Virus record (IMG/VR): IMGVR_UViG_3300029305_006397
Reading direction: 5' to 3' (one strand)
DNA: 64,000 nt
Origin: a virus
The notes under the pieces were generated by a model that was not told the origin of the DNA, ran no database searches, and was given only the letters and a program-made list of their open reading frames with translations. The position numbers were made by a program, and so were the translations under genes. Within the stretch, counting starts at the first letter, position 1. Each line of letters starts with the position of its first letter. Of the stretch, positions 1 through 64,000 are shown one piece after another.

Positions 1-433
1 TATCTTCTACGGGAAAACCTTGCTTTGCCAGTTCTAAGACAGCTTGCCATTTCCGCAATTCCATAATGTAAGCATCGAAATTCTCAGTAATAACATATTT
101 AGAACCGGCTTCCGCTTCTTCCCAAGCACCATATTCTTCATATTTTGTTTTCAACTTAGGATGTTTGTCCAAATAAAAATTCACCGTACCGGAATCAAGG
201 GTTTTCTTTCTTTCGCTGACAAGAACGCCATAAGCAATTGCAAAATACACACGGCAACAATCATCATCAAAACTATCTACAGATAGATTATTGTCCTCGA
301 AAATCAAATCCGGCTGTTTATAAATCGCAGCAATAATATTTGATTCTGCATTTCGCTTATATTCGAAAATTCTATTTATAATACGCTCTCGTTCAGCTTC
401 GAACGGAGTTTGTTTTTTGTTTTTTTCTGCCAT
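1..433 (-). CDS. DnaB-like replicative helicase, N-terminal part (gene runs off left edge)
   Basis: own translation from ATG at 433: MAEKNKKQTPFEAERERIINRIFEY...; spacing of conserved hydrophobics resembles the DnaB N-terminal domain; absent from ORF track because truncated. Confidence 0.4.
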   Translation of the reverse strand, partial: MAEKNKKQTPFEAERERIINRIFEYKRNAESNIIAAIYKQPDLIFEDNNLSVDSFDDDCCRVYFAIAYGVLVSERKKTLDSGTVNFYLDKHPKLKTKYEEYGAWEEAEAGSKYVITENFDAYIMELRKWQAVLELAKQGFPVED

Positions 434-450
434 GAGGAAAATCACCTCTA

Positions 451-1212
451 TTAGAATGCGTCTGCAAATACGCCAGTTTTTTCTTTAAGTTTTTTATCCG
501 AAGAATGAGCGTTTACATAACGCCCCATTTGTTCTTCATAGGTTTCAATGGGAACGGCAGATAATGCCCTATCTTGCATTGCACGTTCATGGGCTTTCAT
601 TGCTTCCAGTACCTGATTTAAGTGTTTTGCAACGATTGTGCATACATAAGAAAGTTTATGATAATCGCTGGAAAACTTCTTATTTTTTACTACCCAATCA
701 ATTTTATCTTTGCAGGCAATAAATGTATTTAAAACGACTCGATCAGAATAATTAGCCAGCGCTTCCTTTCTATAATCAGCAATTTTCTGCCCACGTTTTA
801 ATCCAACAAGCAAAAGCATCATATGCGAAGGAATATTTACTTCTTCGGGATAATGCAGAATCTCATACTTCACATGCCGATACAACAAATCCCAATCTGT
901 ATCGGACAGGTATTCTCGTCTTTTTCTTGTGCAGCCACAAGACAAGATTGTTTTTCGAGTCTTCTTTAATGTGTTATCTGCTACCTCAACTTCTTTGCCA
1001 CAATCACATCTGCAAAGCCAGGTTTTATTGGTTCCCTTGGGAGCTTCAGTGATGACATTTCCATTTTCATCTTTTCTTTTTTTGCCCCTGGTAGGTTTAT
1101 TGCCGACAAAAGCGATAACAGTGAGCATATCAAACTTTTTGCCAATCATATCGTTATCTTGAATGATTTCAACACACATATAAATCTCCTTTTGCCCCTT
1201 ATGGAAAACCAT
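451..1212 (-). CDS. hypothetical protein with zinc-ribbon-like CxC/CxC motif
   Basis: ORF track 253 aa; CRCDCG...SCGC. Confidence 0.6.
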   Translation of the reverse strand: MVFHKGQKEIYMCVEIIQDNDMIGKKFDMLTVIAFVGNKPTRGKKRKDENGNVITEAPKGTNKTWLCRCDCGKEVEVADNTLKKTRKTILSCGCTRKRREYLSDTDWDLLYRHVKYEILHYPEEVNIPSHMMLLLVGLKRGQKIADYRKEALANYSDRVVLNTFIACKDKIDWVVKNKKFSSDYHKLSYVCTIVAKHLNQVLEAMKAHERAMQDRALSAVPIETYEEQMGRYVNAHSSDKKLKEKTGVFADAF

Positions 1213-1229
1213 AAGGGGCGATAGACGAA

Positions 1230-2363
1230 TTAAGCTTCAGATTCAATCATTGCGAAAATGGTTTTTGCATCTTCAAGCTTGGTAATCTTGGAGGGATTTT
1301 CATATCCCAATTCCTTGCACTTCATGAGTACCGGACGGATAACTTCGATATTGGTTTTATTCTCAGTAAAGAACTGAATAATATTGGTAATCACAGCATT
1401 CAATTCATTCTTTACCGCAATGCCAGCCAAACGTGCCTCCTGCTGGGCAGACTGTTTGTTGCGAGCTTCATCAATGGATACGCCGGACTTGCTATGTTCG
1501 GCTGCAATGGCATCAGTAATTGCCTTAATAAGGGCATCAACATCCATAGGAATAGATTCAACGATATTGCTAAAGCGAGATTTGGAATCGATAACAAAAT
1601 TATCATCGCGGAAAGTAATCTTTCTGGTTTCTCCCTTTACAACGCCCTTTTCAATATCCTTGCCTGTAACGGCATTCTTCTTGCCAGTTTTCTGCTTTAC
1701 AATTTCACGATCTACCGCTGCAACGCCCAGGAAATGTACCTTAGTTTTAATGGCATTAAAATACTTCTGGGACATATTGGTGGTGAGCTGCATATAATCT
1801 TCGCCAGTGACGGGATCGGTGACATTGCGAGACTTTGTGTGACCGATTACGATAAAGGATACGCCCACCTTCTTCAACGCCCACAGGCGATCCAGAACGA
1901 TTTCAATTGCCTTTTCCTCACCTGCCTGGAAGCCGCCAAATGCACCCTTAATAGATTTGACGCGCTTGGTGGGGTTTTCATGGTTGTGCATAGCGATAAC
2001 TTCAGGTTCTGCAATAGCAAAGAGTTCATCATAGGTATCGACGACAACAACCTTCAGATCGGCCCAATCCGTAGTGCGATTATCTACAACGTCTTCCACG
2101 AAAGTATTGAAACCGATAGAGTTGGTTTCTTCATCGTATTCCTGATCCCATTCGGGGCAATTCAGGAAATTGATGCCATCAATTGCATCTGCACCATCTT
2201 CCTTACCAATTTCAAGGAACATGTATCCATCGGAGCCAGCAAGCTTTTCAACATACTGCTTGATAATAGTGGTTTTACCGATACCGGATTCGCCGATCAA
2301 CGCAAGATTATAAGCAAGCGGATCGATCTTGATTTCATTTTTCTTGCCATACTTCATTTTCAT
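1230..2363 (-). CDS. P-loop ATPase, Sak4/AAA_24-like recombination-replication ATPase
   Basis: Walker A GESGIGKT, Walker B VVVVDTYDE, IVIGHTK motif. Confidence 0.6.
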   Translation of the reverse strand: MKMKYGKKNEIKIDPLAYNLALIGESGIGKTTIIKQYVEKLAGSDGYMFLEIGKEDGADAIDGINFLNCPEWDQEYDEETNSIGFNTFVEDVVDNRTTDWADLKVVVVDTYDELFAIAEPEVIAMHNHENPTKRVKSIKGAFGGFQAGEEKAIEIVLDRLWALKKVGVSFIVIGHTKSRNVTDPVTGEDYMQLTTNMSQKYFNAIKTKVHFLGVAAVDREIVKQKTGKKNAVTGKDIEKGVVKGETRKITFRDDNFVIDSKSRFSNIVESIPMDVDALIKAITDAIAAEHSKSGVSIDEARNKQSAQQEARLAGIAVKNELNAVITNIIQFFTENKTNIEVIRPVLMKCKELGYENPSKITKLEDAKTIFAMIESEA

Positions 2364-2390
2364 ATCAACTATTGTCCTTTCACATTAATT

Positions 2391-2409
2391 TTTGCACTTA
2401 ATGTTTATT
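2391..2409 (-). promoter_or_regulatory. conserved phage motif copy
   Basis: AATAAACATTAAGTGCAAA on minus strand, 27 nt upstream of ATG 2363, overlapping the upstream stop codon. Confidence 0.45.
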
Positions 2410-3595
2410 GCAATTTATTAAGCCAATCAATAGAGAGCTCTGCATCTCCCATATCGATAGGATTATCATCATCCTCTTCGTCTTCTTCAACTTCTGCATT
2501 TTCAGAAGACATGCAAGGCAGAATTAAATCATCTTCGGTGTAGCGATTCTCGAACTTGAGCAGTACGGTGGTTTTATTATCTTCATCGCCTTCGTTACGA
2601 GTGAAAGGCTTGGTAAGCACCATTCGCTCAACGCGATTTCCATTTCCGGAACAACGTGCGATTGCTTCTTCCAGGCTGAAAATTTCAAGATCAACAAGAC
2701 CACGGATATCATCAGGAAGATCATCATAGGTAATAGAAGCAGAAGCCCTGCCAGACACAAATTCACCCTCAAAGGTGATCTGAGTATAGCCCTTACTTAC
2801 TTTGAAAAGCTTTTCCACAATCTTCTTGCACAGAGCTTCCTTTTCAAAGTTCATTCCAAATTCGTACTGGACATCAAAGGGGAACTGACTCTTTACTTCC
2901 TGGCCGTTGTATTCTTTCATATAATCGAGAACTTTAGCATCAACGAACATTACGCCCTTTTCCTTATCAACATTTTTAAGGGAAGCGGAAAGCTTATCGA
3001 GCAAAATAGACTGGGTAAAACGAGCATGATGATATTCTTCCGCAGCTTCAGAAAGAATAATGGTATCGATATTCTTGCGAATCTGGACACGATCCTGATA
3101 CATGGAGTAACGCAAGGAGCCGCGCACATTTACGGTAGTACCATCTTCCAGATGATCCTTAATGTAAGCAATTGCATCATAAGCAGACAAGAACTTCTTG
3201 CGGAAAAGCTTATTCTTTGTGGTCTTTTCAAGGCCAACAGTGATAAAGGAGCGATCGCCAATCTTTTCCAGAATAGATTCATCAAAGCGATCTTCCCAGG
3301 CGACCTCAATCTGATCATCATAATTATCGGAGCCATCGTCATTTTTGCCGTGGGCATAGATGACACCAGGCTTTTCGTCGCTATAGCCTCCCATAAGTTC
3401 AGCATAAACAATGCCGTTTTTATCGCCGCAATCTATACCCAGATACATGTTGTTATAAATCCAGGAAGACTTTTCGGCATGTTCATCAATTTTAAAAGTT
3501 TTTTCGGTAACTTTGGCCTTGCCCGTCAGGTTGAAGGAAGAAATCCAGTCGGTACGGTTAATGGTCTTTTTAGAGGTGTTTGTTTTTTTAGCCAT
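2405..3595 (-). CDS. putative single-stranded DNA-binding protein
   Basis: 396 aa with strongly acidic C-terminal tail EVEEDEEDDDNPIDMGD, next to recombination ATPase; inference. Confidence 0.4.
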   Translation of the reverse strand: MAKKTNTSKKTINRTDWISSFNLTGKAKVTEKTFKIDEHAEKSSWIYNNMYLGIDCGDKNGIVYAELMGGYSDEKPGVIYAHGKNDDGSDNYDDQIEVAWEDRFDESILEKIGDRSFITVGLEKTTKNKLFRKKFLSAYDAIAYIKDHLEDGTTVNVRGSLRYSMYQDRVQIRKNIDTIILSEAAEEYHHARFTQSILLDKLSASLKNVDKEKGVMFVDAKVLDYMKEYNGQEVKSQFPFDVQYEFGMNFEKEALCKKIVEKLFKVSKGYTQITFEGEFVSGRASASITYDDLPDDIRGLVDLEIFSLEEAIARCSGNGNRVERMVLTKPFTRNEGDEDNKTTVLLKFENRYTEDDLILPCMSSENAEVEEDEEDDDNPIDMGDAELSIDWLNKLQ

Positions 3596-3648
3596 AATAT
3601 TATTTCTCCTTTGAAATAAGATATATATACTAAAAGCAAATTAGCTTA

Positions 3649-4071
3649 TTAGTTAAGATAAAACTCTACCAGGTGTTCAACAGCACCTTTTAAGCCGGAG
3701 CACATACGAGTGCAGCATTCAAGAAGCCAAGGATGCAAAGATTTGGAATCTCCAAATCCAATCACCGGAATGCGATATTCCTTGGCGATTGCCAATTCCA
3801 TAGCAGTTCCAATGCTGGATGGATTGTTGAAATTTACTACAACAACATCGGACTTTCGAAGCATAGCCAGATCAAATTCCATGGCTTCGCGTTCGCAAGT
3901 ATGTGCATTGGTAAAAACAGAATAATAATCCGGAGGAGAAAAAACGGTAAAAGGCTTAGACGGAGCATATTGGAACTTCAATGCATCTTTTATACGATTT
4001 CTCCATTCCGTCTGATCCACAAGAGACATACCAGTCATTCCGCCAGAAAGATAGATGCGAACTTCATTCAT
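3649..4071 (-). CDS. nucleoside 2-deoxyribosyltransferase-like protein
   Basis: IYLSGGM...SDVVVVNF...GTAMELAIAKEYRIPVIGF pattern of the NDT/Rcl fold. Confidence 0.45.
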   Translation of the reverse strand: MNEVRIYLSGGMTGMSLVDQTEWRNRIKDALKFQYAPSKPFTVFSPPDYYSVFTNAHTCEREAMEFDLAMLRKSDVVVVNFNNPSSIGTAMELAIAKEYRIPVIGFGDSKSLHPWLLECCTRMCSGLKGAVEHLVEFYLN

Positions 4072-4510
4072 TGGTATCTACATCCTTTTCCGTAATTTCT
4101 TTTGCATGCCTCGGCAACAAATCTGCATTTTGCAGGACATTTCCAATGACTTCTATGTAAGGAGACATCGATTTTTCAATGGGATAAAAATGCATTTCGA
4201 TATCATCGAGCATGATATATCCGCAGAGTTCTTCTGCGAAAGAAATGACACCGACAACTTCTTTATCTTCCAGTGGCAATGCTAATTTGCAAATATCACC
4301 TTCGTGAATATCGACATACTTTTTATCACAGATTCCAATAGCATTGTGATACTTATAATCGGTAAAAGACAGACGCCGGATTTTGCCAAATGAAAGAAAC
4401 GCTCTTTTCCATTGGTAAAGATCACCATCCGGAGAAAGGAATGCATTATCTGAACTGGATAAGAATCGAGATTCGGGAATAGAATAAACTCTAAAGGACA
4501 TGGTTATCAC
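4064..4510 (-). CDS. YopX-like protein
   Basis: C-terminal IEVIGNVLQNADLL resembles the YopX EVIGNI..NPELL signature. Confidence 0.4.
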   Translation of the reverse strand: MITMSFRVYSIPESRFLSSSDNAFLSPDGDLYQWKRAFLSFGKIRRLSFTDYKYHNAIGICDKKYVDIHEGDICKLALPLEDKEVVGVISFAEELCGYIMLDDIEMHFYPIEKSMSPYIEVIGNVLQNADLLPRHAKEITEKDVDTNE

Positions 4511-5164
4511 CTACTTTATATAAGTTCTATTATCTTTTAATTCCCTTGATTTGAGAATGAAAGAACGATAAGTTTCGTAGTTAAGAATACAAGTGTCGAA
4601 TCCAGAATTAACGTCAATAAGACGCTCTCCGCAAGCCAATTCAAAACTATTAGCCGCAGCAACAATATAAATAGTAGAATCAGGATTTTCGCGAATCAAA
4701 AAATTAAAAAGATGCTCTTTAACTTCAAGAATATTATCGATAGATAACCCGGAATCAATCGCATCAAATAAGAACCACAGTTCAGGTTCGCCGCGATAAT
4801 TCCTGCAAAACCTGCCTATTTTCGCAGCCATTTGACCAAGGGCAAGAATAATATTTTCACCTTCGCTTGAACACATGGCTGTACCAACCAGATTCCAATC
4901 CTGTTGGAGTGCAGCCGCGCCTTTTACATATTCAGCGCCATCGGTAAGATTATTAAAGGCAATAACCGGAATATTAGAAGATTCAAGCTGATCTTTTAAT
5001 TGACGAAGCAAAGTGGTTTTTCCAGACCCATTACATCCACCCAATATGTTGACGCCAGGGGTGAAAACATAATTTCGATCCGCAAGTATCGCACATCCAG
5101 TATCCATATAATCCGGATGAAATTTAAAGGATTTAGAATAAACGTCTGTATTCATAATCATCAC
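4511..5164 (-). CDS. ATP-binding protein (ABC/AAA-type P-loop)
   Basis: GGCNGSGKTTLL Walker A; LWFLFDAIDSGL Walker B-like. Confidence 0.6.
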   Translation of the reverse strand: MMIMNTDVYSKSFKFHPDYMDTGCAILADRNYVFTPGVNILGGCNGSGKTTLLRQLKDQLESSNIPVIAFNNLTDGAEYVKGAAALQQDWNLVGTAMCSSEGENIILALGQMAAKIGRFCRNYRGEPELWFLFDAIDSGLSIDNILEVKEHLFNFLIRENPDSTIYIVAAANSFELACGERLIDVNSGFDTCILNYETYRSFILKSRELKDNRTYIK

Positions 5165-5171
5165 CTACAAG

Positions 5172-5489
5172 TTACATATCCATACTTTCGATTAACGGAT
5201 AACAGAACCAATGCCATACATAAGGATCAGACGTTGCAACAGTGGTATTCAAAAAAGAATCCAAGTGATTATAAAATGCTGGGGTACTTAGATTATGCCC
5301 AGTTCCGGCTCTGAACACGACCCATTCCTGTGGATCAGCCATTGTATCGACAACAGCCCACAAGCAAGCACAGCCATCTTTATAATCAACCTTTAGAGGC
5401 TTAATGATCGGCGCAGTTACATATTGGGTTTCAAAGAAGTCCAAAGAGAATTTACGAATTGTAATCACAGCAAGCACTCCCTTTTGCAT
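5172..5489 (-). CDS. hypothetical protein
   Basis: tiled minus-strand ORF, no motif. Confidence 0.55.
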   Translation of the reverse strand: MQKGVLAVITIRKFSLDFFETQYVTAPIIKPLKVDYKDGCACLWAVVDTMADPQEWVVFRAGTGHNLSTPAFYNHLDSFLNTTVATSDPYVWHWFCYPLIESMDM

Positions 5490-5932
5490 GTGTTGATTGC
5501 ATATAGGGAAATTCGAGCAAACTTAGAAACATCGCCGCATTTTCCTTCCGAAAGCGCAGAATAATGGGAAATAGCATTTTCCACATCATCCGAAGAATAG
5601 GATTCAAACGGAAGTTTTCTTTCGTTGGAAGTGGGCATATGCAACCAGATTCGCCAATCAATACCGTAGTCATATTCGCGAAGAAAATCATCCGGATTTG
5701 CGCCAAAGACACCGACCAGGTAATCATCATAAAAATCTACGACACCAGCGGATAAACCGGATGCAGCACGTTCTATAAAACAGGGAAAACCAATGCAATC
5801 CATTTTTTCATCGAAGTATTCATAAACATCGCGAACTTCTTTAAGGGTTAAAGGACGAGATTCATTCATTAATTGATCGAACTGTACTTGAGTCATGTAA
5901 AACCACCAGCTTTCTAAGTGCATCATTTTCAT
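5465..5932 (-). CDS. hypothetical protein (start uncertain, ATG 5896 possible)
   Basis: tiled minus-strand ORF, no motif. Confidence 0.55.
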   Translation of the reverse strand: MKMMHLESWWFYMTQVQFDQLMNESRPLTLKEVRDVYEYFDEKMDCIGFPCFIERAASGLSAGVVDFYDDYLVGVFGANPDDFLREYDYGIDWRIWLHMPTSNERKLPFESYSSDDVENAISHYSALSEGKCGDVSKFARISLYAINTCKRECLL

Positions 5933-6095
5933 TTTGTAGAGCTTTAATGGCGAGTTCGTCTACACCGGATTGATGACGAAGCTGCCATAGTTCTTTGCGA
6001 TCCTGTTGATTTGTAGTATGTCCATGTTTAAATCCAAGAGAATATGCCATAACGGATATAAGCAAGAGTATAAGCATTAAGAATGGGAAGTCCAT
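5862..6095 (-). CDS. small membrane protein
   Basis: N-terminal hydrophobic helix FPFLMLILLLISVMAY. Confidence 0.45.
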   Translation of the reverse strand: MDFPFLMLILLLISVMAYSLGFKHGHTTNQQDRKELWQLRHQSGVDELAIKALQNENDALRKLVVLHDSSTVRSINE

Positions 6096-6307
6096 AAAGA
6101 ATCACCACCGGAAGATGAATTATAGCGACGAACTGCCAACGCATGTGCAAAATTGCTTCTTACTTCTTCAGACATAGAATCGGCCTCTTCAAACCAGAAA
6201 ATATCAGGAGAAGTGGAATGACAGCACGGGCACTGATAATTCTTGTACATTTTATACATCACCACACCTGACGGACAATACGGACACAGAATTTCTTTTT
6301 TATTCAT
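6077..6307 (-). CDS. small zinc-ribbon protein
   Basis: CPYC...CPCC; start moved to internal ATG 6307 to avoid overlap. Confidence 0.5.
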   Translation of the reverse strand: MNKKEILCPYCPSGVVMYKMYKNYQCPCCHSTSPDIFWFEEADSMSEEVRSNFAHALAVRRYNSSSGGDSLWTSHS

Positions 6308-6494
6308 TTTGAACCAACTTCTTTCGTTTAGGATTACAATTAGGACAATATGTAGATTTGCCGATTGACCAACCTTTAGATCGCAAATGTTCTTTAGCTT
6401 CATTCATTGTAACTATTTGAGATGCCCACCATTCACCACATTGATCACAGGAGCAATGAATTTGAGATTCAAAAACAATAGGCATAGATTTCAC
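6300..6494 (-). CDS. small zinc-ribbon protein
   Basis: CSCDQC...CPNC. Confidence 0.55.
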   Translation of the reverse strand: MKSMPIVFESQIHCSCDQCGEWWASQIVTMNEAKEHLRSKGWSIGKSTYCPNCNPKRKKLVQNE

Positions 6495-6763
6495 CTCTCG
6501 TGGATAATTATCTCACCTTCAAAAAAGCCATAGGTGCTATCCACAAAATAACGATGGGTTTCCGCAGGATCATCTGCGGGACGCTCCTTGGTTAAAATCC
6601 AAAGATCGTCATCCTTCCAAGTAACAACTTCCAGTTCCTGACCAGCCTGAAGATCTACTTCATAGGTTCCGCCCCAATTTCGAGCAATACTTTGCTGAGT
6701 GCAGCCAGTTAATATCAAAACGAGAGCAAGAAACAAAACAAAGGTTACAATTTTCTTATTCAT
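6491..6763 (-). CDS. putative lipoprotein
   Basis: start moved to MNKKIVTFVLFLALVLILTGC (signal peptide plus lipobox), SD AAAGGAG upstream. Confidence 0.6.
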   Translation of the reverse strand: MNKKIVTFVLFLALVLILTGCTQQSIARNWGGTYEVDLQAGQELEVVTWKDDDLWILTKERPADDPAETHRYFVDSTYGFFEGEIIIHER

Positions 6764-6776
6764 AAAGTCACTCCTT

Positions 6777-7106
6777 TTAGCAATGCGTAATGACCGAATC
6801 CGCATCAGACTCTTCCTTATCCCAGTTATCAATGAGTTTTTGAATGTGTTCGACTTGCTTCTGAAGATAATCCAGATACATATCTTCACAAAACCACATG
6901 GCTTCTTCCAGGGAATCGGCTTCAAAATCGCCAAAGGATAGAATATCTGATGCGTACCACCAACGCCCCTGAACATCTTTATCAGCAGTAAGACTTAAAA
7001 TGTTGCTGCCGATCTGACCGACCCAATAATACATGGCATAAAAGCAACGATCATCTGAAAAGACTTCAAACCAATGCTTATTAATTTGCTTCATGTTTTC
7101 CGGCAT
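6777..7106 (-). CDS. hypothetical protein
   Basis: start at ATG 7106 with GGAGGAA SD. Confidence 0.55.
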   Translation of the reverse strand: MPENMKQINKHWFEVFSDDRCFYAMYYWVGQIGSNILSLTADKDVQGRWWYASDILSFGDFEADSLEEAMWFCEDMYLDYLQKQVEHIQKLIDNWDKEESDADSVITHC

Positions 7107-7506
7107 AATATGCTTCCTCCAAAAGATCAGGATTATCAAAAATATTGCCGATAACTTCACCACGAAGGATAAAATTTAAATCTGATAAGGCATAGACGGA
7201 ATCAATCAATCGTTCTTTGCGTCCTACAAAGAAAATTCCTTTGTGATAATAAACTTTCCCAACAGGCTCATTGATATCAAATTGACGAAGTAAAAATGGA
7301 TCAATACGGACAATATCATGTTCACAAACCTCGCAATTGTTTATATCTTTAATACCTATATAGCGTCCAACCGTATCAGGATCGACGGGATAGGCAACAC
7401 CGTTAAGGTCTGTAATAAAATGGCGTTCGTTATTAAGTTTGGTATAACCGCCAAATACCCATTCCCCTCCATTTAAGCGCTTACCGCGACATCTTAAATC
7501 GATCAT
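7081..7506 (-). CDS. YopX family protein
   Basis: GEWVFGGY..., C-terminal GEVIGNIFDNPDLLEE typical of YopX. Confidence 0.75.
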   Translation of the reverse strand: MIDLRCRGKRLNGGEWVFGGYTKLNNERHFITDLNGVAYPVDPDTVGRYIGIKDINNCEVCEHDIVRIDPFLLRQFDINEPVGKVYYHKGIFFVGRKERLIDSVYALSDLNFILRGEVIGNIFDNPDLLEEAYYAGKHEAN

Positions 7507-7511
7507 AGAAA

Positions 7512-7727
7512 TTACTCCTTATTCAAGTTGATATATTTACTCAGAAACATATTACAACAATCCGAAAATGAAGATTTATGGTATTGAGATTGATCGTATT
7601 TCAAGCAATGAAATTCAGAGCTGACATGCATTGCTTGAATCAACTTGTCTACCAAGCGTTTATATCTTGCTTCGTGCTGTTGTAAGACAAGAGATGCTTT
7701 GTAAATTTGGCGTTTACGATTGTTCAT
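7512..7727 (-). CDS. hypothetical protein
   Basis: start at ATG 7727 with GAGAGGTG SD. Confidence 0.5.
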   Translation of the reverse strand: MNNRKRQIYKASLVLQQHEARYKRLVDKLIQAMHVSSEFHCLKYDQSQYHKSSFSDCCNMFLSKYINLNKE

Positions 7728-7774
7728 ATTGACACCTCTCAACGACAACAAACTATGGACAATATCATGTAAGA

Positions 7775-8251
7775 TCACCTAATCATGGGACGCGGAAAAT
7801 CTGCAAAATGCGTGACGACTATACCATTTCTACCTTCATCTGCAAAATGAGGTTCCCATCGTTCTTCATCCTGACCAGTTTCTTCATTATGCACACAGCG
7901 AAACAATAACCAATCCATACAACAATAGTAAGCATAACGTTCTTCGTCAGGATCAAATGGAATATCATCATACCTAAACATGCAACGACAAAGATAGCGA
8001 CCGAAGTTTTTAAGGTTTTCTGCCTCTTCACGCTTATGCCAAACAAGTTGATTTTTCACATTTGCTTCAAGTTCTTTGATGCACAGCTCTGCATCATTCA
8101 TAAGATGAGAACCAGGTACTTCATCTCGCTTATCATAGCCTTCTTTACATTCGGAATCATAAGGACAGGTTTCGCATGTGGCATCGAAAGGATCGGCACG
8201 ACTACAACAATGCAGTCCAGCTTTAACTCGATCAATTGTCTGTTGATTCAT
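7775..8251 (-). CDS. hypothetical cysteine-rich protein
   Basis: tiled minus-strand ORF. Confidence 0.6.
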   Translation of the reverse strand: MNQQTIDRVKAGLHCCSRADPFDATCETCPYDSECKEGYDKRDEVPGSHLMNDAELCIKELEANVKNQLVWHKREEAENLKNFGRYLCRCMFRYDDIPFDPDEERYAYYCCMDWLLFRCVHNEETGQDEERWEPHFADEGRNGIVVTHFADFPRPMIR

Positions 8252-8609
8252 CTTCGACCACCCAAATTCTCAAAGTATTTTCGTCTGCTACAAATTGATC
8301 TATCGGATATTTGAGACAGGAATCCGATAAACGACGCAAAAGAGAATAGGCTTCGCCATATACAACATCGGCATCTTTGTCACCAAATCTCACTTCGACT
8401 TTCTGTGTATCAGGAAGATAATCGAGGAAATCACCAAGGTTCATTCGAGGATAATTCTTAAAATAATGATCTACACCTTGACGGACACGCAAAACATTAA
8501 CCAAATACGCTCCATTGGTATATACGCATTCTGCATCTTTAAATTTTTCATAATTTATAAATTCATCAAAAGTTCTAGGGAAATCCATCTGGGCACCCAT
8601 ATTATTCAC
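8232..8609 (-). CDS. hypothetical protein
   Basis: tiled minus-strand ORF, no motif. Confidence 0.6.
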   Translation of the reverse strand: MNNMGAQMDFPRTFDEFINYEKFKDAECVYTNGAYLVNVLRVRQGVDHYFKNYPRMNLGDFLDYLPDTQKVEVRFGDKDADVVYGEAYSLLRRLSDSCLKYPIDQFVADENTLRIWVVEDESTDN

Positions 8610-9012
8610 CTTCTTTATTTTTTTTAGGCAGAGGCATCAAGTTTAGATAATGACGCTTGCCTTTAATTTTCACATATCGACCTTTACGATTGAAATAACA
8701 TTCCTTCATTACGGTAAGATCAGGGTAATACCCATCAACATATCGAAGCGATACAAATCCACCAGCATCGGATACAACCTGAATATTCTCAGCCAAATCA
8801 AAGGGAGTTTTTCGAATATAAGGTCTTTGGCATTTGCCACAAAACATATTGCTTTCTAAATTGGTGTATACAATATCATGGACGCCAAGACTTTTACCGC
8901 AGCATTCGCAGAATAATTCTGCACATCTGTATGGCATTTTATCAGGAGATTCAGCCCATTTGCGACCGCTTTTAATTAGTTTATCTTCCTGTTTTTGCCA
9001 GAGCTTCCCCAT
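8602..9012 (-). CDS. hypothetical zinc-finger protein
   Basis: CECCGK...CGKC; start at ATG 9012 with AAGGAGGAA SD. Confidence 0.55.
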   Translation of the reverse strand: MGKLWQKQEDKLIKSGRKWAESPDKMPYRCAELFCECCGKSLGVHDIVYTNLESNMFCGKCQRPYIRKTPFDLAENIQVVSDAGGFVSLRYVDGYYPDLTVMKECYFNRKGRYVKIKGKRHYLNLMPLPKKNKEGE

Positions 9013-9181
9013 ATTCTTCCTCCTTTGCAGCTGCATCTTGAAGTATCCTTTGAGCATCAAGCATATCGCGCAGATAATCTAAATTATCCATGTCAGGATC
9101 GCTGCGAATATCATGAAGTAAATTTATTTCAATGAACAATGCAAGATTTCTGCATTGGCTTTTTGAGAGTTCAACCTTCAT
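8981..9181 (-). CDS. hypothetical protein
   Basis: tiled minus-strand ORF, start uncertain. Confidence 0.45.
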   Translation of the reverse strand: MKVELSKSQCRNLALFIEINLLHDIRSDPDMDNLDYLRDMLDAQRILQDAAAKEEEYGEALAKTGR

Positions 9182-9392
9182 TGTCAACCTCATTTCGAGC
9201 AATGCCAGCATTTGCCCACATCACACATTCTTCCAATTTGGTCATAGCCAAAGATTTCTCACGGCTGTCAGGTGTATGCATATCAATCATGTAAGCAAGT
9301 TCCTTAGCTTGTGCCCGAATCATAGCATACTTGGCAGGCTGTCCATCCTTGGATGGATGATATGTAAAGTTATTTTCAATTTGCTGGTTCAT
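9171..9392 (-). CDS. hypothetical protein
   Basis: tiled minus-strand ORF, no motif. Confidence 0.55.
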   Translation of the reverse strand: MNQQIENNFTYHPSKDGQPAKYAMIRAQAKELAYMIDMHTPDSREKSLAMTKLEECVMWANAGIARNEVDNEG

Positions 9393-9735
9393 GTATTATG
9401 TCCTCCATTTCATACGAAATAAGCTTTCGTGCAATGCGCTTCCAAAATGCTTCTTTTTTGGGAGTCATTTCTTCTTGAATGTCAATTCTTTTCTCAGCGT
9501 CTTCTTTCAAATAAACCACTTTAGATATGCTTGTGTACATAATTCCACAACGTTGACAAAAATTAGGAAGTGGAACTCCGGCATATGTGCATTTATAGCC
9601 GCAACAGCCACATGTATACAAATTGTTTCTTAAATGAGATTGACTCAAATATCCAAAATCAAGAGCGTTATCAGGTATCATACTTAGCCTCATAAATCTT
9701 AAAATTAAACCATGGATTATCATGCATATTGTCAA
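9376..9735 (-). CDS. hypothetical zinc-ribbon protein
   Basis: CGCCGYKC...CQRC. Confidence 0.5.
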   Translation of the reverse strand: MTICMIIHGLILRFMRLSMIPDNALDFGYLSQSHLRNNLYTCGCCGYKCTYAGVPLPNFCQRCGIMYTSISKVVYLKEDAEKRIDIQEEMTPKKEAFWKRIARKLISYEMEDIIHEPAN

Positions 9736-10193
9736 CGACTAAACTTTTCCTCATTTGTTTCAAACTCCATTTTAATCCCACATTCACTGCAATACTTCTT
9801 TTCAGGCTTTTCCCAACTGCCTTCGGTATGAATTACTTCGCCACACTGAGAACAGCACCATTCATCGCCCCCAAGATGCACCCAATAACCACAATGCACT
9901 TCATCGGCATAATAAACACGGCACTGATTTCCTTGTTTTACAATGATCCTGTTGGCATAAGAGCCAATAGTTTCGGTTGTTATAAACGTTGTATCTCCTT
10001 CATGACATACGGGTTCTACATTCGCTGCCTTTGCAAACCGCATAGTTTCACACATACCGAGGATCGTATTTTGCTTCCATTCAGGTTGATACTTTGCCAT
10101 CAATTTGAAGTCAGTTATCATTTGATCAATGTTGCAATACTTAGGCATACAATCACGCATCCTTTTCAGCTGAAAATACACAGGTGATATCAT
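9732..10193 (-). CDS. hypothetical zinc-ribbon protein
   Basis: CSQCG...CSECG; start uncertain. Confidence 0.55.
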   Translation of the reverse strand: MISPVYFQLKRMRDCMPKYCNIDQMITDFKLMAKYQPEWKQNTILGMCETMRFAKAANVEPVCHEGDTTFITTETIGSYANRIIVKQGNQCRVYYADEVHCGYWVHLGGDEWCCSQCGEVIHTEGSWEKPEKKYCSECGIKMEFETNEEKFSR

Positions 10194-10425
10194 TTACGGA
10201 AACATCTCCGTCTATCCACCATGCTTCACCATATTTATTGTGATGATCCGGGAGCTTATACTGAGGAAGATCGGAATCAATTTCGTAAATAACTGTACGA
10301 CCTGTTTTACAGCACCAGGCAAGTGCCGCATTTAACGTGGTAAACCCGCGAACAGGACGATGGATGCAGTTACTTTCACGATAATGCTTTGCTTTCTTAG
10401 GTGTTGTGCAATGATAGATCAGCAT
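10153..10425 (-). CDS. hypothetical protein
   Basis: tiled minus-strand ORF, no motif. Confidence 0.55.
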   Translation of the reverse strand: MLIYHCTTPKKAKHYRESNCIHRPVRGFTTLNAALAWCCKTGRTVIYEIDSDLPQYKLPDHHNKYGEAWWIDGDVSVNDITCVFSAEKDA

Positions 10426-10648
10426 GAATGTTTTCCTCCGGATTCAAATTACGTCCACACATGGGACAAAAATTAATGGCGATTGCATCCTGATGATCAT
10501 GCAGGTTATCATAATCATCAGGAAAATGGCGACATCGCAGAAGATGCGCAGCAATTAAACGCATTTCAATTCCGCTATATGCAACCGAATAAGAGTTAAG
10601 AGGTTTACAGGTTTCCGGATCACAATAAGGACAAAATTTCTTGTTCAT
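10397..10648 (-). CDS. hypothetical zinc-ribbon protein
   Basis: CPYC...CPMC. Confidence 0.55.
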   Translation of the reverse strand: MNKKFCPYCDPETCKPLNSYSVAYSGIEMRLIAAHLLRCRHFPDDYDNLHDHQDAIAINFCPMCGRNLNPEENIHADLSLHNT

Positions 10649-10839
10649 TCAGAGATCAACTCAATTCCATCGCATTCGATAGTTTCACCACATTCTGTAT
10701 AGACATGGCGTTGACATGCTTTGCGAAACAGATCTTCAGCTTTTTCAAGTGCTTCGGCCCTGGAAGACGCGGACACGACAAACTTACGCTTCATAAGTTT
10801 CGTTACGAATGAACCCAGGTGTACTCGATACTTGGACAT
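10645..10839 (-). CDS. hypothetical protein
   Basis: tiled minus-strand ORF, no motif. Confidence 0.55.
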   Translation of the reverse strand: MSKYRVHLGSFVTKLMKRKFVVSASSRAEALEKAEDLFRKACQRHVYTECGETIECDGIELISE

Positions 10840-10987
10840 TTGGATTCACCTCTGATCCCTTAGTAGTATTGCTATATGTAAATGTAGGAGTATAACCGCA
10901 GTAAGGACAATACCATTTCCCTTGCGCAGGATAAATGATCTCTATTTCCATAGGAGTGCGGCATTTAGGACAACGAAGAAGTTCCAT
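10784..10987 (-). CDS. hypothetical zinc-ribbon protein
   Basis: CPKC...CPYC. Confidence 0.5.
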   Translation of the reverse strand: MELLRCPKCRTPMEIEIIYPAQGKWYCPYCGYTPTFTYSNTTKGSEVNPNVQVSSTPGFIRNETYEA

Positions 10988-10998
10988 TAACGATCACC

Positions 10999-11466
10999 TC
11001 ACAAATAAGACCAATGATATCCTTTGGCCGTTCTTTCAGGATTATTACATGCCATCCTAATTGTTGTATGACCGCATCCAAAATGTCTCGCTGCGACTCG
11101 AACTCCATCGAAGATTTTGTTGAGTTCTATACACTTTATTTTGCGCCTGGTTTTTTGCGTCCTATTACCATAATTATTGTTATATTTTGCGGTACACCAT
11201 TCTAAATTACCTGCGCTATCATTATTTTTGCTTTCATCTTTATGATTCACATGAGGTAAGTTATTGGGATTTGGAATAAATGCAATTGCTACAAGGCGGC
11301 AAATCCTGCGGTTATACTGTTTTCCTTTATGACGAAGTGTTACTTGTCGATATCCATCGCGATCATGGCCTCCAATAAGTATGCATCCAGATTGGTTATT
11401 TCTAACTCTTCCTAAATTGGATACACTATAGATAGGAAACTCTTTTATAGTTTTCCAAATTTCCAT
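10999..11466 (-). CDS. HNH homing endonuclease (NUMOD4 plus HNH_3 type)
   Basis: YSVSNLGRVRN, DGYRQV, VNHKDESKNNDSAGNLEWCT motifs. Confidence 0.8.
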   Translation of the reverse strand: MEIWKTIKEFPIYSVSNLGRVRNNQSGCILIGGHDRDGYRQVTLRHKGKQYNRRICRLVAIAFIPNPNNLPHVNHKDESKNNDSAGNLEWCTAKYNNNYGNRTQKTRRKIKCIELNKIFDGVRVAARHFGCGHTTIRMACNNPERTAKGYHWSYL

Positions 11467-12119
11467 TAACGATCACTTTCTGCGTAAACATCGAAGTCAA
11501 ATAAAAGGAATTTCCGAGACGCCAGATAATCACAAAGATGGACAAAATGTTCAATACCATTATTAGGTTTCGGTAAGACAACGCCTTTTGCATAATTGGC
11601 AGTATTAAACTGTCCCATATGAGAAGCGATTGCACCATAGATAACAGGAACAGCATCCTTCAGGACATTTACACGGATTTCGGAAATACCGGAATTAGAG
11701 CGAATATAATTGGCCACCATTTCTTTAAACAGCTTCGCCGCTACGACAGGATGATCAAAGCGAGTGGAATGCTTGGGAGTATCATCGCACTTGCAGCAAT
11801 CATGAAGGATCAATGCAGCATAAGCACAATCTGCCATAAGAGATACCCTGGCCGCATCCGACTTGGCCGCGCAATCTCCAATCATATTGGCAAAGATTTC
11901 AGTTTCAATAAGGCTATGAGCCATACCGACAGCAGCCTTCACATGTCGCATAAGACCACCTTCTCCCAAGGAATAGGCAGGATGATATTTTCCGGAAGAG
12001 GATGCAGGGATGGATACAATTACATCCGGTGCGGCATCAAGAGTAGCAGCAGTGATTGCGCGAATATCAGAATTTTTGATATAGGATAATTCGCGAGTAA
12101 AATTTTCAGATACTTTCAT
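11466..12119 (-). CDS. HD-domain phosphohydrolase
   Basis: GKYHP...GGLMRH...LILHDCCK metal-binding pattern. Confidence 0.7.
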   Translation of the reverse strand: MKVSENFTRELSYIKNSDIRAITAATLDAAPDVIVSIPASSSGKYHPAYSLGEGGLMRHVKAAVGMAHSLIETEIFANMIGDCAAKSDAARVSLMADCAYAALILHDCCKCDDTPKHSTRFDHPVVAAKLFKEMVANYIRSNSGISEIRVNVLKDAVPVIYGAIASHMGQFNTANYAKGVVLPKPNNGIEHFVHLCDYLASRKFLLFDFDVYAESDR

Positions 12120-13310
12120 TTATATGTCTCCTTCGTAAGTAAGAATTTTTATTGCTTTATCGATCTGGTTTAAAACAAATTGTAAATCTTCATGGGTGAT
12201 GTTATCTGGTAATGTGAAACGAATGGTTCTTGCCGCATCCTGATCTGAAAGCCCAATGGCCTTAAGTACATGGGAAGGCTTAATGGATTGGGAATTGCAT
12301 GCCGATCCGGCAGAAGCATAAATACCAGCTGATTCCAATAAAAACAAAAGGGATTCGGAATAAACACCATCAGGAAAAGTGACGTTAATATTGTTTGGCA
12401 ACCTTGTATCATATGAAGCACCATTTAATCTGCAGCCGCGCTTTTCCAAAAGATTGATCATATCTTTTTGTTTTTCACCAAGCTTTGATCTTATTAAAGG
12501 GTTGATACATTCGACCGCTTCTGCAAAAGCCATAATGCCAGGAACATTTTCTGTTCCACCACGCATAGAATCCATTTGGGAACCAAACACCAAAGGTTGA
12601 ATCTGGACGCCATCACGAATATAGAGAAAACCTATTCCTTTTGGAGCACCAATTTTATGACCGGATGCCGACATCATATCGATTCCAAGCTTTTGAACAT
12701 CAATTTCGATATGGCCGAATGCCTGGACAGCATCGGTATGAAAAAGTGCATTCGCATTATAAGAATGAATCAATGTGGCAAGAAACCCGATATGTTGGAT
12801 AGTACCAATTTCATTATTAGCGAACTGAATAGATACCAGAGGATCACGGCATTTATACTTTTCCATGGCTTCACGAAGCGCATTTGTATCGACAAATCCA
12901 TATTGATCAACTGGAAGAATTTCAATGTCCGCAATATTATCCCATGCTTTTACACATTCCAGAATGGATTTATGCTCAATAGCCGTCGTAATAATTACAG
13001 GATAGGTATTTCTATGTGGATCAGACAGACATTTATGGATATAACCCTGGATTGCCCAACAATTAGATTCACTGCCACCGGATGTGAAATAGATTTCGTT
13101 AAGCGACCTAGAATTAATATAATCTGAAGTTACCTTTCTGGCCCTTTCCACTTCACCACGAATCCAATGCGCAGGTTTATAATGAGCAGAAGGATTATGC
13201 CATTTGATATTGATATAATGACTGATAATATCTGCAATCATATTCCGTTTTTCAGGATCAGACATTGAAGTGGCGGCTTCATCAAGATAGATTTCGTGCA
13301 TGAGATTCAC
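12120..13310 (-). CDS. cysteine desulfurase (NifS/IscS class, PLP-dependent)
   Basis: PLP-lysine motif SASGHKIGAPKGIGFLY and catalytic-Cys loop SAGSACNS. Confidence 0.85.
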   Translation of the reverse strand: MNLMHEIYLDEAATSMSDPEKRNMIADIISHYINIKWHNPSAHYKPAHWIRGEVERARKVTSDYINSRSLNEIYFTSGGSESNCWAIQGYIHKCLSDPHRNTYPVIITTAIEHKSILECVKAWDNIADIEILPVDQYGFVDTNALREAMEKYKCRDPLVSIQFANNEIGTIQHIGFLATLIHSYNANALFHTDAVQAFGHIEIDVQKLGIDMMSASGHKIGAPKGIGFLYIRDGVQIQPLVFGSQMDSMRGGTENVPGIMAFAEAVECINPLIRSKLGEKQKDMINLLEKRGCRLNGASYDTRLPNNINVTFPDGVYSESLLFLLESAGIYASAGSACNSQSIKPSHVLKAIGLSDQDAARTIRFTLPDNITHEDLQFVLNQIDKAIKILTYEGDI

Positions 13311-13503
13311 CTACTTCCTGTTTCATATGTTCAGCAGCTTTGGCAAAAATTTTAGAATAATCACCAGTATGGTCAACCAATTCCACATGATTAAAAGAAT
13401 CAAAAGGACGAAGCTTTAACCGAATCCCATTAAACGCAGTAGATGTAAGCGAATAAACGAATCGATATTTTTCACACAGTTTTCGAAAATGGTCAAAGCT
13501 CAC
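13282..13503 (-). CDS. hypothetical protein
   Basis: tiled minus-strand ORF, no motif. Confidence 0.5.
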   Translation of the reverse strand: MSFDHFRKLCEKYRFVYSLTSTAFNGIRLKLRPFDSFNHVELVDHTGDYSKIFAKAAEHMKQEVGESHARNLS

Positions 13504-14015
13504 TTGGCAGACACCTTCTTATTAGGTTTGCCGGACAGGCTAGAAATTGCATGACGAATGCTTTCATGTGCATCGCGAAGCATTTTCAGATTAGAATCGA
13601 GTTCTGTTTCCTTCTGAGTAAAAGCCTTATCGGTAGCACGAAGCTGTGCAAGGCTAATGCCCTTTTTCAAAGAAAATTCGTCATCTGCATGACAGGACGC
13701 CTCACCACGAATGTCATCCATGAATTTAAATTGTACCTTTTTATTGTTAGTACGATAAAATCCATATGTAGCGCCATCGGCTCCAATCGCAGGTTCCCAA
13801 GGCGTCCAGGTTCGATTTAATTGAATGATTTCCGGCTTCACAAAGTATTCATTAACTACATTCACATCAATTGCCGCCAATGCAACCTTAGAAACACGAT
13901 CACGAATAATAATGGAAGTTTCGGTGATATTGCCGATCTCATAAGTTTCGCCGACAATCAGTTTGCCCTGATAAGACTTAATAAGAACAACCTTATCATT
14001 TTTAAAAAGAGTCAT
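13500..14015 (-). CDS. hypothetical protein
   Basis: tiled minus-strand ORF, no motif. Confidence 0.6.
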   Translation of the reverse strand: MTLFKNDKVVLIKSYQGKLIVGETYEIGNITETSIIIRDRVSKVALAAIDVNVVNEYFVKPEIIQLNRTWTPWEPAIGADGATYGFYRTNNKKVQFKFMDDIRGEASCHADDEFSLKKGISLAQLRATDKAFTQKETELDSNLKMLRDAHESIRHAISSLSGKPNKKVSAK

Positions 14016-14021
14016 TGATTG

Positions 14022-14837
14022 TTACCTCCTAATGAAAAAATTGCGTGTGGTAGTAATGGTCATTCCAGCATGGGAACGATTTCTATTTTTTCGACGCCTT
14101 CGATATCTAGTATTTGAATCATCATCTTCGAGCCAGTTATTTTCGAGATAATAAAACCCCGTAACAATAGCTGTTATAAGAATAATCCATACGACCCAGA
14201 ACACGATTAATTCAGAGCCGGATTCCAAGTGGCTAATGGTTTGATCAATATCAAAACCATAATAGAACTCGGTATTTTGAATATCGGAATCTGCAAGATT
14301 GGCATAAAGAGTTCCAATGCATGATACAGGTGTACCATAATACACATAGCGGATACGAGATGATTCTTTTATGGTATCAATATGAGACATGGATGGAAGT
14401 TCAATAACACCATAATCAAACGGAACATTTAGAAAAGCGATCTGATCGGTATGCTTGGATTCGGACGATACATAATCCCAAGACCAATATGTGCGAGTGC
14501 GCACTTGAGGCTTGCCATTTACCATAACGGTATAGGTCTGTGTATGCCTGGTATATCGTTCTTTTACTTTTTTAAGCTGCGCATATTCGCCGCCAATTTC
14601 AGGGTAAGTAACGGGATTCAACGCTTTCAACTCGCCATAAACAAAAGCATTACCGATATTGGTACGCATACCATACTCAAATTCAGATTGATCATTTACA
14701 ATTTGCAGTGCAGTATTATAATCCTGATATTTAAGCATTAATGCATTATCAATAGACTGATGGATGATCAAGCCGATTAAAAGCATGATCAGAATGATTG
14801 AAATACTGAGTAAGACTTCCCTGCGTGTTATCTTCAT
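14022..14837 (-). CDS. membrane protein (N- and C-terminal TM helices, basic tail)
   Basis: LLSISIILIMLLIGLII and LIVFWVVWIILITAIVTGFYY helices; follows LemA. Confidence 0.6.
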   Translation of the reverse strand: MKITRREVLLSISIILIMLLIGLIIHQSIDNALMLKYQDYNTALQIVNDQSEFEYGMRTNIGNAFVYGELKALNPVTYPEIGGEYAQLKKVKERYTRHTQTYTVMVNGKPQVRTRTYWSWDYVSSESKHTDQIAFLNVPFDYGVIELPSMSHIDTIKESSRIRYVYYGTPVSCIGTLYANLADSDIQNTEFYYGFDIDQTISHLESGSELIVFWVVWIILITAIVTGFYYLENNWLEDDDSNTRYRRRRKNRNRSHAGMTITTTRNFFIRR

Positions 14838-14840
14838 ATA

Positions 14841-15377
14841 TTAATCCTCAAAGAGCTTGTAAGAGGGATCATATGTAATTTCAAATTCCAATTCAGGGTA
14901 AGACTGAACTTCATAACCGAGCAAGCCCAGAATCGGCGCATTGGGGAACTGGCGCACATAAATCTTGTACTTATTGGCCCAGGTATTGTAATTTCCGCGT
15001 ACTTTGGCAATGATATTTTCAGTTACGGAAAGTTCGTTCATAAGTTCTCTGTAATTCGTTGCAGACTTAAGTTCGGGATATTCTTCTGCGACTGCATTAA
15101 TCATGGTTTTGATTTGAGAAACAGATTCATCGTTTACGCCGCGCATTTCAATAATCGCATTGAGCGTATCATACTCAAACTTATCATATTCTTTAACGCA
15201 CTCAACGAGCTTGGGAATGAGGTCGTTGCGGCGCTTTTCCTGAACAGCGATTTCTGCTTCGGCGATGGATACCTGGCCTTCATAAGAAATGGCTTTATTC
15301 TGAATGCCGAAGATAGCGAAAGTAGATACGAGAATAAGAGACAGGACAATTGCGAAAATGATCAGAAACTTCTTCAT
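14841..15377 (-). CDS. LemA family protein
   Basis: N-terminal TM then EKRRNDLIPKLVECVKEYDKFE...RG pattern typical of LemA. Confidence 0.8.
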   Translation of the reverse strand: MKKFLIIFAIVLSLILVSTFAIFGIQNKAISYEGQVSIAEAEIAVQEKRRNDLIPKLVECVKEYDKFEYDTLNAIIEMRGVNDESVSQIKTMINAVAEEYPELKSATNYRELMNELSVTENIIAKVRGNYNTWANKYKIYVRQFPNAPILGLLGYEVQSYPELEFEITYDPSYKLFED

Positions 15378-15395
15378 GAGATTAAACCTCCATTT

Positions 15396-15605
15396 TTAAA
15401 GATTATTAGGATTACGCAGTGGCGGATAATCGTTTTGGCCGAGTGAATATTCCATTAAAGCAATGTTATATTCATGGGTTCGGATTGCGCCATCCGACAG
15501 ACAGCTGCGATTCTTTTCAAGATAGGCTTTGTTGGTTGCCAGACGGCGCTCTACATAGCGAATACAGCGGGCGGCAATCTCCATTGATTCAAGAAACTTA
15601 TCCAT
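15396..15605 (-). CDS. hypothetical protein
   Basis: tiled minus-strand ORF, no motif. Confidence 0.5.
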   Translation of the reverse strand: MDKFLESMEIAARCIRYVERRLATNKAYLEKNRSCLSDGAIRTHEYNIALMEYSLGQNDYPPLRNPNNL

Positions 15606-15615
15606 AAGAACTCCT

Positions 15616-15885
15616 TCAACTTATCGTAGAATTGCTTATTGTTGAATTGCTAATAGGTTCAATTTTTGTAGCGCCACAAATACTACAACGATAGTGATTG
15701 CCAAGTGTTGAAAAGCTCACCCATTCCCAAATACATGGTTCAAGACCTGTATGACCTGGGAATGTTTTGCCTGTTTCCATTTCAGAAGGAGGATAAAAGA
15801 CGGCTGTCGAAATGCGTTCACATTCGATATTACGCTTTTCACACCAACCGCAGGGCAGTTTATATTTGCATTCAGTTGTAATCAT
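15616..15885 (-). CDS. hypothetical cysteine-rich protein
   Basis: CGWC...CSIC. Confidence 0.5.
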   Translation of the reverse strand: MITTECKYKLPCGWCEKRNIECERISTAVFYPPSEMETGKTFPGHTGLEPCIWEWVSFSTLGNHYRCSICGATKIEPISNSTISNSTIS

Positions 15886-15894
15886 AGAGTTACC

Positions 15895-16116
15895 TCAACC
15901 ATATTGATAATCAACGTGATGGCAGTTATTACAAACAAACTGATATTTAGGAGGGTACGAGCAAAGAACCATGCTTTCATCTTTACACATCCCACCTTGC
16001 TTGCATTTAGGGCAAAGATACTTAGGAGCAGAATATCTGCTCATTGAGAATGAATTTGTATTAGGCATAACTCTTGCCTGATATACTTCTCTAGTTGGAA
16101 GATGATCATAATTCAT
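15895..16116 (-). CDS. hypothetical zinc-ribbon protein
   Basis: CPKC...CNNC. Confidence 0.5.
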   Translation of the reverse strand: MNYDHLPTREVYQARVMPNTNSFSMSRYSAPKYLCPKCKQGGMCKDESMVLCSYPPKYQFVCNNCHHVDYQYG

Positions 16117-16205
16117 TTACAATTCCCCCTACCACGATAAATAGGCAGAAAATTAAGTCCAAGCATAACTGCTAGTGGCTTACGAAGCGCATAGATAAAT
16201 CTCAT
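16113..16205 (-). CDS. possible 30-aa micro-protein
   Basis: own translation MRFIYALRKPLAVMLGLNFLPIYRGRGNCK; GGAG SD; stop overlaps next ATG. Confidence 0.3.
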   Translation of the reverse strand: MRFIYALRKPLAVMLGLNFLPIYRGRGNCK

Positions 16206-16214
16206 ATAAACTCC

Positions 16215-16517
16215 TTATTCAAACGTGCGCCAACACGCAGCTGCACGTTGTTCATCGATGGGTTTGACAAACCAAATTCGATAGGTTTGATTGTACATAG
16301 AGGGCGTATATCCAAAGAGTTCGCCTTCCACGATAGACATTACTTCGCGCCAACAAATCCATCCGGAATCACCTTTTTGATAACGCGATTCAAAATAAAG
16401 ATAAGGTGGCATATTAGTGGGCCAGGAATGATCTTGTCGAGCATTGTAAATCGACTTGATTTCCTGCCAAGATAATGGATTGGGATGGTAATTAACACAA
16501 TGAATCATCAGAAACAC
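16215..16517 (-). CDS. hypothetical protein
   Basis: tiled minus-strand ORF, no motif. Confidence 0.55.
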   Translation of the reverse strand: MFLMIHCVNYHPNPLSWQEIKSIYNARQDHSWPTNMPPYLYFESRYQKGDSGWICWREVMSIVEGELFGYTPSMYNQTYRIWFVKPIDEQRAAACWRTFE

Positions 16518-16773
16518 CTTCTTTTTGGATCATGCTATTCCACTCAACAACCGCATCGCGATACTTAGAATGCAGATTGGATGTACGGTGACATTTAGAA
16601 CATTCTATTTGATGTTCTCCGTATACAACCCAGCTGATAGCTTTTCCACCGCAATTACAAGGAATGGGTTCCAGGCGTTTACGCTTTTTAACAAGTGTAT
16701 ATCCGCGATTTTCAGCTTCTTCGCGCAAATCTTCAAGCGTAAACAAGGAAAGAGCTTTCTTATTTACTCGCAT
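16492..16773 (-). CDS. hypothetical zinc-ribbon protein
   Basis: CNCGG...CSKC. Confidence 0.55.
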   Translation of the reverse strand: MRVNKKALSLFTLEDLREEAENRGYTLVKKRKRLEPIPCNCGGKAISWVVYGEHQIECSKCHRTSNLHSKYRDAVVEWNSMIQKEGVSDDSLC

Positions 16774-17047
16774 AAGCTTTTAACACAGCAGACACATCAG
16801 TGCGCGACTTTTTTAATGCCTCAAAGAAAGCAAGCATATGACCTGTATCGCCAGGATCAGTGCAGAAAAGCTCATATTCATCACCGTGCTTTTCAAGCAA
16901 ACGGCCAATCGCAAGAAATTCAGAAATTCCAGATTTCAGATTGAACTGCTCGGATTTATCATTTTTTAAAAGGTATACATCCTTTTTGCATTGCTTAATA
17001 GCTTCGCGAAAGAGATGAACTTCGTGTTCGGTTAAAAGTTTTTCCAT
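16760..17047 (-). CDS. hypothetical protein
   Basis: tiled minus-strand ORF, no motif. Confidence 0.55.
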   Translation of the reverse strand: MEKLLTEHEVHLFREAIKQCKKDVYLLKNDKSEQFNLKSGISEFLAIGRLLEKHGDEYELFCTDPGDTGHMLAFFEALKKSRTDVSAVLKAYASK

Positions 17048-17049
17048 GA

Positions 17050-17361
17050 TTAAGACTCCTTTTTTAATTTAGATAAGATGTAAACGGCTACGTTTCGATT
17101 TGTAATATTGTCAAAACGCTTGCCGGATACGGCGATAATTTCTTTATTAACAAGCTCAGTTAGTCTAGGCTGAACAGCCTGACGATCCTGATGGATAACA
17201 ACGCCTTCATGATATAAAACATGTGCAATTTCTCTGGCAGTAAGACCATCAGGTGCATTGTTTAAGGCTTCGAGGATAAATGCATATAATCGATTTTTAT
17301 TTACTTTTTCCAAAGACTCTCTTCGGGTTTGTTGTGTGACAGAATATTCGCATATAGACAT
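17050..17361 (-). CDS. putative winged-helix DNA-binding protein
   Basis: LTAREIAHVLYHEG...QPRLTELV helix-turn-helix-like segment. Confidence 0.4.
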   Translation of the reverse strand: MSICEYSVTQQTRRESLEKVNKNRLYAFILEALNNAPDGLTAREIAHVLYHEGVVIHQDRQAVQPRLTELVNKEIIAVSGKRFDNITNRNVAVYILSKLKKES

Positions 17362-17376
17362 ATGGTAACACCTTCT

Positions 17377-17724
17377 TTAATCATCTTCTTCGGCCTGATA
17401 CGAGATAATTTCCGCACCTACAATCAAATCATCAAGCTCAGAAACGAAATCAGAAATCCACATAGGATTATCGTTTTCATCAAAGAGAGTCATGCTGAAA
17501 CAATCTTCGCCATCACCATCGATAAGTGCAAACTCGCAATCATTTTCTACGGCTTTAAATTCATAATCACAGTCTTCAAAGAAAGAAAGTGCAGATTCCA
17601 GGATGCTTCGGCCATGGCAATTTCCACCGATTTCAAACGCAACATGACCTATATACTCATGATATTGTAGGGTTAAACGAACACGATGGATTCCGCTACA
17701 ATTATCAACTTCATAAAATTCCAT
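17377..17724 (-). CDS. hypothetical acidic protein
   Basis: tiled minus-strand ORF. Confidence 0.55.
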   Translation of the reverse strand: MEFYEVDNCSGIHRVRLTLQYHEYIGHVAFEIGGNCHGRSILESALSFFEDCDYEFKAVENDCEFALIDGDGEDCFSMTLFDENDNPMWISDFVSELDDLIVGAEIISYQAEEDD

Positions 17725-17738
17725 TTGATTATTCTCCT

Positions 17739-18233
17739 TTATTTATGCCTACAAATAACAACGCTAAGATTCGAGCCTTTGAACACATTTTCAGATACAT
17801 TCTGAATAACAAGGGAGTTTAAATTTCCAGGCATGGAAATGGCAATGGAAGCATTATTTTCTTCGGCCATTTGAGCAACGAGATGTATACCTCCTGCAAA
17901 GGCAGTAGCATCAATCTGGCGATCTTCGCGACAGCAATAAACGGGAACGATGTACTGATAATGAGAATCATAATCAGGCACGGATGTATTCTTGATAGTA
18001 TCAACCATAGTCAGCGCCCAGACTTCTGCGGGAATAAATTGAATAGAGCCGCGAGGATCGATGTTCTTTTTAGAACAATGACGTAGATATTTCAGGCATT
18101 CACGATGAACGTGGGGAAAAGCCTGATTAATTTTTGAAAGAGAGTTGAAACTCATGTCGCCGGAAATCGGCATGGGAATTACGATGTAATTTTCATCTGC
18201 ATCAAGGATATGTTCATTGATAATCTTCGGCAT
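17739..18233 (-). CDS. hypothetical protein
   Basis: tiled minus-strand ORF, no motif. Confidence 0.6.
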   Translation of the reverse strand: MPKIINEHILDADENYIVIPMPISGDMSFNSLSKINQAFPHVHRECLKYLRHCSKKNIDPRGSIQFIPAEVWALTMVDTIKNTSVPDYDSHYQYIVPVYCCREDRQIDATAFAGGIHLVAQMAEENNASIAISMPGNLNSLVIQNVSENVFKGSNLSVVICRHK

Positions 18234-18673
18234 TAGGCAACCTCCTGTTTGATTTTCGATTCAGAGTTTTTATGGTCTGCTTCAATTTGGGCCTCTTCGA
18301 ATGATGAGAATAATTTGGATTCAGGAACCTCAAGTTTAGCGTCTCCGCAAGAAACTTCATAGCTTATATCAGTATCCGTCTCATCGTCTGAGTCGTTATA
18401 TGCAATAACGGCCTCAACTGTAAAAGGATATTTATCTGCATAATACATCCATTGAGTTTTTGCTAGTTTCCCTGCTTGGCAAAAATATCTGGCAGGGGCA
18501 TCCCCAAAGACATGAAAAACGGCAGCGCATTTGGCAATGCGGTCGCCTTCAAGTCTTACTTCTCCAGCGCCTTTACAGGCGGGGCAAAGCAAACCAGGAA
18601 TCACGAGAGGACGATTTGAACTTTCAACACGATATACCTTGTCACCCACGTTGTATTTGCACTTAATGTTCAT
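18233..18673 (-). CDS. hypothetical protein
   Basis: start moved to MNIKCKY (ATG 18673, GGAGG SD); longer track ORF runs through tRNA-Gln. Confidence 0.6.
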   Translation of the reverse strand: MNIKCKYNVGDKVYRVESSNRPLVIPGLLCPACKGAGEVRLEGDRIAKCAAVFHVFGDAPARYFCQAGKLAKTQWMYYADKYPFTVEAVIAYNDSDDETDTDISYEVSCGDAKLEVPESKLFSSFEEAQIEADHKNSESKIKQEVA

Positions 18674-18774
18674 AGAAACCTCCTGAGATAAAATGAACCT
18701 GCAAACCAATAAAGGATAATCCGACGAATGGCGAAATATTTTTCCGACGATTGGTTGCAGGTTGAATTGTGAAA

Positions 18775-18849
18775 TGGCTGGGGTAGTTGGATTCGAACCA
18801 ACGATGTGGGAGTCAAAGTCCCATGCCTTAGCCGCTTGGCTATACCCCA
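18775..18849 (-). tRNA. tRNA-Gln(TTG)
   Basis: cloverleaf; anticodon loop CUUUGAC; GGTTCGAATCC T-arm; CCA encoded. Confidence 0.85.
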
Positions 18850-19234
18850 ACAGCAGAGAAGTTTAAACCTTGTGTTTTTTTAATGCGGAGCTAACGGGAC
18901 ATTGTTTCAGCTCAGGCATTTCTTCGTAACACATTACTCCTACTTCCAAAGGATGCACTTTAAGACCGTATGTCTTGCTGCTGCGCAGAGGTAGCATTTC
19001 CTCCGCTTGAACACTTTCGCAGTTCCCGGCACTAGACACTTTCGTAGTCTCCAACGCCATCGTTTGTATGCTCAATTTACTTTTACCCAGTAGCGAACTG
19101 GAGAAGGCTGAACCACCTGGCTATAAATACAACAATGGTCTAAGCGTTAGGCAGACGGTCAAGAATCTGCCCCACGGAATCGTACCGTGCCACCTGCGGT
19201 AAATAAGACGCAGGATCGAACCTCGCTTTTAGGA

Positions 19235-19576
19235 TTAATTTTGTATGGGTTTTGCAATTCTAAGTGCAATTGCAATACAGTAAATGCATGCCCATACATA
19301 ATCAATTATGCCTTTCAAGCTCTCAAAAAATGTAGGCTTACGTTCCATCATACGACTAAGCTCGATCAAACGAACACGACGTTCACGGTCGCGAGTTTCC
19401 TCTACAATATGATGGATATCTGTAAGGTCTCGAAGCTGACGATTAAATTTCAAATTAAGCTCTTCAATTTCATTTTGGTGCTCAATTCTGGATTTCTCCA
19501 TTTCATGAGCATGGATTTCGTTGAGACGCCTGGTTTCATTAATTACCAAATTGATATCGCTGAGAGTGAGATTCAT
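19235..19576 (-). CDS. hypothetical coiled-coil protein with C-terminal TM helix
   Basis: AGGAGG SD; sits inside tRNA island. Confidence 0.55.
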   Translation of the reverse strand: MNLTLSDINLVINETRRLNEIHAHEMEKSRIEHQNEIEELNLKFNRQLRDLTDIHHIVEETRDRERRVRLIELSRMMERKPTFFESLKGIIDYVWACIYCIAIALRIAKPIQN

Positions 19577-19620
19577 AGAAGCCTCCTATTGTTGTTCGTC
19601 GATATCTTTGAAAATAAAGA

Positions 19621-19697
19621 TGGTACTCCGGGAGGGACTTGAACCCCCGACTACAGACTTAGAAGGACTGTGCTCTTTCCAACTGAGCTACCGGAGC
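19621..19697 (-). tRNA. tRNA-Arg(TCT)
   Basis: 77 nt cloverleaf; anticodon loop CUUCUAA; CCA encoded. Confidence 0.85.
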
Positions 19698-19701
19698 ATA
19701 T

Positions 19702-19777
19702 TGGCAGGGAAGAAGAGATTCGAACTCTTATCTACATCGGTTTTGGAGACCGGAGTTTTGCATTAAACTACTTCCCT
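19702..19777 (-). tRNA. tRNA-Trp(CCA)
   Basis: 76 nt cloverleaf; anticodon loop CUCCAAA; CCA encoded. Confidence 0.8.
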
Positions 19778-19948
19778 ATTTATTATTATTGAGCCATAGG
19801 ACTTTCACCTATGGGAGCAAGGGTTAGGTTTCGTGTTTGCAACCACTTTCTAACGGTCTATTTCTAATTACTAATCTTGCCGACCAAGCATCTACAATTT
19901 TACCTTGCTTTTTCATATTTCGTACTTTTAAGAGATTTTCTTTTTGCT

Positions 19949-20036
19949 CGGCATCAACAGGACTTGAACCTGAACCCTCCGGCCAGCACTATCCAGCCAG
20001 CATGCTCTCCACCTACACCAGACACCTAATCCCTGC
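19949..20036 (-). other. tRNA-like element with aberrant anticodon arm
   Basis: acceptor GGTGTCT/TGATGCC, D-arm GTGT..GCAT, T-arm CAGGTTCAAGTCCTG; central hairpin has a 6- or 8-nt loop, no assignable anticodon. Confidence 0.35.
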
Positions 20037-20127
20037 CACACAAACCATCGGCTGTACCTTCCGTTATAGGCTTGTTTGTACGTTGTGGCATACTCCATAT
20101 GGCTTTGTACTCACCACTCAAAAATAA

Positions 20128-20391
20128 TCACGTTTGCTTTTTGCGAAGCGCCTGAACCTTGCGATTAAAAGCATGAATCTCGCTTTTTGTAAGGTTGGGC
20201 TTGATTTCTACGATTGAAAGATTCCATGAATAAAGGATGTCTTTGCTAGTGCCAGATAACTTGTTTGCATTGACTACAAAACGAGCCAATTGATCAAGCG
20301 TTTCAAACCTACGAACAAAAGCTCCGCGACAATGACGATTAAAAGATTTAAACTTCAATCCTGACCTTGCAAATGCAACTTCATAACGCAT
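20128..20391 (-). CDS. small basic protein inside tRNA island
   Basis: 87 aa, K/R rich; AAAGAGGT SD 5 nt before ATG. Confidence 0.4.
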   Translation of the reverse strand: MRYEVAFARSGLKFKSFNRHCRGAFVRRFETLDQLARFVVNANKLSGTSKDILYSWNLSIVEIKPNLTKSEIHAFNRKVQALRKKQT

Positions 20392-20672
20392 AAAGTACCT
20401 CTTTCATAACCGGGTTACGATCTACACGGTAGACGGCCTGTCCCCTACCCCTTTAGCCTTGGACTGTTTGGCTTCCCTCGTTGGTTGATGGTCGCGTCCA
20501 ACTCTTTCAACCTCTTTCACTGCCCCTCGAACGTATTACCAGTGCCAACACCCACTTAGCGTTAAGCAGAATTACATCGACGTTGTTGGCTGCGCGAATG
20601 ACTGCGCGTACATAAGCTTCATTAAATGGCCGTCTGCTGCGGCATCAACTTAAGAAAAGAAAGAAAGGAGTT

Positions 20673-20743
20673 TGCTTCGAGACGGAATCGAACCGCCGAC
20701 AAGAGCCATTCCAGCTTTTACTCTTCCCCTGAGTTACCGAAGC
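20673..20743 (-). tRNA. atypical tRNA, Phe(GAA)-like with G33
   Basis: good acceptor, D and T arms; anticodon loop UGGAAUG (G at position 33), A-C mismatch in stem; no CCA. Confidence 0.45.
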
Positions 20744-20746
20744 ATG

Positions 20747-20822
20747 TGGAGCTGGCGAAGGGACTTGAACCCGCAACCTGCTGATTACAAATCAGCTGCT
20801 CTGCCAATTGAGCTACGCCAGC
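20747..20822 (-). tRNA. tRNA-Thr(TGT)
   Basis: 76 nt cloverleaf; anticodon loop UUUGUAA; CCA encoded. Confidence 0.85.
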
Positions 20823-20831
20823 CCGATATAT

Positions 20832-20954
20832 TTACTGGGTTTCCAGTAAACGAATACGACGTTTGAGTTTATTGATAATGTTAACATTGACAACGGGATC
20901 GCGCATCTGCAGGATGTGCATGCGAATGGAGAGAGATTCGATAGAGTTTTTCAT
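20832..20954 (-). CDS. possible 40-aa protein between tRNAs
   Basis: own translation MKNSIESLSIRMHILQMRDP...; GAAAGAGGTAC SD as for 20128..20391. Confidence 0.3.
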   Translation of the reverse strand: MKNSIESLSIRMHILQMRDPVVNVNIINKLKRRIRLLETQ

Positions 20955-20984
20955 GGATTTGTACCTCTTTCATTGAATTTTAGA

Positions 20985-21061
20985 TGGAGCACCAGACGGG
21001 ACTCGAACCCGCAAACCTCCGGCTTGGAAGGCCAGCATTCTAACCATTGAACTACTGGTGC
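20985..21061 (-). tRNA. tRNA-Gly(TCC)
   Basis: 77 nt cloverleaf; anticodon loop CUUCCAA; CCA encoded. Confidence 0.85.
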
Positions 21062-21316
21062 ATATACCCTAATCTGTTATCGTACAGATTGGTAGAAACG
21101 CCGGATTTGCACCGGGACTCGCGAGTGTCTTTGGGCGCAGCCAGGGATCGAACCCGGAAATCAAGACTTGGCTTCCTGCATTTTGCCTCTTAAATTACTG
21201 AGCCATAAAACTCCCGGTGGGTTCTCAGGCCCACATTGCCCGTTTACCGAAGCAGTGACGGCAGTCCTTCAGGTGATAAGCTTAAAGTCACCCTTGCGAA
21301 TTTGTACGACAGGAGT

Positions 21317-21402
21317 TGGTGAATACAATTGGATTCGAACCAATGCTCGACGACTGAGCCAAAGGCATGGGCCGTCCGTGCTAACCGCTACACCATATAT
21401 TC
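21317..21402 (-). tRNA. atypical 86-nt tRNA-like gene, expanded anticodon arm, isotype unassigned
   Basis: acceptor GAATATA/TGTATTC, D-arm GTGTAGCGGTTAGCAC, T-arm ATTGGTTCGAATCCAAT, ACCA end; about 13 extra nt in the anticodon arm. Confidence 0.45.
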
Positions 21403-21550
21403 ATGCATCCGACTAAGCAGTAGTCGGCACTGTGAAACACGCCGCGTGACACCTCGTCTGCGTCTGCGTCTGCGATTTCAATCAGTGATATCGCCACTGA
21501 TCCTCCCCTTGTCATCGGGAAAACTATCTTGACCAAGCGATATTTGGGAC

Positions 21551-21627
21551 TGGTGGGGGCCACAGGACTCGAACCTGTGACCGATCGGTTATGAGCCGAC
21601 TGCTCTGACCAACTGCGCTAGACCCCC
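21551..21627 (-). tRNA. tRNA-Met or Ile2 (CAT)
   Basis: 77 nt cloverleaf; anticodon loop CUCAUAA; CCA encoded. Confidence 0.85.
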
Positions 21628-21878
21628 ATATGTAATGCCCCTGGTTGTATTAAATACATATGCATATGGATAGCTACGTCCCGCGAAGGAGTATTCGCGT
21701 GTATGCCTGACTTAAATCACGGACTCCAATTGTATTACTATGTGACGCATACTTTCGTTTTTATCCGCTATCTGGACGGGGCAGGTTAAGCGATAACCTA
21801 TGCCTTTCGACAACCCAGCCTCTAATAAGAGGCTGACGCTCATGGCCTAATGTCCTGTTTCAACTCGCCATGACGAGC

Positions 21879-21942
21879 AATCACCTGCAAGAATCGAACC
21901 TGCCTGGAAGTCAAGCTTCCTTTACTGCCGCCCAGAAGTGAT
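21879..21942 (-). other. truncated tRNA-like element lacking a D-arm
   Basis: acceptor ATCACTT/AGGTGAT, T-arm GCAGGTTCGATTCTTGC, hairpin GGAAG-CUUGA-CUUCC. Confidence 0.3.
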
Positions 21943-22006
21943 TAAGATGGATTGTTTGACTTTAATTTGATAAGCGGAGGCCAAACAACCAAATTTCTCT
22001 CACGAT

Positions 22007-22092
<86 letters not shown>

Positions 22093-22170
22093 AGATTGGT
22101 GGGCCTTAACGTCGGCCCAAACGACAGATGGGTTTATGCGCTGCGTAACCTCTTTTGCTCTTAACCGCGA

Positions 22171-22253
22171 TGGTGGGGATGGTGGGACTTGAACCCACAC
22201 GGTCTAGCCGTCGCATTTTGAGTGCGATGCGTCTGCCATTCCGCCACAACCCC
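22171..22253 (-). tRNA. tRNA-Leu(CAA)
   Basis: 83 nt type II tRNA; anticodon loop CUCAAAA; CCA encoded. Confidence 0.8.
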
Positions 22254-22366
22254 GCCTAGTATGGCATGCCGTTCGGCTTACGACGGCCATAACGCCGGAT
22301 TTAGGAAATCACCCAAGAAAGGAGGTGTACATATGAAACCGTATCTCACCCGGAATCAGATGTAAG

Positions 22367-22442
22367 TGGTGAAAGTGGCGGGATTCGAACCCGCGACTCA
22401 CAGATTAAAAGTCTGTTACTCTACCGACTGAGTTACACTTCC
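22367..22442 (-). tRNA. tRNA-Lys(TTT)
   Basis: 76 nt cloverleaf; anticodon loop CUUUUAA; CCA encoded. Confidence 0.85.
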
Positions 22443-22450
22443 AAGTAATT

Positions 22451-22469
22451 TTTGCACATAATGTTTATT
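22451..22469 (-). promoter_or_regulatory. conserved phage motif copy (AATAAACATTATGTGCAAA on minus strand)
   Basis: 9 nt upstream of the tRNA-Lys 5' end; one of 10 copies. Confidence 0.5.
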
Positions 22470-22509
22470 GTTTATCAGATCAATCCGAATTATCGTTTTC
22501 ATCTTTATT

Positions 22510-22528
22510 TTTGCATATAATGTTTATA
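22510..22528 (-). promoter_or_regulatory. conserved phage motif copy
   Basis: TATAAACATTATATGCAAA on minus strand, upstream of tRNA island. Confidence 0.45.
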
Positions 22529-22619
22529 AGCAATAAAAGAATGATTTACTGCCTTTTCAAATGATCGCCATTTGAATGCCTTCGGATTGATTGATAATAG
22601 ACAGTGATTCATTTTATCG

Positions 22620-22638
22620 TTTGCACTTAATGTTTATT
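22620..22638 (-). promoter_or_regulatory. conserved phage motif copy
   Basis: AATAAACATTAAGTGCAAA on minus strand, upstream of tRNA island. Confidence 0.45.
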
Positions 22639-22729
22639 AAAACATCTTAAATCGCCAACGACTGTAATAATACTACCACAAGATTCATAGCTTGTCAACC
22701 CCTTTTTCAAACTTTTTTGAAAAAAATTT

Positions 22730-23905
22730 TCAAGCTTCTGCTTTAAAATTATAGATGGGTTTAAAACGATCTACGATATCTACGGTTGGGCCAATGCAAT
22801 TAATAATTTCCTGATAATCCTTGTAAACAAAAGGAGCTTCATCCAAGGTTGATTCATTAATGCATGTGGAATATATGCCATTCATAGTTTCGGCATATTC
22901 TTCTACGGTAAATATCTTCTTTGCCTGTGCGCGAGAATACAGGCGACCAGCTCCATGAGGAGCAGAACAATTCCATTCGGTATTGCCCTTTCCTCTGCAG
23001 ATCAAAAGACCATCACGCATATTAAGAGGAATTACAAGAAACTGACCTTGCTGCGCAGAGATTGCGCCTTTGCGCAAAATCATTTCTTTCACATTGATAT
23101 AATTATGTACACTATCAATGCAATAATCGATTTCACCACCCATAGCAGATACGATTGTATGCAACATTATCCATCTATTCTGTTCAGCAAATTCCTGTAG
23201 AATTGCAACGTCATGAAGATAATCATCCATGTCCTGTCCGGTAAGATAACAAAGATCGGGATCAATTGCGATATGATGTTCAGACAGCCATTGCTGGCGC
23301 ATAACAGGTTCAATAAACTGCAGTTGCTCCATGCGCAAATTATAGTTGTATTTCTTTATGCGATTTACGGCGAGGTTCTGGTAGTATTGAGCCACTTTCA
23401 GGCCGATATTGCGACTGCCTGAATGAACAGCGATATATCCATTTTCATACGCTTCGATGAAATGGTTCCCACCTCCAAGAGTTCCAAGGGTACACTTTGC
23501 CCTTTCCTGGGTCGCTTTATCCAATTTGTCCCAGCACCGCAATTCTTCGAAATCTCGTTCCCATACCTTCTCAGTCGAATGTACATCCATACCAAACGGA
23601 ATACTAGATCGGATAGCGGCGTCCAATTCATCAAGGCGAGAATCAAAATCAATATTGGTTTGTACAAGTGATACACCACAACCGATATCTACGCCAACCA
23701 AATTCGGGCATACCTTATCCGTGATATGCATAGTAGTACCGATTACACAGCCAGCTCCGGCATGGGCATCCGGCATGATTCGAATATGTGCGTCCTTACC
23801 CAAAGGAGAATCCGCCATCTTTTTAATTTGATCGATAGCTTGATCCTCAATTGTCTTAGCATAAATGACGACATCATCACCATGGGTAGACTTATATATT
23901 TTCAC
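22730..23905 (-). CDS. rtcB: RtcB RNA 3'-phosphate/2',3'-cyclic phosphate ligase
   Basis: PDAHAGAG, GGGNHFIE, HSGSRNIG, HNY and HGAGR motifs; GTG start with AAGGTGA SD. Confidence 0.9.
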   Translation of the reverse strand: MKIYKSTHGDDVVIYAKTIEDQAIDQIKKMADSPLGKDAHIRIMPDAHAGAGCVIGTTMHITDKVCPNLVGVDIGCGVSLVQTNIDFDSRLDELDAAIRSSIPFGMDVHSTEKVWERDFEELRCWDKLDKATQERAKCTLGTLGGGNHFIEAYENGYIAVHSGSRNIGLKVAQYYQNLAVNRIKKYNYNLRMEQLQFIEPVMRQQWLSEHHIAIDPDLCYLTGQDMDDYLHDVAILQEFAEQNRWIMLHTIVSAMGGEIDYCIDSVHNYINVKEMILRKGAISAQQGQFLVIPLNMRDGLLICRGKGNTEWNCSAPHGAGRLYSRAQAKKIFTVEEYAETMNGIYSTCINESTLDEAPFVYKDYQEIINCIGPTVDIVDRFKPIYNFKAEA

Positions 23906-23985
23906 TTTTTCTCACCTTCTCAGTAAATTCTTCAAGACTATAAAAGGTATTATAAAACCCCTATAATCCTATTTTATACTCATGA

Positions 23986-24624
23986 TTAAACCTCATTCAA
24001 TTCCTTGTACCTTTCCAACAGCGCAGCCATTTCAGGATTCTTATCTGCAATTGCCTGGTAAAGAATAAGTTCCTGATTATCCTTCACCATCTTGTCCATT
24101 TGCTTTTTCAGTGCTTCCTTGGCCTTACGCTGTTCCCGGCGTCTATGATAGGCTTCGAAATCGACCTTACAGACGACTTCTTTTACAGGCATAGTCCAGC
24201 CACTTTCACGGGCTTCATCCTGTGTAGCAAGACCTGAGACCCTACAAACCTGGAATCCACTAGCTGAATCAACAAGCACATAATCATTTACTTTTACCAG
24301 ATGTTCAGGATCGAAAAGTGCAAAATAATAATCCTTCACCGGGTTTGTACCATCAACAAAACGGCAAGCTGCCACCATATAATTTCCAGAAACTGCCATA
24401 TGATTCTTCTCCTTATTCTCTTTTGCTTCTTTTGCAATTTTATATTTGCGACCAACCCATATCAAACTATAGGGACTGTATTCATATGTTCCATAGCCAT
24501 TGTCAAGTTCTACTCTGATACGACTACCATCAAAACAATTTAAAGCTACGATCACGCCATATCTGCCATTGGTATAAGCTTTAGGCGATTGAATTTTCAC
24601 CCGGTCTCCAATAGAAAATTTCAC
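23986..24624 (-). CDS. hypothetical protein
   Basis: start placed at GTG 24624 just after upstream stop. Confidence 0.5.
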   Translation of the reverse strand: MKFSIGDRVKIQSPKAYTNGRYGVIVALNCFDGSRIRVELDNGYGTYEYSPYSLIWVGRKYKIAKEAKENKEKNHMAVSGNYMVAACRFVDGTNPVKDYYFALFDPEHLVKVNDYVLVDSASGFQVCRVSGLATQDEARESGWTMPVKEVVCKVDFEAYHRRREQRKAKEALKKQMDKMVKDNQELILYQAIADKNPEMAALLERYKELNEV

Positions 24625-24625
24625 A

Positions 24626-25117
24626 TTAATCACCAGCCTGATTCTTAGCCGATGCGCCTTTGAGCTTTTTAACAACGGGCTTATGTCGCAAAAGCTTTTC
24701 GTCATCCGAAGTAAACACCTTAGTTACGGTAACGACAGATGTATTGGAACCATCCTTGCATTTGGATTTGACCTGTACAATATCTCCAACTTCAATAGAC
24801 ATGCGCTTTGCAACGCGCCAGGTATATTCCTTATCATTTCCTTCAAATTTGCCGCAGATATATACCGAGACTACGTTATCAAGCTGTTTCTGCTGCTCAG
24901 ATACAGAAATATAGGGAATATGATCCATTCCGGCTTCGATAGCTACAAGATAACGAACATAGCCATCGACAAGGACATTATCGGATAGAACTACGGGGCG
25001 ATCCAATTTACCATTTTCTTTGAGGTATGTACGAACGACATCCATTTTGTGAGTACCAGGTTTAGTGTTGCGAAAAGACGACGGTACATAGATATCCTTA
25101 ATGTTGATCTTTTTCAT
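24626..25117 (-). CDS. ParB-like N-terminal domain protein (weak)
   Basis: PVVLSDNVLVDGYVRYLVAIEAGMDHIPY resembles the ParB/Srx fold motif. Confidence 0.35.
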   Translation of the reverse strand: MKKINIKDIYVPSSFRNTKPGTHKMDVVRTYLKENGKLDRPVVLSDNVLVDGYVRYLVAIEAGMDHIPYISVSEQQKQLDNVVSVYICGKFEGNDKEYTWRVAKRMSIEVGDIVQVKSKCKDGSNTSVVTVTKVFTSDDEKLLRHKPVVKKLKGASAKNQAGD

Positions 25118-25146
25118 TATTGTGCCTCCAATTCATATGTCGTGAG

Positions 25147-25587
25147 TTATTCAACAACCAGTTCAAGTTTTGTAAAAGTGGAAAGTTCATCGACAAGATA
25201 GATTTCAAAGCAATCGCAGCCATCCTGAGTGCCAACGTATTTAAAAGCAATATGTGCAATATCCAATGCTTCTTCTACCATATAATCGTAACCATCCTGA
25301 TCGAGAATCCAGAGGGCATCGGTACATTCAGAAAGGCGCAGATTGTAACCGTAGTCAAAACCCAGCAAGTCAAAGCTGCCTCTATTCTTTTCGTAATCAA
25401 GGACTCGAAGTGTTTTGATGGTACGAGATTCTTTAATTTCTGAGCGAATGCGGCGCAACACAAAAATGGGATCATCAAAAGATTGGGAAACCTCGTTAAT
25501 CCATGAATGATCCTGGGTAAATAAAGAACAAGGATTATCGATGATTTGAAGATGAAAAGGATTGGCGACGATGATTTCAGTATTCAT
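25147..25587 (-). CDS. hypothetical protein
   Basis: tiled minus-strand ORF; GGAGAG SD. Confidence 0.6.
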   Translation of the reverse strand: MNTEIIVANPFHLQIIDNPCSLFTQDHSWINEVSQSFDDPIFVLRRIRSEIKESRTIKTLRVLDYEKNRGSFDLLGFDYGYNLRLSECTDALWILDQDGYDYMVEEALDIAHIAFKYVGTQDGCDCFEIYLVDELSTFTKLELVVE

Positions 25588-25626
25588 AAAAATCTCTCCT
25601 TATAAAATAATCTTAAACTGGTATTC

Positions 25627-25655
25627 TTTACAAGGAGTAGAAAATGTGCTATGAT
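25627..25655 (+). promoter_or_regulatory. sigma70-type promoter (TTTACA-17 nt-TATGAT with TG extension)
   Basis: read directly; faces into a gene-free gap. Confidence 0.55.
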
Positions 25656-25660
25656 ATAGA

Positions 25661-25838
25661 CGCATAAAGACCTCCAAGTACGGCATCTTTTCGCATAAAG
25701 ACCTCCTGTACTGAAGCCTTTATGTCCAACAAAGCACACTTAACGAAGCCATCCGGTAAAGACGGCCAATTAAGCTGTTTTGTTGTTGGGGCCACCTTGA
25801 GTTGATCCGCCAAGATTCAGAACTCAAGGTGGTTTTTA
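25661..25838 (+). ncRNA. candidate small RNA, antisense to the leader of 25147..25587
   Basis: promoter at 25627 and intrinsic terminator at 25792-25838 bracket about 175 nt with no convincing ORF; contains two copies of CGCATAAAGACCTCC. Confidence 0.4.
25792..25838 (+). terminator. intrinsic terminator
   Basis: 12-bp stem CCACCTTGAGTT/AACTCAAGGTGG followed by TTTTT. Confidence 0.6.
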
Positions 25839-25948
25839 TGTTCCAGAACGCTTATCGAACAAGCGTTTGGTTGATATTTCTAATGATACCACATAATGTC
25901 ACGTTTTGCAATGGTACTAAATGGGATTTTCAGAACATTCGTTCGATT

Positions 25949-26905
25949 TTACGTTTTGTTCGGGCTAATTGGTACATCAAACATATCTACTCGTCCACGC
26001 ATAGTAACAAGAAAATTCGGAAGCTCAGACTTGTATTTACTTCGTTTCAATTCATTTTGAATAATTTCAAATCCTCGCTTATTTCGGGAGCGCTTTTCAA
26101 ATACCTCAGACATATCAAGTCCTTCCTTATGAAGATTGATCGCAATACGATGCATAATTCCACTTATATAAACATCATACGGGCGAATATCATAATCAAT
26201 ATAGCGTTTTGCAATATTTCTAAACGCAGTTTGATGTTTAACGTGGGCAAACCTCCCGTCAGACGAAGATCGAGCTGCCATCTTGAAACAACTATCTACA
26301 TGTTCGCCTTCCAATGGAGAACGAGAAACCGTTCCGAATCGGTTGGGATGTTCCCAAACACTTATTTTGCTAAGTTCTATGAGATCGTTAGCAAGTTTTG
26401 CAGATATTTCCAAATCGTAGATTTCGCCCTCGTCTGTGTGCAAAGTTACAAAGCCATCATGGATATCTTCACTCTTCAAGTGAACCAACACATCCAAATT
26501 ATCATTATAAATGCCTTCATAAATAGAACGCATCAGACAGGTATAGTACAGCACATTGTATTCTTCTTCAGTTTGAATCCTGGAGCAAAGAGCTTCAAAA
26601 TCTGCATTTGAGATGTATTTCTTTGAATTTTCCTTATACATTTCCCAAAACACGCCTTTATCAAATCTGCGAACAGCGCTAACGATATCTTTTCTGTTTA
26701 TAAAATAAGCATATTTTATAATAATGGTAAGATATTGAGATACAATGCGATCCGATACAGGTTTAGCCTCAATGAGAATATCAGCAATCGACTGCTGTGT
26801 AAAACTTTCAAAATCATATTCTTCCAAAGCGGTAAATGTTTTTGCAGTTCGTTTCAATCCAGAAGATTCGATTGAATCTAAAAACCGGGCATACGTTTCC
26901 TTCAT
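25949..26905 (-). CDS. hypothetical protein in integrase module
   Basis: 318 aa ORF, no firm motif. Confidence 0.55.
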   Translation of the reverse strand: MKETYARFLDSIESSGLKRTAKTFTALEEYDFESFTQQSIADILIEAKPVSDRIVSQYLTIIIKYAYFINRKDIVSAVRRFDKGVFWEMYKENSKKYISNADFEALCSRIQTEEEYNVLYYTCLMRSIYEGIYNDNLDVLVHLKSEDIHDGFVTLHTDEGEIYDLEISAKLANDLIELSKISVWEHPNRFGTVSRSPLEGEHVDSCFKMAARSSSDGRFAHVKHQTAFRNIAKRYIDYDIRPYDVYISGIMHRIAINLHKEGLDMSEVFEKRSRNKRGFEIIQNELKRSKYKSELPNFLVTMRGRVDMFDVPISPNKT

Positions 26906-26992
26906 TATTATTTCCTCTCTTTCTTTTCAATGGGGATTTGATAACTTTCTTTGGGATAATCAAAAATAAGCATTGTTGCTTGTTATACTCGC

Positions 26993-27439
26993 TCAATAAG
27001 GGCCTCGATAAATCTTGCCAGTGAAGTTGCCGTTTTTATCCTGCTCCCATATACAATCATACATACCGATTAAACGATTTCTGTATACCTGGCTGGGTTC
27101 GTTACCTTCGTAAATCTTGTCGTCCTTATATCTGATTTTATCGTATTCATATCGGTTCCAGTCGATGATTTTTGCCACAGGCAGAGGATGTTGTTTAATG
27201 ATTTTGCGATACTTACCATCGCTATACCATTCATTGATCTGGCGTTTCTCGAAATGCTCAATATCCCACTTCCAGCTTTCGATATCGACAACGCCCTGGG
27301 GGATGGGATCTTCAGGAAGATAATAGAGCGTTTTCCTGATCTCGGCGGCACGGGCATTGGTTTCTCTGGTTTTCTTATTCTGCGCAGCGGCAGCTGCGCC
27401 CCAAAGGAAAAGACCTGCGAGAAGTTTAATCATCAACAT
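26993..27439 (-). CDS. secreted or membrane-anchored protein
   Basis: start at MLMIKLLAGLFLWGAAAAAQ (signal-like), AAAGGAG SD. Confidence 0.5.
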   Translation of the reverse strand: MLMIKLLAGLFLWGAAAAAQNKKTRETNARAAEIRKTLYYLPEDPIPQGVVDIESWKWDIEHFEKRQINEWYSDGKYRKIIKQHPLPVAKIIDWNRYEYDKIRYKDDKIYEGNEPSQVYRNRLIGMYDCIWEQDKNGNFTGKIYRGPY

Positions 27440-27449
27440 TCGACTCCTT

Positions 27450-28253
27450 TCAAATATATTCAAGACCAAGTTCCACGCTATTGAAAATGCTTTCTACTTC
27501 GGTATCCATGATGCCAATATACTTTAGTGTAACTTGCGGACTGGAATGACCAAACGCCTGTTGAAGTATAACCAGTGCTTTAGACTTATCTTCTGCGTTG
27601 TGCCATCTCCAATAGCCCCACGTTTTTCTCAGTGAATGCGACCCGATATTTTGTTTGATTCCAGCTTCCGCCGCTGTATCTTTTATAACTCTCCAGAGAT
27701 ATTTAGATTCAATCGGATCGTTTCCCTTTTGAGAAGGAAAAAGGTAATCGTCTAAATTATCTATTGGGTATTCTGAAATGAAATTCATAATTGCAGCCTG
27801 TACAGTTTGATTGAAAAACAGCTTTACAAATTTCTTTTGCTTCTTTTGCTTTTGCGGTTGCAAGGCATAGAATTGTTTAAAAGCAAGGTTTCCGGCATTA
27901 TTTCGTTCGAGAAAGAACGACCAGCGCAAAGTGCGAAGATCGGATGCCCGAACACCAACATTGATTCCGATCAAAAACAGTAGCTTGTTTCGCGAAGCAG
28001 TTTTTTTGCGACATACGCCAGAAGCTGACGTAATATGTTTATCAAATATGGCGATCATCGCCTGAATTTCTTCCTGGGTGCGAAATGCGTACACTTCTGA
28101 AGATTCGCCTGCAATTTTATTATTGCGGCTTTTATTGATCGAACCATCCAGATTGTACTTGACTTTCTTTTTCTGTTTACCGCCCTGCAAAACGCTAAGA
28201 GGAACGATGTTTGAAGTGTCCCGTTCAATCGGGAAAGCGACCACATTATTCAT
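27450..28253 (-). CDS. tyrosine recombinase / integrase
   Basis: R (GVRASDL), HSLRKT, GHSS..TLKYI catalytic-Tyr region; start placed at ATG 28253 overlapping upstream stop. Confidence 0.85.
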   Translation of the reverse strand: MNNVVAFPIERDTSNIVPLSVLQGGKQKKKVKYNLDGSINKSRNNKIAGESSEVYAFRTQEEIQAMIAIFDKHITSASGVCRKKTASRNKLLFLIGINVGVRASDLRTLRWSFFLERNNAGNLAFKQFYALQPQKQKKQKKFVKLFFNQTVQAAIMNFISEYPIDNLDDYLFPSQKGNDPIESKYLWRVIKDTAAEAGIKQNIGSHSLRKTWGYWRWHNAEDKSKALVILQQAFGHSSPQVTLKYIGIMDTEVESIFNSVELGLEYI

Positions 28254-28971
28254 GTACGATTTCAATCCTTTCTTTAATTTTTGATGTGTCAATGACCAAT
28301 TCATCTTCATCTCGGCCATTGAAATAAGCGAGGATTTCAGATTTATCGACGGTTGCCCTTTGAATATAACCTTTTTCATCGGCTATATCAAAGCGGTGGG
28401 CAAACCACTTTGCAGTTTCAAGACTCCAAGTCCACGAAAGACCATTGGGGTTACGACCCACAGAGACGCCACGATATACCGTAAGATGCTGAGGCAACCT
28501 TTCGTAATAAGCAAGTTCATCAGCATCCATGAGATACTTTTTATTTGCCTGACGGAACCACGATGCAGCTGTACGCAAGGAAACATTTGCATCTTGATTT
28601 GGATTTTCTACGTTTACCCATACAGTTGCCAACATCCGATCCCGTTCTTCCTTTGAAAGATAGGTGCGGATATGTTTTAGAAAAGTAAGCTGATAAGCTT
28701 TTCGGATCATCATGACGACGCCAAATGCATTAGTTTGCTTATCAATTACCGGAAGCATTGCTTCACGAGCAAGATTAAGCTCATTTGAATCTAACAGATT
28801 CAGCATTTTCCATTCGCCATTAATCATCGCTGGATGCGTTGCAGTTTCAAAAACAGGGTGATAGAGAATAAAAGGCAAATCGCTTTGATGGATATTCATA
28901 TATAAGAATATCCTTGCCATTCTCTTGACTTCATTCAAATCAGTTTGCCTTTTCATGCTCAATTCTCCCAT
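28246..28971 (-). CDS. possible ADP-ribosyltransferase-like protein (R-S-E pattern)
   Basis: C-terminal TVYRGV...GLSWTWS...EDELVID fits the R / S-x-T / E-x-E arrangement; weak. Confidence 0.3.
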   Translation of the reverse strand: MGELSMKRQTDLNEVKRMARIFLYMNIHQSDLPFILYHPVFETATHPAMINGEWKMLNLLDSNELNLAREAMLPVIDKQTNAFGVVMMIRKAYQLTFLKHIRTYLSKEERDRMLATVWVNVENPNQDANVSLRTAASWFRQANKKYLMDADELAYYERLPQHLTVYRGVSVGRNPNGLSWTWSLETAKWFAHRFDIADEKGYIQRATVDKSEILAYFNGRDEDELVIDTSKIKERIEIVHE

Positions 28972-28976
28972 TTATT

Positions 28977-28995
28977 TTTGCACATTATGTTTGTA
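28977..28995 (-). promoter_or_regulatory. conserved phage motif copy
   Basis: TACAAACATAATGTGCAAA on minus strand, 6 nt upstream of the ATG at 28971 and just after a hairpin. Confidence 0.45.
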
Positions 28996-29070
28996 TAAAA
29001 TGCATAATCAGGTTTGCAAGCCCCTGATCTGATATTATTTTACCATATTTTGTACAGAAAATCAATCCCT

Positions 29071-29092
29071 TAAACATGATATGCAAAAATTA
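29071..29092 (+). promoter_or_regulatory. conserved phage motif copy, plus orientation
   Basis: TAAACATGATATGCAAAAATTA, divergent from the copy at 28977. Confidence 0.35.
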
Positions 29093-29106
29093 ATTTTCAT
29101 ATGCCA

Positions 29107-29463
29107 TTACATGATTGTTACTTCAATAGAGGTTCCTTCATAATTCCCCGACATGATTTCATAGCAAGAATCGGAAACAGAGGTAATGTTGATAAACTGA
29201 ATCGCTTTATCAAACATATTGTAGATAATCGGGAGTAAATAGCGGTGATTTGAGCACACATGAATATCACAAAGGATTCTTTCAAGAAATGTTCTTGCCT
29301 CAATTTTACAACTGGAAGCTAAAGCTTTTTCAAATTTTCCATGAATATTATACCATTCGTATCCTTCGGTATAAAAATCGGCCATTTTGCGAATAGATGG
29401 ATCGAGATCGAGCAATTCGAAATCGCCATCTGTTTTAAGTGTTATGTCGATTTCAATAAGCAC
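29107..29463 (-). CDS. hypothetical protein
   Basis: tiled minus-strand ORF, no motif. Confidence 0.55.
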   Translation of the reverse strand: MLIEIDITLKTDGDFELLDLDPSIRKMADFYTEGYEWYNIHGKFEKALASSCKIEARTFLERILCDIHVCSNHRYLLPIIYNMFDKAIQFINITSVSDSCYEIMSGNYEGTSIEVTIM

Positions 29464-29466
29464 ACT

Positions 29467-29844
29467 CTACCCCACCTTTTCTTCGGTATTCTCATATCGG
29501 ATGCGATCCATTATACGCTGAAAAATCCAATGAACGCGCAGAAAGCGATCCCATGACCAACGATCAGAACAATAGAAGGTTTCCCAACGCAGCATATCAA
29601 ACCAATCGTATACTGATTTTGATTTCTCTGCTTCTGTTTCCCATAAATGTTCCCAGTTACCCTGACACAAATTTTCCAGTAGGAAATTGGTTCTCCCAAT
29701 CATTCCAAATTTCCAGAATAAAAGATTCCTGGCAAAACGAAAATAATCTCGCTGAAAGTTGATAGAGGAGACATACCACGGACATGCATTTTGTTTTGCT
29801 GTAACTTTATTTATAAATTTCCTCGTAATTAAATAATGAAACAT
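29467..29844 (-). CDS. hypothetical protein
   Basis: tiled minus-strand ORF, no motif. Confidence 0.55.
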   Translation of the reverse strand: MFHYLITRKFINKVTAKQNACPWYVSSINFQRDYFRFARNLLFWKFGMIGRTNFLLENLCQGNWEHLWETEAEKSKSVYDWFDMLRWETFYCSDRWSWDRFLRVHWIFQRIMDRIRYENTEEKVG

Positions 29845-30123
29845 TTATTCCACCTCCGTATCAAACCCCAAGTCCATAAGCAGCTCACGAACTTCAGAAA
29901 TTCCATCACGAAAAGACTGTTGTACAAGAGATTCGGTACGCAATAGCTTTTCATGGTCGATCAACATTTCGTATCTAGACGCACTGATATTCCTTTTATT
30001 AGTATGCTCTGCGTCAAGGAGTTCCTTGACGACCAGCCTTCTTTCTTCTTCCATTTCAGCAAGCTTTTTACACTCTTGGCGGTATAATTCGGATACTTTA
30101 TCGATGACCTCTGACATTTTCAT
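29845..30123 (-). CDS. hypothetical protein
   Basis: start at ATG 30123 with GGAG SD. Confidence 0.55.
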   Translation of the reverse strand: MKMSEVIDKVSELYRQECKKLAEMEEERRLVVKELLDAEHTNKRNISASRYEMLIDHEKLLRTESLVQQSFRDGISEVRELLMDLGFDTEVE

Positions 30124-30371
30124 TTGTTTTTCTCCTTTACCATATCGGCCTGTTTTCTGCAATTCAAGGCATATTCCAGGCTGAAATTATCCAGATGCCC
30201 ATAGATACTTAAATCTCTGGCATTCTGCATACAGGCATAGAGCAGCAAAAATCTTTCATTTCGATCTTCATCGCCAACCTCATCCAAAGCATTACAGATA
30301 CAGTTAAGCTCCTCGGCTGACAAACAGACGACTGCTTTTCTTTCCACCTTGGAAACACTATTAATAATCAT
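30120..30371 (-). CDS. hypothetical protein
   Basis: tiled minus-strand ORF, no motif. Confidence 0.55.
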   Translation of the reverse strand: MIINSVSKVERKAVVCLSAEELNCICNALDEVGDEDRNERFLLLYACMQNARDLSIYGHLDNFSLEYALNCRKQADMVKEKNK

Positions 30372-30581
30372 TTATTCTGCCTCCGTCCATATATCTTTTT
30401 CCTGAATAGATGGAATTTCAATTTTTGTTTCGCGCCCATATTTATCTTTGACGTAGAAAATATATTCTATATCTCTATCACCGGAAACGATATAGCCTAT
30501 AGATGCTACAGATCCTACACCGTGCAACATTTCATACGCTTGCAAAAACGCAATAATTTGACTTGTACTTGCAGTTTTCAT
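30372..30581 (-). CDS. hypothetical protein
   Basis: tiled minus-strand ORF, no motif. Confidence 0.55.
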   Translation of the reverse strand: MKTASTSQIIAFLQAYEMLHGVGSVASIGYIVSGDRDIEYIFYVKDKYGRETKIEIPSIQEKDIWTEAE

Positions 30582-30582
30582 T

Positions 30583-30918
30583 TTACTTTACCTCCGTCCA
30601 GCCATTGCGCTGGATAATTCTGCGCATATTTTCAGCGCCTACAGGGTTCATGCTATGGATTCTGATGGGGTAATTGCGGCCAGTTTCTTCAAGCCAATCA
30701 AGTAACTTAATATAGTCGCCGCCATACTGGGCATAGTCGCCTGCGTCATGATCAAGGTCAATGAGTTCAATAGGTTCAATGCTTTCAATATCACCAAATT
30801 CTTTGATTTCATTTTCTCTAATCTGAATCTCTTTAATTGCTCTCCATACGCTATGGCACCAAACATAACCCTCCGGCGCAGGACGAACGTCATCCACCCA
30901 AAGCTTCATTTCATCCAC
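30583..30918 (-). CDS. cyclic-phosphate-processing receiver (cREC)-like domain protein
   Basis: LWVDDVRPAPEGYVW...DLDHDAGD...IRIHSMNPVGAENM matches my recollection of this phage receiver-like family. Confidence 0.5.
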   Translation of the reverse strand: MDEMKLWVDDVRPAPEGYVWCHSVWRAIKEIQIRENEIKEFGDIESIEPIELIDLDHDAGDYAQYGGDYIKLLDWLEETGRNYPIRIHSMNPVGAENMRRIIQRNGWTEVK

Positions 30919-31241
30919 TCTCCAAATCCATTTACATAGTGATTTCCATCGCTGCGAACCCTGACAAGCGTAAATGCCCTGGCAATGCGTTCACCCAAAG
31001 AGATATGCTCTTTATCAAACACATCATCAAATAGGCGCATGAACGTGCTGGGTTTATCGCAGGTATCGATGTAATCATACATGGCTGTACGCATGATTTC
31101 CGCCATTTTATATTCGCTGTAATGGTGGATAGGACAGGCACATTCTTCCGACATATAAGCCTTGACGCCATCGATTACATCGGCAGTATTTTCAGATCGA
31201 CGTTTGCAAGCCATAATGATATTAAACGTTCTTTCAGTCAT
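30906..31241 (-). CDS. hypothetical protein
   Basis: tiled minus-strand ORF, no motif. Confidence 0.55.
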   Translation of the reverse strand: MTERTFNIIMACKRRSENTADVIDGVKAYMSEECACPIHHYSEYKMAEIMRTAMYDYIDTCDKPSTFMRLFDDVFDKEHISLGERIARAFTLVRVRSDGNHYVNGFGEWMK

Positions 31242-31256
31242 ATTTCTTCGTCCTCC

Positions 31257-31469
31257 TTACGAATATTGAAAACCGCGAAGATCAGCAAAACCTTGTCCAA
31301 ATGCTTCTTCAAACAAACCTTGTGCTTCCGCTGCAGATCTGCAGGCAACGGTAATAAAATGCCCAGGTTCTTCAGTAAGCTTTAAAATCAAATATTCTCC
31401 GTCAATAAGCATCGAGCAGCATTCATACAAACATTCTGCACACTTAGGTGCGCTCAAACGAACTCTCAT
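31257..31469 (-). CDS. hypothetical protein
   Basis: tiled minus-strand ORF, no motif. Confidence 0.55.
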   Translation of the reverse strand: MRVRLSAPKCAECLYECCSMLIDGEYLILKLTEEPGHFITVACRSAAEAQGLFEEAFGQGFADLRGFQYS

Positions 31470-31473
31470 TTCA

Positions 31474-31680
31474 TTATTCCTTTCTATTCCATTCTTCTTT
31501 GGTCATTCCAAGCTCCTTCATGAGCAAGCGATTGACCAAGCCATTAAGCGAGATATTGAATATTTCACAATACTCTTTTATCGCGCTTTCGCGACCTTTG
31601 GGAAGATAAATTCTTGAAGTATAATAAGTTCTTTTATTATATTCCGCCTGATATTGACCCTTGGCATTACCGTTCGACAT
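31474..31680 (-). CDS. Arc/ribbon-helix-helix-type DNA-binding protein
   Basis: YLPKGRESAIKEYCEIFNISLNGLVNRLL; paralog of 52123..52341; start at ATG 31680 with GGAGGG SD. Confidence 0.5.
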   Translation of the reverse strand: MSNGNAKGQYQAEYNKRTYYTSRIYLPKGRESAIKEYCEIFNISLNGLVNRLLMKELGMTKEEWNRKE

Positions 31681-32008
31681 GAAATTCCCTCCAATTGAGA
31701 ATAAATCCGTTGTTAATGAAGCGTTCGATGAATGCAGCACGACCAGGATCATCGCCAGAAATCATGATGTTAATAGAGTTACTGGGTATAAGACAATTTT
31801 CCGTTTCAGGAATATCATTATAAAAAGAAAATTCTACATTCATCAGATCAAGGAGATGTCTTAACCTATCAAAAGTTTCATCTCTTAAAAGAGATAAGTT
31901 TTTGATGTAGGTATTTCCATAGGCAACCTTCACGATAGGCGTGATTGCCTGTAAATACTCTTTCATTTTCTCCTGATATCTGCGTTCAATTTCTTCATTT
32001 GAAAACAT
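31667..32008 (-). CDS. hypothetical protein
   Basis: tiled minus-strand ORF, no motif. Confidence 0.55.
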   Translation of the reverse strand: MFSNEEIERRYQEKMKEYLQAITPIVKVAYGNTYIKNLSLLRDETFDRLRHLLDLMNVEFSFYNDIPETENCLIPSNSINIMISGDDPGRAAFIERFINNGFILNWREFHVER

Positions 32009-32014
32009 GGCAAC

Positions 32015-32173
32015 TTACCTCCAGGGATTAGAATAAGAGTTCCACAATTCCCTTCCACAATGAGGGCAAAACTTCCACTCATTTTCGATAGCTTCTTGGT
32101 GATCGATTGGCTTCTGGCAAAAGCTGCAGCAATAAACCGGGATATTATCAATTATACACTGAATTTGAAGCAT
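32015..32173 (-). CDS. small zinc-ribbon protein
   Basis: CCSFC...CPHC; start at ATG 32173 with AAAGGAGGAA SD. Confidence 0.5.
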   Translation of the reverse strand: MLQIQCIIDNIPVYCCSFCQKPIDHQEAIENEWKFCPHCGRELWNSYSNPWR

Positions 32174-32186
32174 GGCGATTCCTCCT

Positions 32187-32444
32187 TTATTCTTTATCAC
32201 AAAGTTCTATACAAATAACTGCTTGTTCATAATATTCTCCACGAGATTCGTCGTAGAAAAGCTGATCTTCCGGATAGATATAGGCAATTTCGCGACCAAC
32301 ATAATTGATCATATCTTTTGGATAACAATACTCGGCATCGCCCTCGTAATAAATATCACGTTTGCTTTGCTGAACATTGAAATGGCTGATTTGTATTTTT
32401 CCTTCTACGACATGTTCTGCAAACAAAAGATCATGAAGTGTCAT
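32187..32444 (-). CDS. hypothetical protein
   Basis: GAGGAGGAA SD. Confidence 0.55.
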   Translation of the reverse strand: MTLHDLLFAEHVVEGKIQISHFNVQQSKRDIYYEGDAEYCYPKDMINYVGREIAYIYPEDQLFYDESRGEYYEQAVICIELCDKE

Positions 32445-32575
32445 AAAATTCCTCCTCTACATGCAAATCAATATTCACTCATATACCACGGAGCAATTCA
32501 AATTTTCCATCTGAGTTGCATCGTAGAACATGTAACATCAAAATTTCCATCTAACATTTAACTTGTTACATATGA

Positions 32576-32610
32576 GGGTAAATAAGAGGAGAGGTTTCGC
32601 TCTCTCCTCT
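32576..32610 (-). terminator. intrinsic terminator
   Basis: AGAGGAGAG-AGCGAAAC-CUCUCCUCU followed by UAUUUA on minus strand. Confidence 0.5.
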
Positions 32611-32617
32611 ATCTCGG

Positions 32618-32857
32618 TTATTCAACTGCTTTCCAATTCCCATATGTAAAAGGATATCCAGCGGCATTTTTTAGGCTCCGCAGAGCCTTTGTGAGAGCTT
32701 CTTCCTGAGCCTCACAAATAGGCCAAGGGTCATCACAGCAGCCTTCTGAGATCAATGTATGGACGCCACGCACACAGCGAATCATATCTTCCATTGACCG
32801 CATCATAGATTCCATTTTGTTCAAAGAATTATTCAGTCTGTTCTGACTTACATTCAT
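32618..32857 (-). CDS. hypothetical protein
   Basis: start moved to MNVSQNRL (ATG 32857). Confidence 0.5.
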   Translation of the reverse strand: MNVSQNRLNNSLNKMESMMRSMEDMIRCVRGVHTLISEGCCDDPWPICEAQEEALTKALRSLKNAAGYPFTYGNWKAVE

Positions 32858-33401
32858 TGTTACAACACTCCTCTCTGATACGAGCAGCGAGATCGTGAAA
32901 CACCTTTGCCCAAACATCTGCCTGTTCCGGCTTATCGATTTGAATAAACAGAATGGGAAGTATGATCTGGTTGTCCCAATTTTCTCTGAGATTATTACCA
33001 CCTACTTCAACGGCTTTATTCGACGCAGATACCATGACTCCATAAGCTCCATCATCATTCCTTCTCAGAGAAAATCTTGCTTGCCCAATCGGAATATGGA
33101 GCAAATCATATTTGACCTTTTCAAGCTTCTCTCTCAAATAAGAGTCATAATAATCATATTCAGTTTTGAGTTCGCTTTCCTGGCTAAATTCCTGAATTGC
33201 AGAATAGATATCCTCAATGATATCATTCTGAGGAATATCCTGTCGGAATTTTTCCACTGAATCATATTCCTCGGCAGTGCTGCCGCCGAAATAGAACCAA
33301 TTATCTCCGATCCGACATACAATACCATCATTATTAGGACTCTGTTCCAGTTTGATAATGCCATATCGAAGTCCATCTCGAATCATTTCCTTAAAAATCA
33401 T
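32829..33401 (-). CDS. hypothetical protein
   Basis: tiled minus-strand ORF, no motif. Confidence 0.6.
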   Translation of the reverse strand: MIFKEMIRDGLRYGIIKLEQSPNNDGIVCRIGDNWFYFGGSTAEEYDSVEKFRQDIPQNDIIEDIYSAIQEFSQESELKTEYDYYDSYLREKLEKVKYDLLHIPIGQARFSLRRNDDGAYGVMVSASNKAVEVGGNNLRENWDNQIILPILFIQIDKPEQADVWAKVFHDLAARIREECCNNECKSEQTE

Positions 33402-33403
33402 GT

Positions 33404-33595
33404 TTATTCCTCCACTTCTTCCGTGTAAATCGTAAATTCATCAGGGTCGCAATCAAACTTCTCACAGAATTTTTCGTTCTCTTTTTCGTGCCACCATTTA
33501 GCCCCCAATGCAGCATTATAATTGGAATACACTCCGCAGATTTTAATGAACTCCCCCGTTGCTTCGTCTGTTTTTACAATGATATGAACTTTCAT
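33404..33595 (-). CDS. hypothetical protein, paralog of 33605..33811
   Basis: MKVHIIVKTDEATGEFIKICGVY versus MNVYIIVATDSITGQFIRICEVY. Confidence 0.55.
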   Translation of the reverse strand: MKVHIIVKTDEATGEFIKICGVYSNYNAALGAKWWHEKENEKFCEKFDCDPDEFTIYTEEVEE

Positions 33596-33604
33596 TGTTT
33601 CCTC

Positions 33605-33811
33605 CTACATCTTAATATAAGCTGTACTTTCATGGATTGTAAAACAATAACGATCCATGTTCAGTTCGTTACTGAGTTCTTCATCCTCTTTTTCGAATCG
33701 TTCAACAGCTTTTAACGCTTCAACATGATCGTTGTACACTTCGCAGATACGAATAAACTGTCCAGTTATCGAATCAGTTGCGACAATGATATAAACATTC
33801 ATAATAGTCAT
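33605..33811 (-). CDS. hypothetical protein, paralog of 33404..33595
   Basis: tandem duplicate. Confidence 0.55.
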   Translation of the reverse strand: MTIMNVYIIVATDSITGQFIRICEVYNDHVEALKAVERFEKEDEELSNELNMDRYCFTIHESTAYIKM

Positions 33812-34344
33812 TCCTTTCTTTCATCAATATTTTCCAAACCAGCTTTCAGGTTGAACACGACTTTTTCAAGACACTCTCTGCAAAAGTGATGTTCATGGCT
33901 GCAAATCTTCACCGCATAAACGTGGTCTACAATTTTGGTATCGGATTCTTTCATCCAGCTTTCTCTATTTACAGCGAAGCAAATATCACAATTTGCGAAT
34001 GTACGGCAAGGTTTTACTTTGATTTCCGGCAACAATTTTTCTTTCTCAGATTCATAATTCGATTCCACTTTTCGCAGAAGAACCTCCGCAATAAACCTGA
34101 GATAAAAATTACGCTGACCATCGTCATCAAAACCACCTTTATACGCATCATCGAAATTATGATAATATACGCATACGCCATTTGCATCAGGGAAGCTGCA
34201 TGTAAGTTCACCCCAACGCAATCGCACATAGCCAATCAGCTTTCGTTCCGATTGTGTTTCATAATATACATCGTATTGTTCCGGACATCTCCAAGACGTT
34301 TCCACAAATACGATGCTTTTCATATCGTTGAATTGAAAAGTCAT
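33808..34344 (-). CDS. hypothetical cysteine-rich protein
   Basis: tiled minus-strand ORF. Confidence 0.6.
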   Translation of the reverse strand: MTFQFNDMKSIVFVETSWRCPEQYDVYYETQSERKLIGYVRLRWGELTCSFPDANGVCVYYHNFDDAYKGGFDDDGQRNFYLRFIAEVLLRKVESNYESEKEKLLPEIKVKPCRTFANCDICFAVNRESWMKESDTKIVDHVYAVKICSHEHHFCRECLEKVVFNLKAGLENIDERKE

Positions 34345-34380
34345 CCTTTCGCACCTCTTTTTTATTTGAAAAGTTGTTCG

Positions 34381-34707
34381 TTATTCGAGCCATTGTATAG
34401 CTTTATATTCTTTATCATTTGGCTTACGCAAAAACAGCAGCCATGTTTTACCATGCTCTGCCATTATCTCTTGGTCATCCAGATATAAACAAAACTCTTT
34501 GAACTCGATCCATCTGCTTGGGATGACGCCAGGTGGAAATAGTTCGCCGGGTTTTACTTCACGACTATAACGTTCTTCTATCCAGACCATCGGTGCAAAT
34601 GAGGTTCGGCAATCCAGAACATCATAAGCCATTTCAATACTAAGAGGAAGATTCTTTTCAAATACTTGGCCCCATGTAAGTTCCATTGCTTTGTCTAATC
34701 TTCCCAT
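34381..34707 (-). CDS. hypothetical protein
   Basis: start at ATG 34707 with GGAGGAA SD. Confidence 0.55.
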   Translation of the reverse strand: MGRLDKAMELTWGQVFEKNLPLSIEMAYDVLDCRTSFAPMVWIEERYSREVKPGELFPPGVIPSRWIEFKEFCLYLDDQEIMAEHGKTWLLFLRKPNDKEYKAIQWLE

Positions 34708-34964
34708 ACAGGTTTCCTCCAATCCAGTTTTTGTCCGCACTGCTTACAATAATGAGCTGATCTATAAACCACATCATTGCAAACAGGACAACGATCACCA
34801 TTGAACTTCGGCGATTTGACAACGTACTTCGGGATTTGCTTTTCAAGGGCAAAGCCTATAACATCAAGTTCTTTTGTGGCGGGAATTTTTCCGTCATAAA
34901 CCTGACAACCTATTTTAAAATAGACTTTTCTATATTCATCTGATCCGATTTTCATTATTCTCAC
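34695..34964 (-). CDS. hypothetical zinc-ribbon protein
   Basis: CPVC...CKQC. Confidence 0.5.
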   Translation of the reverse strand: MRIMKIGSDEYRKVYFKIGCQVYDGKIPATKELDVIGFALEKQIPKYVVKSPKFNGDRCPVCNDVVYRSAHYCKQCGQKLDWRKPVWED

Positions 34965-35110
34965 GCATCCTTACGCATTTCCTTTGCAAGTATATCGCAT
35001 GTCTTACGAACAGGACAGAGTGAACAAATAATTGGCTTATCAGAAAAATAGCAGTCGATGCAAACTGCATCTACCGCTTCAAGGTATTTCTTATACTGTT
35101 CTTTCGTCAT
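34961..35110 (-). CDS. 49-aa cysteine-rich micro-protein
   Basis: own translation MTKEQYKKYLEAVDAVCIDCYF...; GAGGTG SD. Confidence 0.4.
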   Translation of the reverse strand: MTKEQYKKYLEAVDAVCIDCYFSDKPIICSLCPVRKTCDILAKEMRKDA

Positions 35111-35120
35111 AAACTACACC

Positions 35121-35705
35121 TCACTTAGAGTTCCATTTGTTTTCCCACTTGGTTCCTTTGAAATTGAATCCGTCAATCATGTAGTGGGAAATTTCATCCA
35201 ATATTTCATCAGGCGTCTCATGAATAAACCTTTTCATATTCACTGTCGTTCTATCGTGATTATATTCATCAATGAAATCCATGATTTCTTTTACCGTGAT
35301 ATCGTTCCTTTGGATTTTATAAAAATCAGGATACCAACGATCAGAGAAAATTCCATTAAAGTAATCAGTGGCATACATGCCAGACATCATCGGAACCTTA
35401 TAACCATGGCTATAAACAATTTCGCTGATCCCCTTATTCTGTTCTCCGGTCTCAAAATCTGCTGCCGTAATGCTTGCATCTTCATAGTCTGAGAAAGTTC
35501 CTGAATACATCATGTAGCATTTCTTTCCAGGAATATCTTCATACCAATCCTCAGTAATATCTGCGCCAATCAAAGTTGCATGTCCGCAACCTGCGCAAAT
35601 CAAAAGAAGGTTTTTATCATTTTCAATCGCTTTATCAAGTTTGGCGGATTCAGTCATGTGGATTCTTCCACATTTGCAAATCCTCATATCATATTTATTG
35701 CCCAT
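35121..35705 (-). CDS. hypothetical zinc-ribbon protein
   Basis: CKCG...CAGCG; start at ATG 35705 with GGAGGA SD. Confidence 0.55.
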   Translation of the reverse strand: MGNKYDMRICKCGRIHMTESAKLDKAIENDKNLLLICAGCGHATLIGADITEDWYEDIPGKKCYMMYSGTFSDYEDASITAADFETGEQNKGISEIVYSHGYKVPMMSGMYATDYFNGIFSDRWYPDFYKIQRNDITVKEIMDFIDEYNHDRTTVNMKRFIHETPDEILDEISHYMIDGFNFKGTKWENKWNSK

Positions 35706-35736
35706 ATTAAATCCTCCGCATATTTTACTCATGCTG

Positions 35737-35952
35737 TTAGTAAAGAATCGTCACCTTTTCATCGTCTCCAAGAAGCATCCAATTGTGAATCAGAACTTTT
35801 CCCTCGTCAATGTTTTCGTTCTTACATAACTTAGCTAGAGCTTCGTTTTTAATACTATCGGTAAAAATATAATCGCCATCCACACATACAATAGCGATTT
35901 TAGCCGAATTGAAATTGGGATGATCGTACATGATATAAATCCAATTCTTCAT
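35737..35952 (-). CDS. hypothetical protein
   Basis: tiled minus-strand ORF, no motif. Confidence 0.55.
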   Translation of the reverse strand: MKNWIYIMYDHPNFNSAKIAIVCVDGDYIFTDSIKNEALAKLCKNENIDEGKVLIHNWMLLGDDEKVTILY

Positions 35953-35964
35953 AACTTGTTTTAC

Positions 35965-36129
35965 TTAACCCCCCACCTCATGCCAATAATCCAGATTGAC
36001 AAGCAACCATCTCGGATTCATTCTTTTATCAACAGTTTCGATGATAGCAGTATTATCTTCGTACAAACGAACGATCTTTCCGAAAAGTACGGGCAATACA
36101 GAACTTTGTATGGCAGTTCCTACGTCCAT
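35965..36129 (-). CDS. hypothetical protein
   Basis: start at ATG 36129 with AGGAGGAA SD. Confidence 0.5.
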   Translation of the reverse strand: MDVGTAIQSSVLPVLFGKIVRLYEDNTAIIETVDKRMNPRWLLVNLDYWHEVGG

Positions 36130-36425
36130 TAAGATTCCTCCTGCCAAAATTTGACCAGATGATAATCAAAGACAAGCTCTGCGTCCATACGCTTAAAGGC
36201 CGTCTTGAAATTTTCCATGTGAAGAAGCTCCCACATTTCTGCCGGAAGCTCAAACCAAACCTCGGCCACACGATCATTTGTAGGCAAATCGAATTTGCCT
36301 CGGCTGCCCCAGGCATCAAAGCAATGGAGAAAATCATTCACGGCTCCATTGACGCCATTGTAATTGACCACGGATACCATACCGTGAACATTCTGAAAAG
36401 CATATACGCACTTGCAATTCTTCAT
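36129..36425 (-). CDS. hypothetical protein
   Basis: tiled minus-strand ORF, no motif. Confidence 0.55.
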   Translation of the reverse strand: MKNCKCVYAFQNVHGMVSVVNYNGVNGAVNDFLHCFDAWGSRGKFDLPTNDRVAEVWFELPAEMWELLHMENFKTAFKRMDAELVFDYHLVKFWQEES

Positions 36426-36563
36426 TTACTCCTCCTCCATTGCTTCAATGTCTGATCCCAAACTTGGATTCCAAATCGATTCAGCCTTCAAAGTATTCCC
36501 GCAGGAGCATTTTTCACTGAACCAAACCCAATAACCACAGCAGTGGCAATGCCATTTATACAT
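36426..36563 (-). CDS. 45-aa zinc-ribbon micro-protein
   Basis: own translation MYKWHCHCCGYWVWFSEKCSCG...; GGAGAA SD. Confidence 0.4.
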   Translation of the reverse strand: MYKWHCHCCGYWVWFSEKCSCGNTLKAESIWNPSLGSDIEAMEEE

Positions 36564-36575
36564 TGAACATTCTCC

Positions 36576-36812
36576 TTAATCCAAGATCAATTCACCAGTG
36601 CTTTTGATTTTCGGCACATACTGGATGTAGTCGGGATGCAGAACCCATTCAATAAAGGGCGAAAGCACCTCACCGCATATGCTCATTTCAGCATCATCCA
36701 TTCTATCCACATTCAGCTTAATGCCAAGTTTCTTAAAAATGTTCTCTAACTGCTCGTCAAAAGAATAATCGATTTTTCTATTCAATTCCAACCACCCTCT
36801 CCATTTCTTCAA
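36576..36812 (-). CDS. hypothetical protein
   Basis: tiled minus-strand ORF (TTG start in track). Confidence 0.5.
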   Translation of the reverse strand: MKKWRGWLELNRKIDYSFDEQLENIFKKLGIKLNVDRMDDAEMSICGEVLSPFIEWVLHPDYIQYVPKIKSTGELILD

Positions 36813-36873
36813 CCAGTTCCAGAAGTTCCAGCAGCGTCAGTGTGATAGGACTGCCACATCTCTTATCAGTCAT
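36778..36873 (-). CDS. possible 31-aa micro-protein
   Basis: internal ATG 36873 of track ORF, GGAGGAGGA SD, overlaps upstream stop. Confidence 0.3.
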   Translation of the reverse strand: MTDKRCGSPITLTLLELLELVEEMERVVGIE

Positions 36874-37112
36874 GAATAATTGTCCTCCTCCACAATCAGA
36901 CCAATCTGATTTATAATCAATTCCAGATATTTGTTGACCCATTCCAAAGTTACATAAAACTGTTCGTGTCCAGACTGCCACCATTCTATAACAGCTTTTT
37001 CGGCATCATCTGCAAACTGAGGGTATTCGCCATGCAGTTTCCTGTATTGAATTGCAGCAGTTCCGGCGATAGCCTGACACAAAGCCAATTCTCCATAGCT
37101 GATATTTTCCAT
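36870..37112 (-). CDS. hypothetical protein
   Basis: tiled minus-strand ORF, no motif. Confidence 0.55.
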   Translation of the reverse strand: MENISYGELALCQAIAGTAAIQYRKLHGEYPQFADDAEKAVIEWWQSGHEQFYVTLEWVNKYLELIINQIGLIVEEDNYS

Positions 37113-37124
37113 CTTATTTTTCTC

Positions 37125-37499
37125 CTACATTTCCACGTTGAAAGAACCTTCACACTCCGGGCATACCGCATGTAGTCCAAGATCGTCCATGTAGATTCTG
37201 TTTGCATCATAAAATTCATTACCGCAGTTAGGGCAGGTGTGCAACGAAACCTGAGCCATACAATACTCTCTGTGCGCGTCAGCTTTGATCCTGTTAATCA
37301 GGGTCTGAGGGATCACAATCAATGTGCTGTCGTAGTTGAACATGGGACTATCTGCATCACAATCAAGCTGCTCTGCAAGGTATTTTTCTATCTCGCTTTC
37401 CTTTTCTCCGGCAGGATCAAGGGCTTCAAAACAATGTTCGATTCCATATTTCGTTTCTTCCCAACCATGATAAAGGTTAATGTAATACATCTTACTCAT
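37125..37499 (-). CDS. hypothetical zinc-ribbon protein
   Basis: CPNCG...CPECE; start moved to MSKMYY (ATG 37499). Confidence 0.5.
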   Translation of the reverse strand: MSKMYYINLYHGWEETKYGIEHCFEALDPAGEKESEIEKYLAEQLDCDADSPMFNYDSTLIVIPQTLINRIKADAHREYCMAQVSLHTCPNCGNEFYDANRIYMDDLGLHAVCPECEGSFNVEM

Positions 37500-37663
37500 A
37501 TCAAATTCCACTCCTTTTGATAATAATCGATAGCAAGCTGGCAATCTTTCTTCCGGGGATATCTGCCGAAGCATGTGTATGTACTCCACATTTTACGTCC
37601 CAAATCATAAACACACCACCAGATTTTTCCATTCAGGGCGATTCGCTTCCTGGGTTCGAACAT
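37496..37663 (-). CDS. 55-aa micro-protein
   Basis: own translation MFEPRKRIALNGKIWWCVYDLG...; GGAGGC SD. Confidence 0.4.
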   Translation of the reverse strand: MFEPRKRIALNGKIWWCVYDLGRKMWSTYTCFGRYPRKKDCQLAIDYYQKEWNLI

Positions 37664-37683
37664 AGGTTATGCCTCCGATTTCT

Positions 37684-37890
37684 TTATTCTTTTATTCCCT
37701 GCGACATTTGAAAGACAATCCAAGCAGCATCATTCAAACGTCTGATTGTGCTGGTAGCATCGGGATCGCTATATTCCATATCATCAGCAACGGCAGCAAT
37801 CATATCATGCACGGCATACAGAACATCTTCTGCTTCCTCATATATCCAATGTTCCTTCAGGATTTTATCAAAGCGTTCTTTCCAGTTCAT
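37684..37890 (-). CDS. hypothetical protein
   Basis: tiled minus-strand ORF, no motif. Confidence 0.55.
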   Translation of the reverse strand: MNWKERFDKILKEHWIYEEAEDVLYAVHDMIAAVADDMEYSDPDATSTIRRLNDAAWIVFQMSQGIKE

Positions 37891-37904
37891 GACTCATTCC
37901 TCAT

Positions 37905-38111
37905 TTAATCTGTATTTGATTTCAGGTGATAGTAATTTATTTTATAACCACAGCTGGGACAAGTGACCGCATGTACGCCAAGTTCATTTACCTTTGGAAA
38001 ATACAAGGTGTATCCACAGGGGCAGAAAACGGCATCAAAGCCCTCTTTTACCTTGATTGAATGTTCCATTATAATGGTGTTCACATCCACTTCCATTCTT
38101 TTCACTCCCAC
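37905..38111 (-). CDS. hypothetical zinc-ribbon protein
   Basis: CPCG...CPSCG. Confidence 0.5.
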   Translation of the reverse strand: MGVKRMEVDVNTIIMEHSIKVKEGFDAVFCPCGYTLYFPKVNELGVHAVTCPSCGYKINYYHLKSNTD

Positions 38112-38118
38112 ATTTTAA

Positions 38119-38433
38119 TCAGTTTCTAGGAATATATTTCTCAATCATCTGCATTACAGGATCATAAATTGTTACCACCGCAACTTGATTGCAATGATGT
38201 GTGACCTTGGGCATATCCAACACATGAAAAATTTCCATACCAGCAACTCTATTTGCCCACTTCATCAATCGTTCTACTTCATGTTTGAGGGTAGAAATAT
38301 GTGAATAGGCACTGCGCTTGCGAATCTTAATGGTGTAGCCAGCAGCATAATGTTCGTGATTCTTGCAAAAATCAAAATCATATCTGCTGCGTTCCATAAG
38401 GTTTTGAATATATTTGGGGACAGGCTTATCCAT
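38119..38433 (-). CDS. hypothetical protein
   Basis: tiled minus-strand ORF, no motif. Confidence 0.55.
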   Translation of the reverse strand: MDKPVPKYIQNLMERSRYDFDFCKNHEHYAAGYTIKIRKRSAYSHISTLKHEVERLMKWANRVAGMEIFHVLDMPKVTHHCNQVAVVTIYDPVMQMIEKYIPRN

Positions 38434-38446
38434 GTCGCACCTCCAC

Positions 38447-38779
38447 TCATACCTTGCAGAATTGATATTCGTTTTCCGTAATCAAACCTTCCAACAGCAT
38501 TTCATACAGCGTTCTATATTCTGCGTTCCTTCTCGAAGAACAGAAACAGAAGCCATCCCAATGTCCAATACAACTATCGTAGTTTTCATTCGACTGGGCT
38601 TGCAGTTTATTGGCAAGATCGTACTTCCCAAAGAAATTTGCCTTATACATGGCAGCTTTAAGAGTCAGTTCATCAATAATCATCTCCTGCTGTTCGACAG
38701 TTTTATGAAGATTGACAAGCTCTACTCCAAACTCCTTTGTTATGCTTTGTCTGCGATAACTTTCCATTTGAACCCCCAT
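38447..38779 (-). CDS. hypothetical protein
   Basis: tiled minus-strand ORF, start uncertain. Confidence 0.55.
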   Translation of the reverse strand: MGVQMESYRRQSITKEFGVELVNLHKTVEQQEMIIDELTLKAAMYKANFFGKYDLANKLQAQSNENYDSCIGHWDGFCFCSSRRNAEYRTLYEMLLEGLITENEYQFCKV

Positions 38780-39186
38780 CCAGAAATGTTTTCATCCCAC
38801 CATTTGTTGTACGCATCGCGCATTACCATGGGATCAAGGTCGAAAATATAAGCAGCGCCTTCCATTACACCACGGGATTTTCCGAGATACCACTCATAAT
38901 CATGAGAATTTGAAGGAGCTTCTTTGGACTGCATTTCATACTTAGCTGCCTTCTGAAACACAATTTCGGGAATTTTCTTCCCTTCAACAATCACGAATAC
39001 ACGATTTTCCATCTCAAAAATCCTCCATGGGAATACCAACGATTCCCCAAGTCCATTCGTATTCGCCGTCACAGCTAGATACATAATTACTCTTTTATTA
39101 CCATCCCATCGGATTAAAGAGGCATATAAATATTTGTATTCATTACTTCCACCTTCTTCAATCACGATATTCTTCGTCGGTATCAA
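38740..39186 (-). CDS. hypothetical protein
   Basis: tiled minus-strand ORF, no motif. Confidence 0.55.
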   Translation of the reverse strand: MIPTKNIVIEEGGSNEYKYLYASLIRWDGNKRVIMYLAVTANTNGLGESLVFPWRIFEMENRVFVIVEGKKIPEIVFQKAAKYEMQSKEAPSNSHDYEWYLGKSRGVMEGAAYIFDLDPMVMRDAYNKWWDENISGWGFKWKVIADKA

Positions 39187-39319
39187 TTTCCATTCGATTC
39201 AACACATCCAAAAGCGCATCGTGAAAACCATCTTTGTATCCACGATCATAAGACATATCTTCATCCCATTCATTGCAACAGTCAAGCAGTTCGTCAATCA
39301 CGGTTTTCAGTTTTTCCAT
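39158..39319 (-). CDS. 53-aa acidic micro-protein
   Basis: own translation MEKLKTVIDELLDCCNEWDEDMSY...; AGGAGGA SD. Confidence 0.4.
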   Translation of the reverse strand: MEKLKTVIDELLDCCNEWDEDMSYDRGYKDGFHDALLDVLNRMEIDTDEEYRD

Positions 39320-39320
39320 C

Positions 39321-39539
39321 TCAAAATCCTCCTGCTAGACATACATAGCCCAAGCTATGATCCATTTGATATTTCAGGTATTCTTCATAGGCTTTTCTTC
39401 CAAGGTTATAAACGATACTCTTACTTACTCTGTCATGCCGCAGTACGGCATTATAGAGAGCAGGATATTTCGCTTTTACTTTGGGATTATGAGTGATATC
39501 GTAGTTGTTGTTTATGATATATACAGTGTTGTCGTACAT
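39321..39539 (-). CDS. hypothetical protein
   Basis: tiled minus-strand ORF, no motif. Confidence 0.55.
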   Translation of the reverse strand: MYDNTVYIINNNYDITHNPKVKAKYPALYNAVLRHDRVSKSIVYNLGRKAYEEYLKYQMDHSLGYVCLAGGF

Positions 39540-39554
39540 TTAATGCTTCCTTTC

Positions 39555-39842
39555 TTACGCAGGATAGAGCGACGCACAGAACCTTGCCAATCTATGCCAG
39601 AGGGTATAAGTGGCGATATTCATGCGTACATTCTCCGGGATTCCACGGCTTACAAACCAGATATGCGACTGCTTGAACAGCTTTTCTGCAAGCTCACGTT
39701 CATACACATTAAACTCTGCTTCCCAGCGGCGTCTGCGACGGTAGGTGTCCCACATGCAGCCATATCGAGTAGAGCATACAATCTGATAGGGTACGTTTTC
39801 TATCACTTCATCTCTGCTCATTACGATTTCAAGTGTTGCCAT
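39555..39842 (-). CDS. hypothetical protein
   Basis: tiled minus-strand ORF, no motif. Confidence 0.55.
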   Translation of the reverse strand: MATLEIVMSRDEVIENVPYQIVCSTRYGCMWDTYRRRRRWEAEFNVYERELAEKLFKQSHIWFVSRGIPENVRMNIATYTLWHRLARFCASLYPA

Positions 39843-39845
39843 AGC

Positions 39846-40160
39846 TTATTCCTCCAGACTTTCAAACTGTTCATAGATGGGCAGTTCCGGCAGCGGTTCA
39901 AAGTCTCCATCAAAACGAATCCATGCGCAATCATGTTCAAGGGCGAAGTCCAAGCATGCTTTCAGATCATCAGGAATAGGTTCATTACAAAATTCATCGT
40001 AATCTTCAGCAAGTACAAAGCATCCATACAAACAATCATAGGCTTCTACGTTATAAACGATAACATCGTATTCATGATCTACCATTTCCCTGAAGGTTTT
40101 AGGCTTGAGATGTTCCGTAGAAAGATAAAGGATTTTATAGATTTCCATAGTTTCCTCCAT
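39846..40160 (-). CDS. hypothetical acidic protein
   Basis: tiled minus-strand ORF. Confidence 0.55.
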   Translation of the reverse strand: MEETMEIYKILYLSTEHLKPKTFREMVDHEYDVIVYNVEAYDCLYGCFVLAEDYDEFCNEPIPDDLKACLDFALEHDCAWIRFDGDFEPLPELPIYEQFESLEE

Positions 40161-40532
40161 TTATCCGATCCAAAATTCCGATCCGTCAAATACAGGATAA
40201 TCTTTGCCATCAATGGTGATGTATTGATTAACAGGTGCGCTGCCATCAGCCTGATATGTATGTTTAACCTCAGAAACTTCACCAGTTTTCATGTCAACTT
40301 TGCAATCAGTAGTGGCCTTAAATCCGTCATTCCATACAGATGTGAAGGTCGCATTCTTAATATCATCGTCCTCGGTCGTAAATCGTTCAGCATCAGCATC
40401 CACATGGACGGCAAAATAAGTTCCTCCATTCTCAATACAATCATCAATCTGGAGGGAGAGTTCTTTCAGAAAATCTTCCTTACTGGCATACTTCATGCCG
40501 GAACCATTATCCGACTCAATATAAAATTTCAT
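40161..40532 (-). CDS. hypothetical protein
   Basis: start at MKFYIESD (ATG 40532). Confidence 0.55.
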   Translation of the reverse strand: MKFYIESDNGSGMKYASKEDFLKELSLQIDDCIENGGTYFAVHVDADAERFTTEDDDIKNATFTSVWNDGFKATTDCKVDMKTGEVSEVKHTYQADGSAPVNQYITIDGKDYPVFDGSEFWIG

Positions 40533-40536
40533 ATTC

Positions 40537-40794
40537 TTACTCCATTTCACGTTTAATAATGACAACAGGGGCATCATCTGAGGGCTGATAGACACAGGTC
40601 TGAATGCACTTCCGGCAGCTATCGTATTCGACCACGGCTACCATGTCCTTATCCTCACAGCAATCACGTTTGCCGTTGGGAATGAAATCGATGTATACGC
40701 CAGGGAAATCATTGGGTTCATCTACTTCATGCTTTGCCCATACCTTGATTTTTCCAAGCGGAGTATCTATATAAAACTCTCGTTTATTTTCCAT
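40537..40794 (-). CDS. hypothetical protein
   Basis: tiled minus-strand ORF, no motif. Confidence 0.55.
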   Translation of the reverse strand: MENKREFYIDTPLGKIKVWAKHEVDEPNDFPGVYIDFIPNGKRDCCEDKDMVAVVEYDSCRKCIQTCVYQPSDDAPVVIIKREME

Positions 40795-40799
40795 CTGAT

Positions 40800-41015
40800 T
40801 TACTCCTTTGCTTCAACTTCGATAATAAGGTTCTGATCCATTGGATAGATGTAAATGACTTCCATATCAAGGGCAACGTTATCAACGCCCAGCAATTCAT
40901 CTTCTACCCTGTACAGCTCGGTATAATCGTTTTCATCGTCATGCCATTCTTTGACGATAATCTCTCGACCCTGAAGCTGGATTCCTGCATCCAACATATC
41001 TCTGATAGTAATCAT
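40800..41015 (-). CDS. hypothetical protein
   Basis: start at ATG 41015 with GGAGG SD. Confidence 0.5.
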   Translation of the reverse strand: MITIRDMLDAGIQLQGREIIVKEWHDDENDYTELYRVEDELLGVDNVALDMEVIYIYPMDQNLIIEVEAKE

Positions 41016-41026
41016 TTGAACCTCCA

Positions 41027-41173
41027 CTACCAATCGTATTTTCCGTTCAACTCTTTGCGCATTTCATCATAGTCGCCATCGAATCCATCCGGGCCACAGA
41101 AGTGGAGAATAGAAAGAGTGGATTCTTTGCCAAATGCGTTGTAATATTCCAGAATGTCCTGACGATTCAACAT
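41027..41173 (-). CDS. 48-aa micro-protein
   Basis: own translation MLNRQDILEYYNAFGKESTLSILHF... Confidence 0.35.
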   Translation of the reverse strand: MLNRQDILEYYNAFGKESTLSILHFCGPDGFDGDYDEMRKELNGKYDW

Positions 41174-41661
41174 ACTTTTGCTTTTCCTCCCCACAATTCA
41201 TCGAATTTTGCAGTGCGCTCAGTAGGAGCTTTGCGAATTTCTTCTTTCATTTCATGGACAGCCTTTTGGATACCTGCAAGTGATTCTTTGTATGAAAGAT
41301 ATTTGGTACACCAGCCAGGATAAACCTGACACATGCCATATTCCACGCATTCCCGAAGGAAATTTCCAACTTGAGTTGCTTCCTTGAGGACTTCCTTCTT
41401 TTCCTGCCAAGAATCATACCAAAGGTAGTCGAGGAAAATATCAATAGAGAAACCCTCATAGTAACCCGGTTCAATCTTCACATCGAAAAAGCGGAAGTTG
41501 TACTTATTCAGAATAAACTGGATTTCTTCTCGGTCAGCTTCAATGGTATCGGCAATTACATCGTAAACATCCTCTCCATCTTCCACTTCAAAGTCATCAG
41601 GATTATACACGTTCAAGCCGATGGTGATATAGTCCGAGGATTTATAGTTGATGGTTCCCAT
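41167..41661 (-). CDS. hypothetical protein
   Basis: AAGGAGA SD. Confidence 0.6.
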   Translation of the reverse strand: MGTINYKSSDYITIGLNVYNPDDFEVEDGEDVYDVIADTIEADREEIQFILNKYNFRFFDVKIEPGYYEGFSIDIFLDYLWYDSWQEKKEVLKEATQVGNFLRECVEYGMCQVYPGWCTKYLSYKESLAGIQKAVHEMKEEIRKAPTERTAKFDELWGGKAKVC

Positions 41662-41678
41662 ATTGATAATCTCCTTTA

Positions 41679-41846
41679 TTATTTTGTGAATGTTTTAGAA
41701 TTGCCATTCTTGTCGGTAATAGTTACGCTTGTACCAGTAGAGTACCAGTATTTAATACTGTTCCAAACCATATCTAATGTTTCACAGTCGTTACCACATT
41801 CGACATAGCTTCTTCCAGTGTGATTATTTTTGATCGTAAATTCCAT
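41679..41846 (-). CDS. 55-aa micro-protein
   Basis: own translation MEFTIKNNHTGRSYVECGNDCETL...; AAGGAGAA SD. Confidence 0.4.
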   Translation of the reverse strand: MEFTIKNNHTGRSYVECGNDCETLDMVWNSIKYWYSTGTSVTITDKNGNSKTFTK

Positions 41847-41871
41847 TCAAGATTCTCCTTTACGATAACAC

Positions 41872-42102
41872 CTACGTTTCATTGAAAAAGTCGTTAGTAT
41901 CCAGACGGCGCAACATGGATTTGACTACCGCATTGATTTCCTGCAGAGTTCCAAACCAGAGTTCGCCGCCATTTAGGGATAATGAACAAAGGTTAGTTCC
42001 TTCAATGGGGTTCACCTCCAAAACACTCTGCATCAGCATCTTAGAGTTGTTCATTTCCATCCAAAGGGCGCAATCGCCGCGAATCATCTCCAAATATTCC
42101 AA
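41872..42102 (-). CDS. hypothetical protein
   Basis: tiled minus-strand ORF, no motif. Confidence 0.55.
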   Translation of the reverse strand: MEYLEMIRGDCALWMEMNNSKMLMQSVLEVNPIEGTNLCSLSLNGGELWFGTLQEINAVVKSMLRRLDTNDFFNET

Positions 42103-42594
42103 TTACCATTCCCCTTCCTCAAATTCAAAGCCCATAAGGTTTTCAATGCGCAGCACATGATCTTCCATCCAACGGAAATAAAAGTCATAGTGCTTGAGGG
42201 CAACATGGGTATCCATGTAGTTGAGATAGTAGGTCAAATCTTCTTCGGGATTGATTTCACCAGCATCCAGCAGATCACGATATTCGATCAGTTTGATGTA
42301 TCCATCTTCTTCATCGAAGTTTTCCACACCATCTTCCTTTGCATCTGCTGCATATCTTTCTATTTCATCTTTGATTGCTTCGCGAATATCGTCTTTATCA
42401 TTTTCAAAGGCATCGTTCAGATCGAATCTCGCCTGTTCAAATACACCTCGGAAGATAGAGTTAATATTCATATCTTTATTGGCAATCATATCCTTGAGAA
42501 TATCCCAAAGATCATACTTGACATCTTCCAGCATAGTCAGATCGCATACCCCACAATCCAGCAGAGTACAGAGAATGCTATCTTTGTAATCCAT
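42103..42594 (-). CDS. hypothetical acidic protein
   Basis: tiled minus-strand ORF. Confidence 0.6.
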   Translation of the reverse strand: MDYKDSILCTLLDCGVCDLTMLEDVKYDLWDILKDMIANKDMNINSIFRGVFEQARFDLNDAFENDKDDIREAIKDEIERYAADAKEDGVENFDEEDGYIKLIEYRDLLDAGEINPEEDLTYYLNYMDTHVALKHYDFYFRWMEDHVLRIENLMGFEFEEGEW

Positions 42595-42603
42595 TTGAAC
42601 CTC

Positions 42604-42750
42604 CTATCCAATTCGATCAATGTGTTCTACAGGCACTTTATAATCAGTTTTTCCATCTGAGAAATATGCCTTGCCATCTGCAAAGCTGATACCATTTTCA
42701 TCGACGGCGCGGACGATCAATCCGACTTCATCAAAATAGGCAATAATCAT
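42604..42750 (-). CDS. 48-aa micro-protein
   Basis: own translation MIIAYFDEVGLIVRAVDENG...; AAGGAGG SD. Confidence 0.4.
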   Translation of the reverse strand: MIIAYFDEVGLIVRAVDENGISFADGKAYFSDGKTDYKVPVEHIDRIG

Positions 42751-42763
42751 TATGTTTGCCTCC

Positions 42764-43072
42764 TTATACCTCGATGTACTTCGTCAGTATGGGATAATAA
42801 CCCCATGTGCCGCCAAACTTATCGGCGATAGAATCAAAGATTGCTTCCATCTGTTCCTCTCGACTGGAATACTCCTCGCCATCTTCGTCGTAATCCATAT
42901 CTTCCATACACTCGATTGCATCATCAAGGTCATTGCAAAGGACAGCTCCCAAAGAAAAGGCATTACCGAAGGGCGTAGTAGGGATAGAGAACCGCACAAT
43001 ATCCGGCACATCATCGTCTCTCTCCATATATCGAACAGCTACATAGTAGTCGTGCATTACGGTATTTCCCAT
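42764..43072 (-). CDS. hypothetical acidic protein
   Basis: start at ATG 43072 with AAGGAGGA SD. Confidence 0.55.
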   Translation of the reverse strand: MGNTVMHDYYVAVRYMERDDDVPDIVRFSIPTTPFGNAFSLGAVLCNDLDDAIECMEDMDYDEDGEEYSSREEQMEAIFDSIADKFGGTWGYYPILTKYIEV

Positions 43073-43082
43073 ATTGTCCTCC

Positions 43083-43676
43083 TTAGTATTCAAATCGTAC
43101 TTCGTCTTTGTGGAAGTCTACATAGAAGTCAGCTTCATTGCCGCAGCCTTTAACACCACAAATCTGCTGGATAGCGCAGCAATCATCGAATTTTCCGATC
43201 ATAAGTGCGCCGTACTTCTTCTTACAGTCAACGCACATTGCAGACCAACATCCACTTTCATCATTATTGAAATCATCAAAAACAACTTCTGTCTTATCTT
43301 CGCTAGTGAAGATCATGTGTCTTGCAATCGGATCGGGTTCATCCTCGGTCTGCTCACGGCGTTCATGAGCCTCTACGATATGATACAGGCCAGCATCCTT
43401 AACGGCCTTATGTACAGCTTCATTCCAGCCGAAGCTATCATCTTCCATGAGGTCGCGCTTGATCTTAGCGATGATATTGAGCTGATCGTCATTGAACATG
43501 CCCTCATAGACAAGCTCCACATCTTCAATATCAACCTGCCGCTGATAACGCAGGTATGCTTCTCTCATTTCATCAAAGGTCAGGGTCAAAGATACTTTAT
43601 TTCCACTGAAGTCACGGTTGATCGTCAAATTTTCCATCCAGATCACCTTGTCCTTTCCCGTCCAGATATACTCCAT
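43083..43676 (-). CDS. hypothetical protein
   Basis: start uncertain (ATG 43676 or 43733). Confidence 0.5.
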   Translation of the reverse strand: MEYIWTGKDKVIWMENLTINRDFSGNKVSLTLTFDEMREAYLRYQRQVDIEDVELVYEGMFNDDQLNIIAKIKRDLMEDDSFGWNEAVHKAVKDAGLYHIVEAHERREQTEDEPDPIARHMIFTSEDKTEVVFDDFNNDESGCWSAMCVDCKKKYGALMIGKFDDCCAIQQICGVKGCGNEADFYVDFHKDEVRFEY

Positions 43677-44067
43677 TCTTAGCTTCCTGCTCACGCTCCC
43701 ACTTTCGCTGTTCTTCCCGGACTTCCCATACATGGTCAGACAGCTCTTTAATTACGATCTCCACAGCGCCCTCTGCACCATTGCTTCTGAACCATGCGCG
43801 AACATTATCTTTCGTAGTGCTGATATTCGGAAACTCATACCATTCAAGGTAGAATTTAATGGTATTCAGCAAGGTATCCCATGCAATAACCTCCGGCTTC
43901 ATGCGAAGATTCAGCATACGCTTGTAGGTTTTCTGATCGTTATCCATCATCAGGATAATCTCGTCGATAAAATCGGAGGTGTTGATTCCTCCGCCCTGTA
44001 ATCCCCAACGCTCATTGAGGACTTCGTTGATCTTTTGTTGCTTGTTCGCAAGATGTTTAGCTATCAT
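43612..44067 (-). CDS. hypothetical protein
   Basis: tiled minus-strand ORF, no motif. Confidence 0.55.
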   Translation of the reverse strand: MIAKHLANKQQKINEVLNERWGLQGGGINTSDFIDEIILMMDNDQKTYKRMLNLRMKPEVIAWDTLLNTIKFYLEWYEFPNISTTKDNVRAWFRSNGAEGAVEIVIKELSDHVWEVREEQRKWEREQEAKNGVYLDGKGQGDLDGKFDDQP

Positions 44068-44432
44068 TCGTAATCCTCCATTTTTCGATCTCTGTTGGGC
44101 TTGCCAACGTATTTTCCTTTCAAACGCAGAATAAAACCATGGAGTCCGGTTACAGCGTTGCTATGAGAAAACATGTTGGTATTGGGATAGTAGAACAGAT
44201 TACTTTCTTCTACGTCGAACATATACATGTTTGCAAAAATTGCACGTTCGATTTCCATTTGAGTAAATGGCGTAGCAAAAATGTACCGAGAACCAATGCT
44301 GCTTGCCAGATCGAATCCGGCTACCAGACGATTGCTTAAACGATCATGGGAAATGTAGATGGGTTTTCCGTCTGCGTGATATTCACAAAAGTCAGAAAAT
44401 CCGCTGATATAAGGGATGTATTCATGCTCCAT
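44064..44432 (-). CDS. hypothetical protein
   Basis: tiled minus-strand ORF, no motif. Confidence 0.55.
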   Translation of the reverse strand: MEHEYIPYISGFSDFCEYHADGKPIYISHDRLSNRLVAGFDLASSIGSRYIFATPFTQMEIERAIFANMYMFDVEESNLFYYPNTNMFSHSNAVTGLHGFILRLKGKYVGKPNRDRKMEDYE

Positions 44433-44441
44433 ATTGATCTC

Positions 44442-44831
44442 CTATTCCAGTTCATTCACAAGCTCAACGAGTGCGCCGTAGGTATTTTCACACACCATGC
44501 CGCACATGTAGTTATGGATTTCAGTAATCCACTGGTATACAAATTCGTCATCATCATCTTCATACTGGCAATCTTCAAACCAATGCTTCTTAGTAAAGGT
44601 TCTGAATTTTTCCATGTTCCGGGTAATGAGGTCAGCCCACTTACATACAGCAGTGACATCAGAAGCATCGAATTTTTCCACTTCGACCTTCTTGATGATC
44701 TCCATGCAGAACCTATCGTAGTTCTCCTTGAAGGGTTCGGGGATGTAGCAGACGGTTACTTCGGCATCGTACACGGTATCGTAGGTATCAAAATCGTCCT
44801 GGGAAATTGCCACGAGTTCATACAAAGTCAT
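44442..44831 (-). CDS. hypothetical protein
   Basis: start moved to MTLYELV (ATG 44831) preceded by the conserved leader AAAGATAGGAGGAA. Confidence 0.55.
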   Translation of the reverse strand: MTLYELVAISQDDFDTYDTVYDAEVTVCYIPEPFKENYDRFCMEIIKKVEVEKFDASDVTAVCKWADLITRNMEKFRTFTKKHWFEDCQYEDDDDEFVYQWITEIHNYMCGMVCENTYGALVELVNELE

Positions 44832-45076
44832 AAGATTCTTCCTCCTATCTTTTGATAACGGATTCATGGGAGCGTTAGCGATACACCTTTATAACCGGAT
44901 GGGCAAGGCCGCTATTCTGTGATTCTTAATCTACTCTTCAGGTTAAACCCTTATGTTACCATCGGTTCCCAATCATTTAAGGCCATCCCAGGTCTTGATT
45001 CGCCTCCGTCTATCTTTCAGCGCACCCACTACTTTAGATATGTGGTGTGTAGCTTTAACCAGCCGAAGCTGGCCTA

Positions 45077-45361
45077 TCAGCGTTTGCGCTCATAAGGTTC
45101 GTACCCTTCCATGTCCCATTTTCCATCGAACAACTCTCCGTTAAGCCATCCTTCGGAGTCGAAGTAGTTGACGCGCAGCCAACCATTTTCCTGATAGGTT
45201 TTGACAATAATTTCGTCCGGGCGGACACTCATTGTAACCAACTCTCCGTTTTCATTGTGGCCGATAAAATCAGAGTCAGAGTCACCATACTCTGCCATAA
45301 TCTGTTTGCGAACCTCGACTTCGCCAAATCGTGCGGACAGTTCATTGGGAATGCTTTTCAT
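45077..45361 (-). CDS. hypothetical protein
   Basis: start at MKSIPNE (ATG 45361) with GGAGG SD. Confidence 0.55.
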   Translation of the reverse strand: MKSIPNELSARFGEVEVRKQIMAEYGDSDSDFIGHNENGELVTMSVRPDEIIVKTYQENGWLRVNYFDSEGWLNGELFDGKWDMEGYEPYERKR

Positions 45362-45647
45362 AAGAACCTCCTTGTTTTTCCATCTCGGCAATCATTGCAG
45401 CTTTCATCATGCTTTTAGCCGTTTCGTTAATAACGCTTAAGACACGATCTCCATACAAGTAATAGTAGTCAAACCGATCAAAGCTCTTATGGTATTCGCC
45501 CATCGGTTCGACAAGCTCTCCATCCTTGTTTTTTATTGTGCCGAAGCTGCATAGGAACCGATTGTCATTTATCCAATAGCCGACCAAACTTCCATCAAAC
45601 GCCCTCCCATCTGCGCTGGTTACGAGTGCGCCAGCGTACAAATTCAC
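45342..45647 (-). CDS. hypothetical protein (GTG start in track, uncertain)
   Basis: tiled minus-strand ORF. Confidence 0.45.
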   Translation of the reverse strand: MNLYAGALVTSADGRAFDGSLVGYWINDNRFLCSFGTIKNKDGELVEPMGEYHKSFDRFDYYYLYGDRVLSVINETAKSMMKAAMIAEMEKQGGSYEKHSQ

Positions 45648-45759
45648 GGTGACGCTTGATTCTGTTATAGTGTTTAACGACCTTTTTCCATCCGTACATT
45701 ACCGCCTCGGAAATTCCAACGGCAATGCTCAGGCTTCCCATGAGGACGATAATGCTCAT
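45595..45759 (-). CDS. possible 54-aa membrane micro-protein
   Basis: own translation MSIIVLMGSLSIAVGISEAVMYGW...; AGGAGG SD; overlaps next ORF. Confidence 0.3.
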   Translation of the reverse strand: MSIIVLMGSLSIAVGISEAVMYGWKKVVKHYNRIKRHREFVRWRTRNQRRWEGV

Positions 45760-45774
45760 TTGATTTACCTCCTG

Positions 45775-46014
45775 TTATTCTTCTTCGTACCTCTCTGCCA
45801 ATTCATCGGCAGCGCAAGCATATACATCATCGGCATCTCTTGCCCAAAGTTCATGATTGATAGCATACAAGAGTTCCTTGCACAGATCGACAAGCTCAGA
45901 CTTGCTCAGTTCATGCCCATAATTTGCAAGTGCATCAAACAGGCAATCCGGGCAATCTCTCAGACCTTCAATAATGCTCTGCATCGTCAGGGTCTTAGAA
46001 TTTTCCATCTGCAT
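45775..46014 (-). CDS. hypothetical protein
   Basis: start at ATG 46014 with GGAAGG SD. Confidence 0.5.
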   Translation of the reverse strand: MQMENSKTLTMQSIIEGLRDCPDCLFDALANYGHELSKSELVDLCKELLYAINHELWARDADDVYACAADELAERYEEE

Positions 46015-46063
46015 ACCTTCCTTCTTTTCTTTTAGCATATCGGATACTTTGGATTTTCCGATG

Positions 46064-46098
46064 TAGCATTAAAGAATCAGGAGAGGCTTTCGCCTCTC
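46064..46098 (-). terminator. possible intrinsic terminator
   Basis: GGAGAGGC-GAAA-GCCUCUCC hairpin then UGAUUCUUUAAU on minus strand. Confidence 0.4.
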
Positions 46099-46124
46099 CC
46101 TATCTCCCATCTGCGTTTATGCTG

Positions 46125-46460
46125 TTAGTCACCGCCGACTGCGCCAACCACCAAACAATCGTATTCTTCCGGCAGGTCATAGTCCCAATCAAGCTGGGCT
46201 TCAACGTACAAAACCTTTTCAACGTACAGGATTTCGCCAAACTGACAGAGGAAATCTTTGGCCTGTTCTTCATACCGGGCATCACAGGTTACAAATACGC
46301 TGTTCGTTCCGGCAAGATTTTCCAGCTTAAAAAGCTCCTCATTGTCGCGCACGTTATTGAAGATCGCAAGGAAATCTCTTGCATACTTGTTCAGGTCTGC
46401 GCTCAGTTCGACCTTAATCTGCACGGCATCCTTCTTCTCCGTATAAAACTTCATCTTCAT
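46125..46460 (-). CDS. hypothetical protein
   Basis: start at ATG 46460 by analogy with the conserved leader. Confidence 0.55.
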   Translation of the reverse strand: MKMKFYTEKKDAVQIKVELSADLNKYARDFLAIFNNVRDNEELFKLENLAGTNSVFVTCDARYEEQAKDFLCQFGEILYVEKVLYVEAQLDWDYDLPEEYDCLVVGAVGGD

Positions 46461-46498
46461 GTGATTTTCCATCCTTTCTTTTCTTGCAGGTGTGGCTT

Positions 46499-46588
46499 CC
46501 TACGACACAAGCGGAAGGAAAGATAGGAAGGAAGAAAACCTTCCGCTTGTCATTTCGGCTGGTTGCCGTCCAGCTCTCGTCAGGTAGG
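46499..46588 (-). ncRNA. hammerhead ribozyme, type I (HH-5)
   Basis: minus strand CCUAC-CUGACGA-G..stem II..C-GAAA-12-bp stem III-GUC/GUAGG; predicted cleavage between 46504 and 46503; UGA stop of 46580..46786 lies inside the CUGACGA core. Confidence 0.8.
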
Positions 46589-46786
46589 TGTGGTTAATTT
46601 GAATGATTTGGTAGTCAATGCTGCCAGCTTTTGTTCGCAAGCGGTGTAGCTACCTCTATAAATGGTTTTCCAGTTATAACGGCATCTGCCGCCAACAGTG
46701 TAGAATCGTCTTTCTTTGAGTTCCCATACAGGCTTCAGGTCAAAGCCAATCGTTTCAGAAATTACATATCTTGCTTTGTTAGCCAT
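46580..46786 (-). CDS. hypothetical protein
   Basis: GGAGGCAAC SD; last codons and stop overlap HH-5. Confidence 0.55.
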   Translation of the reverse strand: MANKARYVISETIGFDLKPVWELKERRFYTVGGRCRYNWKTIYRGSYTACEQKLAALTTKSFKLTTPT

Positions 46787-46794
46787 GTTGCCTC

Positions 46795-46986
46795 CTACTT
46801 AATCGCAATGCGTTTAGAATTGTTCTCCAAGACAGCTTCAATTTTCCGTTTGACATGCAGCATGTTTTCTTTTACATGATTTGCAAGGGCTTCCATACCC
46901 TCTGTAGGATTTTCCATGCTATCTGCTTCATGCTGCAATGCGTTCATAATCCATCTAAGCTCGTTATGAGTTAAGGTCTGCATCAT
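46795..46986 (-). CDS. hypothetical protein (63 aa)
   Basis: start moved to MMQTLTHNEL (ATG 46986); longer track ORF reads through HH-4. Confidence 0.5.
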   Translation of the reverse strand: MMQTLTHNELRWIMNALQHEADSMENPTEGMEALANHVKENMLHVKRKIEAVLENNSKRIAIK

Positions 46987-47022
46987 TTGTAGACACCCTC
47001 TTTCTTTTCTATATGGTGATTT

Positions 47023-47089
47023 TCCACGACACAGCCGGAATTTTCCGACTATGTTTCGACCGGGCATCACCCGGTTCTCGTCAGGTGGA
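47023..47089 (-). ncRNA. hammerhead ribozyme, type I (HH-4)
   Basis: UCCAC-CUGACGA-G(A)ACCGGG-UGAUG-CCCGGUC-GAAA-CAUAGUCGG-AAAAUU-CCGGCUGUGUC/GUGGA; predicted cleavage between 47028 and 47027. Confidence 0.85.
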
Positions 47090-47092
47090 TTG

Positions 47093-47254
47093 TTACTTGA
47101 GTTCCCATTTTTCCATCCACGGCTCTCCTTGCCGATCATACTTATCTGCGTACATTCGATCAAGGGCTTCCTGCGCTTTCTTTTCCGATGAATAGATTTC
47201 TCTGATTCCTTCGTCACCATAGCAGCCGGACATGATAACGTAAACGTACTTCAT
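47093..47254 (-). CDS. 53-aa protein
   Basis: own translation MKYVYVIMSGCYGDEGIREIYSSEKKAQ...; GGAGGT SD; stop directly abuts HH-4. Confidence 0.45.
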   Translation of the reverse strand: MKYVYVIMSGCYGDEGIREIYSSEKKAQEALDRMYADKYDRQGEPWMEKWELK

Positions 47255-47263
47255 ACATACCTC

Positions 47264-47479
47264 CTAACCATCATTCCATGCGTAATCGTACCAGAGGGAA
47301 ATCACATCGTTTTCCGGCTCAAAAGGCGTATCATCAAACGACAGGGCATTCAGACCTTCATCCTTAAGCCGCTGCATTGCCATCGTTTCCAGCTCCTCGT
47401 TGGATTTTCCGACTGCATCTTCGTCGTCAATGTATACCTTATAGAAACGCTTTACCTCAGCCATGATAGCTACTGCCAT
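47264..47479 (-). CDS. hypothetical acidic protein
   Basis: conserved leader GGAAAGATAGGAGGAAAC upstream. Confidence 0.55.
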   Translation of the reverse strand: MAVAIMAEVKRFYKVYIDDEDAVGKSNEELETMAMQRLKDEGLNALSFDDTPFEPENDVISLWYDYAWNDG

Positions 47480-47575
47480 AAGTGTTTCCTCCTATCTTTC
47501 CTTATGCGTTTGGCTTTAGGGGCTTGTGACCTTATGCCTTGCCGCATTAACAGGGCTTATGCCCTGCCACTCTGC

Positions 47576-47761
47576 TTAATCTCGATTGGAAAGCTCCGTG
47601 TGATAGATATGCACACTCTGAAGGCGTCTGCTTCCAAATTTCCGTCGAAATTCCTCTTTCGCATCTTTCATGTTTGCCTTGCTACCGTTTCGATGATCGC
47701 TTACATACTCAAATTCTCCGTAATCGTGACCATCATCATAAAGCGCAATGTAGTTTTTCAT
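47576..47761 (-). CDS. hypothetical protein
   Basis: tiled minus-strand ORF, no motif. Confidence 0.55.
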   Translation of the reverse strand: MKNYIALYDDGHDYGEFEYVSDHRNGSKANMKDAKEEFRRKFGSRRLQSVHIYHTELSNRD

Positions 47762-47772
47762 GCCGCCTCCTG

Positions 47773-47970
47773 TTAATCCATAGTGTAGTCATTGATTCTA
47801 CAAAATTCCGACCAGTCTCCGCCAAGTCGCCGGATAAGCTCCCTTTCGATCTTGACGCGCTCTTGCGGATAACGCTTGTTCTTCGGGTAGAGGATTTCCT
47901 GCGCAACAATGATTCCATAGGTGCTTACCAAATCTTCATGCGAATAATCCATGTACTTGTTTTTCCGCAT
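47773..47970 (-). CDS. hypothetical protein
   Basis: tiled minus-strand ORF, no motif. Confidence 0.55.
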   Translation of the reverse strand: MRKNKYMDYSHEDLVSTYGIIVAQEILYPKNKRYPQERVKIERELIRRLGGDWSEFCRINDYTMD

Positions 47971-47973
47971 GGT

Positions 47974-48219
47974 TTAACCCTCCATCATGCAGCCCATTTC
48001 AAGCTGTACACGGTGATTGAAATCTTCCATCGCAGCCTTAAGGTCATTCAGGAAGTAATGACCGTGACAATAGGATTTTCCGTTCATACAAAACCATGTA
48101 ATCCACATGATTCCCTGACTTGTTTCAGTTTTTGCCAGAACAACTTCGCCCTCAATGACAGGCTCCGCATGGATAATCTCACAATTTTCCGAGTAGTTTT
48201 TGTTGTAGCGCCTTTCCAT
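47974..48219 (-). CDS. hypothetical protein
   Basis: conserved leader GGAAAAGATAGGAGGAAAC upstream. Confidence 0.55.
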   Translation of the reverse strand: MERRYNKNYSENCEIIHAEPVIEGEVVLAKTETSQGIMWITWFCMNGKSYCHGHYFLNDLKAAMEDFNHRVQLEMGCMMEG

Positions 48220-48274
48220 GTATGTTTCCTCCTATCTTTTCCTTATGGTTTCCATGGATATTTCCATGGGGTTT

Positions 48275-48342
48275 CCCACGACGCTCTCAGGATTTTCCAT
48301 CAAGCGTTTCGGTTGCTAACCGGGCAGCCATCATCAGGTGGG
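48275..48342 (-). ncRNA. hammerhead ribozyme, type I (HH-3)
   Basis: CCCAC-CUGAUGA-U-stem II-GAAA-CGCU..AGCGUC/GUGGG; predicted cleavage between 48280 and 48279; stem II pairing less regular. Confidence 0.7.
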
Positions 48343-48343
48343 G

Positions 48344-48547
48344 TTAAAAAACGAATCCGGCATAAACCATCTTGTTTCCGTCCAGCATCCTCCATGCGTT
48401 AGCATCGTCCCATGCCGTACAACAGTAACGTTTTTCCGACCTGTCATATTCGCCGCGGATATAGACCCGATTTGCAGACTCTTTCAACTTGAAAAATTCT
48501 CCATGCTTCAGGTCTTTCAGCTTGTACATTCCTGCATCTCTTTCCAT
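48344..48547 (-). CDS. hypothetical protein
   Basis: stop TAA abuts HH-3 stem I. Confidence 0.55.
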   Translation of the reverse strand: MERDAGMYKLKDLKHGEFFKLKESANRVYIRGEYDRSEKRYCCTAWDDANAWRMLDGNKMVYAGFVF

Positions 48548-48548
48548 G

Positions 48549-48743
48549 TTAGGCTCCCTTCTTAATCCGCTTTACTTCGATATGATCGTAGCCTTTATCC
48601 GGGTGAAGAAAATTCCGAATACCATAGCTTCGTGCTTCCTGCTCATTAGTTGCTTCGATCTTGTGATATTCCAAGGCCATGCCAGATTTTCCGACACCAA
48701 TTCGATAGAGATATTTCCTTGCCATTGTGCTTCCTCCGTTCAT
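48549..48743 (-). CDS. hypothetical protein
   Basis: ATGA overlap with upstream micro-ORF. Confidence 0.55.
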   Translation of the reverse strand: MNGGSTMARKYLYRIGVGKSGMALEYHKIEATNEQEARSYGIRNFLHPDKGYDHIEVKRIKKGA

Positions 48744-48913
48744 TTACCGATTGCCTCGGCGTAGTATTCGTCGAAATTTCCGAAAACTTCCAGATACACC
48801 ATGCCACCATTGCCCCGATAAGGCCGGATATTTTTCATGATGAATCGATATTCCGTGAACATCAATGCAAGCACACAAAGGGCAATACATGCTCCAATCG
48901 CCAGCTTTTTCAT
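48740..48913 (-). CDS. 57-aa membrane micro-protein
   Basis: own translation MKKLAIGACIALCVLALMFTEYRF...; conserved leader upstream. Confidence 0.45.
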   Translation of the reverse strand: MKKLAIGACIALCVLALMFTEYRFIMKNIRPYRGNGGMVYLEVFGNFDEYYAEAIGK

Positions 48914-48949
48914 GATTTTCCTCCTATCTTTTCCATGTGGTTTTGACTT

Positions 48950-49015
48950 CCCACGACAGGCCAGCTCAAGGCCAGCCTGTTTCGGCTCGTTGTCAACTCG
49001 CCATCGTCAGGTGGG
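48950..49015 (-). ncRNA. hammerhead ribozyme, type I (HH-2)
   Basis: CCCAC-CUGACGA-U-GGC(GA)GUU-GAC-AAC(GA)GCC-GAAA-CAGGCUGGCC..GGCCUGUC/GUGGG; predicted cleavage between 48955 and 48954. Confidence 0.75.
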
Positions 49016-49020
49016 TATGC

Positions 49021-49482
49021 TTACCATTCCTCCAATTCTTCCTCCAGATCGGCGATTTCTTCCTCCAGATCATCGGCATCCGACTGGTAATTGCTTCTCC
49101 AGATTGCCATTCTCAGGCTTTCGATTTCTTCCTCGTCCAGCTCATTCATTCCGGCAAGCTCACGATTGGAATTGATTTCGTCGATTTGTTCCTCGACTTC
49201 TTCTTCGTAACTTTCCTTGAGTTCTTCCAGCTCGTACTGTTTTTCTTCCAGTTCGGCGCGGATAACTTTCTCGGAACGGATTCCAACCCATTCATACACG
49301 GATTCCGGCTCAAACCAAAGCAGATCATTTAGACCAGTTTCGGTCATTCCATCCGGGTACAAATCCTCCAGAACAGCCTCCAGCTGCGCACATTTTCCGG
49401 CGTTGCGTACACGATCAAGGGTATCGACAGCTCCAGACCATGCCTCGAAAGTTTCCAAATCAAGCTCGTATGTGATTTTCAT
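49021..49482 (-). CDS. hypothetical highly acidic protein
   Basis: C-terminal half very E/D rich; stop 5 nt before HH-2 stem I. Confidence 0.6.
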   Translation of the reverse strand: MKITYELDLETFEAWSGAVDTLDRVRNAGKCAQLEAVLEDLYPDGMTETGLNDLLWFEPESVYEWVGIRSEKVIRAELEEKQYELEELKESYEEEVEEQIDEINSNRELAGMNELDEEEIESLRMAIWRSNYQSDADDLEEEIADLEEELEEW

Positions 49483-49589
49483 TGTAAAATTCCCCTTCCT
49501 ATCTTTCCAAATGATTGACAGGAAGGGGCAAACTATGATATATTTCTGTATAGGAAGGGCGGAAGGAAATTCCCTCCACCCCCATGCGG

Positions 49590-49673
49590 TTAGATTTCGT
49601 CCGGGTTATCCGTGGCGCGAATAATCCCATCAGACCACATCCAGCCGTATTTAGTCCGATACAGGGCTTTCAT
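49590..49673 (-). CDS. possible 27-aa micro-protein
   Basis: own translation MKALYRTKYGWMWSDGIIRATDNPDEI; leader AAAGATAGGAAGGAGG upstream. Confidence 0.3.
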   Translation of the reverse strand: MKALYRTKYGWMWSDGIIRATDNPDEI

Positions 49674-49699
49674 GGCGGTTGTCCTCCTTCCTATCTTTT

Positions 49700-49734
49700 T
49701 ATAAAAAGCGGTCTTGTGTTGGTAGCACAAGGCC
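49700..49734 (-). terminator. possible intrinsic terminator or attenuator
   Basis: GGCCUUGUG-CUACCAA-CACAAGACC then GCUUUUUAU on minus strand. Confidence 0.4.
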
Positions 49735-49958
49735 GTTTTTATCTTTTAAAGCCGTTTTTTCTACGATACGGCAAAACGCTTGACCCATGCTATATGGGAA
49801 TGAATCGGGGTTCAAGGGATTGCCCCGGTCGCCTCCAGCCGTGTTCTTACATGCCGCTGGACACAGGTAGCCTGCATAATCATCTCATTCTCCGGCTACA
49901 GAGTTTTGCGCGGTTTCGATAGACGCACATTTATTGGCGGTTGCTATCGGGAATGGTT

Positions 49959-50020
49959 AACCCAGACCAGCCCATGTGGGCGTGGTTTCGTCGCAATTTT
50001 CAGCGACTCGTCAGTGGGTT
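49959..50020 (-). ncRNA. hammerhead ribozyme, type I (HH-1)
   Basis: AACCCA-CUGACGA-GUCGC-UGAAAAUU-GCGAC-GAAA-CCA(C)GCCC-ACAU-GGGCUGGUC/UGGGUU; predicted cleavage between 49965 and 49964; overlaps stop of 50011..50208. Confidence 0.85.
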
Positions 50021-50208
50021 TCAGGGTATTCCATTGCTATGGCTCTGACGGCTTCAATATCCGTCAACATTCCTCTTTCATATACGCGCAAAATATTTTC
50101 TATGCGTGTTTTTCTTAATTCTTTGATAGACGTTAACATTAACGTATTTTCTGCATCTGTCTGAAGCATATCTTGCGCAAACTCATGCACATAGCGTTTT
50201 CTTCTCAT
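50011..50208 (-). CDS. hypothetical protein
   Basis: last codons and UGA lie in HH-1 stem I and core. Confidence 0.55.
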   Translation of the reverse strand: MRRKRYVHEFAQDMLQTDAENTLMLTSIKELRKTRIENILRVYERGMLTDIEAVRAIAMEYPETH

Positions 50209-50230
50209 GTTTATACCTTCCCTTCTCTTT

Positions 50231-50298
50231 CCATACCCACGCCCCGGCAGGGCGTGACGCTCACGGCTTAAATGGCTTTTTATAGTCGCCGTGACGAC
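50231..50298 (-). ncRNA. pistol ribozyme (P-2)
   Basis: GUCG-UCACGGC-GAC-UAUAAAAAG-CCAU-UUAA-GCCGUGA-GCG-UCACGCCC-UGCCG-GGGCGUGG-GU-AUGG; loop/GCCGUGA pseudoknot and CCAU/AUGG helix; predicted G/U cleavage between 50236 and 50235. Confidence 0.75.
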
Positions 50299-50610
50299 TC
50301 AGACAATTATGCAGCGTTTGAACGGATTTTCGCAGGGGTCGCAACCGAAACCGAAATTTTCTCCGTATATATCGATATACTGAAGTCCAGCGAATTTGCC
50401 GTTCTGAATGGTTTTTAACTCCATTGTAGCGCGGCGCATAGCCTGTTTTGCCTGTTTAATGGTTACGTCGTCGATATTGTAGAATCTGTTTAGCTTGTTT
50501 TGAATTTTATTCAAGAAATTCATTGCAAGGTCATTTGTAACATTCTTTTTATCGGACTCCATGAAACAGTCAAACCCGTATGCACGAAGATAAAAACCCT
50601 GTTTTTTCAT
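50299..50610 (-). CDS. hypothetical protein
   Basis: stop abuts pistol P-2. Confidence 0.55.
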   Translation of the reverse strand: MKKQGFYLRAYGFDCFMESDKKNVTNDLAMNFLNKIQNKLNRFYNIDDVTIKQAKQAMRRATMELKTIQNGKFAGLQYIDIYGENFGFGCDPCENPFKRCIIV

Positions 50611-50633
50611 TGTATAACCCTCCCTATCTATTT

Positions 50634-50698
50634 TTGAACCCGCCCCAAACGGGGCGACGCTTTGGGCCTAATCAACTATTTAAAGTCGCCCAAACGAC
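50634..50698 (-). ncRNA. pistol ribozyme (P-1)
   Basis: GUCG-UUUGGGC-GAC-UUUAAAUAG-UUGA-UUAG-GCCCAAA-GCG-UCGCCCC-GUUU-GGGGCGG-GU-UCAA, near-identical in layout to the published pistol consensus; predicted G/U cleavage between 50639 and 50638. Confidence 0.85.
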
Positions 50699-50955
50699 TA
50701 AACGCGCATTACATTGTCAAGATAAATGCGCATTGCACCCTTACGAATATATGCCCGACCTGCCGTCGAATAGTGGACTTTATGACGATGAAAACCCACA
50801 TATCCTTCAGGGTTAACCCATGCCGCAATATAATCGCATTCGAATTTATCGCCGTCGTCGGGTTCCCAAAGTGCAACGCCGAAACAGTTGGAAAAATGGC
50901 AAACGCCAACCGGGGCAATATTAGAATAACGCTTGTAAAGTGCTACATTTTTCAT
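50698..50955 (-). CDS. hypothetical protein
   Basis: stop codon G is the first nt of pistol P-1. Confidence 0.55.
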   Translation of the reverse strand: MKNVALYKRYSNIAPVGVCHFSNCFGVALWEPDDGDKFECDYIAAWVNPEGYVGFHRHKVHYSTAGRAYIRKGAMRIYLDNVMRV

Positions 50956-50989
50956 TGTGTTTTACCTTCCCTCTTTTTTTTAGGTTATT

Positions 50990-51044
50990 CACCCGACGCC
51001 CGGCAGGGCGTTTCGTCTTAATTTTCAAAGACTCTTCAGGGGCG
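50990..51044 (-). ncRNA. hammerhead ribozyme, type I (HH-6)
   Basis: CGCCC-CUGAAGA-GUCUU-UGAAAAUU-AAGAC-GAAA-CGCCC-UGCC-GGGCGUC/GGGUG; predicted cleavage between 50995 and 50994. Confidence 0.9.
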
Positions 51045-51047
51045 TTA

Positions 51048-51368
51048 TTATCTCAAGTTGTCGTTATATGCAATATCCCTGTTTTTGATTGCAATTTCGA
51101 TTCGCTTTTTGCTAACGTCGCCGCCGAAAATGTGACGGGCGTATTCGCGCAAAAACTCATAGAGATATTTTGCGGTTGTATTGGAGTAACACCAATTCCG
51201 ACCCAAAGTCAACGCCGCCGCGCCCTGCGCGTCATAATCAACGATTGCAATAACGCTGTCATAAGACTGGAAAATAACAGCATTATTGGAGTGAATGATA
51301 AACTGGTTTGCAACGGGGCGACCACTTCGGGGGGATACCATGTTCCTAACACTTGCATATTTCATCAT
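51048..51368 (-). CDS. hypothetical protein (first gene of the ribozyme-punctuated operon)
   Basis: GGAAGGTG SD; conserved motif copy 27 nt upstream. Confidence 0.6.
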   Translation of the reverse strand: MMKYASVRNMVSPRSGRPVANQFIIHSNNAVIFQSYDSVIAIVDYDAQGAAALTLGRNWCYSNTTAKYLYEFLREYARHIFGGDVSKKRIEIAIKNRDIAYNDNLR

Positions 51369-51395
51369 GTTTTACACCTTCCTATTCTTTTCTTG

Positions 51396-51414
51396 TTTGC
51401 AAGTAATGTTTATT
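51396..51414 (-). promoter_or_regulatory. conserved phage motif copy
   Basis: AATAAACATTACTTGCAAA on minus strand, just upstream of 51048..51368. Confidence 0.45.
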
Positions 51415-51856
51415 ACTATGCATAAACCCGACTTTCGACGGGCTTTAGTCGCCTGTTATAATCTCGTTTGAATGTCAAGCCCTAAGCAGCTTGCAGGGAC
51501 TTTCGGCGTATGCGGTACTTGTTTGCATTCTGCCGGATTTGTGATTCTTTCTCGATTCTAACAAGCGTCTAAAGCCTATTGAGTAGACTTTAGTTAGAAA
51601 AGATAGAAAAGATAAAGGTTTGAGGGCTTTTAATGAGGCTGTAAAAACAGCGTCAAGACTTAGGATTATACGCGCCCTTATTAGGGGATTTTTCGACGGC
51701 CTGCACCTTTGCGGTATAGGTTTTTAATTAACCATTGCAGCCCCGGACTTGCGACCATTCGCCCTGCGACCTTTGCCGCTTTTTTCGCCTTTTTGAGACG
51801 GGGTTCAATCGTGCGCGTAGTATCCTTTGCGCCCTTGAATTTATTCAATTTTCAAG

Positions 51857-51885
51857 TTGCCTTTTGCGTACAAACGTGGTATAAT
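51857..51885 (+). promoter_or_regulatory. sigma70-type promoter (TTGCCT-17 nt-TATAAT, TG extension)
   Basis: read directly; followed by a GC-rich untranslated segment of about 225 nt before 52123. Confidence 0.55.
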
Positions 51886-52037
51886 AACCACGTTCGGCAC
51901 GGCCTCGGCTTCCCTCTCAACCTTGCAGGGCTTGCGTCCTCTCGGGGTTCGTGGTTCGGCCTCGGGCTTGTGTCGTTCGGGTTCCGGTTCCGGGGTTCCG
52001 GTTCCGTTGCCGTCCTGACGTGTATTATGTTACACCA

Positions 52038-52049
52038 TATTGCGCAATA
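52038..52049. promoter_or_regulatory. perfect 12-bp palindrome TATTGCGCAATA (operator candidate)
   Basis: upstream of the RHH gene; related copy at 52096. Confidence 0.4.
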
Positions 52050-52095
52050 CGTCAACCCGTATTTTTAACCAAAAATATCAATTCGTATTTGTGTA

Positions 52096-52107
52096 TATTG
52101 CACAATA
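52096..52107. promoter_or_regulatory. near-palindrome TATTGCACAATA (operator candidate)
   Basis: 16 nt upstream of ATG 52123. Confidence 0.4.
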
Positions 52108-52122
52108 CATTATAGGATTATT

Positions 52123-52341
52123 ATGTACGATAAAGATAAAGCGATAAAAAGACAAAACGATTTTAATAAATCGAATTATGATAGATTAAACACGACTATA
52201 CCGAAGGGACGCAAGGCCGATATAGTTGCATATTGCGATAGTATTGGAACCACGCCAAACGGCTTAATTAATGAATTGTTGCGGTTTGAATTGGGGTTTA
52301 CACCTGAACAATGGAAGGAACGGGCGACGGCTGAAGAATAG
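52123..52341 (+). CDS. Arc/ribbon-helix-helix-type DNA-binding protein
   Basis: NYDRLNTTIPKGRKADIVAYCDSIGTTPNGLINELL; paralog of 31474..31680. Confidence 0.55.
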   Translation: MYDKDKAIKRQNDFNKSNYDRLNTTIPKGRKADIVAYCDSIGTTPNGLINELLRFELGFTPEQWKERATAEE

Positions 52342-52446
52342 TAATACTGTATTTTTTGTTTAATGTTGCTATACTTTATAGCTAACCGTTTACGGTTAAT
52401 TATATGCGGTTAATTAACCGTGTTTGAAAATTGGGGCGAATTTTAG

Positions 52447-52470
52447 CGACGGCGCAAACCGTCGTTTTTT
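52447..52470 (+). terminator. intrinsic terminator
   Basis: CGACGG-CGCAAA-CCGTCG followed by TTTTTT. Confidence 0.6.
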
Positions 52471-52825
52471 GTTGTGCGCTGTTGGGCGTTTGGGGCTGTT
52501 TGCAAGGCCAGGGCGACTGTTACCGGGGGCGGCGGTTGCCGTGGGTTTGCTTGATTTTTGCGGCGGCGATAGCCCCCGGATTTATTCGACCAAAAAAGCG
52601 AAAAAATTAGCTAATATCGCATTTTAGGCGACAGCCCCGGCCCCTAGGGGTATTTTACACTTTTTTAACATTTTCGCGCGATCCGCCGTCTGGTGTCTGG
52701 TATATCTATGACATATTGATTTTTGAACCGCATTCCGATCCTAAAAATGCTGCAAGATCGCAATTCAAAATCCACTTTGATTTAATCGACGGTATACTTC
52801 AACGGTAGCAGCTTTTACTATTTTC

Positions 52826-52847
52826 AAAAAGCTATTGAAACTCAGTG
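52826..52847 (+). repeat. iteron-like repeat copy A (AAAAAGCTATTGAAACTCAGTG)
   Basis: three related copies in the gene-free hub. Confidence 0.45.
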
Positions 52848-52970
52848 TCTTTTTAGGTCAATTTAAATCACCCTCAAGCCTGGACTTTCATGATTTCTAC
52901 CTATAATACCTCTCCTCTTTTACCTGTCGCAAAATAAATAAGACGAATCAAAGTCAATCTGATTCATTGT

Positions 52971-52992
52971 AAAAACTATTGAGTTTCAGCAC
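52971..52992 (+). repeat. iteron-like repeat copy B (AAAAACTATTGAGTTTCAGCAC)
   Basis: direct with copy A. Confidence 0.45.
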
Positions 52993-53083
52993 TTATTTCA
53001 ATAAATACAACCAGTCTTTTCGAATACAAATACTAAAATTTTCGACGGTAAACCGTTGTTCACTTTTCGTGTTATTTTGAAAA

Positions 53084-53104
53084 GCTCTGAAATCTAATAG
53101 TTTT
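53084..53104 (-). repeat. iteron-like repeat copy C (inverted, AAAACTATTAGATTTCAGAGC)
   Basis: inverted relative to A and B. Confidence 0.4.
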
Positions 53105-53125
53105 AAAGAATATTGTCATTTGATC

Positions 53126-53154
53126 TTGACAACTAACCTTATCTGTGTTAAAAT
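53126..53154 (+). promoter_or_regulatory. sigma70-type promoter (TTGACA-17 nt-TAAAAT, TG extension)
   Basis: read directly; points into the plus-strand block. Confidence 0.6.
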
Positions 53155-53180
53155 CATTATAGTTATGTTGTCCATTGTTT

Positions 53181-53198
53181 TTTGCACTTAATTTTTAT
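53181..53198 (-). promoter_or_regulatory. conserved phage motif copy (left-facing half of inverted pair)
   Basis: ATAAAAATTAAGTGCAAA on minus strand. Confidence 0.45.
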
Positions 53199-53200
53199 CA

Positions 53201-53218
53201 ATAAACATTATGTGCAAA
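53201..53218 (+). promoter_or_regulatory. conserved phage motif copy (right-facing half of inverted pair)
   Basis: ATAAACATTATGTGCAAA on plus strand. Confidence 0.45.
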
Positions 53219-53242
53219 TTATATTGCGTTGCTTATGTTTAT

Positions 53243-53376
53243 GCGCAGCAACTAACATCTCCATGGAGCGCGGAAGCGCGACCGTAACCCCGGAGGGCGT
53301 AAGCCCGTAGGTCGTAGCCCCCCTTCCCCAGAGGGAAGGTATGAAGCGCAGCGTAAGCAAGCGACCCCTGCTGCGC
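53243..53376 (+). ncRNA. candidate structured RNA (GC-rich multi-hairpin element)
   Basis: 8-bp closing helix GCGCAGCA/TGCTGCGC enclosing hairpins CGCG-GAAG-CGCG, GGGC-GUAA-GCCC, CCUUCCC-CAGA-GGGAAGG; local GC far above genome average. Confidence 0.35.
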
Positions 53377-53537
53377 CCCACGCGCGGCAGTATACTATAA
53401 TCTTTCTAAGTTAATCTATATAAGTATTGAAGTGAAAATTTCCACGCAAATCTGTGGAAAAAAACGCACCCTCTATAAATATTTCCACAAAATCGCGTGG
53501 ATTTTTTATCAGAGGCTGAAAGGAGGGAAACATGTGA

Positions 53538-54389
53538 TTGGATTTTCAAGATAAAGACAAAACTGAATATCCTGAAACACGAAATAAAGAGCTAAGTTAT
53601 TATCAACAACGTTTTTTGAAACTGCCAAGAATGATAATCGAAAATTTCAACATCGGAGATCAGCGTCTAGCTGTATATACTTATTTGGCAATACGATGTG
53701 GACTTGATTATAAAGTTGACACAGATTTAAAAACGATCATTCTTTCTTTCGGTAAAAAACCCGATAGACATCCAGGTCAAATAAATGATAAAACTGAAAA
53801 CTCCTTATCAAAACTGATCGAGCTTGGGTATATAAAAAAGTTAAGCCAGGATTGCGATTTAAATGTCAATCAAACCTTCTTTTTCGATCAGGAATGGATA
53901 GATAACAATTGCCCTCAATTCACGATTGCTTATATAGACGAAATCGAACGAATACTGAGCAGTGACATTTCAAATAAAGACATCACCCTTTTAGTGTTCG
54001 CTTATTTAAGATTAAAGATACACAGGCGTCCAAATTCTATGCCAAAGAAATATTGGGGAAATCAGGAAGGCTATAAGGCCGATAATCCAGAGGTTTATAA
54101 CTGTTATTATCGAGACATTGCTAAAGAGCTTGGACTAACAGTTCATGTAGTTCAAAAGGCGGTTGATGCTTTAATTGAGATTGGCTTAATATATGCAGAA
54201 GAACTCCCCAGACATTTGGTGAAAAGCAGCAATGGACAAGAAAGATGGATGACTGGACAAACACTTTTTTGCAATACATACAAACGCGATGCAAAATATG
54301 AGTTTGTCAAAGGTAAACAGTATTATGAGAAAGAGATCAAAAATAAAAAGAAAATAATAGAACAAGCGAAAGGAGGTAACTCCATATGA
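53538..54389 (+). CDS. putative DNA-binding protein (winged-helix), possible replication or transcription initiator
   Basis: TTG start 10 nt after AGGAGGG; YRDIAKELGLTVHVVQKAVDALIEIGLIY HTH-like; iterons upstream. Confidence 0.35.
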   Translation: MDFQDKDKTEYPETRNKELSYYQQRFLKLPRMIIENFNIGDQRLAVYTYLAIRCGLDYKVDTDLKTIILSFGKKPDRHPGQINDKTENSLSKLIELGYIKKLSQDCDLNVNQTFFFDQEWIDNNCPQFTIAYIDEIERILSSDISNKDITLLVFAYLRLKIHRRPNSMPKKYWGNQEGYKADNPEVYNCYYRDIAKELGLTVHVVQKAVDALIEIGLIYAEELPRHLVKSSNGQERWMTGQTLFCNTYKRDAKYEFVKGKQYYEKEIKNKKKIIEQAKGGNSI

Positions 54390-54589
54390 ATACGCAAAAT
54401 CATACAGGTATTTATCCTGTAAGTGCTTTTACGACCAAAGATGATCCAGATTTAAAAGCGGAAGATTTTAACAGCGGTGCAGATTGGCGAGAAATACATT
54501 CTTTAATCAGGGACATATCAGACGATGATTGCTTTGCAGAATACGCTCATGATTTTTTTGAAGAATATGAATCGGTTATTGCTGATTAA
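54386..54589 (+). CDS. small acidic protein
   Basis: ATGA overlap with upstream gene. Confidence 0.5.
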   Translation: MNTQNHTGIYPVSAFTTKDDPDLKAEDFNSGADWREIHSLIRDISDDDCFAEYAHDFFEEYESVIAD

Positions 54590-54648
54590 TCTAAAATTCT
54601 CAGACTAAGTAAGGATGAATGAAATGGGTAAATAAAGAAGGTGTTTGT

Positions 54649-57534
54649 ATGCCTCTGGATAAGCAAATTCAAATTATCTCGACTGATACTGCGGGATTCT
54701 ACAGCAACCATGAGGCAAGGTTGCATTTGAAAAATCATAAACTTCGAAGCGAAAGAAAAATACTTAAAAAAGGCGGAGTCGTTAAAAGAGCAAATGGAGA
54801 CAAACGGATCGTTATTGGTTTAGATGAAATTGAAAATAAGCTTGCCGTATTTGGTATTTACTCTACTGACATAGAAGACATCATAAACGAACGCTTTAAT
54901 TTTGACGACTATACCTTAGAGGATATAGGCGAAATTAAGCATTTGATTTCCGATTACAACTTGAAAAAGAAGCTAATTGAAATCAAGAACGCTGCAATCA
55001 GCGAAAGCAAAGAGCAGCTTTTGAAGCTCTTGGCGAATAAAGTCCAGGAGAACGTAAGCTCAAATGGAAGGCATCATACGAGGTACTTGAGAGAGAATAG
55101 CGTTGTAAACAGTAATATCATTTCGGTATTTGATTCGTCCTTTACGAGAATGATCGGAGCAAAGGAAAATGAATTATGCGAAGATTTTATGGTGATTCAG
55201 GTATTTTACTTTGATGTATTGAAAGATATTCTGTATCATGGGTATACATACAAGGGCGAGAAATATATTTATTTTACTTCATCTGCCGGACAGATCAGGA
55301 CAAAAAAAGCGGTTTTTGTAAAAGAAAAAATCTGGAACGAGCATGAGCGTACAATTATGTGTGGATTAACGCTTGACGAGATAAATCGCAAGGGAGGTAA
55401 CAATCCCAATAAGCATCTGGCTTATATGGCTTTGAGCAATTCAGCCACTGATTTGTGGCCTGAGTTCGATATTGATAAAGCCATTGTAATCGATGATTTT
55501 GAAACCAATGTATTTGGAACCTACGATCTCGTGGATGATGCGGACTATACTATTACCAGGGTTTCAGATTTTGTTCCTATATCTCATACAGATGGCGCTG
55601 GTATGATACTCCCCTGTGCCTTTGGAAAGACCCAGAAAAATAAAATGGTTCGATTACCGTGGATTAAAGGATTGCTTGGCGTTTTTGATTTTAGGAAGTT
55701 TATAATTGATCAAGGAGCTTCGCCAGTAATTCGAGATATTTACGGAAAAGAACACAATTTGATTTCCGAAGATATCCAGGTAGTTTTCACCAAATCTCAG
55801 CATAAAATGTGGAAATACTATAACTCCTGGAACGAATATAAAGCGGCTTATAAGAAATATGGTTGTACTGCCGGATATACCAATGAAGAAGAGTTGAATA
55901 TTCCTAATGCGTCCATCAACTATCAAATGCTTCAAACACTGACGGATATTACTCCGGAAGAGATTTTAAAAATTGCAAATAAATCTATTGGCTGTTTGGA
56001 AAATATGACGAGCAGTATAGATAACATTCGAGCAGCATTTGGTGGAGCAAATTATAATCAGGATAAGAGTAGTTTGAACAAAGCATTAGATTTATACCCT
56101 GATCTATTAAACGATGATTGGATTAAGAGAACCCTCCGGGCAATTCGCGATAGCTTGATCAAGGATTATAAAGCTGGAAAATTGAGAGTGCGAGGCAAAT
56201 ACACATTCTTACTCCCTGATTTTTATGCTGCATGCCAATATTGGTTCCTTGGGATCGAGGAACCGGAAGGGCTTTTGCAAGATGGAGAGGTATTTTGTTG
56301 GTTATTTCCTGAAAGCGAAAAATTAGATTGCTTGCGAAGTCCTCATTTATATCGCGAACATCCTATTCGCAGGAATGTCGCATGGATAGGTTATAAAGAA
56401 AGACAAGCCAAGATCAGAGAATGGTTTGGTACAAACGCAGTTTATACGAGCTGCCATGATTTGATCAGCAAGATTTTGCAGTTTGATGTTGACGGAGATA
56501 AGAGTCTGGTGGTGGCAGATAAAACTATTATTGACGTTGCAGAGCGTAATATGCAAGGAATTGTTCCTTTGTATTATAACATGCGTAAAGCTTCTCCAGT
56601 GCAATTGAATAACGAAACGATCTATAACGGGTTGAACGCAGCATTTGTTGGCGGTAATATTGGAATATACAGCAATAATATTTCAAAGATTTGGAATAGT
56701 GAAGTTTTCATAAGCGGCAGCAATGAAGAACGTCGGGAAGCATTGGATATTATTAAGTTGCTTTGTATGGAAAATAATTTCGTTATCGATTATGCCAAAA
56801 CTCTGTATAAACCAGAACGCCCTAAGCACATTCACGAAAGAATCCTGGCCTTTACAAGAAATAAGCTTCCTCATTTTTTCGTTTATGCTAAAGACAAGCT
56901 GGACGATCAAGTGGAAAAACGCAATGGCAGTTTCGTAAATCAGTTGGATGATATAATACCTGTCCCCAGGTTCCATTTCAAAAAACTTGGTTTAGAAAAA
57001 GTTGAACATAGGTTTTTAATGCATGATTCAAATTGCACTGCAAGAGTAGCTTTTACAGATTCGGGTAAAATCATTTCAGAAGAGACAGACCCTTTAATTT
57101 TGGCGTACCATGCATTAAATAAAAAATATTTTTTGGACTTGGGAGAAGTATTACAGGTGAACTATTGCAATACTGAGTTGATATCAATATACGCTAAAAA
57201 TGGTGCTCTTGCCAAGAAGCAGCAAATGATCGAAGAAACGAAAAGCATTCTATCTGAATTTGGATATAATCAAAATCAAATTGTAGATATTTTAGTCGAT
57301 TATGTGTATGGGAAAAATAGGTCGAATGCAAAAGCACTGCTATGGCTTTGCTATGGCGATTCGATTTATAAGAATATGCTACAATATTTAATTCCGGATT
57401 TTAAGACGATACAGTGCGTAGATTGCGATGCATTATTTTCTGTTTCTGCTAAAAATCAATATGCATGCCGTTGTCCAGAATGTGCTAAAAAGCAGAAAAA
57501 GGCCGAAAGGCAATTAAAAAAGATGCTGTCTTAA
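54649..57534 (+). CDS. YonO-like single-subunit RNA polymerase (two-barrel, RdRP-related family)
   Basis: FTSSAGQIRTKKAVF, LRSPHLYREHP and metal-binding QFDVDGDKSLVV motifs in the order seen in YonO and cellular RdRP-type polymerases; start placed at ATG 54649 (track start 54619). Confidence 0.65.
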   Translation: MPLDKQIQIISTDTAGFYSNHEARLHLKNHKLRSERKILKKGGVVKRANGDKRIVIGLDEIENKLAVFGIYSTDIEDIINERFNFDDYTLEDIGEIKHLISDYNLKKKLIEIKNAAISESKEQLLKLLANKVQENVSSNGRHHTRYLRENSVVNSNIISVFDSSFTRMIGAKENELCEDFMVIQVFYFDVLKDILYHGYTYKGEKYIYFTSSAGQIRTKKAVFVKEKIWNEHERTIMCGLTLDEINRKGGNNPNKHLAYMALSNSATDLWPEFDIDKAIVIDDFETNVFGTYDLVDDADYTITRVSDFVPISHTDGAGMILPCAFGKTQKNKMVRLPWIKGLLGVFDFRKFIIDQGASPVIRDIYGKEHNLISEDIQVVFTKSQHKMWKYYNSWNEYKAAYKKYGCTAGYTNEEELNIPNASINYQMLQTLTDITPEEILKIANKSIGCLENMTSSIDNIRAAFGGANYNQDKSSLNKALDLYPDLLNDDWIKRTLRAIRDSLIKDYKAGKLRVRGKYTFLLPDFYAACQYWFLGIEEPEGLLQDGEVFCWLFPESEKLDCLRSPHLYREHPIRRNVAWIGYKERQAKIREWFGTNAVYTSCHDLISKILQFDVDGDKSLVVADKTIIDVAERNMQGIVPLYYNMRKASPVQLNNETIYNGLNAAFVGGNIGIYSNNISKIWNSEVFISGSNEERREALDIIKLLCMENNFVIDYAKTLYKPERPKHIHERILAFTRNKLPHFFVYAKDKLDDQVEKRNGSFVNQLDDIIPVPRFHFKKLGLEKVEHRFLMHDSNCTARVAFTDSGKIISEETDPLILAYHALNKKYFLDLGEVLQVNYCNTELISIYAKNGALAKKQQMIEETKSILSEFGYNQNQIVDILVDYVYGKNRSNAKALLWLCYGDSIYKNMLQYLIPDFKTIQCVDCDALFSVSAKNQYACRCPECAKKQKKAERQLKKMLS

Positions 57535-57696
57535 ATAGCACAAAATGAGCGCTAAAACCATTGAAATTCAATGGTTTTAGCATTTACTATAATTTGAAAT
57601 ATGCCGAATTTCAGTGTTTTTTGTTTTATCAAAATTGACAGAATCGGATAGGAGATGTTCATTTGGGAGAAATTTCCTGTACGCGGAGGAATAAAT

Positions 57697-58056
57697 ATGA
57701 ATAAACAAAATATATCTAAAAGCTATACTAAAGCGATGTTGATTCGTGATACGGCAGATAAGTGTTTTTTGTCTGAAACTCCCGTTGAAAGAATGGGAGT
57801 TAAACGAGCGTTAGCAATTACAACCGCCGTATACAACACTTTAGAGGCAAAAGTAAAAGAGCTACTTTCCTGTGCTGCTCCTGGAGTAGATATAGCTATA
57901 AAGCTATTCGAAGGGATCACATTAAAGGGAAGGCATGTTCCTGAAATTATCAAGCAGAACAATCTAACGGGTGAAATGATGGTGTATAAGGCACACATTA
58001 AACCGGAAGCGCAATTTTCAAAAAGACTTAGAGATTCGCTGATTGTTCAAAATTAA
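57697..58056 (+). CDS. HU/IHF-like DNA-binding protein
   Basis: MNKQNISK..., IKLFEGITLKGRHVPE...GEMMVYKAHIKPEAQFSKRLRD follows the HU arm layout; start at ATG 57697 with GGAGGAA SD. Confidence 0.45.
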   Translation: MNKQNISKSYTKAMLIRDTADKCFLSETPVERMGVKRALAITTAVYNTLEAKVKELLSCAAPGVDIAIKLFEGITLKGRHVPEIIKQNNLTGEMMVYKAHIKPEAQFSKRLRDSLIVQN

Positions 58057-58222
58057 TCCTATATATCCAGCGGAAACGCTGTTTATATATAAACGGGTCG
58101 GGACTTTGAGATAGGTTCCGGCCTGACTTCTTTCATTCATATTTACACCTTTCTCTAGCTGCGCCACGGTTGTTAAAAGCAGCCGTGGTGTTATTTTGAA
58201 GGTAACTGTGATGAAAAGTTTG

Positions 58223-58300
58223 ATGGAAGTAGTTTAAGGCAAAACAGCTGAAGGTACAAAACAAAAACGGAAGTTGAGGGTGCAAATCCCTCCTTCCATC
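58223..58300 (+). other. tRNA-like element without anticodon arm (T-loop UGCAAAU)
   Basis: acceptor ATGGAAG/CTTCCAT, D-like hairpin GTTT-AAGGC-AAAC, A-rich linker, T-arm GAGGG-TGCAAAT-CCCTC. Confidence 0.35.
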
Positions 58301-58305
58301 CGTAT

Positions 58306-58383
58306 TGCGGAGTGGAGAAGCGGACTATCTCGCCAGCCTCATAAGCTGGAGATCGCTGGTTCGAATCCAGCCTCTCGCAACCA
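58306..58383 (+). tRNA. tRNA-Met(CAT), irregular acceptor stem
   Basis: D, anticodon (CUCAUAA) and T arms align with bacterial tRNA-fMet layout; ACCA end; one extra nt or mismatch in acceptor. Confidence 0.7.
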
Positions 58384-58386
58384 CAT

Positions 58387-58461
58387 GTGGAGTTCGTATA
58401 ATGGTTAGTACCTGAGATTTTCAATCTCAAAACAGGGGTTCAACTCCCCTACTCCTCACCA
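58387..58461 (+). tRNA. tRNA-Glu(TTC)
   Basis: 75 nt cloverleaf; anticodon loop UUUUCAA; CCA encoded. Confidence 0.8.
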
Positions 58462-58630
58462 GTTAGTTTTTTGCTGTAATGATCTTCGGACTTATGGCTT
58501 AAATCGCATGCTTCGGATTCCTTCGGGGCCGAGGCTTTATTTTGAAAAATTGTTCGCTAGTCAGTATGCGACTAATAAAATACTGATCAGAAACTACCAT
58601 CTGATTTCTTTTAAATCAGGTGGTTTATAT

Positions 58631-58707
58631 CAGGGTGTATATCAGTTTGGTAGATGGCCGCATTTGGGATGCGGAGGCCGCTGGTTCGAATCCAGTCACC
58701 TTGACCA
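58631..58707 (+). tRNA. tRNA-Pro(TGG)
   Basis: 77 nt cloverleaf; C1-G72; anticodon loop UUUGGGA; CCA encoded. Confidence 0.85.
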
Positions 58708-58748
58708 TGATCGTACTCAAGAATGCTACGGCGCTTGGGTCTATTTAT

Positions 58749-58776
58749 AGGGTGGCGATGCCACCCTTTTATTTTT
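58749..58776 (+). terminator. intrinsic terminator inside tRNA island
   Basis: AGGGTGGC-GAT-GCCACCCT followed by TTTTATTTTT. Confidence 0.65.
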
Positions 58777-58780
58777 ACAT

Positions 58781-58870
58781 GCTGATATGGCCGAGTCTGG
58801 CTTAAGGCGGTGGTCTTGAAAACCATTGGAGGTAACACTCACGGAGGTTCGAATCCTTCTATCAGCGCCA
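58781..58870 (+). tRNA. tRNA-Ser(TGA)
   Basis: 90 nt type II; anticodon loop CUUGAAA; CCA encoded. Confidence 0.85.
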
Positions 58871-59023
58871 GTATTAGCTCTCCTGCATAAAAATGTGCTA
58901 TTGATGACAGAAACAGGAGATAAGAGTCCCGCAAGTAGACACGCGGTTCAGTGCTCGTACAGGTGTTTTGTTGAGCAAGCAGTCTATTAAGAATAAACAC
59001 TGACAGCAGGAAAGACTGCATAT

Positions 59024-59115
59024 GGAGAGGTGGCTGAGTGGCTGAAAGCGGCACCCTGCTAAGATGTTTGCCCTGGTGACAGGGCACGAGAGTTCGAATC
59101 TCTCCCTCTTCGCCA
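59024..59115 (+). tRNA. tRNA-Ser(GCT)
   Basis: 92 nt type II; anticodon loop CUGCUAA; long variable arm; CCA encoded. Confidence 0.8.
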
Positions 59116-59286
59116 AACAAATGTGGTTCCGGTAGAGCCTGACGCATCAGTACCGACCTTGATGGAAAGGGTATCCCGTAGCTAAGACGAGTCCATAGGC
59201 GGGGATTTCTGCCACGTTGATTTAGCTCATCTGCCAAGTGCAGAAGGAGTTCCTGGATGTGTTACACAACTAGCGCATCCTGATTT

Positions 59287-59361
59287 GGTTCTATAGTTTA
59301 GGGGCTAGAATGCCAGCCTGTCACGCTGGAGACACGGGTTCGATTCCCGTTAGAGCCGCCA
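59287..59361 (+). tRNA. tRNA-Asp(GTC)
   Basis: 75 nt cloverleaf; anticodon loop CUGUCAC; CCA encoded. Confidence 0.85.
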
Positions 59362-59420
59362 ATTTGCCTCACACGCCTCTTTGTCGTATGACAAATGCGG
59401 ACTAAGTGAGGTTTTTTCAT

Positions 59421-59496
59421 GGGGTTATAGCTCAGTTGGAAGAGCGCGTGCTTTGCAAGCATGAGGTCAAGGGTTCGAGACCCTTTAGCTCCACCA
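59421..59496 (+). tRNA. tRNA-Ala(TGC)
   Basis: 76 nt cloverleaf; G3-U70; anticodon loop UUUGCAA; CCA encoded. Confidence 0.85.
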
Positions 59497-59498
59497 AT

Positions 59499-59570
59499 CG
59501 CCGGGTGGTGTAAATGTTAGCACCGCAGACTATGATTCTGCGAATAAAGGTTTAAATCCTTTTCCGGCGA
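59499..59570 (+). tRNA. atypical tRNA with anticodon ATG (formally His), no CCA
   Basis: acceptor CGCCGGG/TCCGGCG, D-arm GTGT..GCAC, anticodon arm GCAGA-CUAUGAU-UCUGC, T-arm AAAGG-TTTAAAT-CCTTT. Confidence 0.5.
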
Positions 59571-59903
59571 TTATGTTATCTATTTCCCAACATACTGTCA
59601 TGCGTGGGTGGAATAAGAAGAGACGGGCGTTTTCGGTCGGCATAAACCGAAGTTTGGCATTTGAGGTCAAATGAGTTTGATGAATGCAATCCCGTGCTGC
59701 TATGCGGTATTTGCAGGAGAACAACAGGGGTTTGCGTATAACCACAAGGCAGCTAGGTACAATCCGAAAGAAAAACGGTTATAAAGGGCGTCCCGCCACC
59801 TATATCCCAAGTGTGGAACGATAAAGCAGGTGTTTCGCTGCCTATAAATGCGAAATTTAATCAGCTCCGTGTTGGATATTTTGACATGCGGAGCATTTTA
59901 TAT

Positions 59904-59979
59904 GGCATCATAGCTCAGTCGGTAGAGCAGCTGGCTGTTAACCAGCAGGTCAAGAGTTCGAGCCTCTTCGGTGCCTCCA
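59904..59979 (+). tRNA. tRNA-Asn(GTT)
   Basis: 76 nt cloverleaf; anticodon loop CUGUUAA; CCA encoded. Confidence 0.85.
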
Positions 59980-60100
59980 CGGGTAGATAAGATAACAAAA
60001 CGCGCCACTACCCCAAGGCAGATACATACGCATTCGAGAAGCGCAATGGCTGCGATCAAATTGGCAGATGTGTAGGCGGCAGACTTAACTGTCTTTATTT

Positions 60101-60177
60101 GCTGTCATAGCTACAATTGGCAGAGCGACGGATTTGTAATCCGTAGGTTCAGAGTTCGAGTCTCTGTGGCAGCTCCA
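60101..60177 (+). tRNA. tRNA-Thr(TGT), second copy
   Basis: 77 nt cloverleaf; anticodon loop UUUGUAA; CCA encoded. Confidence 0.85.
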
Positions 60178-60211
60178 AACTGTAGCAGCTACGAAAGGTT
60201 AGGAATTTAGA

Positions 60212-61549
60212 ATGGATTTTATGAATGAAATATCGAAAATTGGACTTACGAAAGATCAATATGATGAATGCCTTCAATTGATTATTGACAAGAAGAATAA
60301 TGTAATCGATATTGATTGGCAGGAAATCTGTGATCGATTCAGCTTGCCGATCACAACTGATTATTTGAGGAAAGCAAATGCAGGCGTATTCGGCGGAGCT
60401 TTTATAGCTGAGTATTTAAAGACAAAAGAAACATGCCAGGTAGAAACAAAGTATAGTGGCAGCAGTGAAATTTCAATTAATAAAGACGGTAATTATACGA
60501 GCACGAAACTTATTGAAATGAATGAAGAGCAATCTAAAGATCCCTCTTATATATTGAAAGCACATGGATTTGATCCCATATGTTGGCAGCTGATTAGTGC
60601 AAGAAATAATATTCGACAGGTTATTTCAAAAGCAGATGGCGTAGTTACTTTATATGCCAGCTTCATTACAGTGAGGCCTATATCAGAAGTTGAATTGCCC
60701 CTTGAAAAAATTGAAGAGTTTTTTGATAAACTTGATCGGAATTATTCTCTTCCAAGATTACAGGAGAATCGAATTTATCTGAGTGGAGACAAAATGCTTC
60801 TGATCGATATCGCTGACTTGCACATGAACTTACAGGCTTCGATGTTTACTACCGGAAACGAATATAATTGCGAGATTGCAGAAAAATTATTTTTTCATGT
60901 TATCGAAGATGTTTTAAACCGCACAAAGAATTATAAATTTGAAGAAATCAATTTTATTATTGGCGGAGATATGCTTAATGGAGACAATCTGGCTGGGACA
61001 ACTACAAAAGGTACAGCTCAGGTGAGTGATTTGCATTATTATGACGCATATGAAAAATTATGTGCAATGACAATTAAAGCAATTGATTTGTTGAAGAGAA
61101 AGTGCAGAGTAAACGTGATTTATGTAATGGGGAATCATGATGAGTTAACCGGGTTTAAACTGGCAAAATATATTGATGCTTGGTTTAGAGATGATGACGG
61201 AGTGACTGTTGATTATCAGCCGTTTGCACGAAAGTATCGTTTGTATGGTAAAACGCTTTTATGTTTTGCTCATGATGGTAAGATTCAAAAATTACCAGCT
61301 ATTATAGCGGATGAAGCAAGAGATTTGTGGGGAAAAGCTACAATGACAGAAGTGTTTTTGCAGCACTTGCATACTGAACAGGTATTAATCGAAGATAATA
61401 ACATTAGGATTCAGCGCTTGCCTACTATTAGCGGTAGAAGCAAATGGAGTGCTGATCAGGGATATAATTCCCGGCGTCAATGTAAATCCTTTATTTTTGA
61501 TGCCGAGGAAGGATTGAAAGATATTTTATATACGACGATCCCGGCATAA
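60212..61549 (+). CDS. metallophosphoesterase (calcineurin-like) domain protein
   Basis: IDIADLH, IIGGDMLNGDN, VMGNHDE, FAHDGK, LQHLH motifs. Confidence 0.6.
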   Translation: MDFMNEISKIGLTKDQYDECLQLIIDKKNNVIDIDWQEICDRFSLPITTDYLRKANAGVFGGAFIAEYLKTKETCQVETKYSGSSEISINKDGNYTSTKLIEMNEEQSKDPSYILKAHGFDPICWQLISARNNIRQVISKADGVVTLYASFITVRPISEVELPLEKIEEFFDKLDRNYSLPRLQENRIYLSGDKMLLIDIADLHMNLQASMFTTGNEYNCEIAEKLFFHVIEDVLNRTKNYKFEEINFIIGGDMLNGDNLAGTTTKGTAQVSDLHYYDAYEKLCAMTIKAIDLLKRKCRVNVIYVMGNHDELTGFKLAKYIDAWFRDDDGVTVDYQPFARKYRLYGKTLLCFAHDGKIQKLPAIIADEARDLWGKATMTEVFLQHLHTEQVLIEDNNIRIQRLPTISGRSKWSADQGYNSRRQCKSFIFDAEEGLKDILYTTIPA

Positions 61550-61566
61550 GAGGAAGGTGAAGAGCA

Positions 61567-62595
61567 ATGGCAAGTTCCGGCAATAAGCCATTGAGAAAAA
61601 AAGAGGCCATTGCTACGCCAGAAACAATGAATTGTTTGCGATGCAATAAGCCTTTTGATAGAGATATTTTTTATGATTCAGATAGTGAACAATTTCAGTC
61701 CGTTGGCAAAATCCCTTATTGTAAGGAATGTCTGGATGAAATGCGCCGACAGAATGTAAAGAAGTATAAGAACTTAGGTTATCGTAATTATGAGCGTAAA
61801 GCAGTTGAGCGAGTTTGCATGATGCTTGATTTGTATTATGCCGATAAGATTTTTGATGCCGCAATTGGAGAAAAAGAGAAGTGTCCAGACACACCGTTTA
61901 TGTCTTGCTACATGAAACATGTAAAGCTATACCAATATCGAAAAAAGGATTACAACTCTACAATTGCAGACAGATACAAAGAGGCAAAAGATAGCATACC
62001 AATTATGTCGATGAACATGCTTGAAGATGAAAAGGTAGAAGAAGAACTTCGAAAAGCGGAACAGTTTTTTGGAAGTGGGTTTGAACCTGAAGATTATAAG
62101 TTTCTTTATGATCAATATACGGACTGGACAACCAGGCATGAATGCGAAACAAAGTCTCAGGAAGAGATGTTTAAATCGATCTGCTTTACCCAGTTGGATT
62201 TGCTGAAAGCAAATCGAATGGGATTAGACACAAAGGATTTGAATTTTACTTTTTTGAAGCAGCTTGAAGCTGCAAAGCTGCAGCCCAAGCAAAATGCAAG
62301 CGAAACTGTGGCGGACACTCAAACATTTGGTACTTTAATTGATAAATGGGAAAACACCCGGCCCATACCAGAAATCGATGAAGAATTGCGGGATGTTGAC
62401 AAAATCGGCCTTTATATAGATGTATTTTTCAGGGGACATTTGGCAAAAATGATGGGCTTGAAAAATGGCCTATCTAATTTGTATACGAAGTTTATTGAAA
62501 AGTATACTGTAAAGAAGCCTGAATATAAAGATAATGAGGACGGAGAAGCCTTGTTTGATATGATTTTTGGAAGATCGGATTTGGGCGATAATTAA
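61567..62595 (+). CDS. hypothetical protein, position suggests small terminase or packaging partner
   Basis: N-terminal CLRC...CKEC zinc ribbon; stop overlaps terminase ATG. Confidence 0.3.
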   Translation: MASSGNKPLRKKEAIATPETMNCLRCNKPFDRDIFYDSDSEQFQSVGKIPYCKECLDEMRRQNVKKYKNLGYRNYERKAVERVCMMLDLYYADKIFDAAIGEKEKCPDTPFMSCYMKHVKLYQYRKKDYNSTIADRYKEAKDSIPIMSMNMLEDEKVEEELRKAEQFFGSGFEPEDYKFLYDQYTDWTTRHECETKSQEEMFKSICFTQLDLLKANRMGLDTKDLNFTFLKQLEAAKLQPKQNASETVADTQTFGTLIDKWENTRPIPEIDEELRDVDKIGLYIDVFFRGHLAKMMGLKNGLSNLYTKFIEKYTVKKPEYKDNEDGEALFDMIFGRSDLGDN

Positions 62596-64000
62596 TGGCT
62601 GATGATTTAAGAAAAACAAAATCAGAAAGACAGATCGCAAATGAAAAATCGAGAAGGATATTAGAGGGTGTAGCATATTGGTGTTCATTTTACAGGCATA
62701 ATCCGCATCGTTTCGCAAAGGATTATTTGAACATCACTTTGAAATTATTTCAGAAAATATTACTATATGCGATGATGTGCAATACGCACTTTATGTTTTG
62801 GGCAAGCCGTGGCTTGGGTAAAACCTGGCTAACGGCTTTGTTTTGTGTGGTTCGTTGCATTTTATTTCCCAAGACAAAAATATGCGTAGCATCTTCTACT
62901 CGAACGCAAGCAAACGAAGTTCTATCAAAGATCGTTGACGATTTCATGAAGAACTATGATTGGGGATCGGAGAATTTACGGCGAGAAGCATCATATTTCA
63001 ATGTTGGTGCAAATAAGGCCGAGATACATTTTTATAATGGTTCATGGATCAAGGTTGTAACTGCTGGCGATACAGGACGCGGTAATCGCGCCAATATCTT
63101 GATCGTAGACGAATTTAGAATGGTTGATAAAGACACTATTGATACTGTTCTTAAAAAATTTCTTACATCATCAAGGCAACCTGCTTATTTGAACTTACCA
63201 TCTTATAAAGATAAAGATGAATACATGGAGAGTAATATTGAGATTTACATGAGTTCATGCTGGTATAAGAGCCATTGGAGTTATAGCAAATCTCAGGCGT
63301 ATACAGTGAATTTACTTGGAGCCAGAGATAGATACTTTGTTTGCGCCCTCCCCTATCAGATTGCAATTAAAGAAATGCTTCTGAAACGATCCGATGTAGA
63401 AGATGAAATGAGCGAAACCGATTTTGATGAAACGAAGTTTAATATGGAAATGGGATGTTTGCCATTTGGAGATACAGATGGCGCATTTTTTACCTATGAC
63501 GATGTTTCGCAAAGACGTAGATTAAAAACGGCTGTATATCCCACGACTTTGGTTGGCAATAGCAGAAATTTGAAGATTCCTGAAGTTGCGACCAATGAAC
63601 GCAGAATACTGTCTGTTGACGTTGCACTGATGGCGTCAAAGAAAACGAAAAATGACGCCAGCAGCATTATTATAAATAGCGCAATTCCGACAAATAATAA
63701 TAGTTACACATCAAATATTGTTTATTTGGAAAATCACGAAGGATTAAATACGGATGAACTTGCTTTGATCGTGAGACGATTATTTGAAATGTACAAATGT
63801 ACAGATTTGGTTATAGATACTAATGGTTCCGGCCTTGGAGTTTACGACAAATTGATTCAAGACATGGTTGATCCGGCAACTGGAGAACTTTATCGAGCTC
63901 TGAGTTGTTGTAATGATAAAGTAATGGCCGAAAGATGCAAAGTGCCAAATGCAAAGAAAGTAATTTGGAGCATAAAGGCTACAGCTTCATTTAATAATGA
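62595..64000 (+). CDS. terL: terminase large subunit (partial, runs off right edge)
   Basis: own translation MADDLRKTKSERQ...; Walker A ASRGLGKTW, Walker B ILIVDEF, downstream nuclease-like region; absent from track because no stop in window. Confidence 0.8.
   Translation, partial: MADDLRKTKSERQIANEKSRRILEGVAYWCSFYRHNPHRFAKDYLNITLKLFQKILLYAMMCNTHFMFWASRGLGKTWLTALFCVVRCILFPKTKICVASSTRTQANEVLSKIVDDFMKNYDWGSENLRREASYFNVGANKAEIHFYNGSWIKVVTAGDTGRGNRANILIVDEFRMVDKDTIDTVLKKFLTSSRQPAYLNLPSYKDKDEYMESNIEIYMSSCWYKSHWSYSKSQAYTVNLLGARDRYFVCALPYQIAIKEMLLKRSDVEDEMSETDFDETKFNMEMGCLPFGDTDGAFFTYDDVSQRRRLKTAVYPTTLVGNSRNLKIPEVATNERRILSVDVALMASKKTKNDASSIIINSAIPTNNNSYTSNIVYLENHEGLNTDELALIVRRLFEMYKCTDLVIDTNGSGLGVYDKLIQDMVDPATGELYRALSCCNDKVMAERCKVPNAKKVIWSIKATASFNN

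Follow-up and report, generated by a model that had tools for sequence, protein, structure and literature searches.

Phage tRNA genes are usually seen as codon-usage helpers or as an anti-nuclease defence, and odd tRNA calls are dismissed as pseudogenes. In phage T4, species 1 and species 2 (band C/D) are stable RNAs of the tRNA cluster that are matured by the tRNA-processing machinery. In the tRNA-like/miRNA transcripts of murine gammaherpesvirus 68 and in the MALAT1 mascRNA, RNase P/RNase Z action at a tRNA-like module sets the end of its partner, and the tRNA-like RNA receives CCA and is not aminoacylated. YrlA RNAs join a tRNA-like D/T/acceptor module to a long stem that replaces the anticodon arm, and they are linked to rtcB in some bacteria. 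Plant mitochondrial t-elements are cleaved at their ends by RNase P and RNase Z, and non-encoded C/A residues are added to them (PMC1920247). Theta (HDV-like) ribozymes lie beside gut-phage tRNAs that are mostly devoid of an encoded CCA, with an enrichment of RNA ligase genes (PMC10879173).

We analysed a window of 64,000 nucleotides, that is, the whole stretch of DNA taken from IMG/VR virus record IMGVR_UViG_3300029305_006397 (Table 1). Sequence comparison pointed to a relative of Bacillus phage SPbeta as its source, an SPbeta-like phage of Bacillota. Bacillota are the hosts of the cultured relatives of this phage, and its habitat is the gut or rumen. The window carries two tRNA islands, one on each strand. 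Both are polycistronic RNA-gene arrays, and they contain 18 ordinary CCA-encoding tRNAs, pistol ribozymes, RAGATH-36 and drum motif RNAs, highly conserved spacers and tRNA-derived elements. No thermodynamic fold signal was found in the conserved spacers (z about 0). A predicted sigma-70-type promoter appears to drive the minus-strand island. Relatives of the neighbouring RtcB, at 62-67% identity, are mostly without neighbouring tRNAs. The phage carries three classes of self-cleaving ribozyme besides the adjacent RtcB. Between lineages the islands turn over: canonical tRNA slots are 62-100% identical, whole tRNAs are swapped (in L013, for instance, Met for Ile(UAU)), a GIY-YIG gene is an insertion in L040, and the drum RNA was found in the window only, not in the compared lineages.

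Table 1. Coordinates of the features discussed in the text (positions in the 64,000-nucleotide window; L numbers are related phage lineages).
Feature	Position	Strand	Detection	Encoded CCA	Remarks
Weak tRNA-like candidate	19949..20036	-	ARAGORN only at -ps80	no	
Phe(GAA)-like cloverleaf	20672..20744	-	ARAGORN default; Rfam 39.3 bits	no	
Orphan tRNA 3' half	21090..21115	-			CCGG-UGCAAAU-CCGG hairpin, then CGUUUCU-A-CCA; conserved in L013, L014
Trp(CCA)-like 72-nt cloverleaf	21133..21204	-	ARAGORN tRNA-Trp(CCA); top-half detector	no	
86-nt tRNA-like element	21317..21402	-	ARAGORN 'tRNA-???'; Rfam 46.9 bits	yes	Elongated irregular anticodon arm
Window-specific leader of the 86-nt element	21403..21550	-			Contains GCAGACGCAGACGCAGACG, like the D-arm region of tRNA-Leu genes (repeat family D7)
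Pistol self-cleaving ribozyme	21809..21878	-	Rfam RF02679 61.6 bits (gathering score 34.5)		
Mini tRNA-like element, about 64 nt	21879..21944	-	Top-half detector; ARAGORN only at -ps80	no	
12-mer remnant of the 21090-21115 T-arm/acceptor sequence	22291..22302	-			AAATCCGGCGTT; block conserved in L012-L014
Predicted sigma-70-type promoter	22670..22698	-			TTGACA, 17-nt spacer, TGnTAGTAT; conserved in L012-L014
RtcB RNA ligase gene	22730..23905	-	Pfam PF01139, E = 3.8e-63		Directly upstream of minus-strand island
Element b	58222..58301	+	Rfam tRNA 39.9 bits	no	tRNA-derived head of plus-strand island
tRNA with anticodon AUG (His)	59498..59571	+	Rfam 51.6 bits; fold z-score -4.1	no	

With default settings, ARAGORN called 22 genes in the window, and the Rfam tRNA model (RF00005) gave 23 matches at or above its gathering score of 29 bits. 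A top-half detector, defined by a 5-bp T stem, a loop U[UG][CU]RANN and a 7-bp acceptor stem 58-95 nt apart, returned 25 matches, of which 22 fell inside the two islands; 100 dinucleotide shuffles gave 1.37 on average and never more than 4. A preliminary description of this DNA had claimed that the islands hold, besides 18 canonical tRNAs, several tRNA-like elements with intact acceptor and T arms. The excess of top-half matches over chance bears out this overall claim, and the 18 tRNAs are indeed ordinary, all with an encoded CCA and a 7-nt loop that carries U33 and R37. Six aberrant elements were among the top-half matches, namely the Phe-like, Trp-like, 86-nt and mini elements, the plus-strand element hereafter called b, and tRNA-His(AUG). 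The RF00005 threshold was reached by the Phe-like and 86-nt elements, b and tRNA-His(AUG), and by the L013 copy of the Trp-like element (36.8 bits); the window copy of the latter, the mini element and the candidate at 19949-20036 missed it. A canonical anticodon loop (7 nt, U33, purine 37, 5-bp stem) was present in only one aberrant element, tRNA-His(AUG), as CUAUGAU. For no element did we see collapse or frameshift of the acceptor or T arm in any relative. The preliminary description had proposed a comparison with related phages. Here the outcome was divided: b, mini, Trp-like and Phe-like were found in relatives, whereas the 86-nt element is absent from L013 and L014. The aberrant elements are a mixed set and not one thing. 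Four of them, b, mini, Trp-like and Phe-like, no longer have a usable anticodon loop but retain the coaxial acceptor/T-arm top half, which is the part of a tRNA that processing enzymes recognise.

The elements also differed from ordinary tRNAs at their 3' ends. CCA is encoded by 18 of 18 canonical tRNAs as compared with one of the six aberrant elements, the 86-nt one (Fisher p about 1.4e-4, computed by hand); Phe-like, Trp-like, mini, b and tRNA-His(AUG) lack it, as does the 19949 candidate. In relatives, CCA was missing in 6 of 7 odd-loop calls versus at most 17 of 102 canonical calls. Since the latter include tRNA-Pro in L038 and L040 and tRNA-His(GUG) in L015, absence of CCA is not specific to non-decoders. 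Several roles had been put forward for the aberrant elements. Among these, the reading of the acceptor/T-arm elements as putative substrates of RNase P and the CCA-adding enzyme is favoured, because the acceptor/T-arm half is the conserved part and five of the six lack an encoded CCA. The suggestion of Y-RNA-like modules found no support: the only YrlA match (RF02553, 21.9 bits against a gathering score of 69, E = 0.28) spans two ordinary tRNAs at 19641-19756, and the phage RNAs would end at the acceptor stem and not in the long stem. Neither a Ro/TROVE domain nor Ro60/Rsr was seen among the 32 ORFs of the window scanned with Pfam.

Element b provided the strongest conservation pattern. The plus-strand element with T loop UGCAAAU and without a proper anticodon arm was recovered as described, with an 8-bp acceptor stem, a D arm GUUU/AAAC, a T arm GAGGG-UGCAAAU-CCCUC and a degenerate central stem. 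Its central loop is A-rich, measures 17-22 nt and contains GUACAAAA; in the family as a whole this loop measures 15-22 nt. In L038 and L040, the 90% and 80% lineages, b retains 97% identity, against 80-88% for its upstream flank and, in L038, 70% for the adjacent tRNA-Met. The sole stem change in these two lineages is compensatory, from A-U to C-G. Further members occur in L016-18, L041, L162 and L163, with diverged copies in L025 and L027. The family extends over at least 7 SPbeta-like phage lineages, among which identity of the neighbouring protein falls to about 65%. In the window b lies 5 nt upstream of a normal tRNA, and in most other lineages it stands at the array head or directly upstream of tRNA-Met. 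L027 has kept its copy even though ARAGORN calls no tRNA in that locus. Throughout the family, the T stem (with two both-sided changes) and the D stem were 100% paired, free of helix-breaking changes, whereas sliding the stem partners dropped pairing to 38-63%. The covariation score was 0.31 versus 0.20 in shuffles, a value reached by 1 of 500 shuffles. Element b is thus a member of an RNA family that has not been described before and is conserved among related phages. A neutral pseudogene was rejected for b, given its 97% identity against 70-88% for its flanks and its compensatory changes.

The enlarged loop of every member of the b family contains UAC, in the context U-UAC-A/U-A. A possibility was that such elements are still aminoacylated, either as unusual decoders (Phe with G33, and b as the missing tRNA-Val(UAC), perhaps after loop trimming) or as non-ribosomal carriers. 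In line with this, canonical tRNA-Val was found in no locus of the phage group, GUA and GUU are the main Val codons, and the L162 copy of b was called tRNA-Val(UAC) by ARAGORN at relaxed threshold; the Phe-like element, with no other tRNA-Phe in the window, retains GAA and A73, and its D loop and T arm are normal; and tRNA-His(AUG) is most likely a real decoder. However, the decoding site has no room for loops of 15-22 nt, minimum-free-energy folds place UAC in different structural contexts in different b members, neither the discriminator nor the acceptor of b is of the Val type, and decoders have U33 nearly universally. Trimming fared no better. The inserts of b and of the 86-nt element are 8-15 nt, and removing any single segment restored, on inspection, no 5-bp stem with a 7-nt loop; bulge-helix-bulge and group I intron signatures were absent, an Rfam search gave no intron-family match in the islands, and no splicing endonuclease was seen among the 32 ORFs (Pfam). 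An intron-containing tRNA was likewise discarded; the ARAGORN intron mode gave only implausible calls. We consider retained aminoacylation very unlikely.

The UAC motif might instead act in trans. The b family would then be a new class of phage tRNA-derived regulatory RNA in which the U-UAC-A/U-A (ACA/ACU-A) motif, presented by the enlarged loop of a tRNA scaffold, is the active part; it may pair with the UUUGUAA anticodon loop of a duplicated phage tRNA-Thr(UGU), in the style of a T-box specifier, or may capture ValRS or a tRNA-modifying or -cleaving enzyme. More broadly, islands, ribozymes and RtcB might form a system that cuts and rejoins RNA, a possibility that arises because ribozymes leave 2',3'-cyclic phosphate and 5'-OH ends, which are RtcB substrates. 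We regard this whole reading, the trans-acting b family included, as a slim prospect.

On the minus strand, the D-armless mini element noted in the preliminary description was confirmed, except that it retains a 3-bp rudiment of the D arm. An 8-bp acceptor stem is combined with a canonical T arm, GCAGG-UUCGAUU-CUUGC, and the central stem GGAAG/CUUCC closes a loop of 5-6 nt. Alignment with L013 and L014 showed 7-8 variable columns. They are confined to the D-like and central loops; the acceptor, T arm and central stem, roughly 46 nt in all, are invariant. The central loop varies in both length and sequence among these close relatives. A neutral pseudogene was rejected here too, as substitutions spare all helices. 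The discriminator base of the mini element directly abuts a pistol ribozyme, which begins one base after it, and this adjacency with an intact pistol was found in all three lineages (window, L013 and L014), with an RF02679 score identical in each. Ten other pistols (2 in the window and 8 in IMG/VR) had no tRNA-like element upstream, and for that reason the pair is not a general module. As with theta ribozymes, a self-cleaving ribozyme is located directly 3' of a phage tRNA-type gene. Yet this ribozyme is a pistol and not HDV-like, and its upstream partner is the 64-nt mini element and not a suppressor tRNA. The pistol cleavage site is presumably about 10 nt before the ribozyme 3' end, by comparison with the env25 pistol. 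Since the ribozyme cleaves near its own 3' end, the mini element upstream would not be trimmed by it, and 3' processing of the theta type was rejected.

The two remaining top-half elements share G33. The Phe(GAA)-like gene with G33 was recognised in the preliminary description, and our analysis agreed, with a loop UGGAAUG (G33, U37), an A28.C42 mismatch and discriminator A73. In L014 the loop is unchanged and the mismatch is repaired to G28-C42. What had been taken for an orphan T arm at 21133-21157 turned out to be the 3' end of the full Trp-like cloverleaf called by ARAGORN. With AGCCAAG (G33) as its anticodon loop, this element shows a U4.C69 mismatch and has a D arm similar to that of canonical tRNA-Trp and that of b; it is 97-99% identical in L013 and L014. 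The blocks flanking the Trp-like and Phe-like elements and the 19949 candidate are 91-99% identical and conserved as well as the elements themselves; their conservation is therefore no proof of selection on the elements.

The tRNA with anticodon AUG, also present in the preliminary description, stood up well in its Rfam and fold scores. It forms a good cloverleaf with T loop UUUAAAU and U-1/A73. L038 keeps the anticodon and has a canonical T loop, UUCAAAU, and L040 has non-tRNA sequence in its place. Of the His codons in this phage, 80% are CAU (CAT), and tRNA-His(AUG) probably works as a decoder dedicated to that codon. A34 is found also in the tRNA-Leu(AAG) of the relative L162.

These anticodon loops raised the possibility of counter-defence RNAs, that is, nuclease-resistant variants or uncleavable decoys facing host anticodon nucleases, with the adjacent phage RtcB resealing the cuts. 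PrrC-type nucleases cut the bond just 3' of base 33, and G33 occurs in two independent elements; colicin E5-type enzymes recognise the G34-U35 dinucleotide, and one tRNA carries A34 instead of G34. The position of RtcB directly upstream of the minus-strand island would also fit. On the other hand, the loops of b and mini are like no anticodon loop, and that of mini is inconstant among close relatives. A34 recurs outside tRNA-His(AUG), codon-usage match being the simpler reason for it, and RtcB relatives are mostly found away from tRNAs. Phage tRNAs reportedly rescue infection from tRNA-targeting defences, retrons among them (PMC11555353), and are also reported to escape such defences via anticodon-loop mutations (PMC10264068). 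The escaping tRNAs share deviant anticodon loops with the elements studied here; they are reported to be otherwise functional, whereas here U33 is lost or the loop grossly enlarged and CCA is missing. Overall, we find a counter-defence role rather doubtful.

Decay was a further reading to be weighed. All aberrant elements could be neutral, functionless tRNA pseudogenes, left by duplication, recombination and cassette replacement in islands that are high-turnover mosaics, with their swapped tRNAs, GIY-YIG insertion and window-only drum. The 86-nt gene with extra nucleotides, again as first described, has an anticodon arm of about 28 nt instead of the usual 17, which can alternatively be read as a 6-nt loop or a long irregular arm. 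It lies beside tRNA-Leu-like debris, in an insertion of about 237 nt that is specific to its lineage, being missing from both sister lineages (L013 and L014), and no similar sequence was found in any compared relative locus. The T-loop variant reported near 21090-21110, with a shorter relative near 22290-22310, was traced to an orphan 3' half, whose 5' partner AGAAACG was not found in the islands, and to a 12-mer that recurs as a remnant. The candidate at 19949-20036 was upheld only in part. Its 8-bp stem with a 6-nt loop is present, as are a T-arm-like hairpin CAGG-UUCAAGU-CCUG and a 6-bp acceptor stem rich in G.U pairs; but its tRNA likeness is no better than chance, with no Rfam match at E<=1, no call by the top-half detector and a fold z-score of +0.45, and the ARAGORN -ps80 setting also yields obvious false calls. 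Judged from their sequence context, the 86-nt element, the orphan 3' half and the 12-mer remnant appear to be by-products of rapid cassette turnover in the islands, and the 19949 candidate probably is as well. The earlier suggestion of decaying pseudogenes fits these three and perhaps the 19949 candidate, and fails for b and mini. In favour of general decay, the Trp-like element looks like a diverged tRNA-Trp duplicate. As an account of every element, neutral decay seems unlikely: the b family is kept in at least 7 lineages with compensatory changes and unbroken T and D stems, the substitutions of mini avoid every helix, the Phe-like mismatch was repaired in L014 and not decayed further, and no collapsed or frameshifted acceptor or T arm was seen in any relative.

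The structures of the elements, their pattern of conservation, the split in CCA encoding and the direct contact of mini with the pistol are observed features of the locus. We propose that the elements are tRNA-derived handles for RNase P, RNase Z and the CCA-adding enzyme and serve as punctuation in a polycistronic transcript that joins tRNAs with ribozymes and further non-coding RNAs. The four top-half elements would be retained for the host tRNA-processing machinery and not for decoding. RNase P would cut the 5' end of each element; RNase Z would cut right after the discriminator, because the elements are without the CCA anti-determinant, and the CCA-adding enzyme could then cap the product. 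RNase Z of Bacillus subtilis acts on tRNA precursors that lack CCA. These cuts would separate neighbouring RNAs and set their ends, for example by exact release of the pistol 5' end, and pistol self-cleavage would then leave a 5'-OH end on the conserved downstream RNA. The elements themselves would be set free as stable small RNAs. Punctuation at b would be partly redundant, because the normal tRNA 5 nt downstream already supplies an RNase P site, and b would have an extra, sequence-specific role. The conserved UAC motif of b is not explained by punctuation. We hold the handle proposal tentatively: it may well be right, though we stop short of calling it probable.

Such handles would resemble t-elements, which are also non-decoding, non-canonical cloverleaves within longer transcripts, with a conserved T arm (GGTTCRANYCC) and acceptor stem. 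However, t-elements adjoin mRNAs, whereas the phage elements sit in tRNA/ncRNA arrays, one of them abutting a self-cleaving ribozyme, and their processing is predicted. With the gammaherpesvirus 68 and mascRNA systems they share a tRNA-like module immediately beside another functional RNA; those systems are eukaryotic, with Pol III or nuclear processing, and the partner in the phage is a pistol followed by a conserved spacer RNA. Like T4 species 1 and 2, the phage elements are proposed to be small stable RNAs co-transcribed with phage tRNAs, but the two are unrelated in sequence, and the T4 RNAs are longer, with no obvious origin in any one tRNA.

Collectively, these data indicate that at least one non-decoding tRNA-derived element is kept across many SPbeta-like phages of the gut and rumen, even where no tRNA is called. 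They carry a warning for annotation, as such loci are neither ordinary tRNAs to be counted nor calls to be discarded. If the elements do act as punctuation or as small RNAs of their own, phage tRNA islands would be RNA-processing hubs shared with ribozymes and conserved RNAs, and the elements would offer concrete substrates with which to approach the joint presence of ribozymes, RtcB-type ligases and tRNAs in gut phages.

ARAGORN called 22 genes in the window and Rfam gave 23 tRNA matches; 18 of the genes were ordinary. We also applied a top-half detector, which searched for a 7-bp acceptor stem joined to a T stem of 5 bp that carries a T-loop-like heptamer. It returned 25 matches; in 100 dinucleotide shuffles, the mean was 1.37 and the highest count 4. 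Twenty-two of these lay inside the two RNA-gene islands, including two elements with G33 in the anticodon loop (Phe-like and Trp-like), the 86-nt element, the mini element of about 64 nt, element b and tRNA-His(AUG). This showed that the aberrant tRNA-like elements are real and far above chance. With ARAGORN, Rfam and the top-half scan, those listed in the preliminary description were located as reported, save two corrections. The supposed orphan T arm (21133-21157) belongs to a complete 72-nt cloverleaf, the Trp-like element, of which it forms the 3' portion. The candidate starting at 19949 does contain an 8-bp stem closed by a 6-nt loop, along with a hairpin resembling a T arm, but its likeness to a tRNA did not hold up, no match being obtained by Rfam at E ≤ 1, by ARAGORN at default settings or by the top-half detector.

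Ordinary tRNAs and look-alikes differed in the encoded 3' CCA. Within the window, it was encoded by 18/18 ordinary tRNAs versus 1/6 aberrant elements, namely the 86-nt element; it was not encoded in the Phe-like and Trp-like elements, the mini element, element b, tRNA-His(AUG) or the 19949 candidate. Among the relatives, CCA was missing from 6/7 odd-loop calls versus at most 17/102 canonical calls, these 17 including some register errors. Exceptions were tRNA-Pro (loci L038 and L040) and tRNA-His(GUG) (L015), which also lacked CCA. Thus, the split is an association and not absolute. In Bacillus subtilis, a precursor without an encoded CCA is routed to RNase Z.

The window belongs to a large phage genome and itself carries unusually many small RNAs: Rfam identified three pistol ribozymes, RAGATH-36, drum RNA and one twister-P5 ribozyme. 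Its single-subunit RNA polymerase is of the YonO type (Pfam RdRP), and the closest cultured relatives of this enzyme are in SPbeta, phi3T and phages of Clostridium, Enterocloster and Thomasclavelia. In relatives of the window, YonG, YonD and terminase genes lie downstream of the same 445-aa phosphoesterase. These features together indicated that the phage is SPbeta-like and its host very probably a member of Bacillota. No close relative was found among GenBank phages (blastn, distant mode), which gave generic tRNA matches only; near-identical contigs occurred in ENA, JGI (sample 3300018475) and Logan metagenome assemblies. Coordinates of the features are collected in the table.

Coordinates of the elements, the RNA-gene islands and other features, in the window unless a locus of another phage is named
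Feature	Coordinates	Strand	Remark
Minus-strand RNA-gene island	18775-22442	-	begins at strong sigma-70-type promoter right after RtcB gene
Plus-strand RNA-gene island	58222-60177	+	between polymerase region and structural genes
Element b	58222-58301	+	
tRNA-His(AUG)	59498-59571	+	
Mini element	21879-21944	-	
Pistol ribozyme abutting mini element	21809-21878	-	RF02679
Trp-like element	21133-21204	-	
Phe-like element	20672-20744	-	
86-nt element	21317-21402	-	
Orphan 3' half	21090-21115		
Weak candidate	19949-20036	-	
12-mer remnant	22291-22302	-	
Canonical tRNA-Trp	19702-19777		
Met(CAU)	21551-21627	-	
Ile(UAU), L013	6424-6500		
Different Met, L014	2838-2914		
Leu(AAG), L162	3435-3519		
Homing-endonuclease gene, L040	3078-3701		GIY-YIG
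Drum RNA	59675-59782		
Conserved spacers	58871-59023; 59980-60100	+	
Conserved spacers	21628-21808; 21205-21316	-	
Polymerase gene	54619-57534	+	YonO-like, two-barrel
Hammerhead-like cores	50990-51064; 49959-50020	-	CUGAAGAG...CGAAAC and CUGACGAG...CGAAAC; intergenic, near two pistol ribozymes
AUAAACAUUAWRUGCAAA, three copies	22439-22637	-	between RtcB-proximal promoter and tRNA-Lys
AUAAACAUUAWRUGCAAA, one copy	18644-18673	-	ahead of ORF at island's far end
Block upstream of plus-strand island	58060-58200	+	CAGCGGAAACGCUG-UUUAUAUAUAAA, variable hairpin, CUUCUUUCAUUCAUAUUUACACCUUUCU, hairpin and U run
Same block in relatives	L015 3915-4020; L017 4190-4330; L041 2480-2600; L025 3610-3730; L027 850-910		
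CAUAUGUACACCUCCUUUCUU	22325-22345	-	related to the upstream block
Two T-arm-like hairpins	19170-19233	-	at or just upstream of RAGATH-36 5' end; CGAGG-UUCGAUC-CUGCG and CACGG-UACGAUU-CCGUG; kept in L014
Class-V aminotransferase or cysteine-desulfurase-like gene	12120-13310	-	tRNA thiolation link possible
Tyrosine integrase gene	27450-28379	-	

Both hammerhead-like sites were sub-threshold in Rfam (RAGATH-1-hammerhead, 25.8 bits, E = 0.11; Hammerhead_1, 24 bits, E = 0.0047). The AUAAACAUUAWRUGCAAA repeats may be operator sites. The block upstream of the plus-strand island, for which a scan noted 8 terminator-like sites versus 2.2 expected, perhaps acts as a promoter for the phage polymerase or as a cluster of terminators.

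Sister lineages were retrieved by protein look-up, using RtcB and the neighbour protein of the plus-strand island. By RtcB identity, relatives of the minus-strand island were L013 (95%), L014 and L034 (90%) and the truncated L012 (80%). By neighbour-protein identity, relatives of the plus-strand island were L038 (90%), L039 and L040 (80%), L041 (76%), L162 (74%), L163 (72%), L016-18 (69%), L027 (67%), and L025 and L026 (65%). In IMG/VR, two small ORFs of the minus-strand island used as queries found no match, and RtcB relatives at 62-67% identity were without this island; a metagenome scan with the 445-aa neighbour gave relatives having just 0-2 tRNAs.

Alignments showed that the islands are mosaics. 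Canonical tRNAs were 62-100% identical between lineages, and L013 had Ile(UAU), and L014 a different Met, in the slot that Met(CAU) occupies in the window. The homing-endonuclease gene of L040 was flanked by tRNA-Pro and tRNA-Ser, and drum RNA was present in the window lineage only. Thus, tRNA slots behave like swappable cassettes. Several non-tRNA spacers exceeded many tRNAs in conservation, being 96-98% identical (91-98% overall) between lineages that share 80-90% identity in the flanking proteins; over one stretch of about 100 nt, three lineages did not differ at all. MFE z-scores of about 0 gave no fold stability signal in these conserved spacers.

In the lineages whose neighbour protein is 90% and 80% identical, element b itself was 97% identical, its upstream flank being 80-88% identical and the tRNA next to it 70% identical in L038, and its sole stem difference in these lineages was a compensatory change from A-U to C-G. 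Diverged copies headed the array in L016-18, L041, L162 and L163; another lay between tRNA-Asn and tRNA-Met in L025, and L027 kept one, though ARAGORN calls zero tRNAs there. Among six aligned sequences, pairing was 100% in both the D and the T stem and 80% in the central stem, with two T-stem pairs changed on both sides, and sliding the partners cut pairing to 38-63%. The covariation score was 0.31 versus 0.20 in shuffles, a value matched by 1/500 shuffles. This conserved family of non-decoding tRNA-derived RNAs at the tRNA arrays of SPbeta-like phages is our most solid new result. DNA-pattern scans of IMG/VR and GTDB genomes for further members returned only the known L016-18 lineage and chance matches, and no host.

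As to its origin, a first reading of b as a tRNA-His derivative had in its favor the 8-bp acceptor stem and a tRNA-His in the same slot in L015; the 5' end of b is also identical to the phage tRNA-His of L107. This reading was weakened, however, as the 8-bp stem is found in the window lineage only and the b-family covariance model ranked the phage's own tRNA-Trp next, at 46 bits, above tRNA-His genes at 25-31 bits. The family probably derives from tRNA-Trp. An intron origin of the enlarged loops was rejected: the islands gave no intron-family matches, and excising one segment from b or from the 86-nt element did not yield a 5-bp stem with a 7-nt loop.

The central loop of b, 15-22 nt long and otherwise unalignable, contained U-UAC-A/U-A in every member (GUACAA in the window). 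The motif can be read as an anticodon-like UAC. No canonical tRNA-Val was called by ARAGORN at default settings in any fetched array of the phage group, these arrays hold most other U34 four-box tRNAs, and UAC lies in the enlarged loop of each member. We regard a role for b as a decoder or aminoacyl carrier as unlikely. The motif can equally be taken as codon-like, ACA/ACU plus a purine; in tRNA-Thr(UGU) of the phage, the loop UUUGUAA is complementary to it. In minimum-free-energy folds, it fell in differing local contexts among members.

The mini element was kept in L013 and L014, its discriminator base always abutting an intact pistol ribozyme. Its 7-8 variable columns all fell in the D-like hairpin loop, the flank of that loop and the central loop, which varied in both length and sequence (CUUGA, UUUAAU or CUUAUU), while the acceptor stem, the T arm and the central stem, about 46 nt in all, were without change. 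This is the pattern expected where helices matter and the "anticodon" does not.

The Trp-like element, called tRNA-Trp(CCA) by ARAGORN with the loop AGCCAAG, was 97-99% identical in L013 and L014, where changes kept pairing (a T-stem G.U to G-C), and its flanks were likewise conserved (91-97%). Because of its similarity to the canonical tRNA-Trp in the D arm and in part of the leader, it is probably a diverged duplicate of that gene. In L014, the Phe-like element had an unchanged loop, UGGAAUG, and its A28.C42 mismatch was repaired to G-C; the entire block around it was 96-99% identical. Conservation of these two elements and of the 19949 candidate was no higher than that of their flanks, and in the G33 elements the acceptor/T-arm half was merely left intact. 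A decoding or aminoacyl-carrying role is conceivable for the Phe-like element.

Such a role is plausible for tRNA-His(AUG). In L038 its anticodon was unchanged and its T loop was the canonical UUCAAAU; L040 had unrelated sequence at this position. CAU makes up 80% of the window's His codons, CUU is the commonest of its Leu codons, and A34 tRNAs recur in the phage group: L162 has Leu(AAG), and both the window and L038 have His(AUG). Given its retention in L038, the use of CAU, the pairing of Leu(AAG) with CUU and the CCA-less tRNA-His(GUG) of L015, we regard it as a functional decoder whose anticodon is unusual. A possible counter-defence function, in which the elements would be nuclease-resistant variants or decoys and RtcB the ligase for repair, is compatible with the two G33 elements and the single A34 one and agrees with recent literature, but codon usage explains A34 more simply.

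A further possibility, raised in the preliminary description, was that the aberrant elements are decaying pseudogenes. Neutral decay proved only partly right. It accounts for the 86-nt element, the orphan half, the 12-mer remnant and perhaps the 19949 candidate, yet it fails for b and the mini element. The 86-nt element and its 148-nt leader, absent from L013, L014 and all other fetched loci, look like recent debris or a recent arrival, and the leader holds GCAGACGCAGACGCAGACG, similar to the D-arm region of tRNA-Leu genes. This element is a probable pseudogene, although its acceptor stem, D arm and T arm are clean and it encodes CCA. The true orphan 3' half comprises a T-arm hairpin (loop UGCAAAU), a 7-nt acceptor strand and A-CCA; a split tRNA was ruled out, its 5' partner not being found.

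The acceptor/T-arm half of a tRNA is the part read by RNase P, RNase Z and the CCA-adding enzyme. In b and the mini element, it is this coaxial half that selection visibly preserves. Since the preserved half is the target of processing enzymes and CCA-less precursors go to RNase Z, we favor the explanation that the elements serve as processing handles, and also as stable small RNAs, in polycistronic transcripts with ribozymes and conserved RNAs. An RNase Z cut at the mini element would release the pistol 5' end exactly, self-cleavage of the pistol near its own 3' end would leave a 5'-OH on the strongly conserved RNA between it and tRNA-Met, and RNase P acting at tRNA-Met would set where this RNA terminates on its 3' side. 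The tRNA-like modules of MHV68 and MALAT1 are among the closest precedents. So are, for processing handles, plant mitochondrial t-elements (PMC1920247). The theta ribozymes adjoining gut-phage tRNAs are a looser one, and in those phages CCA-less tRNAs and RNA ligases co-occur, as here (PMC10879173).

The processing-handle explanation has weak points. Punctuation by b would be partly redundant, a normal tRNA lying just 5 nt downstream, and the UAC motif is left unexplained. The arrangement of mini element and pistol was absent at ten other pistols (0/8 in a pistol-pattern scan and 0/2 other pistols of the window), so we rejected it as a recurrent module. The earlier suggestion of Y-RNA-like modules failed model and topology tests, and the 32 window ORFs scanned with Pfam included no Ro60, CCA-adding enzyme, archease or splicing endonuclease. 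With modest probability, something more novel lies behind b or the combination of ribozymes and RtcB. Collectively, the look-alikes are not simply decay: the tRNA arrays of SPbeta-like phages carry a conserved family of non-decoding RNAs, and in this phage most look-alikes lack the CCA that its ordinary tRNAs encode.

Follow-up and report, generated by a model that had tools for sequence, protein, structure and literature searches.

The window analysed here, a 64,000-nucleotide stretch of DNA from the IMG/VR virus record IMGVR_UViG_3300029305_006397, encodes on its minus strand (22730..23905) a 391-residue RtcB, a 3'-phosphate/5'-OH RNA ligase identified by Pfam, PHROG and motif alignment. The Pfam family PF01139 covers this reading frame from profile positions 1-425 of 426 (E 3.8e-63, 214.6 bits against a cut-off of 27), and the protein belongs to PHROG 1075, 'tRNA splicing ligase' (E 3e-127). 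Its MPDAH, VDIGCGV, GGGNHF, VHSGSR and PHGAGR motifs align with those of the P. horikoshii RtcB in the PDB, while the HNY motif was seen directly in the translation. We take the metal-binding and GMP-accepting residues of the P. horikoshii enzyme to be D65, D95, C98, N202, H203, H234, H329 and H404. With a full-length profile match and all metal-binding and GMP-histidine motifs in place, the protein is a member of the RtcB family, as the initial annotation had called it, and its predicted activity is to join 3'-P or 2',3'>P ends with 5'-OH ends in a reaction that depends on GTP and Mn2+.

The phage RtcB is similar in size to bacterial RtcB, and like the E. coli and P. horikoshii enzymes it matches the Pfam profile over its full length. 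It shares 44-48% identity with RtcB of Bacillus, Staphylococcus and gut phages, and its closest relatives in viral metagenomes reach only 62-67%, while an identical protein occurs on four ENA metagenome contigs. No RtcA or RtcR partner was seen with the phage gene. RtcB is present in 689 of 50,697 phage records, chiefly from phages of Mycobacterium, Bacillus and Listeria, and a megablast search of the rtcB region against phage genomes returned tRNA fragments only.

The tRNA island and the cREC gene

Downstream of rtcB and on the same strand lies a tRNA island (18775..22442; ARAGORN, Rfam) that contains, in order, tRNAs for Lys-UUU, Leu-CAA, Leu-UAA and Met, one odd tRNA, and tRNAs for Trp, Gly, Thr, Phe, Trp, Arg-UCU and Gln-UUG. 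The adjacency of rtcB to an island of 11 tRNAs had been pointed out before; the adjacency stands, with 288 nt between the rtcB stop codon and the first tRNA, tRNA-Lys(UUU), and the count is 11 by Rfam and 12 by ARAGORN. One tRNA (21317-21402) received an irregular anticodon call, and several structured spacers within the island are without explanation. In the interval between the rtcB stop codon and tRNA-Lys, a consensus scan located a sigma-70-like putative promoter on the minus strand (22670..22698; TTGACA-17-TAGTAT with TG), promoter-like by its match at 10 of 12 consensus positions. As the island appears to have a promoter-like site of its own, co-transcription with rtcB would be unnecessary. 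A motif count also showed that the 15-nt motif AACATTAWGTGCAAA occurs three times in the stretch separating rtcB from the first tRNA (22451..22634, minus strand); with nine copies in the window against 0.06 expected, this motif is a candidate phage promoter or operator.

Two further structured RNAs are found among the tRNAs, both on the minus strand. A pistol ribozyme (21809..21878; RF02679, 61.6 bits, E 8.5e-9) occupies the spacer between tRNA-Leu(UAA) and tRNA-Met, approximately 850 nt from rtcB, with predicted cleavage at 21814|21813; it scores 75 bits with a custom pistol covariance model that we built from length-normalised copies. A RAGATH-36 RNA (19031..19192; RF03104, 73.2 bits against a gathering score of 70) lies between tRNA-Arg and tRNA-Gln.

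We also identified a stand-alone cREC (cyclic-phosphate-processing receiver-like) protein of 111 residues (30583..30918, minus strand; PHROG 1479), which matches PF20274, cREC_REC, at E 6.7e-18 and 65.6 bits (cut-off 27), in agreement with an initial annotation of this frame as the receiver-like domain of cyclic-phosphate RNA repair. Its acidic residues are found in WVDDVR (DD at residues 9-10) and in DLDHD at 53-57. The gene is located 6.7 kb upstream of rtcB on the common strand and is not adjacent to it, the interval being occupied by small unrelated genes and integrase-like genes. In two independent lineages (loci L004 and L131), a cREC homologue follows RtcB at a distance of 2.8-3 kb downstream, whereas 1.44 Mb of control loci contained none; a Pfam scan of 38 window proteins detected no histidine kinase. 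The profile match and acidic residues, together with a genomic link to RNA-ligase genes and no histidine kinase among the scanned proteins, make this protein a member of the cREC family. Its proximity to RtcB in L004 and L131 matches the operonic linkage of cREC to RNA ligases reported in PMC7824862. Like the published family (Iyer, Anantharaman, Krishnan, Burroughs and Aravind 2021), the phage protein is stand-alone, phage-borne and accompanied by an RNA ligase on the common strand, but it has no Nudix fusion and is 6.7 kb away from the ligase.

On the plus strand, the window encodes a YonO-like single-subunit RNA polymerase of the two-barrel, 'RdRP' Pfam family (54619..57534; PF05183, E 4.3e-10), which is 43-44% identical to SPbeta yonO and marks the phage as SPbeta-like. 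A 445-residue metallophosphoesterase encoded beside a second tRNA island was considered as a Pnkp-like healing enzyme and rejected, being an exonuclease of the SbcD/Mre11 type.

A mixed ribozyme array between cistrons

Eight ribozymes lie within 4 kb of the minus strand at 47.0-51.0 kb, comprising five hammerheads, two pistols and one twister; the pistol of the tRNA island is the ninth of the window. The initial annotation had named hammerheads and pistols, both of which are present, and the twister adds a third class. In the direction of transcription, the array begins with the type I hammerhead HH1 (50990..51044; cleavage 50995|50994, 39 nt upstream of a start codon), which was recognised by sequence and descriptor and also gives a weak match to RAGATH-1-hammerhead (25.8 bits). 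It is followed by two pistols, one at 50634..50699 (Rfam 68.4 bits, E 2.5e-10, and alignment; cleavage 50639|50638, 28 nt upstream of a start codon) and one at 50231..50299 (Rfam 67.9 bits; cleavage 50236|50235, 27 nt upstream of a start codon). The remaining hammerheads, each recognised by sequence and descriptor, are HH2 (49959..50020; cleavage 49965|49964), which has a structured non-coding stretch of approximately 265 nt and a hairpin resembling a terminator downstream of it; HH3 (48950..49015; cleavage 48955|48954) and HH4 (48275..48342; cleavage 48280|48279), which both have an extra U after A9 and are identical in stem I; and HH5 (47023..47089; cleavage 47028|47027). Between HH4 and HH5 lies a twister-P5 ribozyme (47517..47576; RF02684, 50.9 bits, E 1.2e-7), whose cleavage would fall near 47549|47548, judging from the position of U|AAUGC in the consensus alignment and from the general features of the twister family.

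In Rfam, the three pistols and the twister-P5 are recovered at E-values from 1e-7 to 3e-10, and the pistols, which have the conserved core with P1-P3, score 61.6-68.4 bits against a gathering score of 34.5 (RF02679). No hammerhead reaches the Rfam gathering score, and a relaxed Rfam hammerhead scan (7.5 kb, E<=10) gave sub-threshold matches at HH1 and HH2 and missed HH3-HH5. All five nevertheless have complete CUGANGA...GAAA...UH cores with three helices of 2-11 bp and an open stem I, as read in the sequence and found by a descriptor scan, and their stem I covaries among 16 relatives. The descriptor scan was checked against reversed-sequence controls, in which its stricter form gave two hits in 2.9 Mb, and on the type II hammerheads of Dulem virus 39, which Rfam confirms. 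On this basis, we classify the five motifs as type I hammerheads, for which self-cleavage is predicted. Hammerhead and pistol alignments made with MAFFT had an incorrect structure and were discarded, and nhmmer with the single twister sequence found nothing outside the window.

The placement of the ribozymes relative to the genes is regular. Each of the eight in the array follows a stop codon and precedes a ribosome-binding site, and in six of them cleavage falls 27-60 nt ahead of the start codon; the distance is 291 nt for HH2 and, by reading, approximately 69 nt for the twister. The cassettes between ribozymes are different genes of 271-1010 nt, and a separate start codon and stop codon were present in every one whose boundaries were read, for which reason we rejected the idea of ribozyme-bounded 'introns' splitting a reading frame. 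The cassette ends given in the initial annotation coincide exactly with predicted type I hammerhead cleavage sites. For the cassette 47028-48279, the ends are correct, but release of an intact molecule is not expected, as the twister lies inside and would re-cut it at approximately 47549|47548.

Type I hammerheads and pistols cleave near their own 3' ends, so that the ribozyme is kept on the upstream product. The downstream product frequently begins with a hairpin: a stem of at least 4 bp starting from nucleotide 1 of the 3' product occurs in 13 of 16 distinct type I hammerheads from the window and its relatives, compared to 19% of shuffled sequences. These stems covary (GUGG/CCAC, GUAG/CUAC, GUGA/UCAC and GCGG/CCGC), and the hairpin sits just upstream of the ribosome-binding site. 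This layout fits a separation of cistrons that requires no ligase. The order of ribozyme, hairpin and ribosome-binding site resembles that of the synthetic RiboJ insulator. The clustered prophage hammerheads of Perreault et al. (2011) likewise have several ribozymes flanking single genes or short blocks in a phage transcript, and processing into gene-length mRNAs was proposed for them in that report (PMC3088659); the present array packs its ribozymes more densely and includes three classes of them. The post-cleavage 5' hairpin receives no mention in those portions of the literature on such ribozyme clusters that we consulted.

RtcB loci and cassette ends in comparison

Our comparison extended to approximately 90 other phages; Chotacabras was examined at 1-16 kb and 147-165 kb. 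For RtcB, a scan gave at least 600 matching stretches, and 84 RtcB-centred viral loci (10 kb to either side) were dereplicated to 32 lineages. tRNAs were found within 10 kb of RtcB in 33 of the 84 loci and in 13 of the 32 lineages, and in eight of these 13 the nearest tRNA lies downstream on the strand of RtcB. Because the other 19 lineages have no tRNA within 10 kb, adjacency to tRNAs is frequent and not universal. The position of rtcB beside tRNAs, from which tRNA repair had been named as the standard reading, is thus a recurrent one, and that reading holds. The genes near RtcB in other phages also include an ADP-ribosylglycohydrolase and an NAD synthase, which fit a counter-defence setting.

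Ribozymes show no comparable association in these loci. A pistol search of the 10 kb around RtcB in the 84 loci found none, and a hammerhead descriptor validated on Rfam type II hits gave no credible match there. Approximately two of 35 RtcB lineages have a ribozyme at this distance, compared to six of 80 loci around an unrelated marker, the YonO polymerase, which indicates no enrichment near RtcB; the two sets of loci have no contig in common. Ribozymes also occur where RtcB does not, with a pistol in the complete genome of PBC4 and a hammerhead in AB434P2 (a 44-kb record labelled a partial genome). Dulem virus 39 is a counter-example, with RtcB, four tRNAs, RAGATH-27 and three type II hammerheads within 10 kb, though the hammerheads are 3.3-5.6 kb away and none is inside the tRNA cluster adjacent to RtcB. 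Taken with the pistol approximately 850 nt from rtcB in the window, this phage makes some link of RtcB to ribozyme-rich regions possible.

We further asked which cassettes have ends that could be brought together by base pairing. In only two of 11 hammerhead-to-hammerhead intervals (two of four in the window, none of seven in relatives) could the ends rebuild a hammerhead in register. Cross-pairing in register amounts to 0, 0, 5 and 5 in the window intervals, and ranges from 0 to 4 in the relatives (0, 0, 4, 2 and 3 in L027; 1 and 1 in each of the contigs L020 and L052, which measure 94-130 kb). In the 675-nt cassette from HH3 to HH4 (48954 to 48280), the 5' GUGGGA pairs over 5 bp in register with the free strand of the cassette's own 3'-terminal hammerhead, and the same holds for HH4 to HH5, provided the twister does not cut. 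Pistol-bounded cassettes, by reading of their sequences, have no end complementarity.

These properties set the array apart from retrozymes, Avsunviroidae and Tornado. The HH3-HH4 cassette does have retrozyme-like identical stem I strands, but apart from it, and from HH4-HH5 if the twister stays inactive, there is no rebuilding of a helix, and neither tandem units nor ribozyme removal is found. In contrast to those systems, identical units in tandem and a rolling-circle template are both absent, and the flanking ribozymes are of mixed class, with helices that do not match. What lies between them is coding mRNA, which has ribosome-binding sites and 5' ends folded into hairpins of their own.

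Probable RNA repair and ribozyme processing in one genome

We consider it probable, at approximately 0.68, that RtcB and its surroundings represent an ordinary phage RNA-repair module and that the mRNA-processing ribozyme array in the same genome is independent of it. RtcB and cREC would be an RNA-repair and counter-defence pair of an SPbeta-like phage of gut Firmicutes, in which RtcB would reseal tRNAs, and possibly other RNAs, cut by metal-independent RNases of the host. Candidates for such RNases are anticodon nucleases, HEPN or toxin RNases and CRISPR-associated RNases, which leave 2',3'-cyclic-phosphate and 5'-OH ends; in PMC7824862, the ends left by metal-independent RNases are described as substrates of such ligases. 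The phage tRNAs might stand in for tRNAs beyond repair, and cREC, for whose family a cyclic phosphodiesterase activity has been predicted (PMC7824862 and PMC9503650), may take part in this conflict by processing RNA>p or ADP-ribose>p ends. Separate from this, the nine ribozymes would form a ligase-free system that cuts long leftward transcripts between cistrons, whereby the upstream mRNA would keep a folded ribozyme with a cyclic phosphate at its 3' end and the downstream mRNA would gain a short leader with a 5'-OH, in most cases capped by a hairpin, immediately before the ribosome-binding site. Any action of RtcB on ribozyme ends would be incidental. Gene identities, intact motifs, positions, neighbourhood statistics and ribozyme geometry are observed directly, and we infer the substrates of RtcB and cREC as well as the effect of cleavage on mRNA stability. 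An RNA ligase next to phage tRNA genes on the same strand is what characterizes a tRNA-repair module, and in this the phage resembles T4, whose Pnkp and Rnl1 act against PrrC, although the one-step chemistry of RtcB replaces a kinase/phosphatase and an ATP-dependent ligase. The window phage also differs from T4 and from the jumbo phages with RtcB (Iyer et al. 2021) in being SPbeta-like.

The initial annotation proposed a closer connection, in which RtcB circularises or re-ligates the cassettes released by the phage's own ribozymes. Such joining, known from retrozyme, viroid-like and Tornado RNAs, would alter the stability or translation of the cassettes. Its chemical premise is sound, as the ends that RtcB joins are those that the ribozymes leave, and E. 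coli RtcB ligates ribozyme products in vitro and circularises hammerhead-flanked retrozyme monomers at 30-80% (PMC8782182 and PMC7229834). The paired ends of HH3-HH4, and of HH4-HH5 if the twister does not cut, the pistol near rtcB and the gene content of Dulem virus 39 speak in the same direction. Against this stand the 84 RtcB loci devoid of pistols and credible hammerheads, the similar frequency of ribozymes around YonO, the ribozymes of PBC4 and AB434P2, the absence of cross-pairing from the other intervals and from pistol-bounded cassettes, and 5' ends that are usually locked in their own hairpins. Moreover, since the body of the ribozyme is kept on the 3' end of the cassette, a junction formed on a template would restore the ribozyme in active form, which counts against circularisation; retained ribozymes are reported to re-cleave after ligation (PMC8782182). 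In other prophage arrays, according to Perreault et al. (2011, PMC3088659), circular or spliced products were raised as a possibility and looked for, and none was detected. The proposal thus finds no support here, and we regard it as very unlikely. Even less is to be expected of a variant in which RtcB acts on particular ribozyme products, for example on HH3-HH4 as a translatable or templating circle, or shifts the balance of the array between cleaved and ligated forms. As the genome also encodes a YonO-type RdRP-fold polymerase, it is formally possible that this DNA phage passes through a circular, viroid-like RNA stage.

A role in maturing the phage's own tRNAs, with the pistol and perhaps RAGATH-36 cutting the precursor and RtcB joining the pieces in the manner of archaeal/eukaryal splicing or split tRNAs, might be read from the position of both RNAs between tRNAs within 3.7 kb downstream of rtcB, and from the irregular anticodon call and structured spacers of the island. 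The tRNAs flanking the pistol, however, are complete and uninterrupted by both ARAGORN and Rfam, and there is consequently nothing to join. Cleavage in a spacer merely separates precursors, which are then trimmed by RNase P and RNase Z. None of the RtcB-linked tRNA clusters in the 84 loci has a pistol or credible hammerhead, and the hammerheads of Dulem virus 39 lie outside its cluster, so that this role appears highly improbable. Less remote, and still unlikely, is an assignment of cREC, possibly with the genomic company of RtcB, to NAD+/ADP-ribose or cyclic-nucleotide counter-defence, in which its task, independent of RtcB, would be the degradation of cyclic ADP-ribose or 2',3'-cyclic nucleotide signals. 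Iyer et al. proposed cADPr or 2',3'-cyclic nucleotides as cREC substrates and noted Nudix fusions (PMC7824862 and PMC9503650); the 6.7 kb of small unrelated and integrase-like genes separating cREC from rtcB, and the ADP-ribosylglycohydrolase and NAD synthase found among RtcB neighbours in other phages, would also be compatible with such a role. It is weakened by the two independent lineages in which cREC is no further than 3 kb from RtcB and by its absence from the control loci, by the published operonic linkage to RNA ligases, and by the finding that no Nudix, Macro, sirtuin or KptA gene is among the 38 window proteins scanned.

Were the link between RtcB and the ribozymes true, this would be the first virus to pair protein-free RNA cutting with its own sealing enzyme, giving rise to circular or spliced bacterial mRNAs, and it would supply a function for the long-unexplained phage ribozyme clusters. 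On present evidence, RtcB and cREC are a further example of the known phage RNA-repair toolkit, and finding RtcB together with ribozymes in one genome is no ground for assuming a functional pair. More informative about the role of ribozymes in phages is the design of the array, with cleavage sites 27-60 nt ahead of most start codons and a hairpin capping most of the new 5' ends.

RtcB, the tRNA island and cREC

The rtcB ORF (22730-23905, minus strand; 391 aa) matches the Pfam RtcB family from end to end (E 3.8e-63) as well as PHROG 1075, 'tRNA splicing ligase' (E 3e-127), which bears out the initial annotation of this gene. Alignment to P. horikoshii RtcB and reading of the ORF place MPDAH, VDIGCGV, GGGNHF, VHSGSR, HNY and PHGAGR in the protein; the motifs for both the metal ligands and the GMP-accepting histidine are kept, and judging by its sequence it looks like an active ligase. 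Its closest GenBank relatives come from human faecal samples, while RtcB as a whole occurs in 689 phage records, chiefly of Mycobacterium, Bacillus and Listeria phages.

The adjoining minus-strand tRNA island (18775-22442), previously put at 11 tRNAs, contains 11 by Rfam and 12 by ARAGORN. Its first tRNA, Lys-UUU, lies 288 nt past the rtcB stop on the same strand, with a good match to a sigma-70-like promoter between them. Three copies of a 15-nt motif, AACATTAWGTGCAAA, separate rtcB from the island. This motif occurs nine times in the window versus 0.06 expected (2391, 18656, 22451, 22510, 22620, 28977, 51396 and 53181, minus; 53204, plus). One copy stands about 30 nt ahead of the first gene in the ribozyme array unit, and the divergent region at 53.2 kb has an inverted pair. 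The motif may be a phage promoter or operator, perhaps one used by the YonO-type polymerase. From about 53.5 kb the window is read leftward. Its YonO-like single-subunit RNA polymerase (54619-57534, plus; 971 aa; Pfam 'RdRP', PF05183) is 43-44% identical to SPbeta YonO, and the phage is therefore SPbeta-like. More than 100 relatives of this polymerase lie in viral contigs of 100-170 kb; the matches of several span 3.2-4.2 kb versus 2.9 kb in the window, and these appear to carry insertions.

The island also holds a pistol ribozyme (21809-21878, minus; Rfam) about 850 nt from rtcB and outside the array, between tRNA-Leu(UAA) and tRNA-Met, whose 3' product begins UUGUC-GAAA-GGCA, a possible 4-bp hairpin. 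No pistol was found within tRNA clusters of 84 RtcB-centred loci. That RtcB matures the tRNA island is highly improbable, as the tRNAs on both sides of the pistol are intact (ARAGORN, Rfam). Two orphan structured RNAs are embedded among tRNAs: RAGATH-36 (19031-19192, minus) in this island and drum (59675-59782, plus) in a plus-strand island (58223-60177). Odd tRNA calls include an 86-nt tRNA with an 'anticodon' called as two bases (21317-21402, minus), a tRNA-His with anticodon AUG (59498-59571, plus) and two tRNA-Trp(CCA), and T-arm-like fragments occur in island spacers (e.g. 19950-20010, minus). A class V aminotransferase/cysteine-desulfurase-like gene (12120-13310, minus; PF00266, E 6e-57) might feed tRNA thiolation; Pfam searches of its neighbours were informative only for a LemA protein and a NUMOD4 motif.

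The cREC-like domain proposed at 30583-30918 (minus) was confirmed as a stand-alone domain of 111 aa (PF20274, E 6.7e-18) that keeps the receiver-type acidic residues. In each of two viral comparison loci (L004 and L131), a cREC gene confirmed by Pfam is found 2.8-3 kb downstream of RtcB; the 1.44-Mb control set of YonO polymerase loci yielded none. This proximity fits the operonic linkage of cREC and RNA ligases described in two papers, in which cREC is predicted to be an enzyme that processes cyclic phosphates in phage systems of RNA repair and NAD-ADP-ribose conflict (PMC7824862, PMC9503650). RtcB neighbourhoods are otherwise heterogeneous, with ADP-ribosylglycohydrolase and NAD synthase among the genes, which hints at a placement of RtcB in NAD/ADP-ribose conflict islands; a role for cREC in ADP-ribose or cyclic-nucleotide signalling, rather than RNA healing, seems unlikely. 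In three RtcB lineages of gut phages, ADP-ribosylglycohydrolase is encoded directly downstream of RtcB (for example L103, 11441-12244), and NAD synthase lies near RtcB in another locus (L006, 6492-7247).

Anatomy of the ribozyme array

Within the minus-strand array, Rfam identified two pistols (50634-50699 and 50231-50299) and a twister-P5 (47517-47576) and, at its thresholds, no hammerhead in the window. Five canonical type I hammerheads (HH1-HH5, numbered along the minus strand) were read from the sequence, and a descriptor scan of the window returned exactly those five. All five (5/5) score below threshold with the Rfam hammerhead models, and standard annotation will therefore in effect miss this phage subtype. 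An additional U follows A9 (CUGAYGA-U before stem II) in HH3 (48950-49015, minus), HH4 (48275-48342, minus) and several hammerheads of loci L027, L020 and L052. Sequence and descriptor predict minus-strand cleavage at 50995/50994, 49965/49964, 48955/48954, 48280/48279 and 47028/47027, and the cassette ends proposed in the initial annotation agree to the nucleotide. The 47028-48279 cassette keeps its ends but not its status as a single unit, since the twister inside would cut it again. The roughly 265 nt 3' of HH2 (49700-49964, minus) lack an ORF, are moderately structured (z = -2.15) and close with a terminator-like hairpin and U-run; cleavage may release them as a small RNA bearing a 5'-OH.

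In both type I hammerheads and pistols the cleavage site lies a few nucleotides short of the ribozyme 3' end. A released cassette therefore carries the downstream ribozyme at its 3' terminus, and all that it retains of the upstream one is the 4-6-nt closing strand at its 5' end. Retrozyme-type joining requires this 5' strand to pair with the free strand in the ribozyme at the 3' end of that cassette. In-register pairs, counted for every interval between successive hammerheads, number 0, 0, 5 and 5 in the window, 0, 0, 4, 2 and 3 in L027, and 1 and 1 in both L020 and L052; native stem I has 4-6. The window intervals with five pairs are HH3-HH4 and HH4-HH5, the latter interrupted by the twister. 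Within a given ribozyme the two stem I strands covary (CCCAC/GUGGG, UCCAC/GUGGA, CCUAC/GUAGG, UCUCAC/GUGAGA), so selection acts on self-cleavage rather than on the fit between neighbours.

In 13 of 16 distinct type I hammerheads (window 47023-51044, minus; L027 3125-6333; L020 and L052, ~1.4-5.7 kb; L166 42214-42270), nucleotide 1 of the 3' product begins a hairpin of 4 bp or more, versus 19% of shuffles, as in GUGG-GAAU-CCAC, GUAG-GAAA-CUAC and GCGG-GAAG-CCGC. The first 4-5 nt of the product pair with a repeat of the stem I 5' strand located a few nucleotides further on; loops are often GNRA-like, stems covary, and the hairpin lies ~20-40 nt ahead of the ribosome-binding site. This natural combination of ribozyme and hairpin insulator resembles synthetic RiboJ. 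Once cleavage has occurred, the former stem I strand can refold on itself, which would render cleavage irreversible, hide the 5'-OH and give the downstream mRNA a 5' stem-loop. Stem-loops of this type are known to slow 5'-end-dependent decay. Six of the eight ribozymes in the array cleave 27-60 nt ahead of a start codon with a ribosome-binding site (twister, ~69 nt by sequence reading; HH2, 291 nt), and the ribozymes touch or overlap the stop codons of the genes upstream. A ribozyme series that divides one long transcript into mRNAs, each stable and translated on its own, would be expected to have this layout. For clustered prophage hammerheads, Perreault et al. favoured such a transcript-processing role and described circular or spliced products as sought but not detected (PMC3088659).

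RtcB and ribozymes in other phages

We compared 84 viral RtcB loci among the matches listed (RtcB 44-67% identical; +/-10 kb; 1.44 Mb) with 80 loci centred on YonO polymerase (1.44 Mb), counting lineages after dereplication at 90% RtcB identity. tRNAs occur within 10 kb of RtcB in 33/84 loci and 13/32 lineages, and in eight of those 13 the nearest lies downstream on the RtcB strand, as in the window. In most loci the ribozyme survey covered pistol and hammerhead. The window's pistols served to build a covariance model (with rough E-values) that found no pistol in the 84 loci, and the hammerhead descriptor, which recovers the two type II hammerheads that Rfam confirms in Dulem virus 39, gave one weak and probably false match. 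With identical tools, six YonO loci contain hammerhead-plus-pistol arrays (L019, L020, L027, L028, L052, L070; six hammerheads and two pistols in L027), none with RtcB within its +/-10 kb span. Neither RtcB nor cREC homologues were found in Bacillus phage PBC4 (complete, 80.6 kb; has a pistol) or Agathobaculum phage AB434P2 (44-kb record labelled partial genome; type I hammerhead).

The only other RtcB-plus-ribozyme neighbourhood found, a counter-example, is the complete 59.7-kb genome of Dulem virus 39 (PP511791.1; L175/L176), in which RtcB comes after four tRNAs, RAGATH-27 and three type II hammerheads (Rfam detects two of the three), all within ~9-10 kb (49.6-59.7 kb). In a crude comparison limited to +/-10 kb, ribozymes accompany about 2/35 RtcB lineages versus 6/80 loci of the unrelated YonO marker, with no sign of enrichment near RtcB. 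Separately, ~36 Bacillus phages (Bequatrovirus and PBC4-like) have a pistol in a spacer between genes, within a group of small early genes; that of Bacillus phage Chotacabras (L165, 9001-9069; 74 bits) has an ATP-dependent RNA ligase (PF09414) 5 kb upstream.

Probable RNA repair and proposed transcript processing

The proposal that phage RtcB circularises or re-ligates ribozyme-released cassettes draws on known biochemistry: RtcB joins ribozyme-made ends and is used for in vitro ligation, and two reports describe hammerhead-flanked retrozyme monomers circularised by RtcB at 30-80% (PMC8782182, PMC7229834). The HH3-HH4 cassette would be the best candidate. However, ribozymes show no sign of enrichment within 10 kb of RtcB, most hammerhead intervals lack end pairing, and, as one of these reports notes, an active ribozyme retained on the fragment cuts the ligated piece off again (PMC8782182); by analogy, a hammerhead rebuilt by ligation here would be re-cleaved. 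Some incidental in vivo ligation of ribozyme ends is plausible, but we regard a dedicated link as very unlikely, and an RtcB-ribozyme interaction is at present unsupported, if testable, speculation.

Each component is a new member of an established family. In the best-supported reading, to which we assign a probability of roughly two in three, RtcB, probably with cREC, would mend RNAs that metal-independent host RNases have cut, tRNA repair would account for the location of rtcB at the head of its tRNA island, and the ribozymes would constitute an independent mRNA-processing device.

Follow-up and report, generated by a model that had tools for sequence, protein, structure and literature searches.

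An uncultured phage carries, in a 360-nt gap (25588-25948) between two minus-strand genes, the signals for a plus-strand RNA of approximately 177 nt that lies opposite two identical ribosome sites. We tentatively propose, on the basis of these signals and of predicted RNA folds, that this RNA would act as a cis-antisense RNA, blocking the translation of two leader micro-ORFs and hence of the 146-aa gene that would be coupled to them. The transcription unit itself is likely to be real, and the arrangement resembles in its logic the CopA/tap/repA system of plasmid R1.

Genomic context of the gap

The phage is represented by a complete IMG/VR record of 146,162 bp with direct terminal repeats. All positions refer to the window, i.e., the whole stretch of 64,000 nucleotides that was analyzed, which is in the reverse strand orientation relative to the record. 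From approximately 22 kb to 53 kb of the window every gene is located on the minus strand, and the gap is part of this leftward block. The gene upstream of the gap (25949-26905, minus strand) encodes a protein of 318 aa, for which PHROG gave a weak integrase-like match (E 2.5e-4). The gene downstream of it (25147-25587, minus strand), presumed to be the regulated one, encodes an acidic orphan protein of 146 aa and has a coding score of 0.237. Neither a proximal promoter for the 146-aa gene nor a convincing minus-strand terminator after the 318-aa gene was found, and the mRNA of the 146-aa gene must therefore cross the gap.

Two additional reading frames were considered and rejected. The plus-strand ORF 25802-26611 (ATG at 25838, with AAGGTGG-N5-ATG inside the terminator described below) could have been a gene behind an attenuator. 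Its codon score is non-coding (-0.10), compared to +0.19 for the 318-aa gene that it overlaps, a value like that of other genes of the phage, and it is therefore regarded as a shadow ORF of the 318-aa gene. A 51-codon frame on the minus strand with a GTG start (25584-25739) crosses both repeat boxes and ends in an ATGA overlapping the start of the 146-aa gene. Since it has no Shine-Dalgarno sequence (SD) and a non-coding codon score (-0.07), it is probably no gene.

A known RNA family (riboswitch, ribozyme or known sRNA) was likewise rejected, as no Rfam covariance model matched the gap. A cmscan of positions 24000-28000 with E-values up to 10 gave no match in 25588-25948 on either strand, and a scan of the whole window at the Rfam gathering thresholds, including the ribozyme classes abundant in the phage, gave none in the gap.

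A promoter and a terminator bracket a putative antisense RNA

A sigma-70-type promoter is located on the plus strand at 25627-25655. It consists of TTTACA (25627-25632), a 17-nt spacer and TGcTATGAT, with the -10 element at 25650-25655 and a predicted start at approximately 25662. The promoter scores 10/12 with an extended -10. Sites with at least 10/12 and the TG were found 11 times in the 146-kb genome when both strands were counted, compared to 4.25 expected (mean of first-order Markov simulations). An intrinsic terminator is located at 25792-25838, with perfect 12-bp arms (25792-25803 and 25821-25832), a 17-nt loop and a TTTTTAT tail. The GC-rich 12-bp stem (-19.8 kcal/mol) followed by TTTTT at 25833-25837 has the form of a Rho-independent terminator on the plus strand only; on the minus-strand side the hairpin is followed by CCCCAACAAC. 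We counted as terminator-like every hairpin with an energy of -12 kcal/mol or below ahead of a T5 run. By this definition the genome contains 23 such sites, compared to a mean of 8.7 in simulated genomes, and the present one is the strongest hairpin with a T-run in the 64-kb window and the fourth strongest genome-wide. A plus-strand promoter (TTTACA-17-TATGAT) and a strong terminator had been named in a preliminary description made from the DNA letters, and both are present where it had placed them, the promoter as one of the 11 such sites in the genome.

The terminator hairpin begins 137 nt downstream of this top-11 promoter, and the two bracket a predicted antisense RNA of approximately 177 nt (25662-25838, plus strand). 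Its predicted fold has an energy of -58.4 kcal/mol (z -4.35), and an ORF scan found no SD-preceded ORF on it. At the sequence level the unit has the signals expected of a cis-antisense RNA, i.e., its own promoter and terminator opposite a spanning mRNA. We consider this plus-strand transcription unit likely to be real because of the rarity of its promoter and terminator and because the phage holds a second unit of this kind at 49515-49743, to which a terminator match in Clostridium can be added (both are described in the last section).

Duplicated ribosome sites head two micro-ORFs on the minus strand

The repeat CGCATAAAGACCTCC is present in two copies, at 25661-25675 and 25692-25706, with a spacing of 31 nt. 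The copies are identical in 15 of 15 positions and have unrelated flanks. When up to one mismatch was allowed, a 13-mer of the repeat was seen twice in the window, both times in the gap, compared to 0.10 expected. Read on the minus strand, both copies give GGAGG-TCTTT-ATG. The copy at 25692-25706 holds SD1 (GGAGG, 25706-25702) and AUG1 (ATG, 25696-25694), while the copy at 25661-25675, which falls at the 5' end of the plus RNA, holds SD2 (GGAGG, 25675-25671) and AUG2 (ATG, 25665-25663).

Micro-ORF 1 (25649-25696, minus strand) starts at AUG1 and has 15 codons followed by TAG, encoding the peptide MRKDAVLGGLYASIS. Micro-ORF 2 (25600-25665, minus strand) starts at AUG2 and has 21 codons followed by TAA, encoding MRLYHSTFSTPCKEYQFKIIL. 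The two lie in different frames. The TAA of micro-ORF 2 (25602-25600) abuts the AAGGAG SD of the 146-aa gene, the stop being located 12 nt before the ATG at 25587. Three claims of the preliminary description are thereby borne out, namely that a 15-nt repeat occurs twice in the gap, that its copies form two perfect SD-ATG starts for micro-ORFs of 15 and 21 codons, and that the second of these ends on the SD of the gene at 25147-25587.

GGAGG-N5-9-ATG precedes an ORF of at least 50 aa in 69 of its 79 occurrences in the genome. Since this combination marks real starts so consistently, two of them side by side are unlikely to be meaningless. With the spacing fixed at five nucleotides, 11 of 15 occurrences precede ORFs of at least 50 aa, and two of the four exceptions are micro-ORFs 1 and 2. 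The similarity between the two 31-nt units is limited to the 15-nt boxes, or to approximately 20 nt if one indel is allowed, and this speaks against their origin by a recent, plain tandem duplication. The peptides have a mean hydropathy of 0.41 (15 codons) and -0.15 (21 codons) and are without a transmembrane stretch. No recognizable feature was found in them, and codon scores are uninformative at such length.

Predicted fold of the leader

A leader starting at approximately 25876 would be about 289 nt long and is predicted to form five hairpins. The 5'-proximal hairpin is located at 25843-25872 (minus strand). A long irregular hairpin at 25724-25788 (minus strand) contains 5 G-U pairs and is predicted to have -25.0 kcal/mol on the minus strand vs. 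-17.0 kcal/mol on the plus strand. An anti-SD box, CAUAAAGGCUUC at 25713-25724 (minus strand), is able to pair with each of the two SD-AUG copies, with which it forms the inverted repeats I7 and I8. The box is predicted to be bistable, with two pairing states of -27.4 and -24.3 kcal/mol, i.e., approximately 3 kcal/mol apart, and in this model it can pair with the local copy 1 first during transcription.

The hairpin at 25596-25637 (minus strand, -11.0 kcal/mol), in which CUCCUU pairs with AAGGAG, is predicted to bury the SD of the 146-aa gene. UUUUUAUG comes after this hairpin, which was classed as a weak terminator-like site of the minus strand. The probability of being unpaired is 0.00 for the SD of the 146-aa gene, its partner being the CUCCUU at 25636-25631, and the AUG of the gene is mostly paired too. 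For SD1 the probability is 0.41 and for AUG1, which lies in a loop, 0.99. SD2 (0.20) and AUG2 (0.03) are mostly paired to the upstream anti-SD box. The predicted accessibility thus decreases stepwise from SD1 to SD2 and to the SD of the 146-aa gene. Translation of micro-ORF 2 would pass through the 5' arm of the hairpin that hides this last SD. A short ORF that opens a hairpin and stops just before the ATG of a gene is the classical geometry of translational coupling.

The minus-strand fold has -106 kcal/mol and a z-score of -8.9 over 301 nt, and a z-score of -6.7 over the 185 nt shared with the plus RNA, compared to -4.1 and -4.35 for the plus-strand counterparts. For the gap the z-scores are -6.6 (minus) and -3.75 (plus), while four coding controls range from -1.3 to +1.4. 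G-U pairs number 12 in the minus-strand helices and 6 in those of the plus strand, where the two central hairpins also lose 8-10 kcal/mol of stability. However, since the z-score strand test picked the wrong strand for the known pistol and drum RNAs in the window, which served as positive controls, the stronger minus-strand fold is only suggestive and was not used to call the strand. In coding regions between 22 and 53 kb the minus (sense) strand folds 6-13 kcal/mol per 281 nt better than its complement as a result of base composition, and this bias makes raw energies unusable for strand calling in this genome.

A candidate sense promoter holds an operator core

A candidate minus-strand promoter is found at 25883-25911 (TTGCAA-17-TGgTATCAT), with a predicted start at approximately 25876. 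Its score of 9/12 with the TG is at chance level, as 32 such sites were seen in comparison to 29 expected. The spacer contains, at 25899-25890, the operator core ACATTATGTG, which is 10 nt of the repeated 18-nt operator of the phage. The core was found seven times in the window compared to approximately one expected, and six of the seven copies are inside full operators. The copy at 25890-25899 (minus strand) is the sole one in the window outside a full operator; at up to three mismatches no full operator was found in the gap, just the 10-nt core. Judged from these signals, the candidate promoter at 25911-25883 is probably repressor-controlled.

The 146-aa protein and the search for homologous loci

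The family of the 146-aa protein has five representatives in 1.84 billion proteins. They are 136-183 aa long, and all are from Logan or ENA assemblies. The relatives P0001 (90%), P0002 (52%), and P0005-P0008 were likewise found only in Logan/ENA assemblies, and an identical protein is encoded on 14 contigs. A C-terminal K-x-(E/D)-L-x-V-E motif is conserved in the family. The 146-aa protein gave no Pfam, PHROG, PADLOC, PDB, or fold match. Its AlphaFold model has a pLDDT of 67.7, and nothing above background came out of Foldseek against PDB, VIA-align wide, and ESM Atlas.

When the 146-aa, 318-aa, and 163-aa proteins and the family members P0005 and P0008 were used as seeds to scan IMG/VR, JGI metagenomes, and GTDB genomes, nothing was returned. 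Seven relatives bearing RtcB (62-67% identity) have none of the neighboring genes and no gap in common with the phage. Three kinds of sequence match were rejected as homologous loci. The 38 IMG/VR matches to the 15-mer were single chance matches, the sole metagenome match to the doubled box was located inside an unrelated coding GGLYA repeat, and the sole genome match to the hairpin was a bacterial terminator with the stem in common and a different loop.

Proposed mechanism

Our tentative proposal of a cis-antisense RNA builds on the signals, their rarity and the predicted folds, and it presupposes that the phage produces both RNAs, that ribosomes translate the micro-ORFs and that the 146-aa gene is translationally coupled to them. 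The gap would then hold a convergent pair of transcription units. Sense mRNA would enter it from the 318-aa gene, from the promoter at 25911-25883, or from both. The ribosome site of the 146-aa gene would be locked in its hairpin and opened only by ribosomes translating micro-ORF 2. The site of micro-ORF 2 would mostly be paired to the anti-SD box, while the identical and more open copy 31 nt upstream, which heads micro-ORF 1, would compete for the same box.

The plus RNA would be fully complementary to the leader at 25662-25838, with both anti-RBS boxes in its first 46 nt. Pairing of the two RNAs would block ribosome entry at micro-ORFs 1 and 2, the site of the 146-aa gene would stay locked, and the resulting duplex of approximately 177 bp would be open to cutting by RNase III. 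Since the plus RNA would stop at its terminator and leave 38 nt up to the sense start, the sense promoter would not be occluded. Sense transcription would cross the antisense promoter and could sharpen the switch once the sense promoter is de-repressed.

The preliminary description had seen here a cis-antisense RNA controlling leader-peptide translation next to an integrase module. This reading is supported in part. The promoter and terminator statistics and the second unit speak for the plus-strand transcription unit, and control through a leader peptide agrees with the predicted fold, in which micro-ORF 2 passes through the SD-burying hairpin; the link to an integrase module comes down to adjacency. 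Beyond that description, the present model includes the coupling hairpin, the anti-SD box, the sense promoter and the second unit. A fuller version, in which a relay would run from micro-ORF 1 via micro-ORF 2 to the 146-aa gene, gated by the bistable anti-SD box, shut by one antisense RNA with two anti-RBS boxes and placed behind a repressor-controlled promoter, is in our judgment decidedly unlikely. If it were true, an early orphan protein of the phage, which may harm the host when it leaks in lysogeny, would be locked three times over.

Alternative explanations

The gap could hold an element of the sense strand only. In this case a folded leader between the two genes would, without an antisense RNA, adjust the translation of the 146-aa gene or the stability of its mRNA. 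It could take the form of a bistable anti-SD switch acting through a micro-ORF relay, of a weak attenuator hairpin ahead of the ATG or of a processing site, and the promoter and terminator on the plus strand would be by-products of the leader structure. This would agree with the stronger minus-strand fold (z -8.9 and -6.7 vs. -4.1 and -4.35), with the surplus of G-U pairs on that strand (12 vs. 6) and the central hairpins that are 8-10 kcal/mol weaker on the plus strand, and with an A-run before the terminator hairpin, for which the 301-nt fold offers UUUUUAUG, at the start of the gene, as a pairing partner. We nevertheless find it unlikely. The strand z-score test failed on its positive controls, a second promoter-terminator pair is present in the same phage, and a perfect GC-rich 12-bp stem with a T5 run on the plus strand only, 137 nt past a top-11 promoter, is very unlikely to be a by-product. 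The plus RNA might also be real and act otherwise, either in trans through its two CAUAAAGACCUCC boxes or by transcriptional interference between face-to-face promoters, where the terminator would merely shield the sense promoter. Both anti-SD boxes being at the 5' end of the plus RNA, and the terminator stopping 38 nt before the predicted sense start, are compatible with such modes of action. No other site in the genome, however, matches GGAGGTCTTTATG with fewer than two mismatches, which makes the perfect cis target by far the best target, and we regard this explanation as improbable.

It is very doubtful that the gap contains inert remnants, with SD-ATG boxes left from decayed or recombined gene starts and hairpins left from former terminators. 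The region is variable, the RtcB-carrying relatives being without every neighboring gene, and the 146-aa family is tiny, as could be expected for such remnants. On the other hand, the boxes are identical in 15 of 15 positions within unrelated flanks, an exact complementary anti-box exists, the stop of a micro-ORF falls exactly on the next SD and the folding is extreme (z down to -8.9), which adds up to too many coincidences for decay products. A site acting at the DNA level appears most improbable; the repeats would here bind recombinase-like proteins encoded upstream (as arm-type sites or attP) or a ParB-like protein encoded downstream. Copies of the motif at 25661, 25692, 25713 (inverted, 10/12), and 25757 (13/16), in multiples of approximately 31 nt within 110 bp, and the integrase-family genes nearby would suit such a site. 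Yet the motif is an exact SD-spacer-ATG, for which a protein site offers no reason, and no further copies of it are present in the genome. For the hairpin the search found no bacterial genome with contiguous identity, the single match comprising the stem arms and the tail and not the loop.

Comparison with known systems

In plasmid R1 (IncFII), with CopA/CopT-tap-repA, and in the IncI/IncB and IncI2 variants, an antisense RNA is outlined as blocking a leader peptide that is needed to open the ribosome site of the initiator (Blomberg et al., 1992, PMC556743; PMC8053102; PMC5883639; PMC5415839). Leader peptides of this type are given as 24 codons for tap and 19 codons for RepR (PMC8053102; PMC5883639). 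These systems are the closest known ones in logic to the proposed cis-antisense control. As in R1, a cis-antisense RNA from the mRNA leader (constitutive in R1) is predicted to block a short leader peptide, the downstream ribosome site is predicted to be buried in a stem, and the downstream gene to be translated only via coupling to a leader ORF that ends at its start. The stop of micro-ORF 2 abuts the AAGGAG buried in the predicted hairpin at 25637-25596, and the predicted RNA is perfectly complementary to SD2-AUG2 through its nucleotides 1-15 and to SD1-AUG1 through its nucleotides 31-46. On the other hand, the 146-aa protein does not belong to the RepA family (no family match), and neither similarity to CopA/CopT nor an Rfam match was found. 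The locus, as predicted, works like the CopA/tap/repA family but is not a member of it. It is located in a phage and not in a plasmid replicon, and its downstream gene encodes an acidic 146-aa orphan and not a replication initiator. In contrast to R1, there are two identical leader ribosome sites with two micro-ORFs in different frames, one anti-SD box pairs with either copy, the antisense RNA is approximately twice as long, and there is no sequence similarity.

In the type I toxin-antitoxin system hok/mok/sok of plasmid R1 the antisense RNA targets the ribosome site of the overlapping leader frame mok instead of the site of the regulated gene itself. The target mRNA is heavily folded, and long-range pairing hides its start sites. 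For the scheme in general, see PMC5415839. Indirect action through a leader frame and a heavily folded target are likenesses to the proposed control, but here no small hydrophobic toxin ORF is present on either strand, the micro-ORF does not overlap the regulated gene and no processing-dependent activation is evident.

The sar RNA and ant of phage P22 were reportedly described by Liao et al. in 1987. In this system, located in the immI region, the promoter of a small antisense RNA lies inside a gap of co-directional phage genes (PMC5415839). The RNA predicted here, like sar, runs against the transcription of the operon and covers translation-start signals serving the downstream gene. However, sar is approximately 69 nt long and covers the ant ribosome site directly, whereas the present RNA would cover the micro-ORF starts and stop short of the site of the gene itself; moreover, the 146-aa protein has no similarity to antirepressors.

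The par locus of pAD1 (RNA I/RNA II, Fst) has convergent promoters, repeated SD/start-codon boxes as RNA-RNA contacts and a stem that hides an SD (PMC7472228). All three, i.e., convergent promoters, repeated boxes of SD and start codon, and an intramolecular SD-hiding stem, have predicted counterparts in the gap. In par the repeats belong to two separate genes with a common bidirectional terminator between them, and a membrane toxin of 33 aa is produced. In the phage, by contrast, both boxes are in the overlap, the terminator is one-directional and there is no toxin-like ORF. Assignment to a type I toxin-antitoxin system (Fst/par, hok/sok, SPbeta bsrG/SR4) was rejected, as the sole SD-preceded ORFs have 15 and 21 codons and are non-transmembrane. 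A type III system (ToxIN/CptIN/TenpIN), in which tandem RNA repeats, a terminator and the gene of a ToxN/AbiQ-like toxin follow each other on a single strand, was rejected as well. There are just two 15-nt boxes with unrelated spacers, the terminator lies on the other strand, and neither PADLOC nor Pfam gave a match for the 146-aa protein.

As predicted here, the locus belongs to none of the families compared and would be a new and separate case of a control mode that is already known. The general mechanism is a textbook one and a well-known kind of gene control, and the gain is to this extent incremental. To our knowledge, antisense RNAs that act via leader-peptide coupling form a small set, known mainly from enterobacterial plasmids. 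If the plus RNA is real, it would add an example from a Gram-positive-type phage, with the twist that duplicated ribosome sites share one anti-SD box. The 146-aa protein would then be one that the phage keeps silent with unusual care, and its function would merit testing.

A second, similarly built unit and a terminator match in Clostridium

In the leftward block (22-53 kb) the plus strand has four top promoters and three terminator-like sites, one of the latter being the flank of a pistol ribozyme. Two of the four promoters, that of the gap and the one at 49515-49544, have a plus-strand terminator-like site within 200 nt, for which the chance is approximately 0.002 by a rough estimate. A second unit of the same design is located at 49515-49743 (plus strand). 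Its promoter (TTGACA-18-TGaTATATT, 49515-49544) scores 11/12 with the TG, and a hairpin with a T-run (T-run at 49736), which looks bidirectional, follows approximately 190 nt after the promoter. This unit is antisense to a 27-codon ORF on the minus strand (49673-49590; MKALYRTKYGWMWSDGIIRATDNPDEI) with a strong SD (GGAAGGAGG). The 64-kb window contains 22 tRNA genes, an RtcB ligase is also encoded, and three pistol ribozymes, one twister ribozyme, RAGATH-36, and drum were found in the phage. If the plus RNA of the gap is real, it would suggest, together with the unit at 49.5 kb, that several cis-antisense RNAs are also at work in this RNA-rich phage (tRNAs, ribozymes, RAGATH-36, drum).

The single genome match to the terminator hairpin is located at 1764-1804 of the Clostridium sp. 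MAG contig JAAZGI010000491.1 (L048). It has the same 12-bp stem, a near-identical T-tail and a different 17-nt loop, and the chance expectation for such a match of stem and tail in that genome collection is approximately 0.05. The different loop rules out an attachment site as well as a homologous locus. From its sequence the match may be a coincidence or a hint at a clostridial host. The Clostridium terminator is bidirectional and lies between convergent polysaccharide-flippase-like and AMP-ligase-like genes, where a terminator is expected.
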